From Ophelia neglecta (lineage: Eukaryota), in assembly GCA_965285935.1 (NCBI GenBank), contig OZ260664.1, positions 86,800,001 to 86,864,000 of the forward strand: a stretch of DNA of 64,000 bases, given 5' to 3'. The notes below the pieces were generated by a model. The model was not told the origin of the DNA. It did not search any database and saw nothing but the letters and a program-made list of their open reading frames with translations. A program made the translations under genes and the position numbers. Numbering within the stretch: the first letter of the stretch is position 1; each line of letters starts with the position of its first letter. This document shows, piece after piece, positions 1-64,000 of this stretch.

Positions 1-977
1 ACGTAGGATGGGAAGAAAAAATGTGACAAAGGCTCCTGAGCTAAAATCACTCCCACCATCTAAAGAGGCGTTCGAAGAGAACGTAAAGCGGACCAGACTA
101 CCATTTGGGAATCAGCTCTCAAATCGGACCCTCCTGCTTTAGATCCTGTTGAGTTCGGATGGGAGCGTGATGAGCATGCTAAATGCTTGAACCCTGTAAC
201 ATTGCAACCAAATATGCGTTTTGCTCCACCGGAGGTGCTGGAAATGATAAGATGTGGTTGTGCTATAGATACACTCTATTCAACAGCAATGTGTGGATGC
301 TGTATAGCTCATTTGTCATGTACAATATTTTGTGGATGTCATGGAGAATCACACTGCCAAAATGAGCACACCCGACGGCTTGATAACGGTGACAATGTTG
401 TTGAAATTGATATGTTTGAGAACATTGGAGTCCAACCAGTAACAGCAACATGCATCAGCATACGGATAATAGTTGTAGAGATAATGACAAAAATGGGATT
501 TTCTGTATATGCCTATCCAGCACAAATAAATTTATTGGTAAGTCCTGTACTGAAATGGTTTCATCTGATTCTTTATCCCTCAAAACATGGTGATAGACAC
601 CAAACTTAATGGATACCATGTTAAGTTACTGAGATATGGACGAAAATAACATTTTCCGCAATGGCGGCCTTAATTTGCATATTCAGCACAAAATATTGGT
701 CTGATCTTTACTGAAATGGTTTCATCTGATTTTTTATCCCTCAAAACCTGGTGGTAGACACCAAAATTACTTGGATACCATGCATAGGTACTGAAATATT
801 GACGAAAATAACATTTTCGGCAATGGCGGCCTCAATTTGCATATTTTGCGAATTGCCCAAGGGAGACAGAGTGGCATCATCTGGATTCTTAAAGAGAACA
901 CCTCAGAGTAATAGAAACAGCAAAAAGAACTTTGTACGGACTGCAATGCATGCTTACCCGTCCCTGCCACCAGACTA
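1..977 (+). mobile_element. 3' end of an Academ-like DNA transposon (degenerate transposase C-terminus with Cys-rich zinc finger)
   Basis: + strand reads LKSLPPSKEAFEENVKR..W..DPVEFGW..APPEVLEMIRCGC..CGCC..LSCTIFCGC..CQN with frameshifts, the C-terminal pattern I associate with Academ proteins. Ends in CCAGACTA (977), i.e. a 5'-TAG terminus. About 165-bp subterminal duplication (about 545-680 vs 710-850). Confidence 0.7.
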
Positions 978-1435
978 TTAGGGGACCACAACCTAAAACC
1001 ATACTTAGGCAGACCAGCCTTTGATGGTGATATTCGACCCCACCGCGGGTGAAATATATAAATATTTTTAATATTCCTTTTCCCCCCACTGTTTAAACAC
1101 TAATATGACAAGTATAATTAAGGAACTTTCTCTTAACTGTTGTATACTAAACATTTTGCACGCATAATCTTAAATTAGCCATTTTGTTTTTGGACGGCAT
1201 AAGTATGGGTCTATATATATGAAGAATATACGTACCAACTACATGACGACATTTCCGTTGTGCATAAAATAGATTTAAAAGTACTTCTATGCTCGAATAG
1301 TTCATTGAGGTATTCGAATGTATATTATGATTGTATGTGAAGTGCTTTGAGAATGTTAAAACAGACAACCAGGTCGAAAAAAGTGTTTAAAATTTAAGCA
1401 GACCGCAAATCGGTCTACTTAAACTACTGGTCCAC

Positions 1436-1441
1436 TTAAGT
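1436..1441 (-). CDS. Gene 1 putative last coding exon (Thr-stop)
   Basis: Strong acceptor TATTTTTACAG followed by ACT TAA, phase-0 compatible with the preceding exon. Confidence 0.5.
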   Translation of the reverse strand, partial: T

Positions 1442-1479
1442 CTGTAAAAATAATATATTTGGTCTACCTTAGTCTGATG

Positions 1480-1545
<66 letters not shown>

Positions 1546-4500
1546 AAGGTACCTAGATGGATATTCAATAATCTACATTTCCCTTGCACACACCGAGCGC
1601 TCAATATTTGAACGAAAAACCACAAGGTTGGGAAAAATTACACTCGAAAACCAATCTTCGTAGGCAGACTGAATGCTGCAGAAAAAAATAATTACAACAC
1701 GATTTAATAACAAAGATGAGTTGACTGACATACCACGTTCACTGGCGACGTGTTCTCATACAACCGATGGTTGGTGTTGTCTTCCATGCGAAGGTCATTT
1801 ATGTTGTCGTATGTGTTGATCTCATCTGCTGGCGACTCTATTAAAGCGAACACACATGATGTACCACTGAAGCAAATTGCCGTTATTTGACGGAATAAAA
1901 TCGAAATTGATAAACAGGCATCTACAAAGAGATACAAATTTTCTAAATGACACCGCGGATCTAAATACATTTTTAAAATCATTAAAGAAAGAATGCATTT
2001 TAAAACATATCATCTCCAATAGAAAAGAGTTGAAGTTTTGCATTGTCTTGCTTCTAAAAGCCAAACCACAGGATCGCAACATTACTGGGTTTGAAAAATA
2101 GTTCCATTTTTATTCGTCAGTTTCACAAAGCTCCTTTATTTATAAACGGTGTGCAAGTATTTTTTACTCAGTTGAAATTCGCGAAAATGCCAACATATAT
2201 CGCCATCACCGTGCAGCCATTATGTGAATGACGTAGACAGCGTGTGACGTAGGTCGTCCTGTACTAGGCCGGCAGCGTTATTATAAGCTACACATTAACA
2301 AAGACAAAGCTCCGGGCACATATATATATCAATACAGTCAAAGCAACGGCATTTTGTCTCACTAGTTGAACAGAGCAGCCCATAACTCAGATTAAACTAC
2401 GTCGGAATCATTTATTCATTTTCCATCGGCTACCGGCGTACCAGCTATCATCCGCAACTAAGTCATCTCCTTGGTCTGCAAACCTTTTTTGATGCCTACT
2501 CTTCCTCCTGCCTACTTAAAAATTGTATCCACTTCTCAAACAATTTTATTTAGAGCTAACTAAAAGGTCTATACCAGAGACAATGCATCCACAGAAAAAA
2601 AGACTGAGAAATTATTGACTTAAACTTACTTGCTTTATAGTAATGATTGTCTTGGCTAGTATAGTGGCCGCCATTTAATGCGGCACTTCACATGAAACTG
2701 AACATACAATTGTTTCCGACTCGACTACCTGACTATTTAAATGTGCGTTTGTTATATATTTCGCAGAACCGCAGCCATTTGCCGGCTACTTCACGTAGCG
2801 CGTGCAAGCCCGAAACGCCGATAACTGACACTGGTCAGACATTGATATTACAAGGTTCGAGGAAAAAGTAATCACAGTGAAGGGATATGTGCGAATGTGC
2901 CCTCTTTAGCAATCACACGTTGGCGGACGTCGAACGTCACTGGTTCATTCAAGTTCCGAGCGAGGACAGGCTCAGCGTGCTATTATTATTATTATTATTA
3001 TGTACAATTTATTTTACGCTTATTCCATAGTATGCTCATGAGCGCATTACAATAAAATTTGGTATGACTAGAGAATAACAATAAATTAAATAGGAACTAG
3101 GCTGATACTAAGAAGATAATGATAAAATAAGGATTTAAAAGAAATGATTAAAAGTGTCCAAATATTATACTAAATCAATCGTAGGCAATAGTAAAAAAGT
3201 TTTGTATGGCAAATAGGAACATCGAGGAGCAACTTATCGGATGATCTAAGACAACGACTTGGTCTATATGGCTGGATCAGATCACGCAGGTATGCTGGAG
3301 CTGTACCAGCGAGACATTTATGCACAAGAAGGCACACCTTGTACTGAACCCGGAACTGAACCGGAAGCCAATGGAGCTGTTAGAGGATTGGAGTGATGTT
3401 CTCTCTTCTTCCAACCTGCATCACAACTCTTGCTGCAGCATTTTGAATTCGCTAAAGCCGATCGGTTTTTGACTGGGGCAGCCCTAGAAGAAGGGAGTTC
3501 AGATTGTCAACATGTGAGGTGCCGAAAGAATGAATTAGGCTCTCAGTTGCACATATTTCCGAATTTTGGAGGTTTTATGCAGGTGGAGATACGCCGACCG
3601 CCAAATGTTTGTAATGTGCTGCTCAAAGGACATGGTTGGGTCAAAGTAGGCTCCAAGATTTCTGACCCCCTCAGCTGGTTTAACTGAGGCACCAACAACA
3701 CACAACAGTATGTCACTGAGGTCACCTTGAGCCTTGAGATACCTAGGTCTGAGGACTACGAATTCCATATTATCAGGATTCATTTTCAAAAGTTATCTCG
3801 CATCCATCTATTGATATACACTATGCACCTTTCAAGTCTGGACACATTCACCCAGATTTCATCCTGGGACTTTGGGTCAAACGAAACATACGATTGGGTA
3901 TCATCCGCATAAAGGTGATATGAAAGTCCATGTGTTCTAATGATGTCACCAAGAGTCATTGTATAAATCGTAAAAAGGATTGGGCCGAGAACTGATCCTT
4001 GGGGCACACAGCAGGTAAGTGATTTCACCCCATTTATAGAGACTGATTGTTCGCGAGGAGACAGATACGAACTAAACCATTCCAATGCAGTGCCTGACAC
4101 TCCAATCTGATTTGACAAGCGATACAGCAACAACCTGTGATCAACAGTGTCAAAAGCAGCAGACAGATCCAAAAGGCCCTGCCTTTGTCCAGTGACACCA
4201 AAATATCGTTTTGTACACGAAGCAGGGCAGTTTCAGTACCATGGTAACTTTTGTATGAAGACTGAAATACCTCACCGAGATCATGCTGTAGCATATGAGT
4301 TTGAAGACGATCTGCAACAACTCTTTTCACAATCTTGGAAATGAAGCTGAGGTTTGAAACTGGGCGATAATTTTTTAGGTCATCCTCCCATTGTCCAGCC
4401 TTCTTGATAAGTGGTTTTATCACTGTCTGTTTGAAATGATCTGGCATTACCCCACTTTCAAGTGAGTGATTGACATTTTTTGTAATCACAGGAATAAGTT

Positions 4501-7500
4501 CCTCACCACAATCTTTAAGAAGGGTTGTGGGTATGGGATCAAGTTCCCAGGAGGTGGACTTTGATGACTTAATCGTATTTCTAACTTCATCCTCGGAGGC
4601 AGGCCGGAAGGATGATATTTTCTCCCACTTTAAAGTAACTGGGGAGATTACTGTTGCTGGATCAGACTTCATTTTTGATCTGATTTTCAAAATTTTCTCC
4701 TCAAAATATTTTGAGAATCGATTTGCTAGACCAGCCGACGATTCATTGAGAGGAAGAGGGAGCTCGCCACATGGAGACAAAAGGATGTCAAATATTTTAG
4801 ACTATGTTCTGGGGTTTTTCACATTGTCATCGATTTTCTGTGTAAAATAGTCACTCTTTGCTTCACTGATCATTGTTCTAACCCTTTTATCTTGAGCCAC
4901 ATACATTTCACGATAGATGCAAGACCTGTATGACGTATCTTTCTCTCCCGATGTCTCCTTTGCCTACTAGCACTGGCAATCTCCTCTGTGTACCAAGGAG
5001 ATGTAGGATGCAGTGTTAATGTTTTGTCCCTCAGAGGGGCATGTTCCTCCAGGATGGATGCTAAGCTGTCAAAATATAAGTCAGCCATTGCATCTGAAGG
5101 CCCATTCAAAAGGGGACAATTCTCTATGTCCCTTCTGAAGTGGTCAAAGTTAATTGATTTAATTTTCCTGTAAGAAATCCGTTTCCTAATCCTACAAGGC
5201 CTACCAACATTCATGCGAAAATGGATGGCCATATGGTCCGATATGAGGGCATCAACAATCCTGGTCTCAACAACCAATGGATCTGTCGAAACACCAGGTC
5301 CAATACATTCCCCCTTGGAAGTTAAAATCACCTAATATAAGGATGTTCTCATTTGTGAGGGGCACTGTCGACAAAGTCAGAGAACTCCTGAAGGAAAGCA
5401 TTGACCGTAACTCCATTTTTTGCTGATGGAGGTGGGCGATATACAGTGTAAGTTCTGACTGCTTTCTTGCTACATTGAATCACTGCGTGGATATATTCAA
5501 ACGCACTGTACTGTGGGGAGTCAATAATAGATATTGACATATTCTGCTTGGAGAGAATTCCAACTCCACCATAGCCACCATCTCTGGAAACATGGTTAAG
5601 CACATAACCAGGAGGGTATATCGAGGCAATAACAGGGTCATCCTCGCCTGTTGGCCTTAGCCAGGTTTCCGTAATGCACATAATATCAACATCATTATCA
5701 ATTACATAATCATGGATTTTAATTGCCTTATTCCTGATAGATCTTGAATTGACAAGACACACATGAGCCTGCTTTTTGCTTTGGCTGGACTGGGGAAGAC
5801 TTTGGTAAGGAAGTCTCTCTATGTTCCTTAACACACATAACTTGGGTCTTATTGTAGGTGAATTGGCCTTGTCTTTAACTGACACGTTTGGTCTGGACTC
5901 AGGCCTAATGCCAATAACTGTGGCAATCTTGTGCCTGGTACCTCCTGTGGAACCATGCTGAGAAGGTGTGATAACACTGACACCTAACTGACGTATGGCT
6001 TTTAAAACACTCCAATCAAGTCTGGGCGCACTGGCTTTCACAATATCACCAATGTCCAGTAGTTGTTGTTTACAGTATTGGCACTGAGTAATTCTCACCT
6101 GGCCTTATATTAACACAGCCCTTGGAGAACACAATGGTTGTCCAAAGTGAACAGCTCACCAGAAGCAAAAAAACACAGCATACATGCCCTTTTACAACCT
6201 GAAACTTATTCAGGTCAAAACCAGTAAATTGCAAATTTCCGCTTCATAAAAACACACAAAGCAACAGAATCCTCACAGAAAGCATCTCCAGATGTTAACG
6301 GATACCTCTGTCGAAATCCACCCTGATCTGTTAAGTTAAACCAATCCAAAATGTGTAAATAGTCAGGGTCTGTGTCAGCTGCCACTGGCTCATGGCACTC
6401 CAAATTACAAGTTGCTAACATGGTTGCCACCTGAGGTGTGTCCAAGGCCATCTTTTAGCTAAAAAACACATTTGTCGCTAAAGCGGATGTTAAAATTCCA
6501 ATCTAATATGTTTGCAAAACAATTATACATATATTTAAGAGAATGGCTACAAGTTGTTTGGCTTTAAACACCTATGAAACTGATTTCTCACAAGAAAGTA
6601 GGAACCTTCGCGCCGCCTTATTTGCTCCATGGCGCCTCTCCCCCACCCTCTCTCCCTTTTTGTCACACAGTTGATATCCCCTCTCATCCGTCTTCAATGT
6701 ATTGAGTCGTCAATAGCATGACAGAAAAATCACAACATTCACCCCCTTTGGTACAACAATATTACAGGCTATACCTAATCGCCGATTGGTGAGCTTGTGA
6801 ATCTGGAGATTTAATACTTACCCCGCTTCGCCTTCCTGTGTCTCTTCGTAAAAAGTATTACCGTGACCACAGCGAGGGCAAAAATCAAAACACCAAACAC
6901 CCCTCCTACTATGGCTCCAGTATCTGTAAAAATCAGTTGTATATATAGCTGATTGAGTTTACTAGACCCGGTTGCTGGAAGCAGTCTCAAGTTATAAATA
7001 GTTTCGCCTCTAAATTAGCTAAGTCGCTTGTTAATCTGTGTTTCTGGAATCTACACATTGATCAGGATTAGGAGTTTAAACTGGCGTGCCAGTAATGAAA
7101 AATATGATATTTAACTGTCTTGATGTTTGGTTACGGGACACGGATGTGACAACCTCCTCTCCCACGCCACCCCCCCCCCCCCTGCCTCCTATCGGTTGAT
7201 GTTTCTTTTTGACTGACAGTGAGATCGAAAGTATGGCAGACTACAAATTCCCCCCTCCCCTCCACCTCGATAATTTCATTCCCATATGCGGGGACACCAT
7301 GGTATTTGTTTGTACACTCATTGATCGGTGGCTACCATACGAGGCTTATTTAAATCAGGGGAAGCCCTGGTGTGTCTGACATCCGGTGTTTCTGGCAACA
7401 CGAAAACAAACCACACATCACTCGAATCTCGTACAGCCCGCCTCATCCGGGGACTGCGTGATATTAAATCAAGAGTGATACCACAAGTGTCAAATTCGCA

Positions 7501-10500
7501 TAAATCGTACTATTTAATATTAGTGTGTACAGTTCAAATTAGTGAGCTTCCAATGATTTGAATATTGTAGTACTGACTTGATGATTGGTTATCAGGTACA
7601 GGAGCGACAACTCCCTCTCCCACTGCACTGCCCCCGGTCGATTTTCCTTCATCTCTCAGAGTAGGGTCCTCATAGGCACAAAGACTGAACACATTGGTGA
7701 CTGTCAGGTCAAACGTGTGATTTCTGTATACTACTCGGTCTTTAGGGTCCGTTCCATTGATGTCTCCATCTAGGTAAAACCATCCCGTTCCTCCACACAC
7801 AGCTGTAGATCTCCTCCTACGAGACTCCTGTGTCTGGTAAAACAGTCTGAGAATGTACGCCTCACCTTGAAGGTACTTCCATGTGATGTTTACGTATGAT
7901 CCAGTCAATTGAGTATCAATGATCGTCACGTTTGGAGTCACTATACGAAAGAAAATAGTAGAAAACGGGCCTGCTGTTAAGTTTAATAGACTGATATGGA
8001 TGCGTCAAATGTTTGTCATACTGCCTAATAATGAATATTATGGGTAACATATTATGTAAATAAAGTTCACTACACCTTTAGTTTGTTCTTGTACCGCCAA
8101 GTAAGACTGAAAGTTGTCCATATATGAATACTGGTTATATGCCAGAACTCTGAAGTTGTACTCTGTATCGGCATCCAAATTTTCAACTCGATATGGAACT
8201 ACTTTGGTGCCAGCAGGACAATTTTCACCAGACACAGTTTTGGGTTGATTAACATAGGTGTTGTCTGGTTCGTTGGCTAACTTCACGGACACGTTAAATG
8301 TCATCCCCGGGACCCCGTTATTACTACCACATGCCCACTGTAGTGTAGCACTGACAGATGTAGAAGCCACTACCACCAGGTCTCTGGGGGAGCCTGGGGG
8401 TCCTACAGGAATCAGCTCTAGCACAAAGGATGGAGAGTACGTGGTACTGTCTATCACATTAGAGGCTGTACATGTGTAGTTCCCAAACTGCTCTACAGTA
8501 AGATCAGTGATGACTAGCTTATTATCTATTTTTTCAACATTGCTATACAATGCGTTTGCAGGCAAGGTCCATTCATAAGTCCCCGGAGGTTCCTGACAAA
8601 CATCACAAGACAACGTTGCATTATTACCAACCTGCGATGCAACAACCTTATCTTGATGTCCGAGCCATAGGGCAGGATCTGAAAATAAGCATACATTAAT
8701 ACACAAATAATAAAGACAATGGACTGAAATGAATCGAACAAAATATTAAGATATCCCATCGAGGTACAGGCGTTCAGTTATTGCCATGATATCAGGCCAC
8801 AGCCTGTGTTTATTATTTATGACCGGTGAGGCTGGGGGGTGGGGGAGGGGAGCGTGTGAGGGGAGGGGGGCTGGAGGATTTTAAGCAAGTAAAGTACAAA
8901 TATCTCCGTTTACCCATGAAACAATTACACCCACCCCCACCCCTTTCCTCCACACTGCACGTACTCTTAAGTAGGCCGGCCATATGTAGAGATTCTGGGC
9001 ATGTCTGGATTTTCGCGCCCCCATCGGCAAATAATAGGCAGATATTTGCAGACAATTTTTGAACAGAAAAGTCAATAAAATATGTCAAGTTCTGCCATAC
9101 TATATACAAATATATATTAAACGGATTTTGGAGGAATATCTTCAACTAGCCGAAATCATTCCACCAAATTCTGTCAAACTGGAAGGTGGTGGATACTGAA
9201 AATCGCAATGTGTGTTAGCTTTACTGAACATAGGACCTCAAGTGTTTGACCTTCCGCATAGTTAAGTAAGTGAGCAGGAAATCATGCCGAAGTTTGTGGT
9301 AGTCGCGATAACCCAGAACAAATAATGCTCGCAAACATTACCTGGGATCTGCGGGTTTTTGATGGAAGGTTTCGAGCGGAAATGTTTTCCACACAAATTA
9401 TATACCTATTCCGCATAACTCAAAAGACAATTAATTATCCTTAAATATCCGCTAGGGATAATATACCGCAAGCAACAAGTCCTACTAAAGTCAAAAGAAA
9501 TATTTTTTGGCTTTTAACAAACCTCTAAAAGGTGGGAAAATACATCCACCAATTTCCAACATACACCCAAGTAATATAATTTGCGAATTGAGGAATATTT
9601 TCGCGAAACTTTTATATTTGTTGTAGATGTACCAGGTGCTGTTATTTTTAACAATTAGATGGACAAAACCTTTGATATAATATTACGGAAATGTAAAATC
9701 GTGGAAACATAAATACACGATTATGAAACGATATGCCCCGCCCCCTTCACCCCCTCCAGAATGTTGTGTATGCTCAGTGCGGGGTACACACAAATGATGA
9801 TTAATCTTCCAGTATATGCTTTCCTGACTGACGATTTAAACTATTCGTATTTATAATTTCTTAAAATGATCGATGATATCAACAACCATTTCGTAATAAG
9901 AAGCAATAATACTTGCATTGTGTTTTTAATGGGGTCCCCATGGATGTGTTACTTCTGGTACCGTCAGTGGCGTAACACGTGTATTGTCCGTCGTAGTCGT
10001 CCACATTATCACAGGTGACCTCCCTCTCTAAGTTCTCTAATCTGAGTGTACTGGTCCAGCCATGTGTCATACCATAAGGGAACCCACCGTCTGTTGTCTC
10101 TTGCCAGTCCACACTGTACCGACTGTCAGTAGATATATCATCGGTGTCTTTTAGCCAGTCTAACTGACTGCTCCGGAGGTCAGGTCTAGCCGTTAAGGTA
10201 CACGTGATTGTCACGTCAGAGGCGTTGTACATGAAATATAATGGGTCAGCAGAACTGGGCTTGGTGAAATAGGGCGCCACTGAAAATGTATTTTAACATT
10301 AAAAAATCAGAAGCAAAGTTACTACGAATTGATAAACATCGCCTGCTTTGAAAATGTGTTTACCGTTGAAATATGAAAAAGTTGCCTAATTCATACTGTT
10401 CATTGATGAAGTTGATCGCAAAATGCAACCTGTTAACTATCATGAATCACTCATTTATCAACACGCCGAATTATAATTTTGTTTTATCAATGACGGTCTC

Positions 10501-13500
10501 CAACCTTTTACGTCTAAACTTGTCTGCGGAGATGCTGACGACTGTTGTCTACCTACGTCAGGATAGTTGACCATGGAACATGAGTAGGCTCCGACCTGGT
10601 TGATATCTCCGATTACAAATGATCGGGATTTGGGGTTTGTTGTTGTAATATACGAGTCGTTAATAAGCCAGGTGGTTTCGTTTGATAAAGGATTGCCATC
10701 CTCAGAGACCTGGCAGTTCGAGGTAACCGTGTCACCAGCATAGACGTCCTTGTCAGGGTTAAATATCAGACTGGATGGGTTGCCAGGGGGATCTGTGAAA
10801 CACATTTTGATATAAGTACACTTTATGAGATATTAATTAACAATTAGTCATTACGTGAGAACAAACCCATTACGCATTAATCTCACATTGAACATTGAGG
10901 TCGACTGACTGGCTGATCACTCCTCCCCACCCGTTTTCTCCCTCACAAGTCAACACGCCCGAGGCTGCCTTCCTTTCTTCATCACTCGCCGTGTCCCAGT
11001 CTAGCTGACTTGAGGAGACGTACTCCTTGACGCGACCACTCCCCACCGCAGTTATGACAGTCATCGCCGATTTGAAGTATTGGCCGATGGATCCACTGTA
11101 CGTCCACTTTATACTGGGAGCAGGACGTCCTTGGAAGGTGCACTCTATGGACAAGTCCTTCGTAAAGAACACGTTCTTTGACCAGGGAAGCTGTGGATTG
11201 CCGTTCTGTGTTTGAACTGTTAAGATAAAAAATAATGTTTAATATATTTTTTTAATATCAGTTTACAAAATAATAGCTGAGCATTTCTTTAACCAAGCAA
11301 CGATTTGAATGAGAGAGGTCACTCGATTGTCTACTTGTTTCGTTAGTTTATATAACACAGCTTTAAAATACCCGCAACGGTCACGTTGAAAATGCCAGGC
11401 GCGCCTTGGCCCACGCTGTTAAATGGAGTGCAGCTGTAGATATCATCATCGTCCAGACTGTTCAGTAAGACCTGCAGAGTTCCTTGATTTACATCTAAGA
11501 CTCCGACTCCGTATTGTCGAGTCCATCTAAACTGCCCGGAGGGATTGCCCTGGCTAAAAGGAGCGTTATCAAAATCACACTGCAGTGCCACAGTTTCTCC
11601 TATTACATCGATGGGAGTTGTTGTTCCTATTGTTTGAGCCCCAGTTGGTTCATCTAGTTAAAATAAAGTTGAAAATCCAGTAATTCTCATAATTTCAGAC
11701 GGGGATGACAGCCTAGTTTGTAGTCATTACTTACTCTTTTAGATATAACACTGTGACTGTCCGTGTCATTTGGTAACTATAAACCATTCTACTAAATATA
11801 CTCACACGTGACAGTTAACATGACAGAAGTCGAGTTACTCCCATAACCATTAGCCACAGTACATGTAAGAACCGCCCCGTTTGCAGCCTTCCTATTGCCT
11901 CCTGAAGCTTTCCAAGACAGCGAGGAGGTCGTGCGAGTTATCAAGTCCCTTGTTCCCGTGGACACGGACACTGAGTTCTGATCAAACAACTCGTCGTAGG
12001 CCGAGTCCCAGGTCCAGGTGGCTGTACCTCCCGGCCGAGCCTCCCCGACACAGGCGAGGTCCAGGTCCTCAGTGTATTCCAAGGTTGTGGTCGGCCCCGG
12101 TATATCGGATAAAGGTAGGTAGGCGGGTACTGAAATTAAAACCAGATGATTCAGATTCAGCTCACGGCAGGACCCGAAACTACCGATTTCCCGATTCCTC
12201 GGCGCAAGCAATTTTGAGCGGGGCAGGTGAAACGAATCTACGCACTTTATTCAGCAAAATATATGTACAGTGTACCACACAGACTAATACCAGTAAAACC
12301 TAGCGGATGGTGAATGTATGCAGGGCTATATGGTTTCCGGCGTATCTATGTACTGATTCACCGGAGGGCATTCGCCCTGCACGTGTCTGTTTGGTCCATT
12401 GGATGCTCTCTGAAAAACTGTCCACTGAAGATATCGGGACAGATACGGTTAAAGAGAAATGATTGCTCAGAGCCTTATATTAACCGATATGTTGTGTCCT
12501 GTTGTCATCATCACCATTACATCAGCGTGTGAAGAGTGGAGTTAACCACCAGTTGTCAGACAGGCCGCGATAAGGACGAAATAACATGTACCGAATATTT
12601 TCAACGGTGCCATTAGAGTAAGGACACTTAGCCGCTATATGAATTTCTGAACAAAAAATAATGCCTTCGATCAGATGGAAGGTCTTGTTCATTACTGTGT
12701 GATTACTGAATAGCATCAGTGCTGCAGTAAACAGCGCGAAATACTTTTTAAGTGTATAATCAATGTGAGAACTTTTAGCAGACACAAAACTTTGTGAAAA
12801 TCAAGTTTGGCTCGCCCAGATGATATGCCGCGTCCCCATATGCCTATTTAATGCCGGTGTTTTGCTTAGATCTTCAGCCCTGCAGGACCTGCTACGATAT
12901 AGGATTGACACTATATAAAACAACAACCCTGTCTCACCTCTGACTGTAAGTGTGATCGTCGATCTCTGCGCTGCCCCGTGTATGTTCCAAGGCATACAGT
13001 AGTAGTCGTCATCCCAAGACACATCTGGTACCGGAAGGAGAACACTACCATCGTTGTTTAAGATTTCCCATGCTGGCGCATTCTGCCTGGTCCAGTTGAA
13101 CTTTGACTCTGGGTTTCCCTCGTTACCTCCGGCCATCAGACAAGTAAGTGTCGCCGTCTGGTGGACAAGTACTGGTGGCGACGTCTGAGGGGAAGCCACT
13201 CCTGGTTTATCTAACAGAAATTAATTTCTCACAGTGTGAATGATTCATGAGGTAACAACACATGCGAAAAACGCGCACTTTCAATACTTAAAACAGGATA
13301 TTAACTCCACCCATGAACTCTGTGATGACATTTGACGGGCATACTCTGTGTTAGGTAAATACTCAGTTGGCAGAATATAAGATGTTACAATAGATAAATT
13401 GTTTCGGATCAGTACCCATGTGTCCTGAAATTGGTTTTTCTGACATGCTCCGTTCAGCTTACTCTATTATTGTGTCTGTACTGTATGGGAATAGTATAGA

Positions 13501-16500
13501 ATTCTATGTAGGTCTCTGGTCCGTATACTTGTATTAATTAGAGCAACTCCGCACTGAATCTTGTTTGTACGACTGAAAAACTTCCCCTGGGCCTACTCAT
13601 TACCTGGGGGATTCTAACACAGCGGGTTTTGTTATTTTAGGAGTTTTACCTTTAAAGTTAGTACAGCACTCGGCCTGTTCAGCTTTTTCCATCTTCAATA
13701 TCCCATTGCCCACGGTAACTTTCGGTATATTAATGATATTTTATATTGGAAATTTTATATTTATTTTAGACAGAAATGTTGAGAATTCACACAGGGTTGC
13801 TGAATCAACAAGATACTACATCAAATTTCGAAGCATTGCCCCTTCTTCAAGTCCGACTGCGTACAATGGCGTACAATATAACACCCTGTTTATATAGTTA
13901 CCATGTTACCAGCCGAAGGCTGTAAGTACACGCTATATATCTTAGCTGCAGATTTATAACTCAACCGGCCCACGTTAGCTATTGTATATTCTCGATACTT
14001 CTTACTATGATAAAAAGATAAAGGTGACCGGAGGTGCGGAGGCTATGTGGAGGTAATTGGTATTTCTGAGTGTAAAATATCGTCAGCAAAGCTACGGCTA
14101 GGACTTGAGGTTAATTTTAGGTTTTGGGAAAGGGTCATTTAGGGGCGGGTTTTGTAGGTTAAATTTGTTCGGCCTAAAGTCGGTAATTATCTCTGCAAGG
14201 CTCCGCTATTAAACAAAACCTTTCAAATCGATAAGTGCAACAATAGTAGCTTTATATAAATCAATGTTAGGCTTAAACTTGTGAAATATCGTGGGTTAAT
14301 GCATCTGTGGTCGTTATTGTCTTTTTATCAGAACTCGAGGAAATATATTTTACCTCCGCTACATTTGCACATATGTATTTATATATAATGGCCATCAAAG
14401 CGTACCGTCAAACTATAATAACACCCCGATATTTACATTGGACATCGATGTTGATCGTCTGACTCTGAGGTTGTAAACCAACTCCGTTATTTCCCGAGCA
14501 TGTCATTTGACCACTTCCGGACTTCCTGATAGTTGTGTTTGTGGTTTTCCATTCCAAAATGGCGGACGAGTCCTGATAACAATCCGTCGTGGGGCTGACA
14601 GATCCCCGGACCACCTGATAGACGGTCTCAATCCAAGGACCTGTCATGCTGACAGACGGCGCTGGGAGACCCTTGAACCCACATCTCACCTTCCAACTAT
14701 CGTCAGTGTTTAAAGCTACAACATGGCTTGAGATTGTGGTGCTTGGTATCGTCGGCGCTTATGGAGAAAAAAGGGAAAGAATATCGCATTAACTTTCGTT
14801 AATCCATAACAGGTTTATCAATGCACATCAGATTATGAACTCAATCTTACCTGATAAGACGAGGGTCACAGTAGCCGGTTGTCCCTGTCCTTCACTGTTA
14901 CCAGGAGTACAGTAATACTTATCTATGCACAGATCTTGTACAGACACCTTGATAGTCGCCCCGCTGTCAGTCCAGCCGCCTTTGGTCCTGGTCCAGGTAA
15001 AGGTCGGTAGAGGGTTACCCGGCCACGGGCTGTTAGCCTGGCAGGCTAGGGACACGTCTGTGTCTCCTAATACAACGGCAACACTGCTTGGAGTAGCTAC
15101 TGCTGGGTCGGGTTTGTCTACAATTGTAGATTCGACATTAGATTGTTACATTAGATTGCTGTTATCCTTTCTTTAGACTATACATCTTATACAAAATGCA
15201 TTAAGACAATCAACAACATTCGTAGTATTCCTATTTAATGCGCATCTTTATAAGGTCGACATCTTACGCTACCCGAGGTTCTGTGAAAGCCTTCCAAGTT
15301 ATCTATTTCATTAAGATAAGATAAGATCAACTTTATTCAAACTGTGTACAGGTTGGTAAAAATAACATAAAAAAAGATATGTGAGAGATACAATGTGAAA
15401 CTTTAAATATGTATACGACGCAATGATAAATGAGATAAAAAGAATTTATAAACCACCGTTTCAATAGATAATATAACCTGTATAAAACAGAGTAAGGGAA
15501 GAATTATTATTCATATCATACACAACATGCTCAAGGTGCAGTAGGAACAAGCACAGATTCAACCCGTCCAGATTTTCAATACATGCATTAAGGTGTGGAA
15601 GTATTCATAGAATGGGGTAGCGAGTCTTATGACCTGTTCAAAGAATCATCAAGACGAAAGGAGCACGGGACCGGTCGGTATTTGGTGTCATATAGAATGA
15701 TTAAGCCCCCGTATGATAAATGGTCGTGAAGTGCTTCTCTAATGGATGCATCGACTGATAAGGCCTAATAGGTGCATTAAGGGCATGGACTATAAGGGCC
15801 ATATCCATATATGGTAAATAACTTCATAGGATCAAAGATGATTGTACAGAGAATGGGTTCATGGAGCAGCGGTTAGGGTGCCCCGTTTTCCCTGCTGCCG
15901 ATTTGGAAATAGGCACTCCCCAAATCACGGACATAAAAAATCTGAATTTTTCATACCATAAGGAATGAAATATTTCGCGCATAACGATAAATCAAAAATG
16001 AATCCTTCCTCACAGGAAATTAAACAGAACCTTCCCAGTATAGAGTAAATGAAAATATTTGATTCTGAATTACGGACATATGTCGAATCCAGATTCACGA
16101 TAAAATAAAACATAAATTCATGGATCCCGATAATTCGAAAGGGCTGATTCTAAAGATCCGAATCCCCCTCCCCCTCCCGCTTAATGGACTGTTTCAAAGA
16201 CAGAAATACACGATGTACTGAATAACAGCCAGAAATGAGATACGGAAAATGAGCTTGGAATGGTGAAAAAATCATTTATATAGGGGATGGTGCAATAGAC
16301 ATGTTGGTGTGCACTTGTCAGAAATAACTAGTTTCTCTATACATGGTAATTTGCACTTAAGACACAAGCTAGTGCTTAGTGGTTTCTATGGTAATTATCT
16401 CAGATAAGTGAAAATATATGGGCAAAGATTGGAAAGTAAAGGTTAGAGTCTATTAAAAAATGTATTAACTGTAACAAAAATGAACAATTTAGGTAACTAA

Positions 16501-19500
16501 CCGTTAACCTATGGATCTGGGAAGGCATCTTTTCACTCTAGACCCGACTTGAGGCTTGACCTCAACCTCTTCCTCTATACTTAGTAAATACTGAATTTGT
16601 TATTTCAGCGAACATCTACTACCTTGCCTCTATCGATTAATATATGACATGAGCATATCATATCATTTTTATTGTAGTTATGTAACTTTATCCTACCCTG
16701 CCCCAAAATACTCTCCATATGTGTCTGTTTTGGGCCCCGGTGTGCTGTTTGAGATACCTTTTTAGAATGGCCGTGAAATAGTCAGTCCCTCATATATAAT
16801 ATGACATGATGCATCATTTTAACGGGCAACTCTTTAAAAGGAGAATAAAAAATCGCCATCCTCCCTATCTTGGGTGCATCGAAAGCCTATTTTCAGGCTT
16901 CTTTCTGGAGTTGGCTCCAGGGCCATCACCATTTTTTTCTAAATTTATTAAAAACATTTCATCTTAAATTACGCACATGCTCACATTATTTTATTCTTTA
17001 AAGTGGTACGATTAGTCAAAACAAGCTGCAGAAGACAGAGAAGCTTAAATGATAACAAATTCCCAAAGGTGTGCGCAACATTTTGACATCAAACTTTGAC
17101 TGTTAATTGCTTATATTTTTACCCAGGAAATGGCCTAATATCAATTTTTGGGATATAATGTCTATACAACTCGTATACACGAACCCCATTGAACCCTTTC
17201 CAGTGTCCTGTTCGTCATTGTCGCACACCCTAAAGAATTGAAGCGGTTTAATTGTATTTTCTGAGTACATACACAGAACGTCTGCAGTTAGTTTTGGGGA
17301 CTGTGCCGGTTGGGAGTGAGACGATCCAGGCTGATCAACCTCACAGTAGATCACCGTGCCGCTCTCCTGACGTGTTAATGTGAGGTCTAACACACGGGAG
17401 TATCCTCCGCTACCATCGTCCTGCTGGGGCAAGGTCGTGATGTTAGTGTCTGGGGTCTTGTACCACGTGATAACAGGACTAGGAGCGCCACCTTGCACAC
17501 GGCAGGTGAACGACGTCGATTGTCCATCCCTGACAGTCACCACGGCATCTGAGTTGTAGCTGTCAATGGACGGAGTAGAGGTTGCTCCTGAAATAAAAAC
17601 AATGTTCAATTAAGGTGGAGGCGTGGATTAACTCGATACGGTCAACGGTTAGCCTGATAAGTATAATGCAGAAGTACTACGAATAACGAAACATGAACAT
17701 GATTTAATTTCACTCTGTAATTGTCTATTTGAGAATGTGCGTATAGTGTTGAGGGCGGGGAGGGGTGGGGTGGAACGCATGACGGTATCCCAACAACGCA
17801 ATACATTGTCGATAGCCGAGCAGTTAAATGGTTCAGTGATAAACGTAAAAATCTGTCACCCCTTCAAAGACAGCAACTGATCATCGATATATTTTCTTCT
17901 CTTTGTTTACAAGAAAAAAATGAAAGCATGTAGACTCCCGCATTCGCAACGGCTCTCTGATCCATGCAGCGTTAATACTGGGGTAAGATTTTTCGATATA
18001 AAATTACAAGTTAGCAACCAATGTCAACTTATAATACACGAATCATCTGCTTTAAAAAGAAGAGTGAGTACTTTAAATCTAACTCTAGAGTCGACTGGAA
18101 GCCAGTGTAAGTCTTTCATTAAGGGATAGACCGACTGATCCCTGCCAGCACGAACAAGGAGCCTTGCTGCTCTATACAATACGGACAATACGGAGCTTGC
18201 TTATCACAGCTTGGGGCACATTGCAGAGCAGACCATTGCAGTAGTCAAGACGTGACACAACAAGACTCTGCACTAACTGTTGTGTGGCCTGCCTAGTAAG
18301 TCGGAGATAAACGAGAAACAACAAGGGCCGAAGGACGGATCCCTGTGGAACAGAACAAGACAGGCACCTCTTAGTAGACATGGCCTAACCAATCCGCTGG
18401 AAGCGACCAGTCAGGTAAGACTGGAACCATGCTAACGCAGTGCCATCTATGCCGAGCTCAGTCCGCATTCTATCCAACAGAATCATGTGGTCGATGGTGT
18501 TACTGCTCCCACTCATCAGTAAGGTCATATTCTGGATGTGGTGATTACCAGAGACAATGCAGACTTCATTAAACGAGTCAATGTTGGCTAGTATGAACAT
18601 GGACGATATTAATACGGATATTCTGGCTGCTTATAATGAACTTTATCTAAATGACTCTTCTGCAACAGCTTTGATTGAAAGCCATGACAGTGTCTTATAT
18701 GGCGTTCTGGATAAACATGCTCCGGCGAGGGCTAAGACTGTCACCATACGCCCGACACAACCCTATTTCTCTGACGAGCTACATACAGCGAAATGGGGCC
18801 GTCGTACAGCCCAGCGCTGCTGGGAGAGAACTGGCTTGACTGTACACAAACACACCTGTGGAAAAACTCACCAAAGACTATGATCGACAAGGCTTAAGGC
18901 GACATTTGACAAATCACGGTTCATAGTATTCTTTATTTGAGGGTGCCGTTGCTGACATATTAGTTTGGTTTTCGAATATTTTTTTTCCATTTACGTATAT
19001 TTTCTGTTTCCATCTACAGCATGGCTTCTGCCTCTTAAACATATATTTGGGGGTCTGCTATGTTGCTAAAATCATCGCAAATAATTACATTGTACCTTAC
19101 TTTCTCCTGGCAATTTAATTCCAGAAACATAATTTGAATCTTTTATTGGACAACAATTCACCTGCAGAAATGAAAAGCTAAGGAAAAAGGGGACATCCTT
19201 GTCGACTCCTCTTTCCAAAGTTATATTTATCAAAGCCGAGCTTTTGTAGTGTATTAACATTTAATATTGAACCCAAACTCGATCAGAAACCAAACAAGTT
19301 TAAAGATGCCACTATATATATTCCTTTCTTGCGGCGTCGTTCGCTTAAGTGTAATAATTGCTAGCAATAGACCGGTTTCCTCATTTCTACCAAGGTATTT
19401 AATAATATCATGAATGCTAAAGTTTGGAACTAGTGCACGTCTAGTCCAGCGTCACCTTTTCTGTAGCACGTCGATGTTCGTATGAAATACATGTATATAT

Positions 19501-22500
19501 ATGTTCTGTTCTTCTATGCTTAAACTGATGGAGACAGGCCGTGTTCATCAGGAATATGGAATACATCATCTGTAATATTTATATGTAATTAGCAGTTGTT
19601 TCCGGACTCTAATATCCAGTTTATATTGGTAATTCGATACAGTGGCTAATGAATTACCCACAATTGAGATCTGGTTGTCACCAGAACTACGATTATCTGT
19701 TCGCTTTATCTGCGGAGTGGTCTGTCTATGCGACTGTTAAGGTGGCAGGAACCCCCTGTTAGTAATTTCTTACATAAATTGGATTTTTGCAAAGGTGACA
19801 ATTAATATTACATGTTTCCTGCATTTAACATGTTCCATACATTACCGTGAACAAATTCCATATCCAGAAATGTGAAAAAAAATCAAAATGTGAACTTTGT
19901 GAGCGATTTTTCATTAAAAAGTTACTAAAATTTTCAAAAGCTCTCACAAAGTATATATTTATGGTACAACAATGACAACTATATAGTCGTGTTCACAAGA
20001 GTCAAATCTAGTATCGGGATGTTTTAGTTTTTACATTTTCATCATAAATTCCGAGTATTAGATGTTTTTATTCATGATTATGTTTTAGAGATAGATTTTA
20101 TCACATACTCAACTTTGGCCAACTGTTAAAATCGTTAGAAACCGAATATTAAAAATTTGAAAATCCCGATACTAGATTAGGCCTTTGTTGTTTGAATGCC
20201 GTTTAGTTTACAGATTTCAATTATCTCTTTCCGTTATGGAGTAATCGCTGTTAAAAAATAGTGTGGCTTCACTAATTAGTCGAAATTATAGTTCGTGAGA
20301 AATCGACTTCAAAGGGTCAATTGGTGAGTATATCGCACGTAGCAACTCGTACACCAACGGTAATTGCATTAAACTTCGGGGATAGGAAGAATGCAATTGT
20401 TGGGAACTGATACCAAGATGTCATCAATTTTATTGGATTGGAAGTCATCCTTTTTTGAAGTTTTTAAGGGAGTTTTTAAGTTTTTTTTGCAATGTCATCC
20501 GTAGGCAGCCATGCGGTATCCGACTCTTGGCCTGGTGACGTCACACGTGGGCGGAGACTACCAGGTCAAGCGTCGCGATTGGCCCTAGTCAGCCAGCCCG
20601 TCGAGCATCACTGATTAGCAGTCTGCGAGTGCTTGTTGTTCCCTATAAATATGTTGACAGATCGTTTCCTATCACATTTGACAACTATTTACCTCGGATT
20701 ATTGCCACTCACGGATAGAAATTTATTTCGATTACAATATTCTGCTGAAGTTTTACCGCTGCACGTCATGGGGAGAGGGAAGAGACCTCGTGAAGAGTGG
20801 GACCCCCTCCGCCGGGAGTCGGTGAAAGCCAAACGTCCTGTGTATGGATGTGGCTTGTTGGAAGATGAGGTATGTGAACACTACTCAGCTAGTAATGTCG
20901 TAAAAAATAGCGCCTAATGAAATCCTCCCAATTACTCATGTGCTATAACTTTGACACATTTGACGGTGATAGCAATTTCTAATTGATTTTATAATGTTTC
21001 CAGCAAGCAACCAGGAGTGTTTGTTTTTATGACAACGTAAATGGGCTGGTGTTGTCGTACTACGGCGTGTGTATAATGGCTGCCTAAACAAACATCGATA
21101 TTTTCGGAGCGATGTATATGGGATGGAAAGCACATTGCTATACCTCTGATTGGACAAATAAGTGTAAGCATAGCGGACTCTAATACAAAAAATTATGCCT
21201 GTATTTGTTAATAAAAATCCACTTCGATATTGTATTGCAATGCTATCCATATCAGTAACGTTATATTCAAAGAACCTAATCAAGCGTCTAGTAGTAGGCC
21301 TACATTTTTGTGTATTTTATGCAATAGTTGTTTTATAGGCCAATGTGTTATTTCTTACATGCTGTTTTCATTGTAGATTGAGATTCAAGGTAACAGATCT
21401 GGAGATGCAGAGTCCCTAGATGTACCTCACACACCTACCAGCACAGCCAGGGCCAAGCTAGAGAGCCACTCAACTACAGAGGACAACGGGGAGAAGGAAG
21501 ACATCTCTGCACCTGAGGGCTACAGACTGTGGGATTCTGAGATCCTCCAGTCAGGGATAACTGCTGCTGCAGTTTGTTCTACGTGCTGCCAAGGGAGCCT
21601 GCAGCTTGTAGAAGACCATACAGCCAGACATGGATTGTCATCAAAGATATCACACCCACTGCACTCAGCTGGACAGTCTCAAAGGGGAGGGGCTAATTGC
21701 CATTATCTAATTAGTATGCATGGTCAGTTGGTCATGTGACCTTCTGCTATGTTTGTAAACATANNNNNNNNNNNNNNNNNNNNNNNNNNNNNNNNNNNNN
21801 NNNNNNNNNNNNNNNNNNNNNNNNNNNNNNNNNNNNNNNNNNNNNNNNNNNNNNNNNNNNNNNNNNNNNNNNNNNNNNNNNNNNNNNNNNNNNNNNNNNN
21901 NNNNNNNNNNNNNNNNNNNNNNNNNNNNNNNNNNGCGTTAACCCATTTTTCATATCATGGTCAAAATGCCATATTTGTTATTTGACTTACTCATAACTCG
22001 TGTTTCCATCGATTGGAACCCTCACTAAAGCAAAATTACAAGTGCTTACACGACTTAATTATGTGCCAGTTCTTAACAATTGCCTATTTATACATGGTAC
22101 TAACGTACGTACTTACTATATTCCCTGATTGTGAGTGATTCTTGGGGACTAGTGTTAGGTCCCACACACACCCACTCCCTGACGTCCTGTGGTTCTATGT
22201 CCACCTCAAGTATCCCTGTGATCCACGTCCCGTTACCACCACAACCCCCGTCTCGGTATCTGGGATCAGTCTCACACGGGGTGGCCATAAACGTGAAGTA
22301 CGACGGTTCGGTATAATAACACAGGGAACAGGGCTGTGATTCCACCTCTGTATTCCATTGAGCGGTCCCAATTTGTCCGGTAAAGGGCATGGAGCAGGTA
22401 AGATTGATTGTGTCTCCCACAGAAACATAATAGTCTGTACTCCATACTACTCCATCTGGGCTTGCTGAATATTGATAAATCATCAAAAGCATGCTATAAC

Positions 22501-22665
22501 ATTACAGTGTAAACAAAGGCTAATTGCCAAATATATACTATTGGCCAGAAATGTTGAAACATGAATATATGATTATATCTTACCTGTACATATACCTAAC
22601 AGGTATATCAAGCACACCACCACCCTTGTCATTATAATCGTATAAAAAGAATTCCCATTAAACAT
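1436..22665 (-). CDS. Gene 1: multi-exon IgSF type I membrane receptor (SP, 11 Ig, FN3, FN3-like, TM, Tyr-motif tail; about 1456 aa; nephrin/hemicentin/CD22-like)
   Basis: Exons joined in frame with matching phases: 22584-22665, 22117-22464, 17273-17587, 14851-15117, 14437-14757, 12938-13210, 11806-12129, 11372-11653, 10887-11216, 10505-10792, 9917-10279, 8076-8678, 7578-7940, 6822-6923, 1734-1837, 1436-1441. Sum 4371 nt. All extracellular introns are phase 1. Confidence 0.88.
1483..1542. repeat. (TA)n microsatellite
   Basis: About 30 TA units. Confidence 0.95.
1734..1837 (-). CDS. Gene 1 cytoplasmic exon with Tyr motifs (TYDNI, LYENT)
   Basis: [35 protein letters not shown]; phase 1 acceptor, GTATGT donor phase 0. 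Confidence 0.7.
2981..6620 (-). mobile_element. L2/CR1-group LINE, long degenerate copy in the gene 1 intron after the TM exon
   Basis: APE endonuclease ([21 protein letters not shown]) at 4870-6098; RT ([34 protein letters not shown]) at 3535-4780; LHWLPV C-terminus; (TAA)n tail at 2981-3000; frameshifted; 5' boundary approximate. Confidence 0.9.
6822..6923 (-). CDS. Gene 1 exon 14, transmembrane helix and basic stop-transfer
   Basis: [34 protein letters not shown]; TTTTACAG acceptor, GTAAGT donor, 102 nt. Confidence 0.9.
7578..7940 (-). CDS. Gene 1 exon 13, degenerate FN3-like membrane-proximal domain with RRRR motif
   Basis: [20 protein letters not shown]; 363 nt phase 1-1, donor A|GTCAGT. 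Confidence 0.8.
8076..8678 (-). CDS. Gene 1 exon 12, Ig domain plus fibronectin type III domain
   Basis: [14 protein letters not shown] then [26 protein letters not shown]; 603 nt phase 1-1. Confidence 0.92.
9917..10279 (-). CDS. Gene 1 exon 11, Ig domain (followed by a GC-AG intron)
   Basis: [18 protein letters not shown]; 363 nt; the phase-compatible donor is T|GCAAGT. Confidence 0.85.
10505..10792 (-). CDS. Gene 1 exon 10, Ig domain (short GNP type)
   Basis: [21 protein letters not shown]; 288 nt phase 1-1. Confidence 0.85.
10887..11216 (-). CDS. Gene 1 exon 9, Ig domain (long type)
   Basis: [28 protein letters not shown]; 330 nt phase 1-1. Confidence 0.9.
11372..11653 (-). CDS. Gene 1 exon 8, Ig domain (short GNP type)
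   Basis: [26 protein letters not shown]; 282 nt phase 1-1. Confidence 0.9.
11806..12129 (-). CDS. Gene 1 exon 7, Ig domain (long type)
   Basis: [23 protein letters not shown]; 324 nt phase 1-1. Confidence 0.9.
12938..13210 (-). CDS. Gene 1 exon 6, Ig domain (short GNP type)
   Basis: [22 protein letters not shown]; 273 nt phase 1-1. Confidence 0.9.
14437..14757 (-). CDS. Gene 1 exon 5, Ig domain (long type)
   Basis: [23 protein letters not shown]; 321 nt phase 1-1. Confidence 0.9.
14851..15117 (-). CDS. Gene 1 exon 4, Ig domain (short GNP type)
   Basis: [23 protein letters not shown]; 267 nt phase 1-1. Confidence 0.9.
17273..17587 (-). CDS. Gene 1 exon 3, C2-set Ig domain
   Basis: [23 protein letters not shown]; 315 nt phase 1-1, canonical splice sites. 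Confidence 0.9.
18040..18900. mobile_element. Rearranged L2-type LINE remnant (RT part on -, upstream part inverted on +)
   Basis: Minus 18040-18500: [32 protein letters not shown]. Plus 18505-18900: [23 protein letters not shown]. Confidence 0.75.
19741..21660 (+). mobile_element. Kolobok-like DNA transposon, 5' portion with intron-containing transposase start
   Basis: Begins TTAA|GG (19737-19742); MGRGKRPR.. exon with GAG|GTATGT donor; later [25 protein letters not shown] zinc-ribbon pattern; 3' end not seen. Confidence 0.55.
21764..21934. other. Assembly gap (N run)
   Basis: 171 N. Confidence 1.
22117..22464 (-). CDS. Gene 1 exon 2, N-terminal V-like Ig domain with extra cysteines
   Basis: [19 protein letters not shown]; TTCAG acceptor, GTAAGT donor, 348 nt phase 1-1. 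Confidence 0.85.
22584..22665 (-). CDS. Gene 1 exon 1, signal peptide ([27 protein letters not shown])
   Basis: ATG at 22665 (alternative ATG at 22632), hydrophobic core, donor G|GTAAG phase 1. Confidence 0.75.
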
Positions 22666-22879
22666 ACGCTTGCTTCACCGATGTATGTCATCTGTACATC
22701 GACTTGCAAATGTTTGATTTCATAAGTGTGTTTAATGTTGCGCTTGTAAAGTAAGCGTCACAAGTGCATGGAGATGTTTTATGAAACTAACTGTCTTATG
22801 GTTTATAAGCCCTCCGTTCAATACCTGTTGTCCCTGTTTTAATGACCCAGGCAGTGACTTACTTTTTCCTCGTGGTGAA

Positions 22880-23900
22880 GAGGGGGTGGTAGTGGTGGTG
22901 GTGGTGATGGTGGGTGGGGGGGGGGGAGGGGGGAGGGGGTTTCTGGGAGAGGATGAACCGGCCACCAACAGTGGACGACTTTCATGATCAAAGTGCCAGA
23001 ATTGAAGAGGGGGGGGGGGGCATTAGAGGAAGGTGTTTGTCACCAGGGGGATAGAGGGGGCTAGGGTCAGGCTGGAGGGTTAGAGCCAGCGGGGGGGGGG
23101 GGGGGGGGTTCAGCTCGGGCTTGATGAGGAAGTAGGCGACTCTCCATAAATAATTATATATACATGCATTGAAAATCTATGCAGTCGGACGAGTGCAATT
23201 TCAATTTGGCATGGAATAAAACAACTGAGCGGCCTCAACAATATTATGAAAAGGTTACACCCTGCCATCCTGGAACGACCCCGTGTTGAGATGGTGTGTG
23301 CTGCGTGGTAATTTTTATTTTTATTTTATGAGCTGGGAGGTGCGGGGGGGGGGGGGATTAGAGTCACTCGAATAGTGGTGATAGGGAGGCTGACTGTCAG
23401 AGAAAGGAGAATCAGCTGTAGGAAGGAAAAGGAGTCGGATGAGGTGGAGTATATGACATGACAGTCGTCTAGGGGGGGGGAGTGGGGCTGAAGGTAGGCT
23501 TAAGAACAGGGGCTGAGTGTAAGTTCGGGGGGGGGGGGTGAGAAGAGGGGGAGGTTGAAATACGGAAACAGGTAGGTGGGGGAAGGGGGGGGGGTATCGA
23601 AGGGGTGAGAGTCCAATGGCTGGAATTGGGGTGGGTAAGTGGAGTAACAGGGAGGGCCATGGGGGCTGGTGAAATACATCAGGGGAGATTGGGGGTGGGG
23701 GGGGGGGGTCGCATGGGCAGAGTAGAGGGGCTGAGAGTCATGAGTCAGGTGGGGAGCAATGAGGGAGATGAGAAGTGGGGGGAGAGTCAGCTGGGTGAGA
23801 ATAGGTGGGGGGGGGGGGGTTGTAGTGAATGATGAGAGTAAGCTGGGAAAAATGTTTGGGAAGATGGGAAGATTTGAAGAGGGAACAAAATATGTGGGGA
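22880..23900 (+). repeat. G-rich low-complexity tract
   Basis: Many G5-G16 runs; Pro-rich ORFs on the - strand are compositional artefacts. Confidence 0.8.
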
Positions 23901-24119
23901 AAATAATCAAACGATAGCACGGAGAGGTTGAAAATTATGGTGGGGCCAACTGTAGACTTTCATTTGGTTCACTTGAGAATTTTGCGGTATGGAAATCCAA
24001 TGCTTTGTTTTTCAGTAAACGAAATCACACTTTTATTATTATTATTTTATTATTATAACACCTGGTCATTCGTACTATATTGCAAATTAATAAATACCAA
24101 CGTTCAATAGGCGTTTAAG

Positions 24120-25345
24120 AGATGAAAACAAAAACTTCCATGTAGAAACCTGGATGCTTCAAATTGGAGCAATTGTCAAAGAAGTTAAAATTCGGGCCAT
24201 TTGAATTAAAGAAAAAAACACACAAGCATAATACAGAACTACAGGGCAAGATATCGGCAGCCAAGAAACACATTGAACGGAAAGAATACATGAAAGCACA
24301 GGAGGAACTAGCCGAAAGTATTGACATAATCGAAAAACGTAACAAGCTTATTAAGCTAGCAGACCAATCCGAGTTCGGTTGGGCCGTCGTAGACCAATAT
24401 GATGGCAAGCCGTTAGCAAGTGTTAGCGATGACGACAAAAAGATCAGGAAGTCCGAGGAAATGGCTAGGAAATGGAGCGCGAGGAGCCAGAGAGGGCGCA
24501 GCAGGGGCTTCAGAAGAAACAGCCCCGCCACCAGCCAGTGAAAAAGCGGGCCTCCTCACACTAATTCTGATAGTGTTCGTCCGCGGGTTTTCATCGACCA
24601 ACAGCCCCCTTTCTACGCAAACCCTAACAGCCAAGGTACCCAAAAGAATCCGATTTGTGTTTTTTCTGTGGGTTCAGAGGTCACTGGATACGCAGTTGCC
24701 CCCAAAAAGCCGAACAGAACGCCAAATAAGGAACTTGAAAAGACTTGTTCAAGCAGGGACCTTGGGAAGAATTAGAGAAAGTCCAGGACGCCAAACTAAA
24801 ATAGTTAGTCGCTAAGTTACCAGCCACTGTCTTAGCCAGCAAAGCCCCAGGCACAGGAAAGACATGCTTATTTATCATGTCCCTTATACAATCTGGTAAA
24901 TCTGCCACAGAATTAACTAGTCATTTCTACGCAATTTCTTGAGCACATAAGCTCGCCGGGAGAGGAGACCCGACAAATCTTAGTTTACAGCAAAGCAACG
25001 ACCAAGAAAGATCCAATCACTCCTCATATTCTATCTCACCAGGTCGATACGCTTGCGGCGGAAGATGCTCCATTAGACCGTCATCATGTGTATACTTTCA
25101 TATCCGGCATATGAAAGTATACACATGATGATGAAGTTTGAAAAATCAGGAGATGTGATATAAAGTGTTACGACAGTTACATGAAAATTTTCATAGAGTC
25201 TGCAAAAAGAAAAACGACGTGTACAGAGAGGGCAATCGTGTAGTTATCGCTAAAACAGTCACGAAAAACTGTCCTGTACAGCTTGGGAACAGGTATCTTG
25301 AGAGAACCGATATCAAGGACATTTCAGAAGACTATATTTTCAGAG
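24120..25345 (+). mobile_element. Internally deleted DIRS/Ngaro-like tyrosine-recombinase retroelement
   Basis: ORF1/gag-like RNKLIKLADQSEFGWAVVDQY..LASVSDDDKKIRK plus a CCHC-like knuckle (CGFRGHWIRSC); YR remnants KKDPITP and KNDVYREGNRVVIAKT..CPV; RT absent. Confidence 0.7.
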
Positions 25346-25649
25346 CATTAACTCTCTAAAAAGTTTCTAAGGGTTCCCAATTTCATATACCAGAGCCAGA
25401 TAAATGATGCTAAAATGTCTAAAGGAATTAGGTTTAGAAGCAATAAAGTCAAATTTAGATGTGTCGATAGCTTTCGGGTTATAGTTAAGCAAACCAAAGA
25501 AAAGGTGAAAATGGTGGCATGACATTGCGGTAATTTATGACAATTTATATATATCTTTACGAGAACATTAAATAATATTGTACAAAAGACTAACGTCAAA
25601 GACCAATATCAAACAGTTTATTGTAGAAGTTTTCCAAACGAACAGAGGT

Positions 25650-27250
25650 GGTTTAACTGCTGAATCATTAAGCATTATTTTAAAGAAATCACATAATATC
25701 TTGTGACATTGTTCCGCAGGCGGCAGAGAATAAACTTTCACATGGAACGCAGGTTGATGGCACGCAAAGATTCTTCTCTTAAAATAAAGACAACCATTGG
25801 AAATCTTAGAATTACATGGCATCTTTTTCAGATTCCTGACCAGGCATTGCTTTGTATTAATTCTTTTATGTTCAATAATAACAGTTTTATGAACCGGGCC
25901 TTCCACTTGAATGAAAACTATGTCTTCTGAATAATAGCTTCTCCAAAGCGCCCTTGTTCTTCTTTGAGACTGGCTGCAAATAAAGCTCAAATGTAGAACA
26001 AGCGCTGCTTAGATACATATTATTTGAAACAGCCTGGACTTTACACCTGCAATGAACATATATAAAGTTTGCCTCTTCCTTTTCTTCAAATTTGTTTATA
26101 TGTTCCACGTTTACATTGTCGGAAAGAGAAAACTTCATTATTTCAGGAAAAGGGACGGGGTGTTTAAAAGTGCAGACACAATTATATAAAACTGCCCTGT
26201 GTTATAACGTTAACATTTTATACTTGCATTTATATATACACACGTTAAAACTTCTAAAATTTCAAACCTTACTTACTTACTATTCAGATTATTGTAAGTC
26301 GGTCCCATAATTCAGCATCTTGAAGTGCAATCTTGTATGGAAACTAGGATCCCAACATGCGGCTTCCTTTAGTCTGTGTTTGATATCTTCATTCTGAAAT
26401 TGTTTTTAATTAATGGATAAAAGATATACCGAAACACACGCACAAGGAAATCATACCATTCCTGGAGTTATACATGGTATCTTTACTTTAGAGAATCCCA
26501 AACACCTTGTATCGTCACTTAAACGAGTACACACTCATCGTCATGCTGTTTATAGATATCCTCCAGTGTTATCGACAAAGAAAGCACCTTACGGTTGGGC
26601 TTGTTTCCCTCCTGACTGCTAAAGTGCTGCTTTTCAGGATATCCGTCACCTAAACTTTATTTCACTAAATTAATTCTCTCCAGTGGAAAAGTTTCACATT
26701 CACATGAAAATATATAGATACATTAATACTATTAGGCTGTATAAAGTCTTGTTTTTAACATGTAGGATTAACAACCACAACTTATCATTCATGTGCCTTT
26801 TTGAGACGGAGACCTCGTGCCATCAACGGGAGGGTTGTGTACGGCTCAGGAAATTGTTATGTCATTAGATACATAGTATTCCAGCCTGTAACCAAATTGC
26901 AAGGAATAAGGAGCAATATCTGTAAGTTTCCGCTTCTCCACAAGCATATTTCTTTGCACTGTGGACCCTTTTCAGCCAAACAACCATATTGCGTAATATT
27001 AGCACCGCGATTCATTGTATTGGCCTAACAGAACCACTTCAAGCAAACACAGTTTGAAAGCTCCAAATTGTTTTTCGCCATGCGTAGTGAGTGCAACGAT
27101 CTTTTTAAAAGCGTCAAACTCTTCCTTACAATCTCTAATTTCCACGCAAATATACTTATCCGTTAGGGATATATACACAGACCATGATCTTTTGAAGGAC
27201 AATAGTTGTATAATGGTCTTGTGCCAAGTTTGACCACCCATCTTATATCA
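25650..27250 (-). pseudogene. Degenerate hAT (ZBED-like) transposase with introns
   Basis: LCVPSTCVPCESLFSAA near 25720-25770 (hAT C-terminal dimerization motif) and VTGWNTMY near 26880 (TRWNS-like); many stops and frameshifts; termini not identified. Confidence 0.65.
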
Positions 27251-27839
27251 GTTTAGCCTATGTTATTGCTTTCAGCCCAATTTTCAGTTTTTAATTCTCA
27301 GAATCATATTATTACATTTTAGTCAGTGTGTCTTTAATGCATGTTTGGTTTATAATTTGGATTCAGTGCAGATAGCATTATTGTGAAGTGGAAAAAAACA
27401 ATTAAAAATCGTAAATTTGTTTAACATCAAAAGTTAGTAGAAATGCATATTAATAAATAACTGTGTTCTTCTTATATCATATAGGCTTATATTTAGCGCG
27501 ATTATATTTAATTGCATGTAGGTATGAAGCTATACTATATTTGAGTGCCAACAATAAAACTAAACCAGCCTGAATCACCTGAATAGTGCAGCACCTTTGG
27601 TAGACTTTGGCCCCAATTTTTTCACTCTATAGTTTAGTTATAGCCTTTGTTACATTGACCATTCTGTTCTGAGGTAATATTCTGTTTTGAAAATGGAGAG
27701 GAGGCAGACACTGAGGGAATACCTGCACTTGATGGTATTGGGAGTGGACCTGCCTCTGTCTCTAGTACGCTTGGGAGTGTATCTGCCTCTGGTAAACAAC
27801 CTGCAGAATAAGGGAACTGACGAGGAACACACAACAATA

Positions 27840-28484
27840 TGGTAACGTGCGGTTAAATCAGTTTAATATATATGGAAATGGATACATACGTTAGATGCAT
27901 GCAAGGAACCATTCCGACAACACGACAACGGGATGAACGTAATACAATACTACATTACAGAAACTTACATATATTTACATATAGTAAAGCACAAATGCTG
28001 ATGTTCCTTCTTGGCGAAGGGCTGAACTAGAGAGTTACAATTTCAAGGAAGGACTAGGATAATCGAAGAGGTTTGCTAATTGAAGATGAGATGGTCGACC
28101 TCCGAATATCCTACTGAAGATCGGTAGTGACAGGCGTTGGCTTCTGGGAGGTATCTTAGAGTACGTAGCCGACCAACCGGGTGTCAAAGATGTGGTGGGC
28201 GACCGATAATAAGCGGAGCGGCATAAAGTCATTGGTGGGCGACCGCTAAGTCACACAGTCGTATGGCTAACAAATATAACTAGAGAGAGAGAGAGAGAGA
28301 GGGGGGGGGGGGGGGTTAGGCACTTAACCACATTCCGAAAGTACATGGATACTTTACTTGTAAACTCATATGGCCGTGATAGAAAATAACACAGTGGCAG
28401 CAATGGATGTAATATCTCCATCCTCCACATAGTTGACGACTACACTTTATTAAGATTTACATGGCAATATTGCAATGCGTAACA
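27840..28484 (-). mobile_element. 3' LTR of the Gypsy element
   Basis: Minus strand starts TGTTACG right after a polypurine tract (about 28486-28503) and ends ..CGTTACCA at 27840. Confidence 0.55.
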
Positions 28485-30680
28485 ACCCTCCCCCCCCCCC
28501 CTTAAGAAAGAATTTTTTTATTAAGTATTAAGATATTTCATTATGTATTATGCGAGTATTACATCTAAATCAAGTTAAACTTACCGCGCTGGGACCAGAC
28601 ACCTGTACAACATAGCTATATACTATCAAGTTATTTATTCATCTAGATAGGGTATCCACTTTAACATTATCTCTACCTTATATATGTGGAATATGCAATG
28701 TTGTACTTTTGCAGTGGCAAGCTTCACATTAAAACGATTTCCTTTCATCTGATGCAAACTAAGGGATTGAGATAAGTAAATATCAACCTATAGTACACAG
28801 ATGTGCCCAGATACACATAAAATTGCTGAAGAGCAACACACATACTCAAAACCTCCTTCTCGATTGTGGAATAATTACGCTGATGCACATTACACCTTTT
28901 TTTTTCGAGAAATAGGATAATGGGTTATCAATCAAACTGAAAATAGAAATCAGGTGCTACCAGAACAGGGGTTCTTGTGAGCATGGTTTTTTTTATCTTC
29001 TCAAAACCGTTTTGACATACATCTGTCCAGTTCAATTCAACATTTCCAAGCAAATTTATCAAAGGAAAAGCAACATCAGAAAAAATGTCAAAAGATTCTT
29101 CTATAGAATCATGCCATGCCAAGGAAGCGACACTTGTTTGTTGGCACTGGGAATCTTAAAATTGCATCTATTTTGAATTGTACCATGTTCACCTTTCCCA
29201 GGCCAAAGACATGTCCAAGAAACACTACTCTCGCCTGACCGAATTCACATTTAAGTAGACTAATGTTTATAAAGGCCATAGCAAAAATGACTCGTTAATC
29301 TGCTTAACAAGACTTTCCCACTCGTTTTCCACTAAAATAACATCACATACAAAAGCTTCACAATTATGCAGGGATTGGGTAGTATTATTGACTAATCTTT
29401 GAAAGTTCGCAGGGCTATTTCCATGCTGAAAGGCATCACACGTTATTGATACGATGCATCAGGGGTTACAAATGCTGCTATATGCTTTGCTCTCACTGTG
29501 AAGGGCAAATGCCAAAAACCCTTCAATAGATCAAATTTTGTCAAATAGCAGAACCAATTCCATCTACACAGTCATCAATGCGCGGCAAAGGATAAATCTG
29601 TACATAAACGATTTGATTTGATTTCTTTATTCCTCCTTAGTAGGAGAGTTACAAATGAACAACATTGATACGTTACTATGTACTATTAATCACACATGAC
29701 ATAAAACAAAAGAGAATTAAATTAAGGTATATTGTTGTTCATTTGACACCGTTTATACTTGTACAACTATTTATCACGTATCACATATTGAAGGACCATC
29801 ACACCCAATTTACACCCTTAACTACTCCCAATGTCTTATACACTGGCAAGCTTGCTCTTACGAGCTTGGTATAATCTATGAATCTATGAGAAGGACCTGG
29901 TGTGCCTGGGGTTCAAGCCGCGAATACCACTCCTGTCCCTCTCCAACACAGGACACACTAACAGGAAATGCTTTGCATCTTCAACTTCAAAGCGACATAG
30001 TCTACACAGTCTTGCACCACGTGGGATGTTCTCGTATCGTCCCCTTGCCATTTCTAGATCCAAGTCGGCCAAAACCAGTTTCACCATGACTCGAATCGCG
30101 GATAGCACCGCGGGAGATTTCAAAGACAATTTCCACCATCTGCTCGTTTCTAATGAACCCCCTGTCTTCCAAAAGGTCTTTGCGCCAGGAAACACAAGGC
30201 AGCCTCTCGCACCTTCTGACTGCCCATTTCACAAGCATTGAAGGGAAGGTCACGAAATATTGGGACATAATCGAAAACATTACTTTAGGTTTCCTTGGTT
30301 AACCATGTTCCTTCAATAAGTGAAGGGGCCCCTTAACGGTATGTCCAAACACAATTTCAAGCGGACTAATTCCCAGAGACTCCTGAACTACTTCCCGTAC
30401 GGCAAATAAGGAAGGAACTCCCTCATCCCAAACTTTACCCGCACTAAGATCATGGTTTCAAGTGTTTGATGAATTCTCTTAAACACACCTCGACTTTCTG
30501 GATAATGAGCAGTAGAATTGAACTGCTGATTCCCTACCTGTTTCATGAACTGCTGAAGTATCTTTGACAGGAAGTTACTAGCTATTCGGACCGTAGCTCC
30601 CGAGTCAAACCTACTAGCGTAAAGAACTTTACTAAAGCCTTTACGGCATTCTCAGAAGTAATCCCTCTCAAGGACTTAAA
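28485..30680 (-). mobile_element. Degenerate Gmr1-type Gypsy LTR retrotransposon internal region (INT upstream of RT-RNaseH)
   Basis: Integrase core at 30260-30680 (HQTLETM..WDEGVP..LFAVREVVQESLGISPLELVFGH); RT at 29150-29600 (YPLPRIDDC..DLLKGFW); RT/RNaseH connection at 28928-29122 (PVLVAPDF). Confidence 0.75.
29611..30200 (-). mobile_element. 5'-truncated LINE (RTEX-like C-terminus) nested in the Gypsy element
   Basis: GRYENIPRGARLCRLCRFEVEDAKHFLLVCP zinc knuckle; AATAAA and (AAATC)n tail at 29611-29631. Confidence 0.75.
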
Positions 30681-31429
30681 TGTCTGTCAATTGACAGGAC
30701 CCAGGATTGAGTCTTGGTTAACCCCAGTAAGAATATTTCTCAATGATGAAGTGGTATGACCAAAGTCGACAAACTGTTGACTATTGGTTAAATATTTTCC
30801 CTAAAATTAAGATTCAGCAAAATTCCAGTTAAACTATAGTATTTCAATTTTTTCAATAAAAAAGAATGATTTAGCGTATGCCCATATATATGTTAAAAGT
30901 TACCCGGCTCATGACCATTTGTTCTGTTATTCTGACAATAATTTCAATTGCCCATAGATCAACAGATCCATATTGGAATTCCCTGCTAATGTTACTTCCC
31001 ATTAGATGTTCCTAATTTTGTTAGAACAGTGGTGAATTTTTCAAACTACAGTAATTTACTAATTTGCTGATTTTGAGTTTTTATTTGGAATAACAAAGAC
31101 AGGATTTGAGCTCATCACTTAGGTTTATTTTTGTTTTGCTTTCATATTCAAACTGGAAAAGTGGGTAAACATACTAAGCAGTATTAGTTATTTTTAGTAC
31201 AAATTTGTATATATAATGCAAACGAGAACTATTTTTCGAAGCAGGCAATGAATCGTTGTCCAGTTTGAAAGAAGGCCATTTTAGTTTGGAACCATCTTAG
31301 TCAATGCAATTCAACTTCAAATGGACAGTCCAAGAGAAAGTCGTCAATCGTTTATTGAGTCCCCTTAAGATTGCTTGAATTTTCGATTCCTCAAGACAGT
31401 TTTTATACTTGGCAATTGGTAGAATATTT

Positions 31430-31860
31430 ATCTGGGAATTCGTTTTAATCAGCAGAGTTCTAATCTAGGTACCCTTAATCTAGATACCAGGGCTACGTGC
31501 ATTTCGATAGCATCAGACACACAAGAGGCCATAATTCTCGGAAATATGAGCCCCTTATACTGGAGAAACGGGAATAATCGTATCAAGGAGGGTGAAGTTT
31601 ACTTGCGGAAAATCGCAATATTCCCTTTGCCACATAGACGTGAACATATGCCATATTGATCTTCAAAAAAATCCATATACGAGCAATCATTTGGGCTGTC
31701 AGTGGTATCTGTCAGTTCTCAATATAGTGAATAAATGTCACTAATAATCAAAAATAAGAGAAAAAATGTCTTTATTCCTAAATAAGAGGAAGTCTTTTGT
31801 TGGATAGGCTGACAGCAATGAAAACAAGTACAAATCCCATATAAACAACAGCTCCGAGTC
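31430..31860 (-). mobile_element. Penelope-like RT remnant
   Basis: ELTDTTDSPNDCSYMD..DFP.VNF..IPVSP pattern; heavily decayed. Confidence 0.45.
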
Positions 31861-33825
31861 TTAAGGACAGCACTACAAATCGTTCAGTGCTGCTATTTAG
31901 TTAAAAGAATACATACCTGTTACAGCGCTATAAAGATTTAGTGTTTGAGTAAACATTCGTTCCTTGCACTTAATGCCGATGGAGACTATAAGGACTAAAC
32001 CTAAGTTTATCCATAATTAAAGTTACTATACTGCTTTTGTGTCTAATTCCTGGCAAACCTTCACACACGACTTTCTAGCTTGTGGCAACTGGCACCTTAT
32101 CTGTGGAGTGTGTCGAACCAGAGGACCCAAAGACTACTACCGCCCTTGATCTCCAGCAGCTAGTGACGAGCACGACAGAAAATAAACATTAATGCGTTTG
32201 AAGTGCTAGTGGCCAAGAAGATGACTACTTTTAAAAAAAGAGTGACAAGATATATATAACAGTATTATTAACAATAGTGAAGCGCCACAGGTTTAAAATA
32301 TGACAATTTCTAAGATTCACTGAATTTATATCTGTTTAAGAAGGGAAATGCGCCAAATGCTATTACTTGTAGATGCAAAACCCGTGGCTATTTCCATGTA
32401 TTTTTAAAAACATCCTCCATGTTTGCAGTGCTAGTGTCCAGGGTCTCCGTGACGCAGAGGTTTGTAAACGCCGTTATCAGAGCCCGGACCACTTTTTTGC
32501 TTCCCTTTTTTTTTTCGACAGTTATTCACTGACATTTGCAAGTTTTGAAAAAAAAAACAAGCGAACAATGTTCAGATTAATTGGCCCGGAACCTTCGCAA
32601 TTCGAGTCGTAATCATGATTGAGCAAGAACTAATCTTTAAAACGAAGCCTGATAGGTATTAAACCGTCTTCAACTCCATCACTAGGAGCGCTATACTCTA
32701 AACAAGGGTGCATAGTTTGCATCTACGTCGCACAATAATGTAACCGCGAATTCGGTTTCTTTGCCCTCGCTTTTTTACTCGCTCCTCGACTTTACATCTC
32801 GACCCTCGCTTTCAACTCGCTCCTTGCTGCTCCACCGATTTAAACACTTCGTAATATAATAAGATAATTGAGATTAATATTATGATATTAGCTACAAGAG
32901 TTAAACGGTCGGTTCGTCTCGCCATGTTGTCACCTGGCCTTGTGATACGCATTGCCCAACCTGACAGAAAAAAAATCCTCTGGATTGCCTTGGTTGCCAT
33001 ACTAGTACAGCTCCTTTTGTATTTTCGTTACATGTAGTGTAAGCTGGCAGTACATTTTGAGTACTATTAAATGAAGAAATGCGAATAAAAGTTTCAAATT
33101 TTAAAATAAAGTTGTTGTTACTTAAATATAACTAATTAAGACAACACATTATATTATTAATTCACCGACAAATCAAAGGATGAATTGTTATGGACACGCT
33201 AGGATCTTTGAGACCTCTTGAATGGGCGAGTCAGTGGTCAACGTAGGGCAGAGATAAAATATGCCTTTGGTGCGTCTATAATTATATAATCTCTCAAATG
33301 TTAGGGACCGAATTTGAAATAGTCTCACTAAACAAGTCTCTGCCTCGGAGGTGCGTGCGCTGTTTGCCTGGCCCTGCCGCCTTCACGAGCACCGCAAAGG
33401 TGTACGACGGCGGCCAGGGGATGAGTATTCTATGTGCTCTCACACCGCAAACAGCACAGAGCTGAATACAGGGACTCCAATAGATACAAGACAAGAGAAG
33501 GATGAAACAGATCCTTCCACAATAAAGAGGTAAAGGGCATCGAGCATTGTCGACTGTGCATTAAAATATTAAATAGGTTAAGCGAACCAGGTGAGGTGCA
33601 GAAACGCAAGTAACGCTGCTGGAGGTGAGGTCATTTCTATGGCGTCATATTCGACGACTTGAAAAGCATTAGACGCTACTTTTTGCTAAGAATTAAAGAA
33701 ATCAAGCAAGTTAGACCTAGAAAAGTTGACACTGGAATCCATGATGTTTTCAAGCTATAGTCAAGGTCACTTGCATTTCGCCCTGTGCATTGTGAGCCCT
33801 GATCTATGGTGTCCTAAAGCGGCCA

Positions 33826-34110
33826 TTTCGCGACTTCGCGGCTTCCCTTAATTGCTAAGAGGCGAAGCCGCGAAGTCCCGAAGCGAAGTCGCGAAGCACT
33901 GCGCGCGAAGTCGCGAAGTCGCGAAGCGACATCGCGAAGCGAAGTCGCGAAGTCTCGAAGCGAAGTCGCGAAGTCCCGAAGCGAAGTCGCGAAGTCGCGA
34001 AGCGAAATCGCGAAGTCGCGAAGCTTTAAATGTTAGGAAATCGGGCCATGTAGCTTCGCGACTTCGCTACTTCGCTTCGCGATGTCGCTTCGGGGCTTCG
34101 CGACTTCGCC
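33826..34110. repeat. (TCGCGAAG)-type CpG-rich array in the left TIR
   Basis: Tandem GCGAAGTC/TCGCGAAG units in both orientations. Confidence 0.9.
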
Positions 34111-37100
34111 CTATTTCCTAACATTAAAAGCGCATGCGTGCTGTTGGCGCATGCGCGTCTTACAGTCTTCGTAGAATGGCGGGTGGGTAAGTATGCATCA
34201 CTGACCCGGCGCGCGGCAATGTGTTACAACATTTATTTGTAGAGCGATAGTGAAATGACGTCGAGGAAGCTGTCATGGCTTCGTGCAAAACCGGAGAAAA
34301 ATTCACCAGCTTCAATTTCGCATTGCTTGTGATGTATTATTACTGCATAGGTATATTTAGGCGTAAATGAAAGCTACTTTTCTGTTCTTTAAGATTCTAT
34401 AAAATAAAAGTATATTTTTACACTTCGGGAATGGTAGTGGCCACTCACGGGCTGTGCAAGCGTCGCGAGATTGTATATTTTTTTGGCCGTGTTCTTGCAA
34501 ATTTCGCTATAAGTTTTGGAATTATGAAAAGGCAGCTTAGCTTTTGATATTTTATGAAACAAAAATGTCTTATGAACAATCTGTGAAAGTTTGGCCAGCG
34601 TGCGGGCTTGCGATAAAAATACATCCACTCGGGAACTTGCATACCCCCCCCCCCCAACCCACCCCCTAACCTGTCCGACACCACCTGTGTCAAGGCCGAT
34701 TGGTTTGTTTATCAACAAAGCTCATGCGCTGGTGGACTTTGATGGATTTTTGGGCTTTTATTGAAATATACCACAGGAATTTACAATTGCCCTGTCTTAA
34801 CGTCTAAATGACATTCTCGAATTACCGGGGTTTTGGTTTTAGCTAAGAATAAGGATAAGAATATGGGATAGGTCTCTGGTTTCAGATAGTCACGAATTTA
34901 TTATGTACAAACCTATGACATGACACTTTTCACACACATTTCCATTTGAGTAAATCTATGTTCAAGCATTATAAATAAATTACAGCATGATCAGTAGGCT
35001 TATTGCATTTGACTAGGGGGGGGGGGGGGTCTTGGTGGGGAGGAGGTAGGGGGGGGGGGGGTCTTGGTGGGGAGGAGGTAGGGTGGGGGGAGGACCATTC
35101 TGGTTGAGGGGGTGGCAGTGTGGAATGGGTAGTGTGGCACGGTTGAAGGGCTGGGAGAGGTGCCATTTTGATGATTTCACATGGTTTTTATACATTTGCG
35201 AGGAGGGATGGGGTATTTCAACCGTTGGGATCGATCCATGAATGCAAGTCTTATTTTTTTGTGACTCTAGATTTTGCTGTTGTTGGAGAGATATAATATT
35301 TATGACAGTCCTTTATTGAATGAACACTTACATCTTTCACTTTTCAGCCAAGATCAAACAATCAAAAGTAACAACATTTAGATGTGGTTGTCTAATAAAG
35401 GGAAACAAATCTTCAGAAGAGTTACATTAATTGATATAGGTAGGGCATTAGTGAAAATCCCTAACACACATTGTTTTTATAAACAGGAGGGGAATGTTTA
35501 ACCTTTTTCTTAAATTTAAAGGCGATGGCAAGGACACTTCTTTTAGGCTTTCGGAAGGCGAGCATATTTACTTATTACATTTGTACTTATTATTTCTAAT
35601 GGGATTCTTTTGGGGGTGTTATAAATAAATTGTTAACACTTTCCTTGTAATTGCGGTTTTCTAAAACAAATAAAAAATGGTAAATAATGAATTAAATTTT
35701 AATGATAAACAATAATATCTGGATATTTCTTGCTTTTATTTTTGAAGTTCTATGCTTAACAATTGCACACTCCCAAATTAAACATAGAAGGGATTGGGAT
35801 TATATTGATATAAACAAAATCTTTCCAGAAAAGTTCATATTAGTTATTTGAAAGAAAACAATAACTAGAATGCAAATTCAATATATTTATTATCATTCAG
35901 TCCAGGATGATGCACTGATAATAAAGGGCAAAGTAATAGTCATAAAATCATGTCAGAACATCTACATTATTTGTGACTTAGCCAGGCAAGCATACTTATT
36001 GAATACAAGAATTATAGGAACACAAACCCCCACCTGGCCACGTAAGCACACTATATAAATAGAAGAATTTTAGGAGCACAAGCCCCCGTCCTATTGTAAG
36101 GGATAGCATGCATGCATGCATGTCCGATAGTCACTTTCAACACAAGTTCTAAATAAAATCAAAAGTTATATGTTGGAAGTTATGTAATGTTTCCATTCAG
36201 GAATGGACCGATCCCGGGATGTACACAGTTTCAAAAAAAAATCATCAATGTTTATTTGGGTCGACCGTTTTACCTGTTGCCTTAAGGTTTCCTCTAAAAG
36301 CCACTATAGCAATGTCAAGAAATACTAAAAAAAATCTAATTGGGGCCTGCAAAGTCAACCGTGGGCAGCGCTGATGCTGGTGTACTCTGCTTTGCCCTTA
36401 ACTATAGCAATGCCACGAAACACAGAAATCTTTTTCTAAAATCTGATGTATTTTGGAATTGGGATACATATTGTGGATACGTTTCATGTTACCAGTCACT
36501 CATATACATGTTTGTATGGACGCACCCTTCACCCCCCCCCCCCCCCCCCCATGATAGTACTGCTAGTTCTGTGAGTGTTGTATTTTGACCTATTGTTCAG
36601 ATCCAGTCCACAATTACATGGTGCCAAGGTGCGGCAATGAATTTAAATTCCCACACTTTCACATGTTACATGCATAATGTCTTTACTGAAGTCCTGTCCA
36701 TGTGGAAAATGCATTGGGCATTCACTGTTGTCACCAGATAATCCCCTGCTCTCACAAAGGCATTTTGGACCTCCTGAAATAAAATATTATGACAGTTTGA
36801 TTATTTTCATGTAAATAATAAATATAATAAATAAGACACTGTAAACTGTGAATATATATGTCATATTATGGTTTACCCAAAAATATCAACTATTTGAACA
36901 TCTTAAACATTAAAAGGTTGATCCTGATAATTATAATGATTTTACTCAATTTGTTGCCTGATCACCTTTGCCCAGATTTTGAAAATTTGGCGCCTATAAC
37001 AGCTGACTTAAAAACTAGACTAGACATGTGTCAGTCTGAATATTAGCAGATAGAAATTGTTTTTCTCCAGGGCACCACATTACCTTTTTCAGCACTTGCC

Positions 37101-37149
37101 AATAGACGGATATAGTTAGAATGTATAGACACAAACAACTAGATGTATA

Positions 37150-37530
37150 TGTAGTACACACAGACAGGAACCTGTAGAACACACAGACAGGTACAGGTAG
37201 AACAGACAAACAGGTACATAAAGACCACAGATATAGATACAAGTAGGACAGACAGACAGGTTCAGGTAGAAAACATACAAATACATGTAGAACACACAGA
37301 CAGGTACAGGTAGAACACAGACAGATACAGGTAGAACACACAGACAGGTACAGGTAGAACACACAGACAGGTACAGGTAGAACACAGACAGATAAAGGTA
37401 GAACACAGAGACAGGTACAGGTAGAACACACAGACAGATACATGTAGGACAGACAGACAGGTACAGGTAGAACACAGACAGATACAGTTAGAACACACAG
37501 ACAGATACAGGTGGAACACAGACAGATATG
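37150..37530. repeat. About 22-24 bp minisatellite (ACAGACAGGTACAGGTAGAACAC)
   Basis: About 16 degenerate tandem units. Confidence 0.9.
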
Positions 37531-37626
37531 CAAATCTGAAATATGGCAATTGGCTCTACGTGTAATTTACTAGTTCTGTATCAACCACATAGGTAAAATG
37601 AAAATGTGCTCAATGCCACAGCTTAC

Positions 37627-38954
37627 TTGAATAAGTTCCATGACATAGTCATCGGGTATGGATTGTCTCTTCGAAAGTCCTTGCTGCCGATACAAGCGTC
37701 TGACTTGCCTCGCACTGTGTACACAAACAAACATACCCATTGCAAAATCAGTCTAGATAAGCCATAGGCCTAATTAAATTGCATCTTACAAAAATATGTT
37801 TTAATTTCCAAATTGACCTCATTGATTGATTGATTGAGGGACGCCTGAAATAGCCATGATCGTTTTCTCTGTCCGCCCGGCCATGCACGTACAGACACAT
37901 GTATAGAGTCTACGTGGTATACCAGTAAACAGGTGTGGGAAAGAAGGTCAATTAATAAACAAATTAATTTAAACAGAGACAAGGATGATTGAAAAGTGAA
38001 AAATGAAAAACGGTAGCACATTAAAAGTACATCAATATGCAATAGTATATATTTTAAGAAACTCCATATACATGTAGGTATATTTCCTTTCTACTCGCCT
38101 CAATTCAATTCCATGCGTGCAGCTGAGTGTAACTGCTATTTCTAGGTTTGATTAACCACGCCAAAAGTACTCCCTTATCAGTGTGTCACCTATAAAGAAT
38201 AATACCTGCGTTATGTAAAGAATATATTTTGCTATTTTGAATCGGATGTAGCTTCACTTTTTAGGGCCTCCGCCGCGTAAGCGGGCGAAAGCCCTTATGT
38301 TTTCGGGTTGTCCGTCCGTTCGTCTTTTCGCCGAATCATCCCGGGACCCATACCATAATTCGATACGGGTGTCCACGCGCGCATTTTTTCGAGTATCCGT
38401 CCGACCGTTCGTCTGTCCGTCCGTTCGTCCGTCCGTTCGTAACACTTTCTTGTGACCACCACAACTCATCAACGAATGGTAGGATTTTATTCAAATGTTG
38501 TGGGAAGGACCCCTCCTGAGGGGATTCGAACTGATTACATTTCGGGGTCCGTCCGTCCGTCTGTCCGTCCCTCCGTCCGTTTGTTCGTTCATTATTTCAC
38601 GGGTCGTGCAACCAGTGGCAGTCAGCTATACCTAGCTACGACATCTCATGCTACATCAGATAATAGGCCTATTTGAATTTTCCAAATCTTGTCTGATATT
38701 TGTGCAATATTTCTATATATTCTTTTAGAAATAAATACAGTCTAAATAAAATGATAAGACTTTTGGGCCAACTTGGTACATGCTGATCAACTATATTGCC
38801 CCCCCCCCCCTCCCTAAAATATTTGTTTTGTTGTGCAGATAGATGTTGATCGTATATATATAGGCCTAGTGAACTGAGTAAATTATTCGGGTAAATTATG
38901 AAAATCTTACTTCAAAATCCACCTATACTTACGTGTGTCCTGTTCTGATGCCAT
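37627..38954 (-). pseudogene. IS3EU-like transposase N-terminal exons (38933-38954, 38099-38189, 37627-37714) with an in-frame stop
   Basis: MASEQDTRDTLIREYFWRG*SNLEIAVTLSCTHGIELSARQVRRLYRQQGLSKRQSIPDDYVMELIQ; phases match; TAA at 38152-38154. Confidence 0.7.
38257..38590 (+). mobile_element. Helentron-derived (DINE-1/Pearl-like) short element with (TCCG)n microsatellite
   Basis: Starts in a T-run, short inverted repeat AGGGC..GCCCT, then (GTCC)n blocks; nested in an intron of the IS3EU-like element. Confidence 0.5.
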
Positions 38955-39039
38955 TGCTGCAACCAATCTTTGACGGCTAACATGACGCATGCGCCAACCG
39001 CACGCATGCGCTTTAAATGTTAGGAAATAGATCTCTACG

Positions 39040-39326
39040 GCGAAGTCGCGAAGTCGCGAAGTCGCGAAGTCGCGAAGCGACATTGCGAAGGGAAGTAGCG
39101 AAGTCGCGAAGCTACATGGCCCGATTTCCTAACATTTAAAGCTTCGCGACTTCGCGACTTCGCTTCGGGACTTCGCGACTTCGCTTCGAGACTTCGCGAT
39201 TTCGCTTCGCGATGTCGCTTCGCGACTTCGCGACTTCGCCCCCAATGCTTCGCGACTTCGCGACTTCGCTTCGGGACTTCGCGGTTTCGCCTCTTAGCAA
39301 TTAAGGGAAGCCGCGAAGTCGCGAAA
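39040..39326. repeat. (TCGCGAAG)-type CpG-rich array in the right TIR
   Basis: Reverse complement of the left array with unit-number differences. Confidence 0.9.
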
Positions 39327-39589
39327 TGGCCGCTATAGGACACCATACTGATCGGATGCAGAGGCCCGATCTATTTACAAATATGGGCTTGAGAGCTGAC
39401 GAAATAGTTACAAAGCCAGGCAGAGGGGTAAGCAGACGATACAAGCACAGACACGATAAAATCTCTAAAAATAATAGCGTGTCTTATGGATTTAAAACAT
39501 ATTTGCGGAAACTTGGTTTGATACTGGCGCGCGTGAGCAAGATACAACAGAGGTGTCTTGTCAGGAATAAGAAAGTACGTCCTTTGAAT

Positions 39590-41010
39590 GTTAATAAAGG
39601 TGTATTTCCGTCTGTGTGGGCGGAAGGTGTGTTAATTCCACTACACAAATCTGGTAACATTCATCAAGTGGAGAATTATATGGGAATTACTCTTCTCTCG
39701 GTATTGGGGAAGTTGGTCACCGGGATTCTCAACAGATTGTCAGATTGGGCAGTATGTTGAGGGACAGGCTGGTTTTCGCAAAAGGTATAGAACAGTGGAC
39801 AGCATATTTGTTTTTAATTGTCTGATGGAATATTATAAATCGGTCAAAAAGAAACTTCTCTGTGCATAAGTTGATTTCAAAAATGCATTTGATTATGTTA
39901 ATAGAGATGCTCTCTGGTGTAAGTAAATACATCTGGGGATCAAAGGACCTTTGTTAAGAATAATGCTGATCATGTATCAATGTATAAAGTCTGTTGTAAG
40001 GGACAGTTTTGGAAATATCAGTGATGGTTTTTATTGTGCTCTCTGTGTTAGGCAGGAGGAATCGCTCTCACCTTTTCTGTTTGCCTTCTTCATTAATGAC
40101 TTGAATGAACATATATCAACCAGTCCTCACACTTCTGGCGTGTCAGTTGAAAACGTTGGCAAATCAAGCCAAAAGGCACTTTTCTTGCTCTACAGAGATG
40201 TTAACAAATTTAGTTTGAGTATTAGGGAGAAATGTGAATTTTTTAGCTAATATTCCCAATTATGAATTTTGGTTGTGAGGTTTGGGGACAGCATCCTGAC
40301 AATGAAAAGGTACATCTCAGTTTCTGTAAAAAGGTTCTCTCTCTTCGTTATTCTACCAAATAAGATTTAATTGATGCTTAGCTAGCAAGACTGCCCATGC
40401 ATACTCATGCGATTATCAGGTATTGGCTGAAACTTGTGACAGGTCCAGAACAACTGGGTAAGAGGCTGTATGTTGCTGCAAAGAACGCATCGTCTCTACC
40501 ATAGGTCGAAAATGTTAAGAATACTTTGTATAGTTTCGGTTTTGGGGATGTATGGTTGAACCAAGGGGTTGGTAATGCTGATCTGTTTTTGTGTTGTTTA
40601 AGCAAAGGTACAGGACAGTGCTTTTCAGGTATTCCATGAGCACCTTCTGAGTCAAACAAGTAACTATTATAAATACATCTCGATGTTCCGCTGATTTATA
40701 AAAAAAACTACTTCTGTGGTAATATCTCTGTAAACAATACAATAACTCTGGCACGTTTTCGCTTGCGTAATCATCGCCTTGCAATAGAAACCGGCAGCTG
40801 GAGGAAACTTCCCAATGTCTGATAGAACATGTATTTGGCGTAATGTTTTAGAAGATAAGCATCATTTCATTTTAGAGTGTGATAAATTTCGTTTCACCAT
40901 CTGAGACAAAAGTATATCAAAAAAGATTATTTTAACAATCCAAGTATGGCAAATTGTTACGGCACTTAAACAGTAATAGTCCACTCGTAGTTAATGGCTT
41001 TGTACATCCG
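39590..41010 (+). mobile_element. Degenerate RTEX-like LINE fragment
   Basis: FPSVWAEGVLIPLHKSG..NYMGITLLS..VRQEESLSPFLF..FRLRNHRLAIETGSW; internal deletions and stops. Confidence 0.75.
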
Positions 41011-43248
41011 AAAGGGTCTTCGAAGACACAATGAACTTATAAACGTTTGAAATATATTGCCTTTCCTGAGATATTTGATATTATAAACATTGTGCATGTG
41101 ATTTCTTCTGTGATGTTGATCAACATGTCAATTTACAATTAATTTGTGCAGTTGGATTCAAAATATTGGTTAAAGTGTTTTATTTTGCCTGTTTCCGAGA
41201 GAGATTAGATATATTTGTAAACAATATAACAAATTAAAACTTTAATTTAAAATGTTGCGCCACTACCTGACCATTATTTATAAACTTTCATTCGTATCAA
41301 CGCCGCACGGAGGGTACCGCCGAAAAAGCAGTAACTATTATGTGATGAATGATGACATTTTGGAATTGAAGCTGATGAATATGACGCCTCTACAATAATG
41401 CATCTCAGAGTTAAATTTCAGGAACATCAAACATTTTAAGAACGTTCGTCTTAACATAAATTTTATGTCTCATGAAGTCGTGAGACATAATGTTGCTGTC
41501 TTGTAGCCAAACCGCAACGCTGGTCATAACATTCAGATCGTAAATATCGAAGGAAAATCCATTAAATCCGCTTATTAAAGACGAAATATAGTATAGTTCT
41601 GAAATACTTCAGCTCTAGCTCTCTATATATCTATGATGAACGGCGATTCGATCTAGATCGAATTATCGAACAATTATCATGTAATATTGAATTACCATGT
41701 TGACTTACCTAAACTATTACAAACATTCAATGTCTACAAGAATAAAGGCGACAATGGCTGCGTGAGCGTTTGCATTAAATTACATAGCAGAGGTTGTTTT
41801 TAAAGATAATATTTACATCGACAGAAACACTTAAATTTTTACGTTCAAAAGCTTGCTTGTCGGTGAAGTGTAAATGAGGACGTTATGCCTTATATTTCCA
41901 TTCAAGCGTGGTGTTGTGTCCTCGTCGAGGTTATAACAGTATGCAGGAGATACACATGACCTCTAGGATGAGGGAAATATATCACACAAAGCCAATGAAG
42001 TATTTTATTGCGTTAGTGTTAAAACAATGACAACTACAACTTAAACATAAACAATTTAAAGGCAGTTTTCCATTATGTATTAAATATACTTAGACCTGTG
42101 AGGATCCTTTATATGATTCAAGTCCTCAAGGCGTGTGTTATTGGTGCAATATTTATCTGGAAGGTTGGGAATTCCCGTTTTAACCTTCATACTTTATAGC
42201 CCCGAATCAATGTATTGGGAGCCGAGGCTACCAGACTTGTTTGGTTAAGATCAAACTGGTTAAAATCCAAAAGGAAACATAAAACTTCTTTCAAAAGCCA
42301 ATCAAAGTGTCAATGTTATATTATATGACGCTATATGCCCTTACCAAGAACCACAGGATGAGTGTTTTAGTACACGATCTTACATAGGACCAAATCATCC
42401 ACTGTATCTAATACGAACTTGCTTACTTGGTCTACTCTAGTCTAATCCTAAATAGCTTTATAGTTTTGGGCAGGCGTTTGCAGATTCTTTGCGAGATGTT
42501 TCTTTGCTTGCACTGATAGATGTTTAATTGTCATTATCTACCGATTGGTATCATTTATAACCAGAATAACACCTTGCCCTACCATTGTTTCGGATCATGA
42601 AACGTCAGTATTAGATATATGGTACGCAATCACATATGGCTTGAAGTGGTAGGAATATTACATAGGTCGTGTTTATAATTTTGAACATACATGGGCTAAC
42701 ACTTTGAAAAAAGCTGAACAGCAGCAGCGATCAACATATGCACATTGTCACTGAAACTGTGGTATTCTATCAAATGACACATATACATGGATACATTATA
42801 TAGTGTCATACTTAAAGCGCTACCTATACAACGAAATGAACCTTAACTGGATATGCCGATGCATAGTCCAATCTACGAAATCATATATTTAAATTACTAA
42901 CAACAATAACATTAATAAAATAACTGGAATAACTAGGAAAAGAAATAAATTTTCAATTTTCAATTTTAGCATGTTGTGTTTAAGATTAAGTTTGAATATC
43001 TTAATTAGCATGTAATTGTAAACATACATGGTTACTCATGACACTTATTTTAATAAAATGTAGACAGCATTTGTCTACAGTAAATGACCTTCCACAACTC
43101 GCTCATCATTAATATTAAGCATCTTATTGTCAAGACTACAAACAATCCCATTAAAATTGAACTTTCCACATCATTAATTGGATATTTTGACATCCAATCA
43201 CAAGTGTTTCTGGTTGGTATACGTTGAAGCTTCTGTTCACGCTACTAC

Positions 43249-43274
43249 TTACAGTGACGAATATATAGGTTGAA
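43249..43274 (-). CDS. Gene 2 putative terminal exon (VQPIYSSL*)
   Basis: TTTTTTGTCTAAG acceptor, phase 1, YxxL immediately before the stop. Confidence 0.45.
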
Positions 43275-46200
43275 CTTAGACAAAAAAGGTAAAGCCATTT
43301 AAATTGGCAAACGGATTTCGACAAAAATGTTATGCCTTTAGACAAGTATAAAATTACGTAAAATAGTCTCCTATTCAGTTCTTCAATCATTCTTAAGCAA
43401 TGCAACCACTGGCCAATTCTGTGTCGATGAGCCTGTTTCAAAAGTATATAGCACTAGCGAATCAAGAACACCGATATAGCGAATCAAGAAAATTGAAGGG
43501 TAAAAAATAACATTTTGACGGAAATTGACCAATATTCACTGAATAATACTGCCATCACACAATGATTAGCTAATAATTAAATCAATTGTACCTTTTCCGT
43601 CGACCGAGGTATGTGGTTTATCAGTATGATCCATCGTGTTTTCTGTAAAATTAACAATGTTGTAAATCAAAAATTAAATACGCTAAAAGACTTTATTTCT
43701 TATTATATAATTTCATGTAAGGATTTGGTCGATGTGTCGAATAGTTTACTTTAATAATGCCTATAGTTTTGCTACATATTATATAAGATGAAAGATGAAA
43801 TTACACAAGAAAAAGAAAATACATGAACAAGGAGGTCAAGATACACCCTAAAGATGGAACTGTACTTATAAATGGAAATACATTGGATTTGAAAGAAACT
43901 TTCATTTTTATTAACCCAATACAATTTAGAACCATCATTGCTTTGATAATATGAGAACGTCATCTTAGGTGTTGGGGTGTTGCGCTTGGGTGTTGCAAGG
44001 CAGTGCAACACTCAATAGAAATAAAGTTGTTCATTCAGATTCAGCGCATCTTTCGTGGGGGTCCCTCGGCGATTCGGCCTCGGGCCCGTACATTTCTATA
44101 TGTATATGCTGCCACTGGGACTCTTCGCCGCTATGGGGTTTAATATGCATATCTATACATTCGGATGATGCCCAATCTATCTGGTTTTGAAGCGCCTGCC
44201 TGCAGAATCTATTGGTCGGGGTATTTCTGCCATTGAATTTTGTATAGTTGCTGTGCAGAAATGGATGACCCACAACTTCCTGTAGCTTTACTCTGACAAG
44301 GACGAGATCATAATCTTTGGACAGAAAAATCCACTGGCTTATGCAATGTTTCTTCACATTCCGGGGGACACACGACGGTCATTACTTAAACTAATTCGAT
44401 TGGTAATCTGGGAGTTATGTATGACAGCTGTCTAAGCATGGACGCCCAAGTGTCGAGTGTGGTTGTGTCAATCACATTCCACTTTCGCAACATCTCGTGT
44501 ATCATGAAATCATAAGACACCGAAAACACCAAAATACATATTGCTCTTTTTACGTCTCGACTGGACTACTGCCATTCTCTAGAGTGGTGTTTCCTTGGTA
44601 TTAAAGTGCAGGCTTCAACGGGTCCAAAACTGGGCGGCTCGTCTTCTGTAGTCTCCAGTAGGAGAGACCATATCTTGGAAACCGGGATAATTGCATATGT
44701 GGCACATGATTATGTATAGCCCCTTGCTAGGTGTGTTAAATATTGTATCAGCAATGCAAACCATGACCTTGTTTTTCACCACGTACGCCGATAATATTCT
44801 TTTGCGTTGTAAGAAAGACGAATTTTTCTTACATTTAAATTATTATCTTGAGAATTTACATAACTTCCCCCTTTCTTTGGAGTAGTAAAATACCCTTAGC
44901 CGAAATCTTCCGCCACTCGATCCGGTAATTAATTATATCCGCGAAATGCGGATATTATGGAATCAGTAGCACCGCCGCCGCCGCCGCAGATTTTATTGAG
45001 CTTATTGGACTGTGAATCCAGGTCTGGTGTTTAAGTCTCGCCAGACCCAATTTTCATTCATTTCTTTCAGTTTTTAATTCATTTTAAACTAGAATACCAT
45101 ATGCCGTTATTGTACTATTCTAAAAGCATACACATGGGAAAGTTAGCTGACAGCTAGCTGTACGTAGTTCATAAAACAGGTACTAGTTTAGTTAAAATGC
45201 ATCACCTGGGATCTAAATCTTATATATATATGTTGTGCATTTAAAAGACATGCATATATAGTCAACGTACGAATATATTTGATATAAAGTTTTCCTTTCG
45301 ATTGCACGTGGTTGACTAGCCAAGATGCAGAGCTTCCCCATTATGCCTAAATTGTTAGGGCCAATCTCATCGCATGGTACAAATACGTCATATGGCCGTC
45401 ATTAAAACTCGGTTTACATCCCCTGGAAAGCTGCCGGCCGGCTGTGATTATCGATAGAGGTTTATGTCAGCGAGTAGCGTATTGGACATCACCTCTGCTA
45501 CGATGGAAACCATAATCGCTTCTTCATAAGCTATATCCTTTGAAATAAATCCTATAAATTCGATGCTTCCTTAATTTTTTGACAGTGGATACTATTAGGC
45601 ATAGAATGAGTTATTGATACAAGTGGTCGCCGTTGTAACCAGTATCTAAGACTAATTCATGTCGACAAGTTCGAAGGTAATATGTGTAATTTTTTTGTGT
45701 GCTAGAGTAAGTATCGAAATAAAGGTGGGATTCCACTCTGGAAACAATTAACATTCTTACTTAATATCAAGAGGGATATTTCGCTTCAGTTATGTCTCTG
45801 AGTAATTTATATAAAAAATAAGCCGAACACTTAATTTAGATGGAAAGGAGACGATTTCTCAAAAAACTTGATTAATTAACTACTTAATCAACATACAACA
45901 TTGAGGACATACATTATGTTAGAATCAATTTCTAGAACTTCGAGGAATTTGGCACACCTCTTTTTTTCTTCTAAAAGCCTACATTATAAGCCTACCCCTA
46001 TATTTCAGCCATAAAGATGATTAATAGAACAGTTACTACCGCCTCACTTTTATATTTTACAAATCAATCCCGATAAAAGTGCAATTTGGGTTTATAATCT
46101 TAATTGGGAATTGGTAGTTGCTGAAATTACTATATGGAAAGGACAGTGTTAAACATGACATTTCGGAGCGTAGCTGTTGTTGACAAATATAAGCCGAAAC

Positions 46201-49200
46201 CTCAAACAAGTTGTTCAGCACATGCTTTTGAACTAGGTCATATCAATTGGGCCAATATTGGTAAAGAAAGTTTCAGATAGTGGTCTTAAAACTTTACTAC
46301 GTTTTTGGCATTTCAAGATAAATTATGTGTTAAATCTACCCATGACATTCGCATAGCATATTTATTTCATCATTAAGCTTGTAGCAAAGTTTTGGAGTAC
46401 ATGACACAACCAAAAATACCATAATCTTTCGTCAGACGTAAGAATTTTCAATCAGCTTATATAATCATGTATTTTCAGATTTATTTTCTTTTCTTACCTT
46501 TGTTACTTCCTGACTTCATTTGTGCATCCTGTTCGTTCATGTTATTCCCTGGAAAACAATGAGTGAATTTGTGAAATCAGTTAATCTAATTAATGAATGC
46601 AAGGCTAATTCTTCTAGCAATTATTCCATTATGTTTCTACTTATGGTTTCTACTACCCATGACATTTGCATAGCATATTTATTGGATCATTAAGCTTGTA
46701 GCCATGTTTTGGGGTACATGACACACACCAAAATACCATAATCTTTCGTCAGACGTAAGGATTTTCAATCAGCTTATATAATCATGTATTTTCAGATTTA
46801 TTTTATTTTCTTACCTTTGATACTTCCTGACTTCATTTGTGCATCCTGTTCGTTCATTTTATTCCCTGGAAAACAATGAGTGAATTTGTGAAATCAGTTA
46901 ATCTAATTAATGAATGCAAGGTTAATTCTTCAAGCAATTATTCCACTATGTCTCTACTTAGGTATCACGAGACTTGGGGAGACAAAATCACAAGGGCTAC
47001 ACATCTGTAGATAAAGTTTCATATTACATATTTTACAAGGCACTGAACACTGGACGAAGAATCATTCGTGGTGATTAATCACCACTCTGGTTTGACAGGC
47101 CGGTAAGGCATAACTTAGCTTCTGTAATTTGTAGCGATTTAGATGAAATAAATTATGTCTGTACATTTTTGTTTACATATCAATGGAGTTAGAACTGATG
47201 CATGAGAATACAAAACTTTCTTTCCTTAATATAATAAACCAGGCACATTTTCTAACACTGCTCCGTCCTTTGGTCTTATGTCCAATCCAAGTTCATACCT
47301 ATCTACTAAATTTATGAGGTAAAGGACCGTTTTCTAAGGTTTTCAATGGCAAAGGGCCGTTTACAAAATAATCCGGATCCTTCCATAGTTTGTTCAGCAT
47401 ATTATTTTTATCTTGTTTATATCAATTACGTCACAATAAGGAACAATGGTTTGTCTAGAACTTCGAGAAATTCGGCACACATCTTCGTTCCTTCTAAAAG
47501 CCTACATTATAAGCCTACCCCTATTTTTCAGCCATAAAATGATTAATAAAACAGTTCCTACCGCCTCAAAAATTATAGGGTTATGACACAAATCAATCCC
47601 GGTAAAAGGGTATTTTGGGTTTATAATTTTAATTGGGTATTGTTAGTTGCTAAAATAACTACATGGAAAGGACAGTTTCAAACATGACATTTCGGAGCGT
47701 AACTGTTGCAGACAAATATAAACCGAAACCTCAAACAAGTTGTTCAGCACATGCTTTTAAATTAGCTCACATCAATTGCGCCAATATTGGTAAAGAAAGT
47801 TTGAGACAGTGGTCTTAAAACTAGTCGACTAGGTTTTTGTCATTTTAAGATAAATAATATGTCAAACCTACCCCTGCATGCGCATATTTATTAAATCATA
47901 AAGCTTGTGGCCATGTTTTGGGGCACATGACACACTAAAAATATCATATTCTTTCGTCAGATGGAAGAATTCTCAATCAGTTATATAATCATGTATTTTC
48001 AGATTTATTTTATTTTCTTACCTTTGTTACTTCCTGACCTCATTTGTGCATTCTGTTCGTTCATTTTTTTTCCTGGAAAACAATAAGTGAAATTGTGAAA
48101 TCACTTAATATAATTAATGGATTCACGGCCAATTCTTCTAGCAATTATTCCACTATGATTCTACTTAAGTATCACGAATCTTGGGGCCTACATCACAAGG
48201 CCTACATAAGAAACACACACCTCTTTTTTTTTCTAAAAGCCTACATTATAAGCCTACCCCTATATTTCAGCCATAAAGATGATTAATAAAACAGTTACTA
48301 CCGCCTCACTTGTATATGGTTGTAACACATATCATATAAAAGTCTTAAAACTTTACTACGTTTTTGGCATTTCAAGATAAATTATGTGTTAAATCTACCC
48401 ATGACATTCGGTATTCCAAGTTTCAAGTTTTATTCAAGTTTTATTCCCTCATGGCACCTCCCGGAGCATAGAGTAAAAACTCAATAAATACAATAGGTAG
48501 GATAAATAAGGCAGATACAATAAATATCACATATATGTACATATGCCTGTGAACCAGTATACAATTAATCTATAATTTTATAAGTGATTGAATCTAGAAC
48601 TTGTGGACAATACCAGATTTGCTGATAAATAAGGCTAGTTGTTTCTGTAAGTTATCACATTTGAACATGCAACCAAATTTGAACATGCTGACATTCGAGA
48701 GGTAGTAAGGAGGTATATGTTTAGCTCGGAGGCTAATAAAATCCTCATGTTTACATTCAATAAAGATGTGGAATTCTTCCCCCAACTTGCCAATGTTACA
48801 TTTATTACAAAAACGTTCATTTCTTGGTACTTTACTGTACCTGCCTGTCTCAACAGGTAACTTATGATTACTCAAGCGGAATTTGCACAGTGATGTTGCC
48901 AAGTCAGAAGGGAGATCTGTGAGATATCTCTCCAACCCAAATTTACTTTTAAATGCTTTCTAGGTAGAGCATATAGGTAGACTAATGACATCTGAAAGCC
49001 ACTTTTGCTCAAACTGATCACTTAGTGTTCTCTTTACTTTAAGCTTTAACCATTTAGGATTGAAATTCTGGGTGACAGAGAAGAAACTACTATTACCGGT
49101 TTCATCTAGAATCTTTTTGATACTATTTACCCATGGGCTTTGATACCGTTGGTTTACATTCATCTAAAAAAAAATACTTGTACAATCTGGAACTAAGTTT

Positions 49201-52200
49201 ACTTGACTTTCCTGTTACAAGACCTGCCAAGAAACCAATCATTCTAGTTTTGATATGGACACTGATAGGGTGCCTACCTAGTTCACCATATACCATAGTG
49301 TTACAAGTAGCCCTCTTCACTTTAAGCATGTATATACAGAATTGGAGTGGGCAGCCTCAATTATAATATTGTCACCACTTCCCCATATTTCACAGCCATA
49401 TGTCAGTATAGGCAGTACGCATAGCATATTTATTACATCATTAAGTTGTAGCCAAGTTTTGGGGTACATGACACACACAAAAATACCATAATCTTTCGTC
49501 AGACGTAAGAATTTTCAATCAGCTTAGATAATCATGTATTTTCAGATTTATTTTCTTTTCTTACCTTTGTTACTTCCTGACTTCATTTGTGCATCCTGTT
49601 CGTTCATGTTATTCCCTGGAAAACAATGAGTGAATTTGTGAAATCAGTTAATCTAATTAATGAATGCAAGGCTAATTCTTCTAGCAATTATTCCATTATG
49701 TTTCTACTTATGGTTTCTACTACCCATGACATTTGCATAGCATATTTATTGGATCATTAAGCTTGTAGCCATGTTTTGGGGTACATGACACATACAAAAA
49801 TACCATAATCTTTCGTCAGACGTAAGAATTGTCAATCAGCTTATATAATCATGTATTTTCAGATTTATTTTATTTTCTTACCTTTGTTACTTCCTGACTT
49901 CATTTGTGCATCCTGTTCGTTCATGTTATTCCCTGGAAAACAATGAGTTAATTTGTGAAATCAGTTAATCTAATTAATGAATGCAAGGCTAATTCTTCTA
50001 GCAATTATTCCATTATGTTTCTACTTAAGTATCACGAGACTTGGGGAGACGTAAAACACAAGGCCTACACATCTGTGGATAAAAGTTTCATATTACATAT
50101 TTTACAAGGCACTGAACACTGGAAAAAAGAATCATTCGTATTGATTAATCACCACCCTGGTTTGACAGGCCGGTAAGGCATAACTTAGCTTCTGTAATTT
50201 GTAGCGATTTAGATGAAATAAATTATGTCTGTACATTTTTGTTTACATATCAATGGAGTTTGAACTGATGCATGAGAATACAAAACTTTCTTTCCTTAAT
50301 TAAATAAACCAGGCACATTTTCTAACACTGCTCCGTCCTTTGGTCTTATGTCCAATCCAAGTTCATACCTATCTACTAAATTTATGAGGTAAAGGACCGT
50401 TTTCTAAGGTTTTCAATGGCAAAGGGCCGTTTACAAAATAATCCGGATCCTTCCATAGTTTGTTTAGCATATTATTTTGATCTAGTTTATATCAATTACG
50501 TCACAATAAGGAACAATGGTTTGTCTAGAACTTCGAGAAATTCGGCACACATCTTCGTTCCTTCTAAAAGCCTACATTATAAGCCTACCCCTATTTTTCA
50601 GCCATAAAATGATTAATTAAACAGTTCCTACCGCCTCAAAAATTATAGGGTTATGACACAAATCAATCCCGGTAGAAGGGTATTTTGGGTTTATAATTTT
50701 AATTGGCTATTGTTAGTTGCTAAAATTACTACATGGAAAGGACAGTTTCAAACATGACATTTGGGAGCGTAACTGTTGCAGACAAATATAAACCGAAACC
50801 TCAAACAAGTTGTTCAGCACATGCTTTTAAATTAGCGCACATCAATTGCGCCAATATTGGTAAAGAAAGTTTGAGACAGTGGTCTTAAAACTAGTCTACT
50901 AGGTTTTTGTCATTTTAAGATAAATAATATGTCAAACCTACCCCTGCATGCGCATATTTATTAAATCATAAAGCTTGTGGCCATGTTTTGGGGCACATGA
51001 CACACTAAAAATATCATATTCTTTCGTCAGATGGAAGAATTCTCAATCAGTTATATAATCATGTATTTTCAGATTTATTTTATTTTCTTACCTTTGTTAC
51101 TTCCTGACCTCTTTTGTGCATTCTGTTCGTTCATTTTTTTTCCTGGAAAACAATAAGTGAAATTGTGAAATCACTTAATATAATTAATGGATTCACGGCC
51201 AATTCTTCTAGCAATTATTCCACTATGATTCTACTTAAGTATCACGAATCTTGGGGCCTACATCACAAGGCCTACATAAGAAACACACATCTATTTTTTT
51301 GTCTAAAAGCCTACATTATAAGCCTACCCCTATATTTCAGCCATAAAGATGATTAATAAAACAGTTACTACCGCCTCACTTTTATATGGTTGTAACACAA
51401 ATCATATAAAAGTCTTAAAACTTTACTACTTTTTGGGCATTTCAAGATAAATTATGTGTTAAATCTACCCATGACATTCGCATAGCATATTTATTACATC
51501 ATTAAGCTTGTAGCCAAGTTTTGGGGTAAATGACACACACAAAAATACCATAATCTTTCGTCAGACGTAAGAATTGTCAATCAGCTTATATAATCATGTA
51601 TTTTCAGATTTATTTTATTTTCTTACCTTTGTTACTTCCTGACTTCATTTGTGCATCCTGTTCGTTCATGTTATTCCCTGGAAAACAATGAGTGAATTTG
51701 TGAAATCAGTTAATCTAATTAATGAATGCAAGGCTAATTCTTCTAGCAATTATTCCATTATGTTTCTACTTAAGTATCACGAGACTTGGGGAGACGAAAT
51801 CACAAGGCCTACATATCTGTGGATAAAGTTTCATATTACATATTTTACAAGGCACTGAACACTGGAAAAAAGAATCATTCGTATTGATTAATCACCACCC
51901 TGGTTTGACAGGCCGGTAAGGCATTACTTAGCTTCTGTAATTTGTAACGATTTAGATGAAATAAATTATGTCTGTACATTTTTGTTTACATATCAATGGA
52001 GTTAGAACTGATGCATGAGAATACAAAACTTTCTTTCCTTAATTAAATAAACCAGGCACATTTTCTAACACTGCTCCGTCCTTTGGTCTTATGTCCAATC
52101 CAAGTTCATACCTATCTACTAAATTTATGAGGTAAAGGACCGTTTTCTAAGGTTTTCAATGGCAAAGGGCCGTTTACAAAATAATCCGGATCCTTCCATA

Positions 52201-55200
52201 GTTTGTTCAGCATATTATTTTGATCTAGTTTATATCAATTACGTCACAATAAGGAACAATGGTTTGTCTAGAACTTCGAGAAATTCGGCACACATCTTCG
52301 TTCCTTCTAAAAGCCTACATTATAAACCAACCCCTATTTTTCAGCCATAAAATGCTTAATAAAACAGTTCCTACCGCCTCAAAATTTATAGGGTTATGAC
52401 ACAAATCAATCCCGGTAAAAGGGTATTTTGGGTTTATAATTTTAATTGGGAATAGTTAGTTGCTAAAATAACTACATGGAAAGGACAGTTTCAAACATGA
52501 CATTTCGGAGCGTAACTGTTGCAGACAAATATAAACCGAAACCTCAAACAAGTTATTCAGCACATGCTTTTAAATTAGCTCACATCAATTGCGCCAATAT
52601 TGGTAAAGAAAGTTTGAGAGAGTGGTCTTTAAACTAGTCGACTAGGTTTTTGTTATTTTAAGATAAATAATATGTCAAACCTACCCCTGCATGCGCATAT
52701 TTATTAAATCATAAAGCTTGTGGCCATGTTTTGGGGCACATGACACACTAAAAATACCATATTCTTTCGTCAGATGGAAGAATTCTCAATCAGTTATATA
52801 ATCATGTATTTTCAGATTTATTTTATTTTCTTACCTTTGTTACTTCCTGACCTCATTTGTGTATTCTGTTCGTTCATTTTTTTCCCTGGAAAACAATAAG
52901 TGAAATTGTGAAATTACTTAATATAATTAATGGATTCACGGCCAATTCTTCTAGCAATTATTCAACTATGTTTCTACTTAAGTATCACGAATCTTGGGGC
53001 CAACATCACAAGGTTACATAAGAAACTCACATTTTTCTTCTTCTAAAAGCCTACATTATAAGCCATCCCCTATATTTCAGCCATAAAGATTATTAATAAA
53101 ACAGTTACTACCGCCTCACTTTTATATGGTTGTAACACAAATCAATCCCGATACAAGTGCAATTTGGGTTTATAATCTTAATTGGGAATTGGTAGTTGCT
53201 AAAATTACTATATGGAAAGGACAGTGTTAAACATGACATTTCGGAGCGTAGCTGTTGTTGACAAATATAAGCTGAAACGTCGAACAAGTTGTTCAGCACA
53301 TGCTTTTGAACTAGGTCATATCAATTGCGCCAATATTGGTAAAGAAAGCTTCAGATAGTGGTCTTAAAACTTTACTACGTTTTTGGCATTATAAGATAAA
53401 TTATGTGTTGAATCTACCCATGACATTCGCATAGCATATTTATTACACCATTAAGCTTGTAGCCAGGTTTTGGGGTACATGACACACACAAAAATACCAT
53501 AATCTTTCGTCAGACGTAAGAATTTTCAATCAGCTTATATAATCATGTATTTTCAGATTTATTTTCTTTTCTTACCTTTGTTACTTCCTGACTTCATTTG
53601 TGCATCCTGTTCGTTCATGTTATTCCCTGGAAAACAATGAGTGAATTTGTGAAATCAGTTAATCTAATTAATGAATGCAAGGTTAATTCTTCTAGCAATT
53701 ATTCCACTAAGTTTCTACTTAGGTACCACGAGACTTGGGGAGACAAAATCACAAGGCCTACACATCTGTAGATAAAGTTTCATATTACATATTTAACAAG
53801 GCACTGAACACTGGACGAAGAATCATTCGTGGTGATTAATCACCACCCTGGTTTGACAGGCCGGTAAGGCTTAACTTAGCTTCTGTAATTTGTAGGGATT
53901 TAGATGAAATAAATTATGTCTGTACATTTTTGTTTACATATCAATGGAGTTAGAACTGATGCATGAGAATACAAAACTTTCTTTCCTTAATAAAATAAAC
54001 CAGGCACATTTTCTAACACTGCTCCGTCCTTTGGTCTTATGTCCAATCCAAGTTCATACCTATCTACTAAATTTATGAGGTAAAGGACCGTTTTCTAAGG
54101 TTTTCAATGGCAAAGGGCCGTTTACAAAATAATCCGGATCCTTCCATAGTTTGTTCAGCATATCATTTTGATCTAGTTTATATCAATTACGTCACAATAA
54201 GGAACAATTGTTTGTCTAGAACTTCGAGAAATTCGGCACACATCTTCGTTCCTTCTAAAAACCTACATTATAAGCCTACCCCTATTTTTCAGCCATAAAA
54301 TGATTAATAAAACAGTTCCTACCGCCTCAAAAATTATAGGGTTATGACACACATCAATCCCGATAAAAGGGTATTTTGGGTTTATAATTTTAATTGGGAT
54401 TTGTTAGTTGCTAAACTAACTACATGGAAAGGACAGTTTCAAATAATGACATTTCGGAGCGTAACTGTTGCAGACAAATATAAACCGAAACCTCAAACAA
54501 GTTGTTCAGCACATGCTTTTAAATTAGCTCACATCAATTGTGCCAATATTGGTAAAGAAAGTTTGAGATAGTGGTCTTTAAACTAGTCTACTAGGTTTTT
54601 GTCATTTTAAGATAAATAATATGTCAAACCTACCCCTGCATGCGCATATTTATTAAATCATAAAGCTTGTGGCCATGTTTTGGGGCACATGACACACTAA
54701 AAATACCATATTCTTTCGTCAGATGGAAGAATTCTCAATCAGTTATATAATCATGTATTTTCAGATTTATTTTATTTTCTTACCTTTGTTACTTCCTGAC
54801 CTCATTTGTGCATTCTGTTCGTTCATTTTATTTCCTGGAAAACAATAAGTGAAATTGTGAAATCACTTAATATAATTAATGGATTCACGGCCAATTCTTC
54901 TAGCAATTATTCCACTATGTTTCTACTTAAGTATCACGAATCTTGGGGCCTACATCACAAGGCCTACATAAGAAATTTTGTTTAACAATAAAACTAAACC
55001 TCCTTTTCAAGCAATGAACGCAATGCCAGGACAAACAAATTTATCATATTCAAAATCCACCTCCAAATATCAGAAGACCTTAAATAGAAAAAAACAGAAC
55101 TCATAACACTGAGCATAATGTCAACAGTATTAAACAGCCAGCTGCCAAACCGATCATAATAAATTTAACTTGCAGTCTGTAATCACAATCGGATAATTAT

Positions 55201-58184
55201 AAACGCTGCTCAAAATGATTCATATGAACTACATTTGCACATTAACAAACACAAGGAAAGAATTTAAACACGACAGTTAACCGCCGAAGTTCGCTACGTA
55301 CTGAGGGCGATAATCCTTTTCTAGATATTTGCTTATATGGGTCATTCAAAACTGCAAACATACATCGTCTGATGCATTTATGGGCAAATATATTATACTT
55401 CCTTTTAGATAATACAATTTGTTACCATTCCTGGAGGAATATATATGAAAATCAGAATAGCGAATGATTTGCAAAGAACTGTAGTAAACAGGTAGATGTT
55501 TTTAACCCATAATAAAATCAAAGAATATGTAGTTTATAGAGATCGTCAGAAATTGTCAGTCTTCGGTTTTTAAAGCTAAAGTACTGCCTTTCATAGTGGC
55601 GTAAGTATGGTAGGTAATTGAACTATATATACCCTCAACGCCTGCCGTCTCTATTAACGTGTGTTTAGGATGGAATCTCTGGTTTTTGTGATACCTAGTA
55701 GGACAACATATGTAACTACGGTAATAACTATGGCTAGTGTTTCAGCAGTGTATTCTTTGCCAAGAAGAGCAGTTTACCAAGTTAACAAATTGCATTTGGC
55801 ATGTACTGAATTCTTTATATAGCTCCTGGAGACTTGTCCCTTTCACTGCAACTGCCTACTTTATAGTGAAAAGCTGTCAGCCGTGTTCCTAAAATAGTGC
55901 CTACTCTGCAGGTAGAGGGAAGCGATTTACTGTGTGGATTCATAACTTGCCTTTCGTCATAATTTGGCCGATGTCTTCACCCTCCCCCCCCCCCCCTGCA
56001 ACACACACATACACACCCTCCCTTACACACACCCACCCATCCACACACACACAAACCCACACACACATACTCACATCCATTCGCCAAAGTGCGAGCAATT
56101 TAATACTAGCATTTTAAACCAGTAGCCCAATTTCAGTCTTTTTTGAGCAGGCAAATTATGACCATACATCCGTCTTAGATTCCCAGAAGGCACACTCTGT
56201 TGGAATGAGGAAAACTGGTTTATGTTGCCCTGAGAGGTGATTAATGCTGATAAAGCGTCGACCATCGTAGACTCTTCAAGGTCATATATGTTCAATGTTG
56301 ATCACTGACTGGTTTGTTTTGTGTTCTGGCCGGCTCGAGAAAATTATGTTTTCATTGTCTAGTATGTGCATTCCGAGTTTATGTACTAATTGGTAGCTGG
56401 ATATTAATTTCTTGATTATTGTGGGCTATGGCTGTTGGTTCCTGATGATTTCGGAGCGATTTAATGAACTCTTTTGGAATAATGATTAGGTTTGTCTTCC
56501 GGGTACCATTTCCGTTTAAATTGTTTACTGATGAAAGGCCATTGACCTTCAGAATGTTTCTAGAATGCACCATTAGCCGGCAAATTCGTTAAGATGACGG
56601 CCAATTACAAGATGGCTACCATTTTATCATGAAACAATAGAAATATTTACGCAGCCTCAGATAGATAGAGCACCATGTTTTCCTGAAACTTTCTAAAAGT
56701 ATTCACAATTACTTTTGAATCCCAAACATATGTAAATGAGGCATGATTGCAAAGTTACGGTCTCATTTAAATACGACACAAATGGGACTGGAAACCCATA
56801 AGATAAACGTAAATCAGAAGTCAGAAATTTATCCATTAGTTCCCAATTCATCAGTTTCTGGTTCTCATTAAATTCCCCGTTCCGTAACAAAACAAATAAA
56901 ATCTAATCACAAGCAATGAAATTGTTCCAAGGCGTGATTCAATTAAGCAAAAATATGTTTGTGGTCGAAGTACGATGAAAAAAAGGATATAAAATTATAA
57001 GGCTCGACACATTTTTAAAAACCCGTTTTACCTATGTATTGACTCACTTTTTCCAACTTTTTATCAACCTCTACTCATGCTTTTCATTCAGAACAAACAT
57101 ATCTGATCCGTACACCAAGGAAGTCTGTACACAATGAAGCTAACAATCTAAGATTAGAAACACGCTATAAAAATCATGAAACAGACAAATTACACTCCCC
57201 TCTTCGGTACCAATATATACCACACCAAGAATAAATCTTCGTAATTCTTGGGTATTTATAAAATAAGTCATGAATAATAGGAAAAACAGCACCCATATTT
57301 TGCTTATTTAATATTTGAATACATGCATTGTGATTTATTAATAATAACCCGTCGAATAGTACGTAAAGAACGCAGAATGATGACGTAGGATGATCAATTA
57401 CAATTATTGGGTGAATATATAGCAAACTGCATTTCGCCAAAAGCAATACACGTTATACATACACATAATGTTATGTTACGCGAGAGAGCCATTTTTCATT
57501 CTATTGTTCTGAATTACAAATAGAAGTGCAATACGTAAAGACATAGTATTTACCTATTTTTTTTTCAAATCAATTTAATTTATTCAATTGTAATATTATA
57601 TACACTGTTCATTTATAATACTTCGTAAGTTTAGAATTATTAAAACAGCAAAAGAAAAAGAAAATAGCACAAATATAATATAAATAAAAAGGACTGAAAG
57701 CTTAGAGCTTATGTGTCCCTTCCATATCACTAAACAGCATGGCGAAAATTGTTACATGCAGTGTGAATGTGCTAATATGTACAGACAGATAATCGCAGAA
57801 ATTCATTCACGCTTACTAAAAAAAACTCACTACATTACTTACTTGATGTAAGGCATAGTATAATCAATGATGCGATCACTGCGACGCCGATTATACCTCC
57901 AATCACACCGCCGATGATTTTACCGATCTGACTTTCATCTAAAACATTAACCCATAACTTAGTTGAGCGGCAGGTCGTTCACAAAGGAAAAACCCATACA
58001 AATTAATCGCATATGCGCTATGCAAGAATCCCCAGAAAAACATTGCATTTGGGGATATTGATATAGAGATAGTTACAACAACAGAAAAAGCCAGCGCCTA
58101 TAATAGACTTACCAGGTACCGTGGTAGTTTTCAAATCAGGTATATTGGTGGAAGGATTTAGCGTCGAGGTGATTGAAGTGCTAT
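43249..58184 (-). CDS. Gene 2 (3' part): type I membrane protein with Ser/Thr stalk, TM, and cytoplasmic tail of repeated phase-1 mini-exons; integrity uncertain
   Basis: Stalk exon 58113-58184, TM exon 57843-57938, ten 51-nt exons in 46498-54834, diverged 51-nt exon 43592-43642, terminal exon 43249-43274; all phase-1 compatible; connectivity is inferred. Confidence 0.55.
43592..43642 (-). CDS. Gene 2 diverged 51-nt exon (ENTMDHTDKPHTSVDGK)
   Basis: TTTTACAG acceptor, AG|GTAC donor, phase 1-1; shares N2, M4, D8, S13, K17 with the array exons. Confidence 0.6.
44040..44700 (+). mobile_element. Old L2-type RT fragment
   Basis: Decayed GVP..LGP, HSDDAQ (YADDTQ-like) and SRLDYC motifs. Confidence 0.6.
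46498..54834 (-). CDS. Ten 51-nt phase-1 mini-exons (G[NK][NK]MNEQ[DN]AQM[KR]SGSNK)
   Basis: 46498-46548, 46815-46865, 48022-48072, 49565-49615, 49882-49932, 51092-51142, 51627-51677, 52835-52885, 53576-53626, 54784-54834; each has TTGTTTTCCAG and AAG|GTAAG and no stop or indel. Confidence 0.65.
48411..49417 (-). mobile_element. 5'-truncated RTEX-like LINE inserted in the tandem array
   Basis: MVYGELGRHP..FRLSNHKLPVETGRY..CNKC..EEFHIFIEC; tail (AATAAAACTTG)n near 48415-48445; interrupts ACATTCG|CATAGC of the repeat. Confidence 0.88.
57843..57938 (-). CDS. Gene 2 transmembrane exon
   Basis: DESQIGKIIGGVIGGIIGVAVIASLIILCLTS; TTTTAG acceptor, GTAAGT donor, 96 nt phase 1-1. Confidence 0.8.
58113..58184 (-). 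CDS. Gene 2 Ser/Thr-rich stalk exon
   Basis: DSTSITSTLNPSTNIPDLKTTTVP; TTTGCAG acceptor, G|GTAAGT donor, 72 nt. Confidence 0.75.
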
Positions 58185-58822
58185 CTGCAAATAAACAATT
58201 ATGGAAATGAAGAATTCTCACCCACATACAGTTGGCTTCAACAGTTTCTCATATTGTTGGAAGTTGGTCAAAGTGTACAAATTGGAAAAAGAAGGAGACT
58301 GTACTTGGTACTGGTCGCACACTTTGTAGTCGTTCCTATGGATATTCAGCATACATGCTTTAGTTTAATATAGATATTGTCATTCTAGCAAAAATGGTTT
58401 AAATGAATATATACCTATATGGATTTTCGAAATGCCAAAAAACATTCAAACCAAGTCAAATATTAATGCCCCTAAAGCATCACATGTGTACCAAGTCTCC
58501 CACTTTCCGCTATTAATCATACACTGGCTAGTATAATGATATAACCAAGTCGCCCACATTTGTAACCAGTCTCCAAGTGAACATATATCTTATGTCAAAT
58601 TTCAAACTGTTTGTATTTAACACAAACCAACTCTATATCAAATGTGACCTGTTAAATGTATTAAAAGTGAAAACGCCCACATTTGTACCAAGTCTCCCAA
58701 AAACATATATTTCATCAATTTTAAGTATATTAAGTCCAAGCTAACTCACCCATACTTGTAAATATCGCGTTTAATTTTATATTTACTTCTTTATTAAAGA
58801 ACATTTAATAAACATAACAGAC

Positions 58823-61800
58823 GTTTGTTTGATTGATTGATTGATTGTTTTATTATCCTCAACTCAATGAGAGCATTACATTCAATGCAGTAATTCAAAC
58901 AATGTTAACAAGCATAGTTATGTAGAGGGTGAAATATATATACAACAATAATACCGATGCCTACATCGGCGATTCAATCAATGTAGGTACGCTCCAATGG
59001 GTTCACATAACTATATGTGTACATTGATTTACAGAAAAGCCCATAGAATATACACACTTGCTTCAATATAGTATCCAGATCAGATTTATCCATAACTATG
59101 CAACTTTCACCGCCTAAAAGAGTAACAATCAGATCTATATCTACCAAGTGATCCAACTTTACGTAAGTATCCACATTAATTGAGTTACACAGCTCTGTCC
59201 AAAATAGGAGACGCACGTCTGCTAACAAAACACAACCACCTTCACAAAACAAATGACTAAATGGACATAGTACCTCAGATTTACACAGGGCGCATGATAC
59301 TTTTAAACTGTTGTTGTATAAAAAGAAGAGCCACAGTAGGTTAATTACGCGGTTCTGTAACTCTATATTCCGTCTAGCAAACTGGTACAGAACAATTGGA
59401 GACAACTCTTCCCCATAAGCATAGTTATATACGTGACACCCGGGTTTGTTTGACATCGAAAAAGCCCACTGATGTGTTTCTAAAGCACAGATTCCCTCAT
59501 TTATTATCAATTTCCACTCGGATTTCGATGGAAAACTACCAGCATCACAGTATACATGTAAGTATTCCGACAATTCATATTTCTTACATACATTAAAAAT
59601 ATCAGAAACAAAACCATTGACTTTCAAACCTTTACGTGATCTCTCCAAGTATGATCGCAATCTAAGGTTAAATACATCTTTTGCCAAGTGGTTTTCTGAC
59701 AAGTTACACAATTTATTTAAAAGCATCAATTTCCTATTCTCAATTATGCTTTGAATAGACATCCACCCAAGCATACCCCTCGCAATTTCATCATGCATTC
59801 TCAATGGGAAGCCCTGTATGCTTTTCGCGATGAACTTTTGAGTTCGTTCCAACTCTTGCAGTTCCTGTGGAGATAGGTCATTCCACAGTTCGGCTCCATG
59901 GAGAAAGGAGGGGATGCAAATTTTAGTCCAGAGGCCGGCCGATGTGAGTGGGTTCAGGCATGTGGGTTTTATGCCCACTGCAGCCATGCCTGCCATTTGT
60001 CTCCCCGTTTTACACGCCTCCGTTGTTCTCAGAGAAGACGATAAGTACGAGCAGAGGGTAATACCCACGTGGGTCTCGTGTGTGACCTCTTCCAGATTCT
60101 CCGAGTATAGCTTCCACTGGCGCAGTTCCATGTTCTTGGCATTACTGATTTTCTTCTCACCAAATACTAATACTCTGCTTTTAGCTACAGAGAAGCGTAG
60201 GCGCCACATTCTTGAGTACAAATCAGCGGAGTCCAGCATTCGCTGCAACCCTGAGACGGTTGGGGACATCAGGGCGGTATCGTCTGCTAAGGTAGGTGAG
60301 CCCACGTCTATGCCATCTACGACTAGCCCATCTCCGTTACTTCCAACGTGCTCGTGTATGTCCATGTAGGATACAGAGTACAAAACATGGAGAGCATGTC
60401 TCCCTGTTTAATACTACGAGATATTGGAAACTCATTTGACATTGAGCCGCTGACCAGTACAGACATTGTAGATCCAACTAGGGTCATTCGGATCAGATGC
60501 CAAAGTTTACCGGTGACACCTAACCGGAAGACCTTCAGAAGAAGGCCATCCCACCAGACACGATCGAACGCCTTTTCAGAGTCCAGCAGGGCCACATAAA
60601 CCTTGCTTCCCCTTTCTATAAAGTGGTGAATGGATTCTTGAACAAAAAATGACAACATTATATTGCTGGATTCCTTTTTCGAGTGCTGTAGTTTGCATGG
60701 AAATTGTATGTCATGGAGAAGTGGTTGCCATCTGGTCCATATCAGCTTTTCGTCAATTTTATAATTGTTGGTAATAGCGTGATACCTCTATAAGAATTCT
60801 TGTCTGTTTTCTGTTTGTTTTTACCTTTGTACATGGGAATAATCACTCCAAGCTTGAAGGCCTTAGGGATGTATACAGCAGAAGTCATTTCGTTGAACAG
60901 ATGGCATAGCATCCGTACACAGATCGGACTGGCGTATTTTAGATGTTCGTAACGAATATTGTCCCACCCCGGTGCTTTACCATTGGGAAGGCCTCTAACA
61001 GCAGTCGGGATTTCATCCGCAGTTATGGGCGCCTCAAGGATTTCGAGCGTGTCCGTCTCCTTGCTCTGTGAGGTAAGCAGGGCCTGAACCTCCTCCTTTA
61101 CGGTAGCTGCGAACACTTCGTCATAGTCACACGATTCACAGTGTTGTTCATTGAGAAGCTGGTTAAAATGTTCTCCCCAAAAATCCCGCAGTTCCACAGG
61201 TGTACGGTAGGTAGCATCCCCGTTTTTGATTAGGTGTAGAGACTCTGGGGTCTTACGATTTCTACGAACATACCTCCAAAAGGAGCGGAGGTCGAATTCA
61301 CTCTGGTGTTGGGCTTTCTCGTAGCGTTCATGTTGACGGCTGTTAGACTTGGCATATTGTTTTATTCGAAATTTCGTTTTTGCCGACTTGTATTCCCTAT
61401 AAGAATCATATTCCGGACCTCTGGGTTTACCTTCTTTAACCCACACAGTGCGTTTTTGTAGCTGAAGTTTGTGAACCAGTTCTAGCGCGTCATCCCAGTA
61501 GTCGTTCTGATACGACTTTACAGCGTACTTCGGAACAGCACAATCCGACGCTTTTATCAGAGCATCACTAAGGATGTTTGCCAGTTCGTCAATTTTCTTT
61601 TCAGGTAGGTTCGTTTCTCCAAGTTGGTGTGTCATAAGTATATTATCCAAAGCTTGGGTATAGGCTAATTTATTAATTTTACCCCAATTTAGGTTGATTC
61701 TCTATGCACAGGTATGCCTGGGAAGGTGACATGTGACTTTACAGTATACAGGTAAGTGATCTGATGTATTCAAAGTATCCAACATTACCTTACAACAACT

Positions 61801-63517
61801 AACATCCGGTATCAACTGCTCTGGGACACATATGTGGTCAATCATGGTATATTGACCTCTGTTATGGGATAGATGCGTGTACCGTGGCCCGGAGCAAATA
61901 GACAAGTCACACACAGTATTACATCTACAATTCTCAAGAAGCGACTGGAAACCCGCAACCCGTTTTTCGACACCACTGCCATTTTCCAAGTACATGTTTA
62001 AACTTTGTGAGTTAAAGTTGCCAGCGAACAGTACAATCCCAACTTGTTCATAATATGTATGTACATTAACGACACTTTGAAGACAAATGTCATATTCATC
62101 TCTTGAGACAAATCAGTGCTCGGCATATAAACATTAAACAAATAAACATCTTGCGTACCAATAGAATGGGACAGACAGATACCTATGATGCGATCATCAC
62201 CTACATCATGCAGTTTTGAGACAGCATATGCTATGTCATTTCGCCACATTATGGCTACGCCACCAGCTCTACCATGATTTAGAGACTCCATTCGTCTATC
62301 TACACGAGCGAATACATTAAATCGGGGATCTTACATACTTAAAAATGAGAATGTTGCATCATTGAGATGGTGCTCTTGTAGACATAATATGTCACACTTG
62401 TCTAGCAGAGAACAGATATACGTCGCTGAGGCCATAGCACCCCAACAGTTAAATGTGATTACACGTAACGAATCCATATTTACAGCAATACACACGAAAA
62501 ACATACAATATGCAATATTCAGATTCATTTCTCTCATCTTAAAATACATTAACTTTTCATTTCATAAGACCATGGCCTTATTTTCACGCCTTCTGGCCAA
62601 AATAGTTCGTTTCCTACCGATTCAGCATCGTCAGGTTTAACATTTATTTTGAAAGAAAGATAACGACCAGTACTTTTTAGCATTTTGCTGTAGGTAATAT
62701 GAATTCCTTTATATTCTAGATGGTCTTTGACTAGTCTATATGTGTGCTCTGCATTAGATTTCAGTCTAATGCTCCCAAGATAATAAGCTACACTTCTTTC
62801 CTTTCTGCCGATAACTGTGAAGCCCTCCAGGTTCTCATCGTGGTCTTTTTCAGAAGCACTTTGGTAACCATCTTTATTCTTGCGAGTGATGAGTTCTCCT
62901 AGTGGGGTTCCATCTACATTTACTCGACAGTAGTCGTATGTCACGGCTCTGTAGTGCTTGAGATCAGCCGCCGCGAACCTTTCGCACATGGTTTTGACGA
63001 ACTCTTCCCTTGGTAGGTGACCAAACTTTTCCTTAATAGTATTGATAATGTCCTCTTCAGTTTGGGTCGGTGTGAAGACTTCATCTTCGCTCTCAGACAT
63101 AGTGCTCGCTGACGGGACACCACTGGTACTACTAGGGATATCAATGGAGCAGAACCTCCATGGACGATACTACTAGTCCGTTTACTCGGCCAGCCGGCTT
63201 TCACACCTTTCACCTTTCACCTCCGGGGTCCACCGACGGACGGCTTTTACAGTTTATCACAGCAAACAACTTGTATTATTGCTGTTTCTTGGGCGATAAT
63301 ACAACGCCTGAACTTGGATATTTAATAAAGTTCTTAAAATACCTATAATGTGATCATTTCTTAGGTACCAAAATGCGTCCTCCTTTTCCGCAAGTTGTTC
63401 CGTGAAAGGCTGTCACAGATCTGTATATCTTTAGACTGATATATGATGGAGAAAACTCAGGTTTTCTACGAGCCGCTATGGAATGAACCAGTCATCGCGT
63501 AACCCGTATACATCAGT
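58823..63517 (-). mobile_element. Near full-length non-LTR retrotransposon (ORF1 + APE-RT ORF2; clade uncertain, RTEX-like), frameshifted
   Basis: ORF1 62549-63100; APE (TFNCWG, LCLQEH, VYMP, IDH, SDHLPV); RT (KAPGWD, YRGITLL, DSEKAFDRV, KQGDMLS, LADDTAL); AATAAA and (AATC)n tail at 58823-58853. Confidence 0.92.
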
Positions 63518-64000
63518 ACACCGCCGATGATTTTACCGATCTGACTTTCATCTAAAACACTAACCCATAACTTAGTTGAGCGGCAGGTCGTTCACAAAGG
63601 AAAAACCCATACAACTTAATCGCATATGCGCTATGCAAGAATCCCCAGAAAAACATTGCATTTGGGGACTCTAATATATATTAATATAGAGATAGTTACA
63701 ACAACAGAAAAAGCCAGCGCAATAGACTTACCAGGTACCGTGGTAGTTTTCAAATCAGGTATATTGGTGGAAGGATTTAGCGTCGAGGTGATTGAAGTGC
63801 TATCTGCAAATAAACAATTATGGAAATGAAGAATTCTCACCCACATACAGTTGGCTTCAACAGTTTCTCATATTGTTGGAAGTTGGTCAAAGTGTACAAA
63901 TTGGAAAAAGAAGGAGACTGTACTTGGTACTGGTCGCACACTTTGTAGTCGTTCCTATGGATATTCAGCATACATGCTTTAGTTTAACATAGATATTGTT
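63518..64000 (-). repeat. Second copy of 57905-58380 (intact stalk exon 63732-63803, TM exon truncated by the LINE)
   Basis: Near-identical to 57905-58380 with a few SNPs and small intronic indels; runs off the window end. Confidence 0.95.

Follow-up and report, generated by a model that had tools for sequence, protein, structure and literature searches.

Candidate eleventh 51-nt exon and a probable tyrosine-ended terminal exon at the predicted end of an immunoglobulin receptor gene of Ophelia neglecta

CD47 is composed of one IgV domain, five membrane helices and a spliced tail. Clusters of rapidly diverging Ig membrane genes, which feature a spacer and tyrosine motifs and which undergo exon shuffling, are described for Hydractinia Alr in the accessible text of a study (10.1101/2022.03.04.482883), where the tails are stated to diverge more than the ectodomains and where Alr1 and Alr6 possess spliced alternative membrane domains and tails in single-pass forms. 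Vertebrate ITIM receptors, e.g., LILRB, are presented in the accessible portion of PMC11999971 as an Ig ectodomain followed by a helix and a YxxL motif near the end of the tail. Furthermore, the tandem duplication of phase-symmetric exons in disordered regions is known, according to excerpts of two reports (PMC3632108 and PMC9013439).

The gene described here occupies the minus strand of a 64,000-nucleotide stretch of Ophelia neglecta DNA (G000:C7:86800001-86864000), referred to in its entirety as the window; coordinates above 64000 continue the window numbering upstream of the gene tail. The gene model opens with two Ig domains and three membrane exons; a Ser/Thr (S/T) stalk then leads to a fourth membrane exon, after which ten 51-nt repeats and two tail exons complete it. 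The predicted start of the gene is located approximately 40 kb beyond the window. Exons are predicted for Ig1a (105316-105181), Ig1b (99875-99679), Ig2a (90579-90443), Ig2b (90358-90199), TM1 (88157-88008), TM2 (76957-76853) and TM3 (76422-76318, with a GC donor), followed by a 45-nt exon (65180-65136). The 72-nt S/T-rich stalk exon is present as an upstream copy (63732-63803) and a downstream copy (58113-58184), and is succeeded by the fourth membrane exon (57843-57938; 96 nt, phase 1-1). Eight candidates listed in the interval separating this exon from the array included no good exon in frame. When 22 exons are joined (one stalk copy, the array and both tail exons), 596 codons remain open and end exactly at the stop codon of a terminal VQPIYSSL peptide, with a predicted tail of 197 residues that contains a single tyrosine. 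We propose, with reasonable confidence, that the coding sequence of an Ig receptor closes with the two tail exons, that an old 51-nt duplication was followed by the amplification of one of its copies, and that the tail would end in a tyrosine motif.

Assignment of the head to the Ig superfamily is based on the Cys/Trp core, which is kept in the paralogs, and on a profile which retrieves multi-Ig proteins, while the matches of the half-exons to Pfam Ig_3 (E 2.2e-4) and C2-set_3 (E 6.9e-4) both fall below the curated cut-offs. The Ig2 profile yielded 207 matches, and among 150 of these none was clearly three-pass by hydropathy scan; the single protein with multiple hits (P0144) is a repeat. Comparison of seven membrane exons with Pfam gave no CD47 or claudin match, and comparison of the membrane exons with the PDB gave nothing below E 0.69, the power of both searches being limited by short single-exon queries. 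Public protein searches, weak negatives given that the queries were single short exons, returned neither relatives of TM1 or Ig1b nor a relative combining an Ig head with a three-pass module, and the literature search listings contained nothing on Ig receptors with a three-pass membrane module. TM2 and TM3, both of which measure 105 nt in all three genes, were also considered as mutually exclusive duplicated exons, but this was rejected on the basis of an hhalign probability of 0.3% and a shuffle p of 0.16.

The upstream exons of the model are backed by paralogs on C33 and C7, whose exons are, like those of the window gene, predictions from sequence. The C33 paralog starts with a signal exon (219799) and four Ig half-exons; TM1 to TM3 come next, with TM2 and TM3 again 105 nt long, and lead through three S/T exons to a membrane exon of 96 nt and the tail exons. 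Predicted exons of this gene include those at 186236, 185589 and 185326, and the joined exons are open over 495 codons. Its 96-nt membrane exon is identical to the fourth membrane exon of the window at 52 of 96 nt. Behind it come three tail exons (48, 50 and 52 nt) and a short terminal exon, likewise in phase 1, whose peptide ends in GVYFTNIY and in which tyrosine is the fifth codon and follows an aliphatic residue. The nearer paralog, located at C7:86.58 Mb, harbors Ig2 and TM1 to TM3 in the same order, with 38 to 56% identity across the membrane exons, and no stalk-TM4-tail module was seen there. Two candidate exons were discarded during these comparisons, namely, a terminal exon in the C7:86.58 Mb paralog (ending FTSLTSFLK), which ranked 3053 of 4302, and a hydrophobic “TM1” at C33:194783, which corresponds to a repeat also present in an intron of the window gene. 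A further relative at C7:86.26-86.30 Mb has Ig1b in common at the 92% level, but a different Ig2, one helix and tail exons of 60 and 57 nt; another, at C7:85.66 Mb, combines a single helix with a short tail, and the tail exons of the neighbouring gene are 42 and 51 nt in length. Short phase-1 tail exons with a short last exon behind them are, therefore, usual in this cluster, which supports the mini-exon model of the original prediction independently of the argument on which it had been founded, the C33 paralog with its membrane exon, three mini-exons and short tyrosine exon providing the better evidence.

The array itself contains ten exons, recognized by unit match on the minus strand, of which exons 1 (54784-54834), 3 (52835-52885), 5 (51092-51142) and 8 (48022-48072) are of the B type, and exons 2 (53576-53626), 4 (51627-51677), 6 (49882-49932), 7 (49565-49615), 9 (46815-46865, with two changes) and 10 (46498-46548) are of the A type. 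An insertion on the same strand at 48440-49410 (approximate ends), which is likely a retroelement 3′ fragment in view of its high contig depth and reading frames, interrupts the series. All ten exons match the A-type unit at 45 to 51 of 51 nt and, being adjacent, of equal length and phase and of similar sequence, they exhibit the features by which tandem exon duplication is recognized. The unit had been regarded as a satellite, a term which denotes high copy number at many loci; its genome matches, at least 10 in number, are all situated at this locus, and the repeats thus constitute a local exon array and not a dispersed satellite.

Eight exon sites vary among the ten copies, and seven of these changes alter the residue, compared to an expectation of 84% without selection. 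A and B types have diverged by 9.8% both in the exon and in the 22 nt preceding it, and by 11.8% in the intron that follows. Strong splice sites are retained in 10 of 10 copies. The array copies drift without detectable amino acid selection, and their length, frame and splice sites are kept. The suggestion that the 17-aa module is constrained at the protein level is not supported by these values, nor by the tail exons of the C33 paralog, none of which resembles the module (p of at least 0.15 in nine of nine comparisons).

Separated from the last array exon by 2,855 nt, a 51-nt segment at 43642-43592 (minus strand), flanked by ttttacAG and GTacaa, is open in phase 1-1, as originally described, and is considered here as an eleventh 51-nt unit and a diverged relative of the array exons. 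Of four candidates listed in the interval from the array to the last exon, it alone is phase 1-1. Its peptide, ENTMDHTDKPHTSVDGK, which includes a G contributed by the end of the last array exon, agrees with the A-type peptide at N2, M4, D8, S13 and K17, i.e., at 5 of 16 internal residues, precisely those that had been named. Splice sites were scored with our own rough matrix. With this matrix, the acceptor scored 3.8, within the range of the remaining exons of the gene, but the donor (AAG/GTACAA) scored 0.0, lower than in any other of the 12 types of internal exon that the model contains, such that the description of both sites as good applies to the acceptor and not to the donor.

The weakness of this donor is the point in favor of regarding both the eleventh exon and the exon that follows it as chance intron sequence, a reading which we consider very improbable. 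In a scan of 1.33 Mb on both strands, from which the array was excluded, 1,731 AG-51-GT stretches were open in phase 1, and just 15 of these possessed usable splice scores, equivalent to 0.011 per kb per strand. The eleventh exon ranked first of the 1,731 when compared to the A peptide (BLOSUM score of 18, with 17 for the runner-up), five or more identities being reached by 5 of the 1,731. In addition, the frame of the ten-exon array needs a terminal exon, and an ending of the YxxL-stop kind is a 1% event per acceptor. It is with good confidence that we regard the eleventh exon and the last exon as probable genuine exons.

Kinship between the eleventh exon and the array is a separate matter. 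In shuffles which kept composition and the last codon, identities to the A peptide had a p value of 0.006 and the score one of 0.011 (overall range, 0.006 to 0.013), rising to 0.02 to 0.03 once both splice-adjacent residues were excluded from the comparison with the array unit, and the match to the A peptide occurred in 1 of the 11 registers tried (register 0). At the DNA level, the eleventh exon and the A unit are identical at 22 of 51 nt (p 0.34), the best blastn match of the flanks to the array has an E value of 0.39, and local alignments to the array rank 633 and 912 of 4,302 windows, in line with the earlier statement that the flanking DNA is not recognizably array-like. Identity by codon position is 9, 7 and 5 of 16 for positions 1, 2 and 3, respectively; the direction of this gradient would fit old coding duplicates, yet it is not significant (p 0.35). 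The resemblance to the array is modest and is confined to the protein level, where it is accompanied by no DNA signal.

These results bear on a rival reading, to which we accord a minor but appreciable likelihood, in which the eleventh exon does belong to the tail but has no kinship with the array unit, its length and five identities being coincidental. The neighbouring gene contains an unrelated 51-nt phase-1 exon, which completes a canonical VIYAQV motif, and equal length, therefore, proves little by itself. Similarly, the C7:86.58 Mb paralog contains a 63-nt exon that resembles the eleventh exon about as well as the array does, sharing N and HTS in register, with a DNA rank of 13 of 4,302 and a p of 0.03 to 0.05 for 1 of 15 pairings; the resemblance of this 63-nt exon to the 45-nt exon, and to the array unit, is about equally good. 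Coincidence is likewise compatible with the lack of DNA similarity in both exon and flanks and with the p of 0.02 to 0.03 for the core. Against it stand the first rank among 1,731 stretches, the identical length and phase, the adjacent position and the single matching register. We consider that the eleventh exon, if real, is quite probably kin to the array, and that it and the array unit are probably old duplicates; the claim of a module older than the array is in this respect probably right at the peptide level (shuffle p 0.006 to 0.03), but finds no counterpart in the DNA.

The next phase-1 exon, following an intron of 317 nt, is located at 43274-43249 (minus strand) and encodes VQPIYSSL and a TAA stop codon, as had been predicted. 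It is the probable terminal coding exon, and its acceptor is the first scoring at least 1 beyond the eleventh exon; of 5,407 equally scoring acceptors, 56 (1.0%) lead to a peptide ending in YxxL/V/I. A GTAAGT donor at 43252, with a score of 2.5, overlaps the stop codon, and its use would convert the exon to a 22-nt internal one. Alternatively, an acceptor at 42932, which outscores that of the terminal exon (4.4 versus 1.6), would provide a hydrophobic end. Either event would mean that the IYSSL exon is not terminal, for which it may be argued that the GTAAGT donor is also stronger than that of the eleventh exon. We nevertheless judge this to be distinctly unlikely, as inspection by eye of 35 phase-2 continuations reaching to position 24000 revealed no likely coding exon, the last exon of the C33 paralog is a short tyrosine exon with a stop codon, and ATTAAA/AATAAA sequences are found downstream at 43054, 42528 and 42009.

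A YxxPhi sorting motif is defined as Y-x-x-bulky hydrophobic, and a class I PDZ ligand as a C-terminal S/T-x-hydrophobic sequence. YSSL fits the former and the terminal SSL the latter, on pattern only and provided that the exon is terminal. An ITIM is a motif of a cytoplasmic tail that, once phosphorylated, is recognized by SHP or SHIP phosphatases. The ITIM consensus is given as [I/L/V/S]xYxx[I/V/L] in the accessible text of the Hydractinia study (10.1101/2022.03.04.482883). The sequence Q-P-I-Y-S-S-L misses this consensus through Pro at −2, a deviation which the original prediction had itself pointed out, and the terminal exon of the C33 paralog, the one paralog compared, places its tyrosine in the same register but lacks YxxL. 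A role of IYSSL as an ITIM is not established; judged from the peptide, it likely acts as a tyrosine docking site.

Between the stalk copies lies a broken non-LTR-type retroelement (58850-63517, minus strand and hence in the sense of the gene), identified by a Pfam RVT_1 match (E 7.5e-8) in one of six frames scanned and by fragmented open reading frames, and flanked by two copies of a 925-nt segment that differ by 12 mismatches. The upstream copy ends inside the fourth membrane exon, leaving a truncated version (63518-63551, minus strand) which runs into the retroelement and reads 28 codons to a stop, whereas an intact version is preserved in the downstream copy. The 925-nt segment is a site of contig breaks and of increased depth (22 versus approximately 15, in three runs from one sample, possibly the assembly's own, which behave as DNA), consistent with a real duplication. 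A literature search for retroelements with large flanking duplications found none. The retroelement carries AATAAA at its end, and transcripts must skip both this signal and the truncated membrane exon copy if they are to reach the tail.

The retroelement could, as read from its sequence, end transcripts before the tail, and a tail module that is no longer expressed, either for this reason or through decay of the gene, is an unlikely alternative. Along with the sense-strand AATAAA and the truncated copy, it draws on the neutral-looking array, on the weak acceptor of the fourth membrane exon as scored with the rough matrix, and on a signal peptide exon having been searched for in this gene and not found. 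It is opposed by the 22 exons that carry neither stop nor frameshift, by strong splice sites in every array copy, and by a 925-nt duplication that restores an intact membrane exon downstream.

The topology predicted for the protein raises a further question. The TM1-TM2 loop contains 7 K/R in 28 residues (4 in 30 for C33) and the TM2-TM3 loop contains 1, so that TM1 to TM3 are predicted by loop charge to read out-in-out-in. The segment preceding the fourth helix is 30 to 43% S/T, with an NAS sequon just before the helix in C33, and the 15 residues following the fourth membrane exon include 3 K/R here and 5 in C33, from which the fourth helix is predicted to read from outside to inside. These charges favor an internal tail, whereas a four-helix model using all exons would place the tail outside, and the clash between the three-pass module and the stalk/one-pass module suggests the use of alternative anchors.

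All exons of the anchor modules are phase-1, and skipping either module keeps the frame, producing 476 and 525 codons with the same end. Both modules occur together here and in C33, the three-pass module occurs alone at C7:86.58 Mb, and the single helix occurs alone at C7:86.26 and 85.66 Mb. The reading that we favor, tentatively and at less than even probability, is that splicing may choose between two interchangeable anchors (TM1 to TM3, or a mucin stalk with one helix) under a shared two-Ig head and tyrosine-ended tail, in which case the array, with its ten copies, could adjust the length of the tail in steps of 17 residues. Alternatives are a fifth helix that escaped detection, a hydrophobic segment that fails to span the membrane, or the presence of two genes; a search between TM3 and the stalk, in the window gene and in C33, found no convincing additional membrane exon. 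The last of these alternatives, in which an Ig-Ig-three-pass gene is followed in tandem by a small stalk-TM-tail gene owning the tail exons, would remove the clash and agree with the 11-kb gap past TM3 both here and in C33 and with the lone three-pass module of the C7:86.58 Mb paralog. It appears improbable given that TM3 keeps its donor in three of three genes, that every exon joins in frame, and that no convincing signal peptide exon was found between TM3 and the stalk in either the window gene or C33.

Returning to the single-receptor model, in which the last two coding exons are those at 43642-43592 and 43274-43249, the tail would represent a low-complexity spacer of short phase-1 exons with a single terminal tyrosine motif. 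An old tandem duplication would have generated two 51-nt exons, one of which is the eleventh exon, and the second would have been copied ten times together with its introns, subsequently drifting in the absence of detectable amino acid selection. The terminal IYSSL would be the part likeliest to matter, through SH2 phosphotyrosine docking, YxxPhi sorting or PDZ binding via SSL, and the array would merely set its distance from the membrane. Growth of a tail by the copying of a 51-nt exon is an ordinary route for such tails. The tail exons complete the gene model and would mark where a lineage-specific Ig receptor, with a tail lengthened by recent exon copying, probably ends; exon copying is here a clean but ordinary example, and the importance of the locus rests more on the anchor layout of the receptor than on the two tail exons themselves. 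If splicing does switch the receptor from a three-pass to a one-pass anchor, and back, while head and tail stay the same, it would constitute an unusual route to receptor diversity in an invertebrate.

Compared with described systems, the window array is of the same kind as the symmetric-exon duplications covered in the accessible parts of the reports cited above, and represents a recent and large case, with ten near-identical copies and rearranged introns. The gene resembles CD47 in carrying Ig on a multi-pass part, and differs in its two Ig domains, four hydrophobic exons and S/T stalk. Relative to LILRB, as portrayed in the accessible source, it has one motif, with Pro at −2, which is not kept in the paralog. 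The Lineus longissimus proteins XP_064651507-9 and XP_064640254-5 (V plus C2 Ig) possess an Ig2 with the same CxxxCx[YF]PxP signature and one helix, and a 43-residue unit duplicated in the tail distinguishes database isoform X1 from X3, the unit itself being unrelated; these single-pass proteins match a 45-residue profile (E 1.6e-7 and 5.7e-5), which falls short of showing orthology. Similar to the window gene, Hydractinia Alr comprises clustered, rapidly diverging Ig membrane genes with a spacer and a tyrosine motif (10.1101/2022.03.04.482883). According to the accessible text, however, most Alr proteins cross the membrane once and have each Ig domain encoded by a single exon, whereas the window gene splits each Ig over two exons and includes a three-pass module, and the likeness noted between the two is one of architecture.

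The three-exon membrane module (TM1 to TM3) of the predicted Ig receptor gene lies at C7:86876318-86888157, with counterparts at C7:86571549-86578167 in the paralog at C7:86.58 Mb and at C33:185222-186236 in the paralog on contig C33, and is located 3′ of two Ig domains in all three genes. Searches of Pfam, PDB, and sequence databases returned no match to this module. TM2 and TM3 are each 105 nt long in each of the three genes, although relatedness between the two exons is not detectable despite this equal length; TM3 of the receptor gene itself employs a GC donor.

An Ig gene at C7:86255941-86315241 shares Ig1 and upstream DNA with the receptor gene (92% identity in Ig1b), departs from it in Ig2 and the tail exons, and specifies a single membrane helix, and is probably a product of recombination between paralogs. 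In the C33 paralog, the 99-nt S/T stalk exon is likewise present in two copies (C33:173565-173663 and 163108-163206) spaced 10 kb apart, a duplication which is independent of that in the receptor gene.

A broken retroelement (window 58850-63517) is flanked on either side by a copy of a 925-nt segment (window 57905-58834 and 63518-65151, the latter region running past the window end). The two copies differ by 12 mismatches, and their bounds fall within the 45-nt exon (start) and the fourth membrane exon (end). This arrangement resembles an insertion with a flanking duplication of unusual length, which appears to have given back an intact membrane exon downstream of the retroelement. The array of 51-nt exons harbors a high-copy insertion (48440-49410), likely a retroelement 3′ fragment. 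The intron preceding the eleventh, diverged 51-nt exon carries a short, very-high-copy element (44930-45440; contig depth >14000 in three of three runs). Two inverted copies of a GCGAAGTC-rich repeat (33805-34155 and 38986-39347; 83% identity, approximately 5 kb apart), possibly representing transposon ends, enclose a 23-nt tandem array (37151-37528).

An additional cluster of two-Ig genes, marked by a CxxxCx[YF]PxP Ig2 signature or a related Ig1b exon, occupies both strands of C7:85.17-85.98 Mb and includes several near-identical copies. A neighboring multicopy family of multi-Ig single-pass receptors is represented on the minus strand at window 6822-17587, with further copies at C7:86.54, 86.60, 86.71, and 86.93-86.96 Mb. 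Two members of this family, at C7:86.61 and 86.96 Mb, have a 51-nt exon bearing a YAQV motif; the one at 86.96 Mb presents the canonical form, VIYAQV, followed by an IYENT exon.

What the first reader, a model, noticed from the sequence alone, without database searches (positions are those of the whole stretch)
45931..54974. A 9-kb satellite that is an array of ten intact in-frame mini-exons of a receptor cytoplasmic tail
Seen: each A and B subunit carries, on the minus strand, TTGTTTTCCAG | 51 nt | GTAAG, phase 1-1, encoding variants of GNNMNEQDAQMKSGSNK / GKKMNEQNAQMRSGSNK. All ten keep exactly 51 nt, including across an A-homopolymer whose composition differs between copies, and none has a stop. 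They lie downstream of a phase-1 TM exon on the same strand. Inference: the intracellular tail of gene 2 is built by satellite expansion. Since every cassette is symmetric, any subset can be spliced in frame, so tail length could vary between alleles (copy number) and isoforms (exon skipping). A repeat masker would hide this, and the exons are below the ORF-track cutoff.
Basis: partly seen in the sequence, partly recalled or inferred. Interest (0 to 1): 0.88.

Follow-up and report, generated by a model that had tools for sequence, protein, structure and literature searches.

The report
Young tandem array of exon copies
A 9-kb local tandem duplication has copied one tiny 51-base exon, with both splice sites, ten times behind a membrane-anchor exon of an orphan gene; the copies look intact because they are young, not because selection keeps them, and nothing yet shows that they are used.

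Summary
Ten copies of TTGTTTTCCAG + 51 nt + GTAAG lie on the minus strand (0 expected by chance). All are open in only one frame, the phase 1-1 frame that fits the transmembrane (TM) exon 3 kb upstream. The array is nested, unique to this locus in the 762-Mb genome, and has no decayed copies.

- The exon has changed as fast as its intronic flanks (0.196 vs 0.222 changes per site).
- Eight of its ten changes are nonsynonymous, which is the neutral ratio.
- The longest invariant block lies in the intron.
- Under neutrality all ten copies stay intact about 10% of the time.

No RNA run exists for this organism in the tools, so splicing is untested. "Receptor" is unsupported. I found no ectodomain or signal-peptide exon within 24 kb upstream. 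The TM exon has no relative among 1.84 billion proteins or elsewhere in its own genome. The 17-aa unit carries no tyrosine motif. A LINE with a segmental duplication has rearranged the TM exon region.

Best reading: a young, neutral, intragenic tandem amplification of a probably genuine cassette exon. This is a known kind (LPA KIV-2, NBPF, nebulin). An earlier report of this scan found related splice-junction arrays elsewhere in this genome.

The parts
45953..54975 (-). Nested tandem array. Four higher-order units run [B core, 1208 nt, A core, 535-741 nt], with start-to-start periods of 1743, 1948 and 3070 nt. Two units carry an extra 317-nt A duplication. The array holds ten copies of a core of about 250 nt.
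   Evidence: unique to this locus in the genome
54784..54834 (-). Mini-exon copy 1 (first in transcription order), B type, encodes (R/G)NKMNEQNAQMRSGSNK. Its upstream flank runs into unique sequence.
53576..53626 (-). Mini-exon copy 2, A type
52835..52885 (-). Mini-exon copy 3, B type (Ala to Thr variant)
51627..51677 (-). Mini-exon copy 4, A type
51092..51142 (-). Mini-exon copy 5, B type (Met to Lys variant)
49882..49932 (-). Mini-exon copy 6, A type
49565..49615 (-). Mini-exon copy 7, A type, 317 nt after copy 6
48413..49418 (-). 5'-truncated LINE fragment in sense orientation with an (AAACTTGAAT)-like 3' tail. It is inserted cleanly into the intron after copy 7, between GCTATGCG and AATGTCATGG, which are contiguous in the other A units.
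   Evidence: loose ends table 7
48022..48072 (-). Mini-exon copy 8, B type
46815..46865 (-). Mini-exon copy 9, A type (Asn to Lys and Asn to Ile variants)
46498..46548 (-). Mini-exon copy 10 (last), A type
57843..57938 (-). Complete TM exon, 96 nt, phase 1-1, ttttag|AT...CAA|gtaagt
58113..58184 (-). Ser/Thr-rich stalk exon, 72 nt, phase 1-1, encodes (D)STSITSTLNPSTNIPDLKTTTVP, ttgcag|...|gtaagt
58831..63517 (-). LINE of about 4.7 kb in sense orientation. Its ORFs are broken into pieces and it has a (CAAT)n tail. It lies between the two copies of the stalk/TM segment.
   Evidence: RVT_1
63518..64000 (-). Upstream copy of the duplicated segment. It holds the stalk exon copy 63732-63803 and a TM exon copy cut after 34 nt (63518-63551). 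The copy runs on to about 65150 beyond the window.
45652..45737 (-). Candidate next or terminal exon, unverified. The acceptor taattgtttccag lies 200 nt past the array, and the phase-1 frame is open for 28 codons to a TAG.
   Evidence: read by eye; no independent support

Best explanation
A young, locus-specific, nested tandem duplication has copied a genomic segment ten times. The likely mechanism is unequal crossing-over or replication slippage, with an ancestral unit of about 0.74 kb that later grew into higher-order units of 1.7-3.1 kb. The segment holds one genuine-looking 51-nt, phase 1-1 cassette exon, the first cytoplasmic exon after the TM exon of an orphan single-pass membrane-protein gene. 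Each copy carries the complete splicing kit, so if the gene is transcribed most copies would probably be spliced in. That would give a tail of up to about 170 residues made of a polar, tyrosine-free 17-aa unit. The intactness of the copies is a consequence of their youth: they evolve neutrally, and no selection for the tail or for its length is visible. Shown here: the anatomy, the uniqueness of the array, the neutral substitution pattern and the rearranged gene context. Inferred: that the template exon is a real exon, that copies are spliced, and the duplication mechanism.
For: - Ten exact matches against 0 expected.
- Nested repeat structure.
- Only these ten copies exist in the window and in the genome, none decayed and no retrocopy.
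- Parsimony changes per site: flanks 42/189 = 0.222, exon 10/51 = 0.196.
- A vs B identity is 90.2% in the exon and 86.3%, 96.3% and 87.1% in the flanks. Among B copies the exon is less conserved (96.1%) than its flanks (98-100%).
- Eight nonsynonymous to two synonymous changes, against a neutral expectation of 84:16.
- P(no stop) is 0.56, P(no indel) 0.45 and P(AG/GT untouched) 0.41, so the joint probability is about 0.10.
- The longest invariant block (27 nt) is intronic. The splice-site blocks are 14 and 13 nt.
- The stalk, TM and mini-exons are all phase 1-1 with near-consensus splice sites.
- Introns between copies are 266-1492 nt, long enough for splicing (spacings).
Against: - No RNA data of any kind, so neither exon identity nor inclusion is shown.
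- The 16 splice-site positions have 0 changes where 3.6 are expected (P about 0.03). This could hint at selection on splicing, but the window was chosen post hoc and longer invariant intronic blocks exist.
- Gene conversion among copies could mimic youth.
- The gene has no identified start, ectodomain or verified terminal exon, so it may be a fragment or a pseudogene.
Confidence: 0.6

Rival explanations
1. One reading: the array is a functional, selected design. All or variable subsets of the ten cassettes are spliced into the cytoplasmic tail of a receptor, and tail length varies by allele (copy number) and isoform (exon skipping) with a phenotypic effect.
For: The exons are symmetric, so any subset keeps the frame. 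All 16 splice-site positions are invariant across ten copies (P about 0.03). The junction with the TM exon gives a basic stop-transfer sequence. Known precedents of this kind exist (LPA KIV-2, NBPF, nebulin; own knowledge).
Against: The exon is no more conserved than its introns and dN/dS is about 1. No receptor ectodomain, homologue or signalling motif was found. The unit has no Tyr, so no ITAM, ITIM or ITSM is possible. No alternative junctions or indels appear in DNA contigs of the one sample available. This genome is reported to make junction arrays at many loci (earlier finding s1-733622), which fits a mutational by-product.
Confidence: 0.12
2. The cassettes are not used at all. Gene 2 is a dead or fragmentary gene, a relic stalk/TM/tail fragment in a cluster of Ig-superfamily genes that a LINE insertion and segmental duplication have disrupted. 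The array is then junk tandem duplication inside a former intron-exon region.
For: - A LINE of 4.7 kb sits in sense orientation exactly where one copy of the TM exon is cut after 34 nt.
- No upstream ectodomain or signal-peptide exon was found in 24 kb.
- The TM exon has no hit among 1.84 billion representative proteins, where an exact match (46.9 bits) should have been detectable.
- No verified terminal exon.
- Substitutions are neutral.
Against: One complete stalk exon and one complete TM exon with perfect splice sites remain downstream of the LINE, which could simply be intronic. None of the ten copies has lost a splice site, the frame or its length. Orphan genes with short exons are easily missed by the crude exon scans used here.
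Confidence: 0.25

Closest known systems
Coding multi-exon tandem arrays inside genes: human LPA kringle IV-2 repeat (5.5-kb unit with two exons), NBPF Olduvai exon doublets and triplets, the nebulin triplicated region, CR1 long homologous repeats (own knowledge, not tested here)
   Same: A kilobase-scale tandem genomic unit carries whole exons with both splice sites. The exon length per unit is a multiple of three, so any copy number keeps the frame. The array has a higher-order repeat structure and high identity between copies.
   Different: In those cases inclusion in mRNA and allelic copy-number variation are demonstrated and the unit encodes a folded domain. Here the unit is a single 17-aa low-complexity cytoplasmic peptide, the host gene is an orphan, and neither splicing nor polymorphism is shown.
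[quoted passage not shown] The earlier finding s1-733622 reports similar arrays in this same genome.
   Same: Local tandem duplication seeded at exon-intron junctions inside genes. The duplicates carry splice signals and show the turnover typical of tandem repeats.
   Different: Mirage units are 10-160 bp and span only one boundary (part of an exon plus part of an intron). Here each unit holds a whole exon with acceptor and donor, the units are 317-3070 bp, and the copies could therefore be included in frame.
Tandemly duplicated alternative exons, such as mutually exclusive exon clusters (Dscam1 and others) and the tandem exon duplication origin of alternative splicing (own knowledge)
   Same: Tandem copies of one exon with equal length and phase.
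   Different: Those copies are diverged and encode alternative versions, with mechanisms that enforce the choice of one. Here the copies are 90-100% identical, so choosing among them gives almost no diversity, and no selector or docking elements were sought or seen.
Modular repeated-exon proteins such as titin PEVK exons and the 54-bp collagen exons (own knowledge)
   Same: Short symmetric exons arose by tandem duplication, encode a repetitive unstructured segment, and allow length variation by exon skipping.
   Different: Those arrays are ancient, conserved across species and under selection. This one is young, confined to one locus and neutral in pattern.

Membership tests
Coding exon-containing tandem array (LPA KIV-2 / NBPF type) | The tandem genomic unit contains complete exon(s) with both splice sites | tested here: met
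   Ten units each have CAG|51 nt|GTAAG plus a pyrimidine tract and a CTGAT branch-point candidate
Coding exon-containing tandem array (LPA KIV-2 / NBPF type) | The exon content of a unit keeps the reading frame at any copy number | tested here: met
   51 nt, phase 1-1, open in that frame only, in all ten copies
Coding exon-containing tandem array (LPA KIV-2 / NBPF type) | The copies are spliced into the mature mRNA | not testable with these tools
No RNA run holds the stretch. The 31-aa ORF is too short for the protein search.
Coding exon-containing tandem array (LPA KIV-2 / NBPF type) | Copy number varies between alleles | tested here: inconclusive
   Three DNA runs of one sample, held as short contigs, show no joints or indels over 49400-55399. 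Contigs cannot span the repeats and only one individual was sampled.
Mirage-type splice-junction minisatellite | The repeat unit spans a single exon-intron boundary, with part of the exon and part of the intron | tested here: not met
   The unit holds the whole exon and both boundaries. Definition from PMC3087553.
Mirage-type splice-junction minisatellite | Minisatellite-size unit (10-160 bp) | tested here: not met
   The smallest period is 317 nt and the higher-order periods are 1743-3070 nt
Satellite DNA | Long homogeneous arrays, usually at many loci or in large blocks | tested here: not met
   Ten core copies (four higher-order units) at one locus only in 762 Mb
Cell-surface receptor with a signalling tail | Signal peptide and a recognisable ectodomain upstream of the TM exon | tested here: not met
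   No Ig-like or other long open exon lies between window coordinates 64000 and 87900. The nearest Ig exons (about 90-100 kb) are followed by their own TM exon at about 88 kb. The exon scans were crude.
Cell-surface receptor with a signalling tail | A known cytoplasmic signalling motif (ITAM, ITIM or ITSM tyrosines, a death or TIR domain, and so on) | tested here: not met
   The 17-aa units contain no Tyr and are polar low-complexity sequence

The most novel reading that the evidence does not exclude
The cassettes are real exons of a living orphan membrane-protein gene. Several or all ten are spliced in, and copy number differs between alleles. That would make it an invertebrate coding tandem array with the smallest known unit (one 17-aa exon), building a cytoplasmic tail of variable length and caught at an early, still neutral stage of protein-repeat birth.
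Probability: 0.25. Interest if true: 0.55.

Novelty: new member of a known kind. Interest (0 to 1): 0.3.

Why it matters
If the copies are spliced, the locus would be a clean snapshot of how a repetitive protein segment is born. One symmetric mini-exon is amplified by genomic tandem duplication before any selection acts, and the protein gains 17 residues per copy. It also warns annotators: repeat masking would hide ten splice-competent exons, and intactness alone must not be read as constraint. As it stands it is an anatomically neat but probably neutral structural variant in an orphan, rearranged gene. It sits in a genome that an earlier report of this scan describes as prone to duplications at exon junctions.

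Tried and rejected
- RNA evidence: the look-up of sequencing runs listed only three runs of one sample, none on record as RNA. Laying their contigs gave no joints and no indels, and it cannot measure copy number.
- Annotation or protein evidence: the TM exon (31 aa) against 1.84 billion representatives gave 0 hits.
- Paralogues: DNA and protein searches of the organism's own genome with the repeat unit, a back-translated MNEQxAQM pattern, the stalk/TM segment and the TM peptide found only this locus. There was one 1-mismatch chance hit on C2 and some weak matches to a low-complexity intron.
- Older decayed copies: a sensitive blastn of the higher-order unit and of the core against the flanks and the whole window found none.
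- Ectodomain hunt: stop-to-stop ORFs, tblastn with neighbouring Ig exons and two crude splice-site scans over 24 kb upstream gave nothing convincing.
- A 51-nt phase 1-1 open interval at 43592-43642 (ENTMDHTDKPHTSVDGK) looked like a diverged paralogous cassette. It shares only 22 of 51 nt and has a weak donor (GTACAA). By my rough estimate about nine such AG..GT intervals are expected by chance in 6 kb, so I rejected it as evidence.
- Plus-strand ORFs inside the array (48044-48286, 49955-50176, 51114-51356) have no Pfam match above threshold.
- Rejected the idea that the array unit is a dispersed transposon or satellite, because it occurs only here.
Full report
**1. The observation**

A pattern search for TTGTTTTCCAG, any 51 nt, GTAAG finds exactly ten matches, all on the minus strand. 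None is expected in 100 dinucleotide-preserving shuffles. The ten exon intervals are listed under parts.

Only one of the three frames of the 51-mer is open. It is the frame in which the first two bases complete a split codon and the last base starts one (phase 1-1). In that frame the six A copies read (G)NNMNEQDAQMKSGSNK and the four B copies read (G)KKMNEQNAQMRSGSNK, each with single-residue variants.

The A-rich start of the exon differs between copies by substitutions only: GGAATAAC, GGAATAAA, GAAAAAAA, GGAAAAAA and GAAATAAA. Contigs of three DNA runs show no inserted or deleted letters over 49400-55399 (table 4).

**2. Anatomy of the array**

Tandem Repeats Finder and the repeat finder, with a ten-way alignment, show a nested structure.
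- The core is about 250 nt: roughly 100 nt of intron, the exon, then about 105-150 nt of intron. It occurs ten times.
- In transcription order the array runs B, 1208 nt, A, 741 nt, B, 1208 nt, A, 535 nt, B, 1210 nt, A, 317 nt, A, 1543 nt, B, 1207 nt, A, 317 nt, A.
- This amounts to four higher-order units [B...A...], with periods of 1743, 1948 and 3070 nt. Two of them carry an extra 317-nt A duplication.
- A 1-kb 5'-truncated LINE fragment (48413-49418) is inserted cleanly into one intron.
- A and B cores are about 90% identical. Copies of the same type are 95-100% identical.

A sensitive blastn finds exactly ten copies in the window and no decayed ones, in the flanks or elsewhere. In the whole 762-Mb assembly, the unit and a back-translated MNEQxAQM pattern occur only here. 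The one other pattern hit, on C2, has a mismatch and looks like chance. "Satellite" is therefore a misnomer: this is a young, single-locus tandem amplification.

**3. Are the units exons?**

Evidence from the sequence alone is good but circumstantial.
- Each copy has a CTGAT branch-point candidate about 28 nt upstream of the AG. It also has a pyrimidine tract (14-15 of 20), the acceptor CAG|G and the donor AAG|GTAAGA.
- Introns between copies would be 266-1492 nt.
- Three kb upstream on the same strand lies a 96-nt exon, ttttag|...|gtaagt, that encodes a glycine-rich transmembrane helix. Before it lies a 72-nt Ser/Thr-rich stalk exon, ttgcag|...|gtaagt. Both are phase 1-1.
- The last base of the TM exon (A) plus the first two bases of the first cassette (GA) make Arg. 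The helix would then be followed by R-N-K, a normal stop-transfer sequence.
- The TM exon of the neighbouring Ig/FN3 gene (about 6827-6924 by my reading) has the same phase and a similar helix start, [11 protein letters not shown]. This exon style is therefore used in this gene cluster.

**4. Is intactness more than recent duplication gives?**

No. On a maximum-likelihood tree of the ten cores, parsimony counts are as follows.

| Region | Changes | Sites | Changes per site |
|---|---|---|---|
| Intronic flanks | 42 | 189 | 0.222 |
| Exon | 10 | 51 | 0.196 |
| Splice-site positions | 0 | 16 | 0 |

- A-versus-B identity is 90.2% in the exon, against 86.3% upstream and 96.3% and 87.1% downstream. 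Among B copies the exon (96.1%) is less conserved than its flanks (98-100%).
- Of the ten exon changes, eight are nonsynonymous and two synonymous. Random non-stop substitutions would give 84:16.
- Only 5-6% of possible substitutions create a stop. Given ten hits, P(no stop) is therefore 0.56.
- With three indel events in 189 flank nt, P(no indel in 51 nt) is 0.45.
- P(no hit in the four AG/GT bases) is 0.41.
- The joint probability that all ten copies stay intact under neutrality is about 0.10.
- Zero changes in all 16 flanking consensus positions has P of about 0.03. However, that window was defined post hoc as the invariant block, and the longest invariant block of the alignment (27 nt) is intronic, with the splice blocks second and third at 14 and 13 nt.

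It is met.

**5. Is gene 2 a receptor, and is it alive?**

I could not find the rest of the gene.
- In the 24 kb upstream, up to the TM exon of the next gene at window coordinate about 88 kb, there is no long open exon. tblastn with the neighbouring Ig exons gives no match there, and I found no convincing signal-peptide exon.
- The only other candidate is a 45-nt phase 1-1 exon at about 65136-65180, outside the window.
- The TM exon has no hit among 1.84 billion representative proteins. An exact match scores 46.9 bits and should have been detectable. It has no paralogue in its own genome either.
- The 17-aa unit has no tyrosine and no recognisable motif.
- The region is rearranged. A segment with the end of the 45-nt exon, the stalk exon and the first 34 nt of the TM exon occurs twice, at about 65150-63518 and at 58830-57905. 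The aligned parts differ by three substitutions and two indels.
- A sense-oriented LINE of 4.7 kb with broken ORFs lies between the two copies (58831-63517).
- A complete stalk exon and TM exon survive downstream of the LINE, so the gene may still work with the LINE inside an intron. It may equally be a relic.
- No verified terminal exon follows the array. The best candidate is an acceptor at 45737 with 28 open codons.

**6. Transcript evidence**

None is available. The run search returned three runs of one sample that hold 62-70% of the words of a mostly intronic 10-kb stretch. That share means they are DNA, and none is on record as RNA. Their contigs confirm the sequence of the array but are too short to span repeats. 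No joints were seen.

The exon-by-exon route failed because the cassette and its surrounding open frame (31 aa) are below the minimum query length.

**7. Most likely mechanism**

Unequal crossing-over or replication slippage duplicated a segment of about 0.74 kb around a cassette exon, and the two products diverged by about 10% into the A and B types. The B-A pair, with about 0.45 kb of extra sequence, was later amplified to four units at 1-4% divergence. There followed two local 317-nt duplications and a LINE fragment insertion.

Every copy inherited identical near-consensus signals and adequate introns. The default expectation is therefore that the spliceosome would include most of them if the gene is transcribed. 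That step is inference.

Nothing indicates that the tail or its length is under selection. An earlier report of this scan (s1-733622) states that this genome carries splice-junction tandem arrays at more than 15 loci. I did not test that claim. If true, it supports a mutational propensity over a design.

**8. Comparison with known systems**

The closest kind is the coding, exon-containing intragenic tandem array: LPA kringle IV-2, NBPF Olduvai, the nebulin triplicated region and the CR1 long homologous repeats (own knowledge). Of its defining features, two are met here (a whole exon with both splice sites, and frame kept at any copy number). One could not be tested (splicing) and one was inconclusive (allelic copy number).

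It is not a "mirage". Those units span one exon-intron boundary and measure 10-160 bp (PMC3087553). It is not a satellite in the usual sense, and it is not a Dscam-like cluster, because the copies are nearly identical.

**9. Verdict**

It is not supported in its stronger parts: receptor identity, a tail built by expansion as a functional feature, and intactness as evidence of use.

Novelty: a new member of a known kind, if it is used at all. Interest is 0.3. The locus is worth a look once RNA data exist for this species, which an earlier report of this scan calls probably an annelid (not tested here).

Noticed in passing
window 57905-58830 and 63518-64000 (continuing to about 65150 outside the window), with 58831-63517 between: A segment of about 0.9-1.6 kb is present twice, flanking a sense-oriented 4.7-kb LINE with a (CAAT)n tail and broken ORFs. 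The segment holds the end of a 45-nt exon, the stalk exon and the first 34 nt of the TM exon. This is far longer than a normal target-site duplication. The upstream copy carries about 0.6 kb more of a GGGAGACTTGGTACAAATGTGGGCG-like minisatellite.
   Followed up: partly
window 6800-22500, minus strand: Large multi-exon Ig/FN3 gene (Pfam Ig_3, I-set, C2-set_2, fn3). By my reading its TM exon lies at about 6827-6924 and encodes [34 protein letters not shown], phase 1-1. A LINE (Exo_endo_phos, RVT_1) lies just downstream at 3786-6098 on the same strand.
   Followed up: partly
window coordinates about 87900-100000 (outside the window; loci L014, L036): Another gene with Ig-like exons (about 99650-99890 and 90170-90690) and its own TM exon at about 88003-88160. 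The window therefore lies in a cluster of single-pass Ig-superfamily genes, all on the minus strand.
   Followed up: partly
window 43592-43642, minus strand: A solitary 51-nt, phase 1-1 open interval with AG and GT borders (ENTMDHTDKPHTSVDGK). It has the same length and phase as the cassettes but only 43% nucleotide identity and a weak donor, so it is probably chance.
   Followed up: partly
window 37015-37566, minus strand: Imperfect tandem repeat that gives long Cys/Leu/Val/Ser-rich open frames in all three frames (…CLCVLPVPVCVFYLYLSV…). It is most likely a non-coding minisatellite.
   Followed up: no
window 22001-24000: A composition outlier (GC 0.48, GC skew +0.33) with a proline-rich minus-strand open frame at 23500-23910.
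   Followed up: no
window 55990-56079: A poly-G run followed by an imperfect (GT)n/(GTGG)n microsatellite, in the intron between the TM exon and the array.
   Followed up: no
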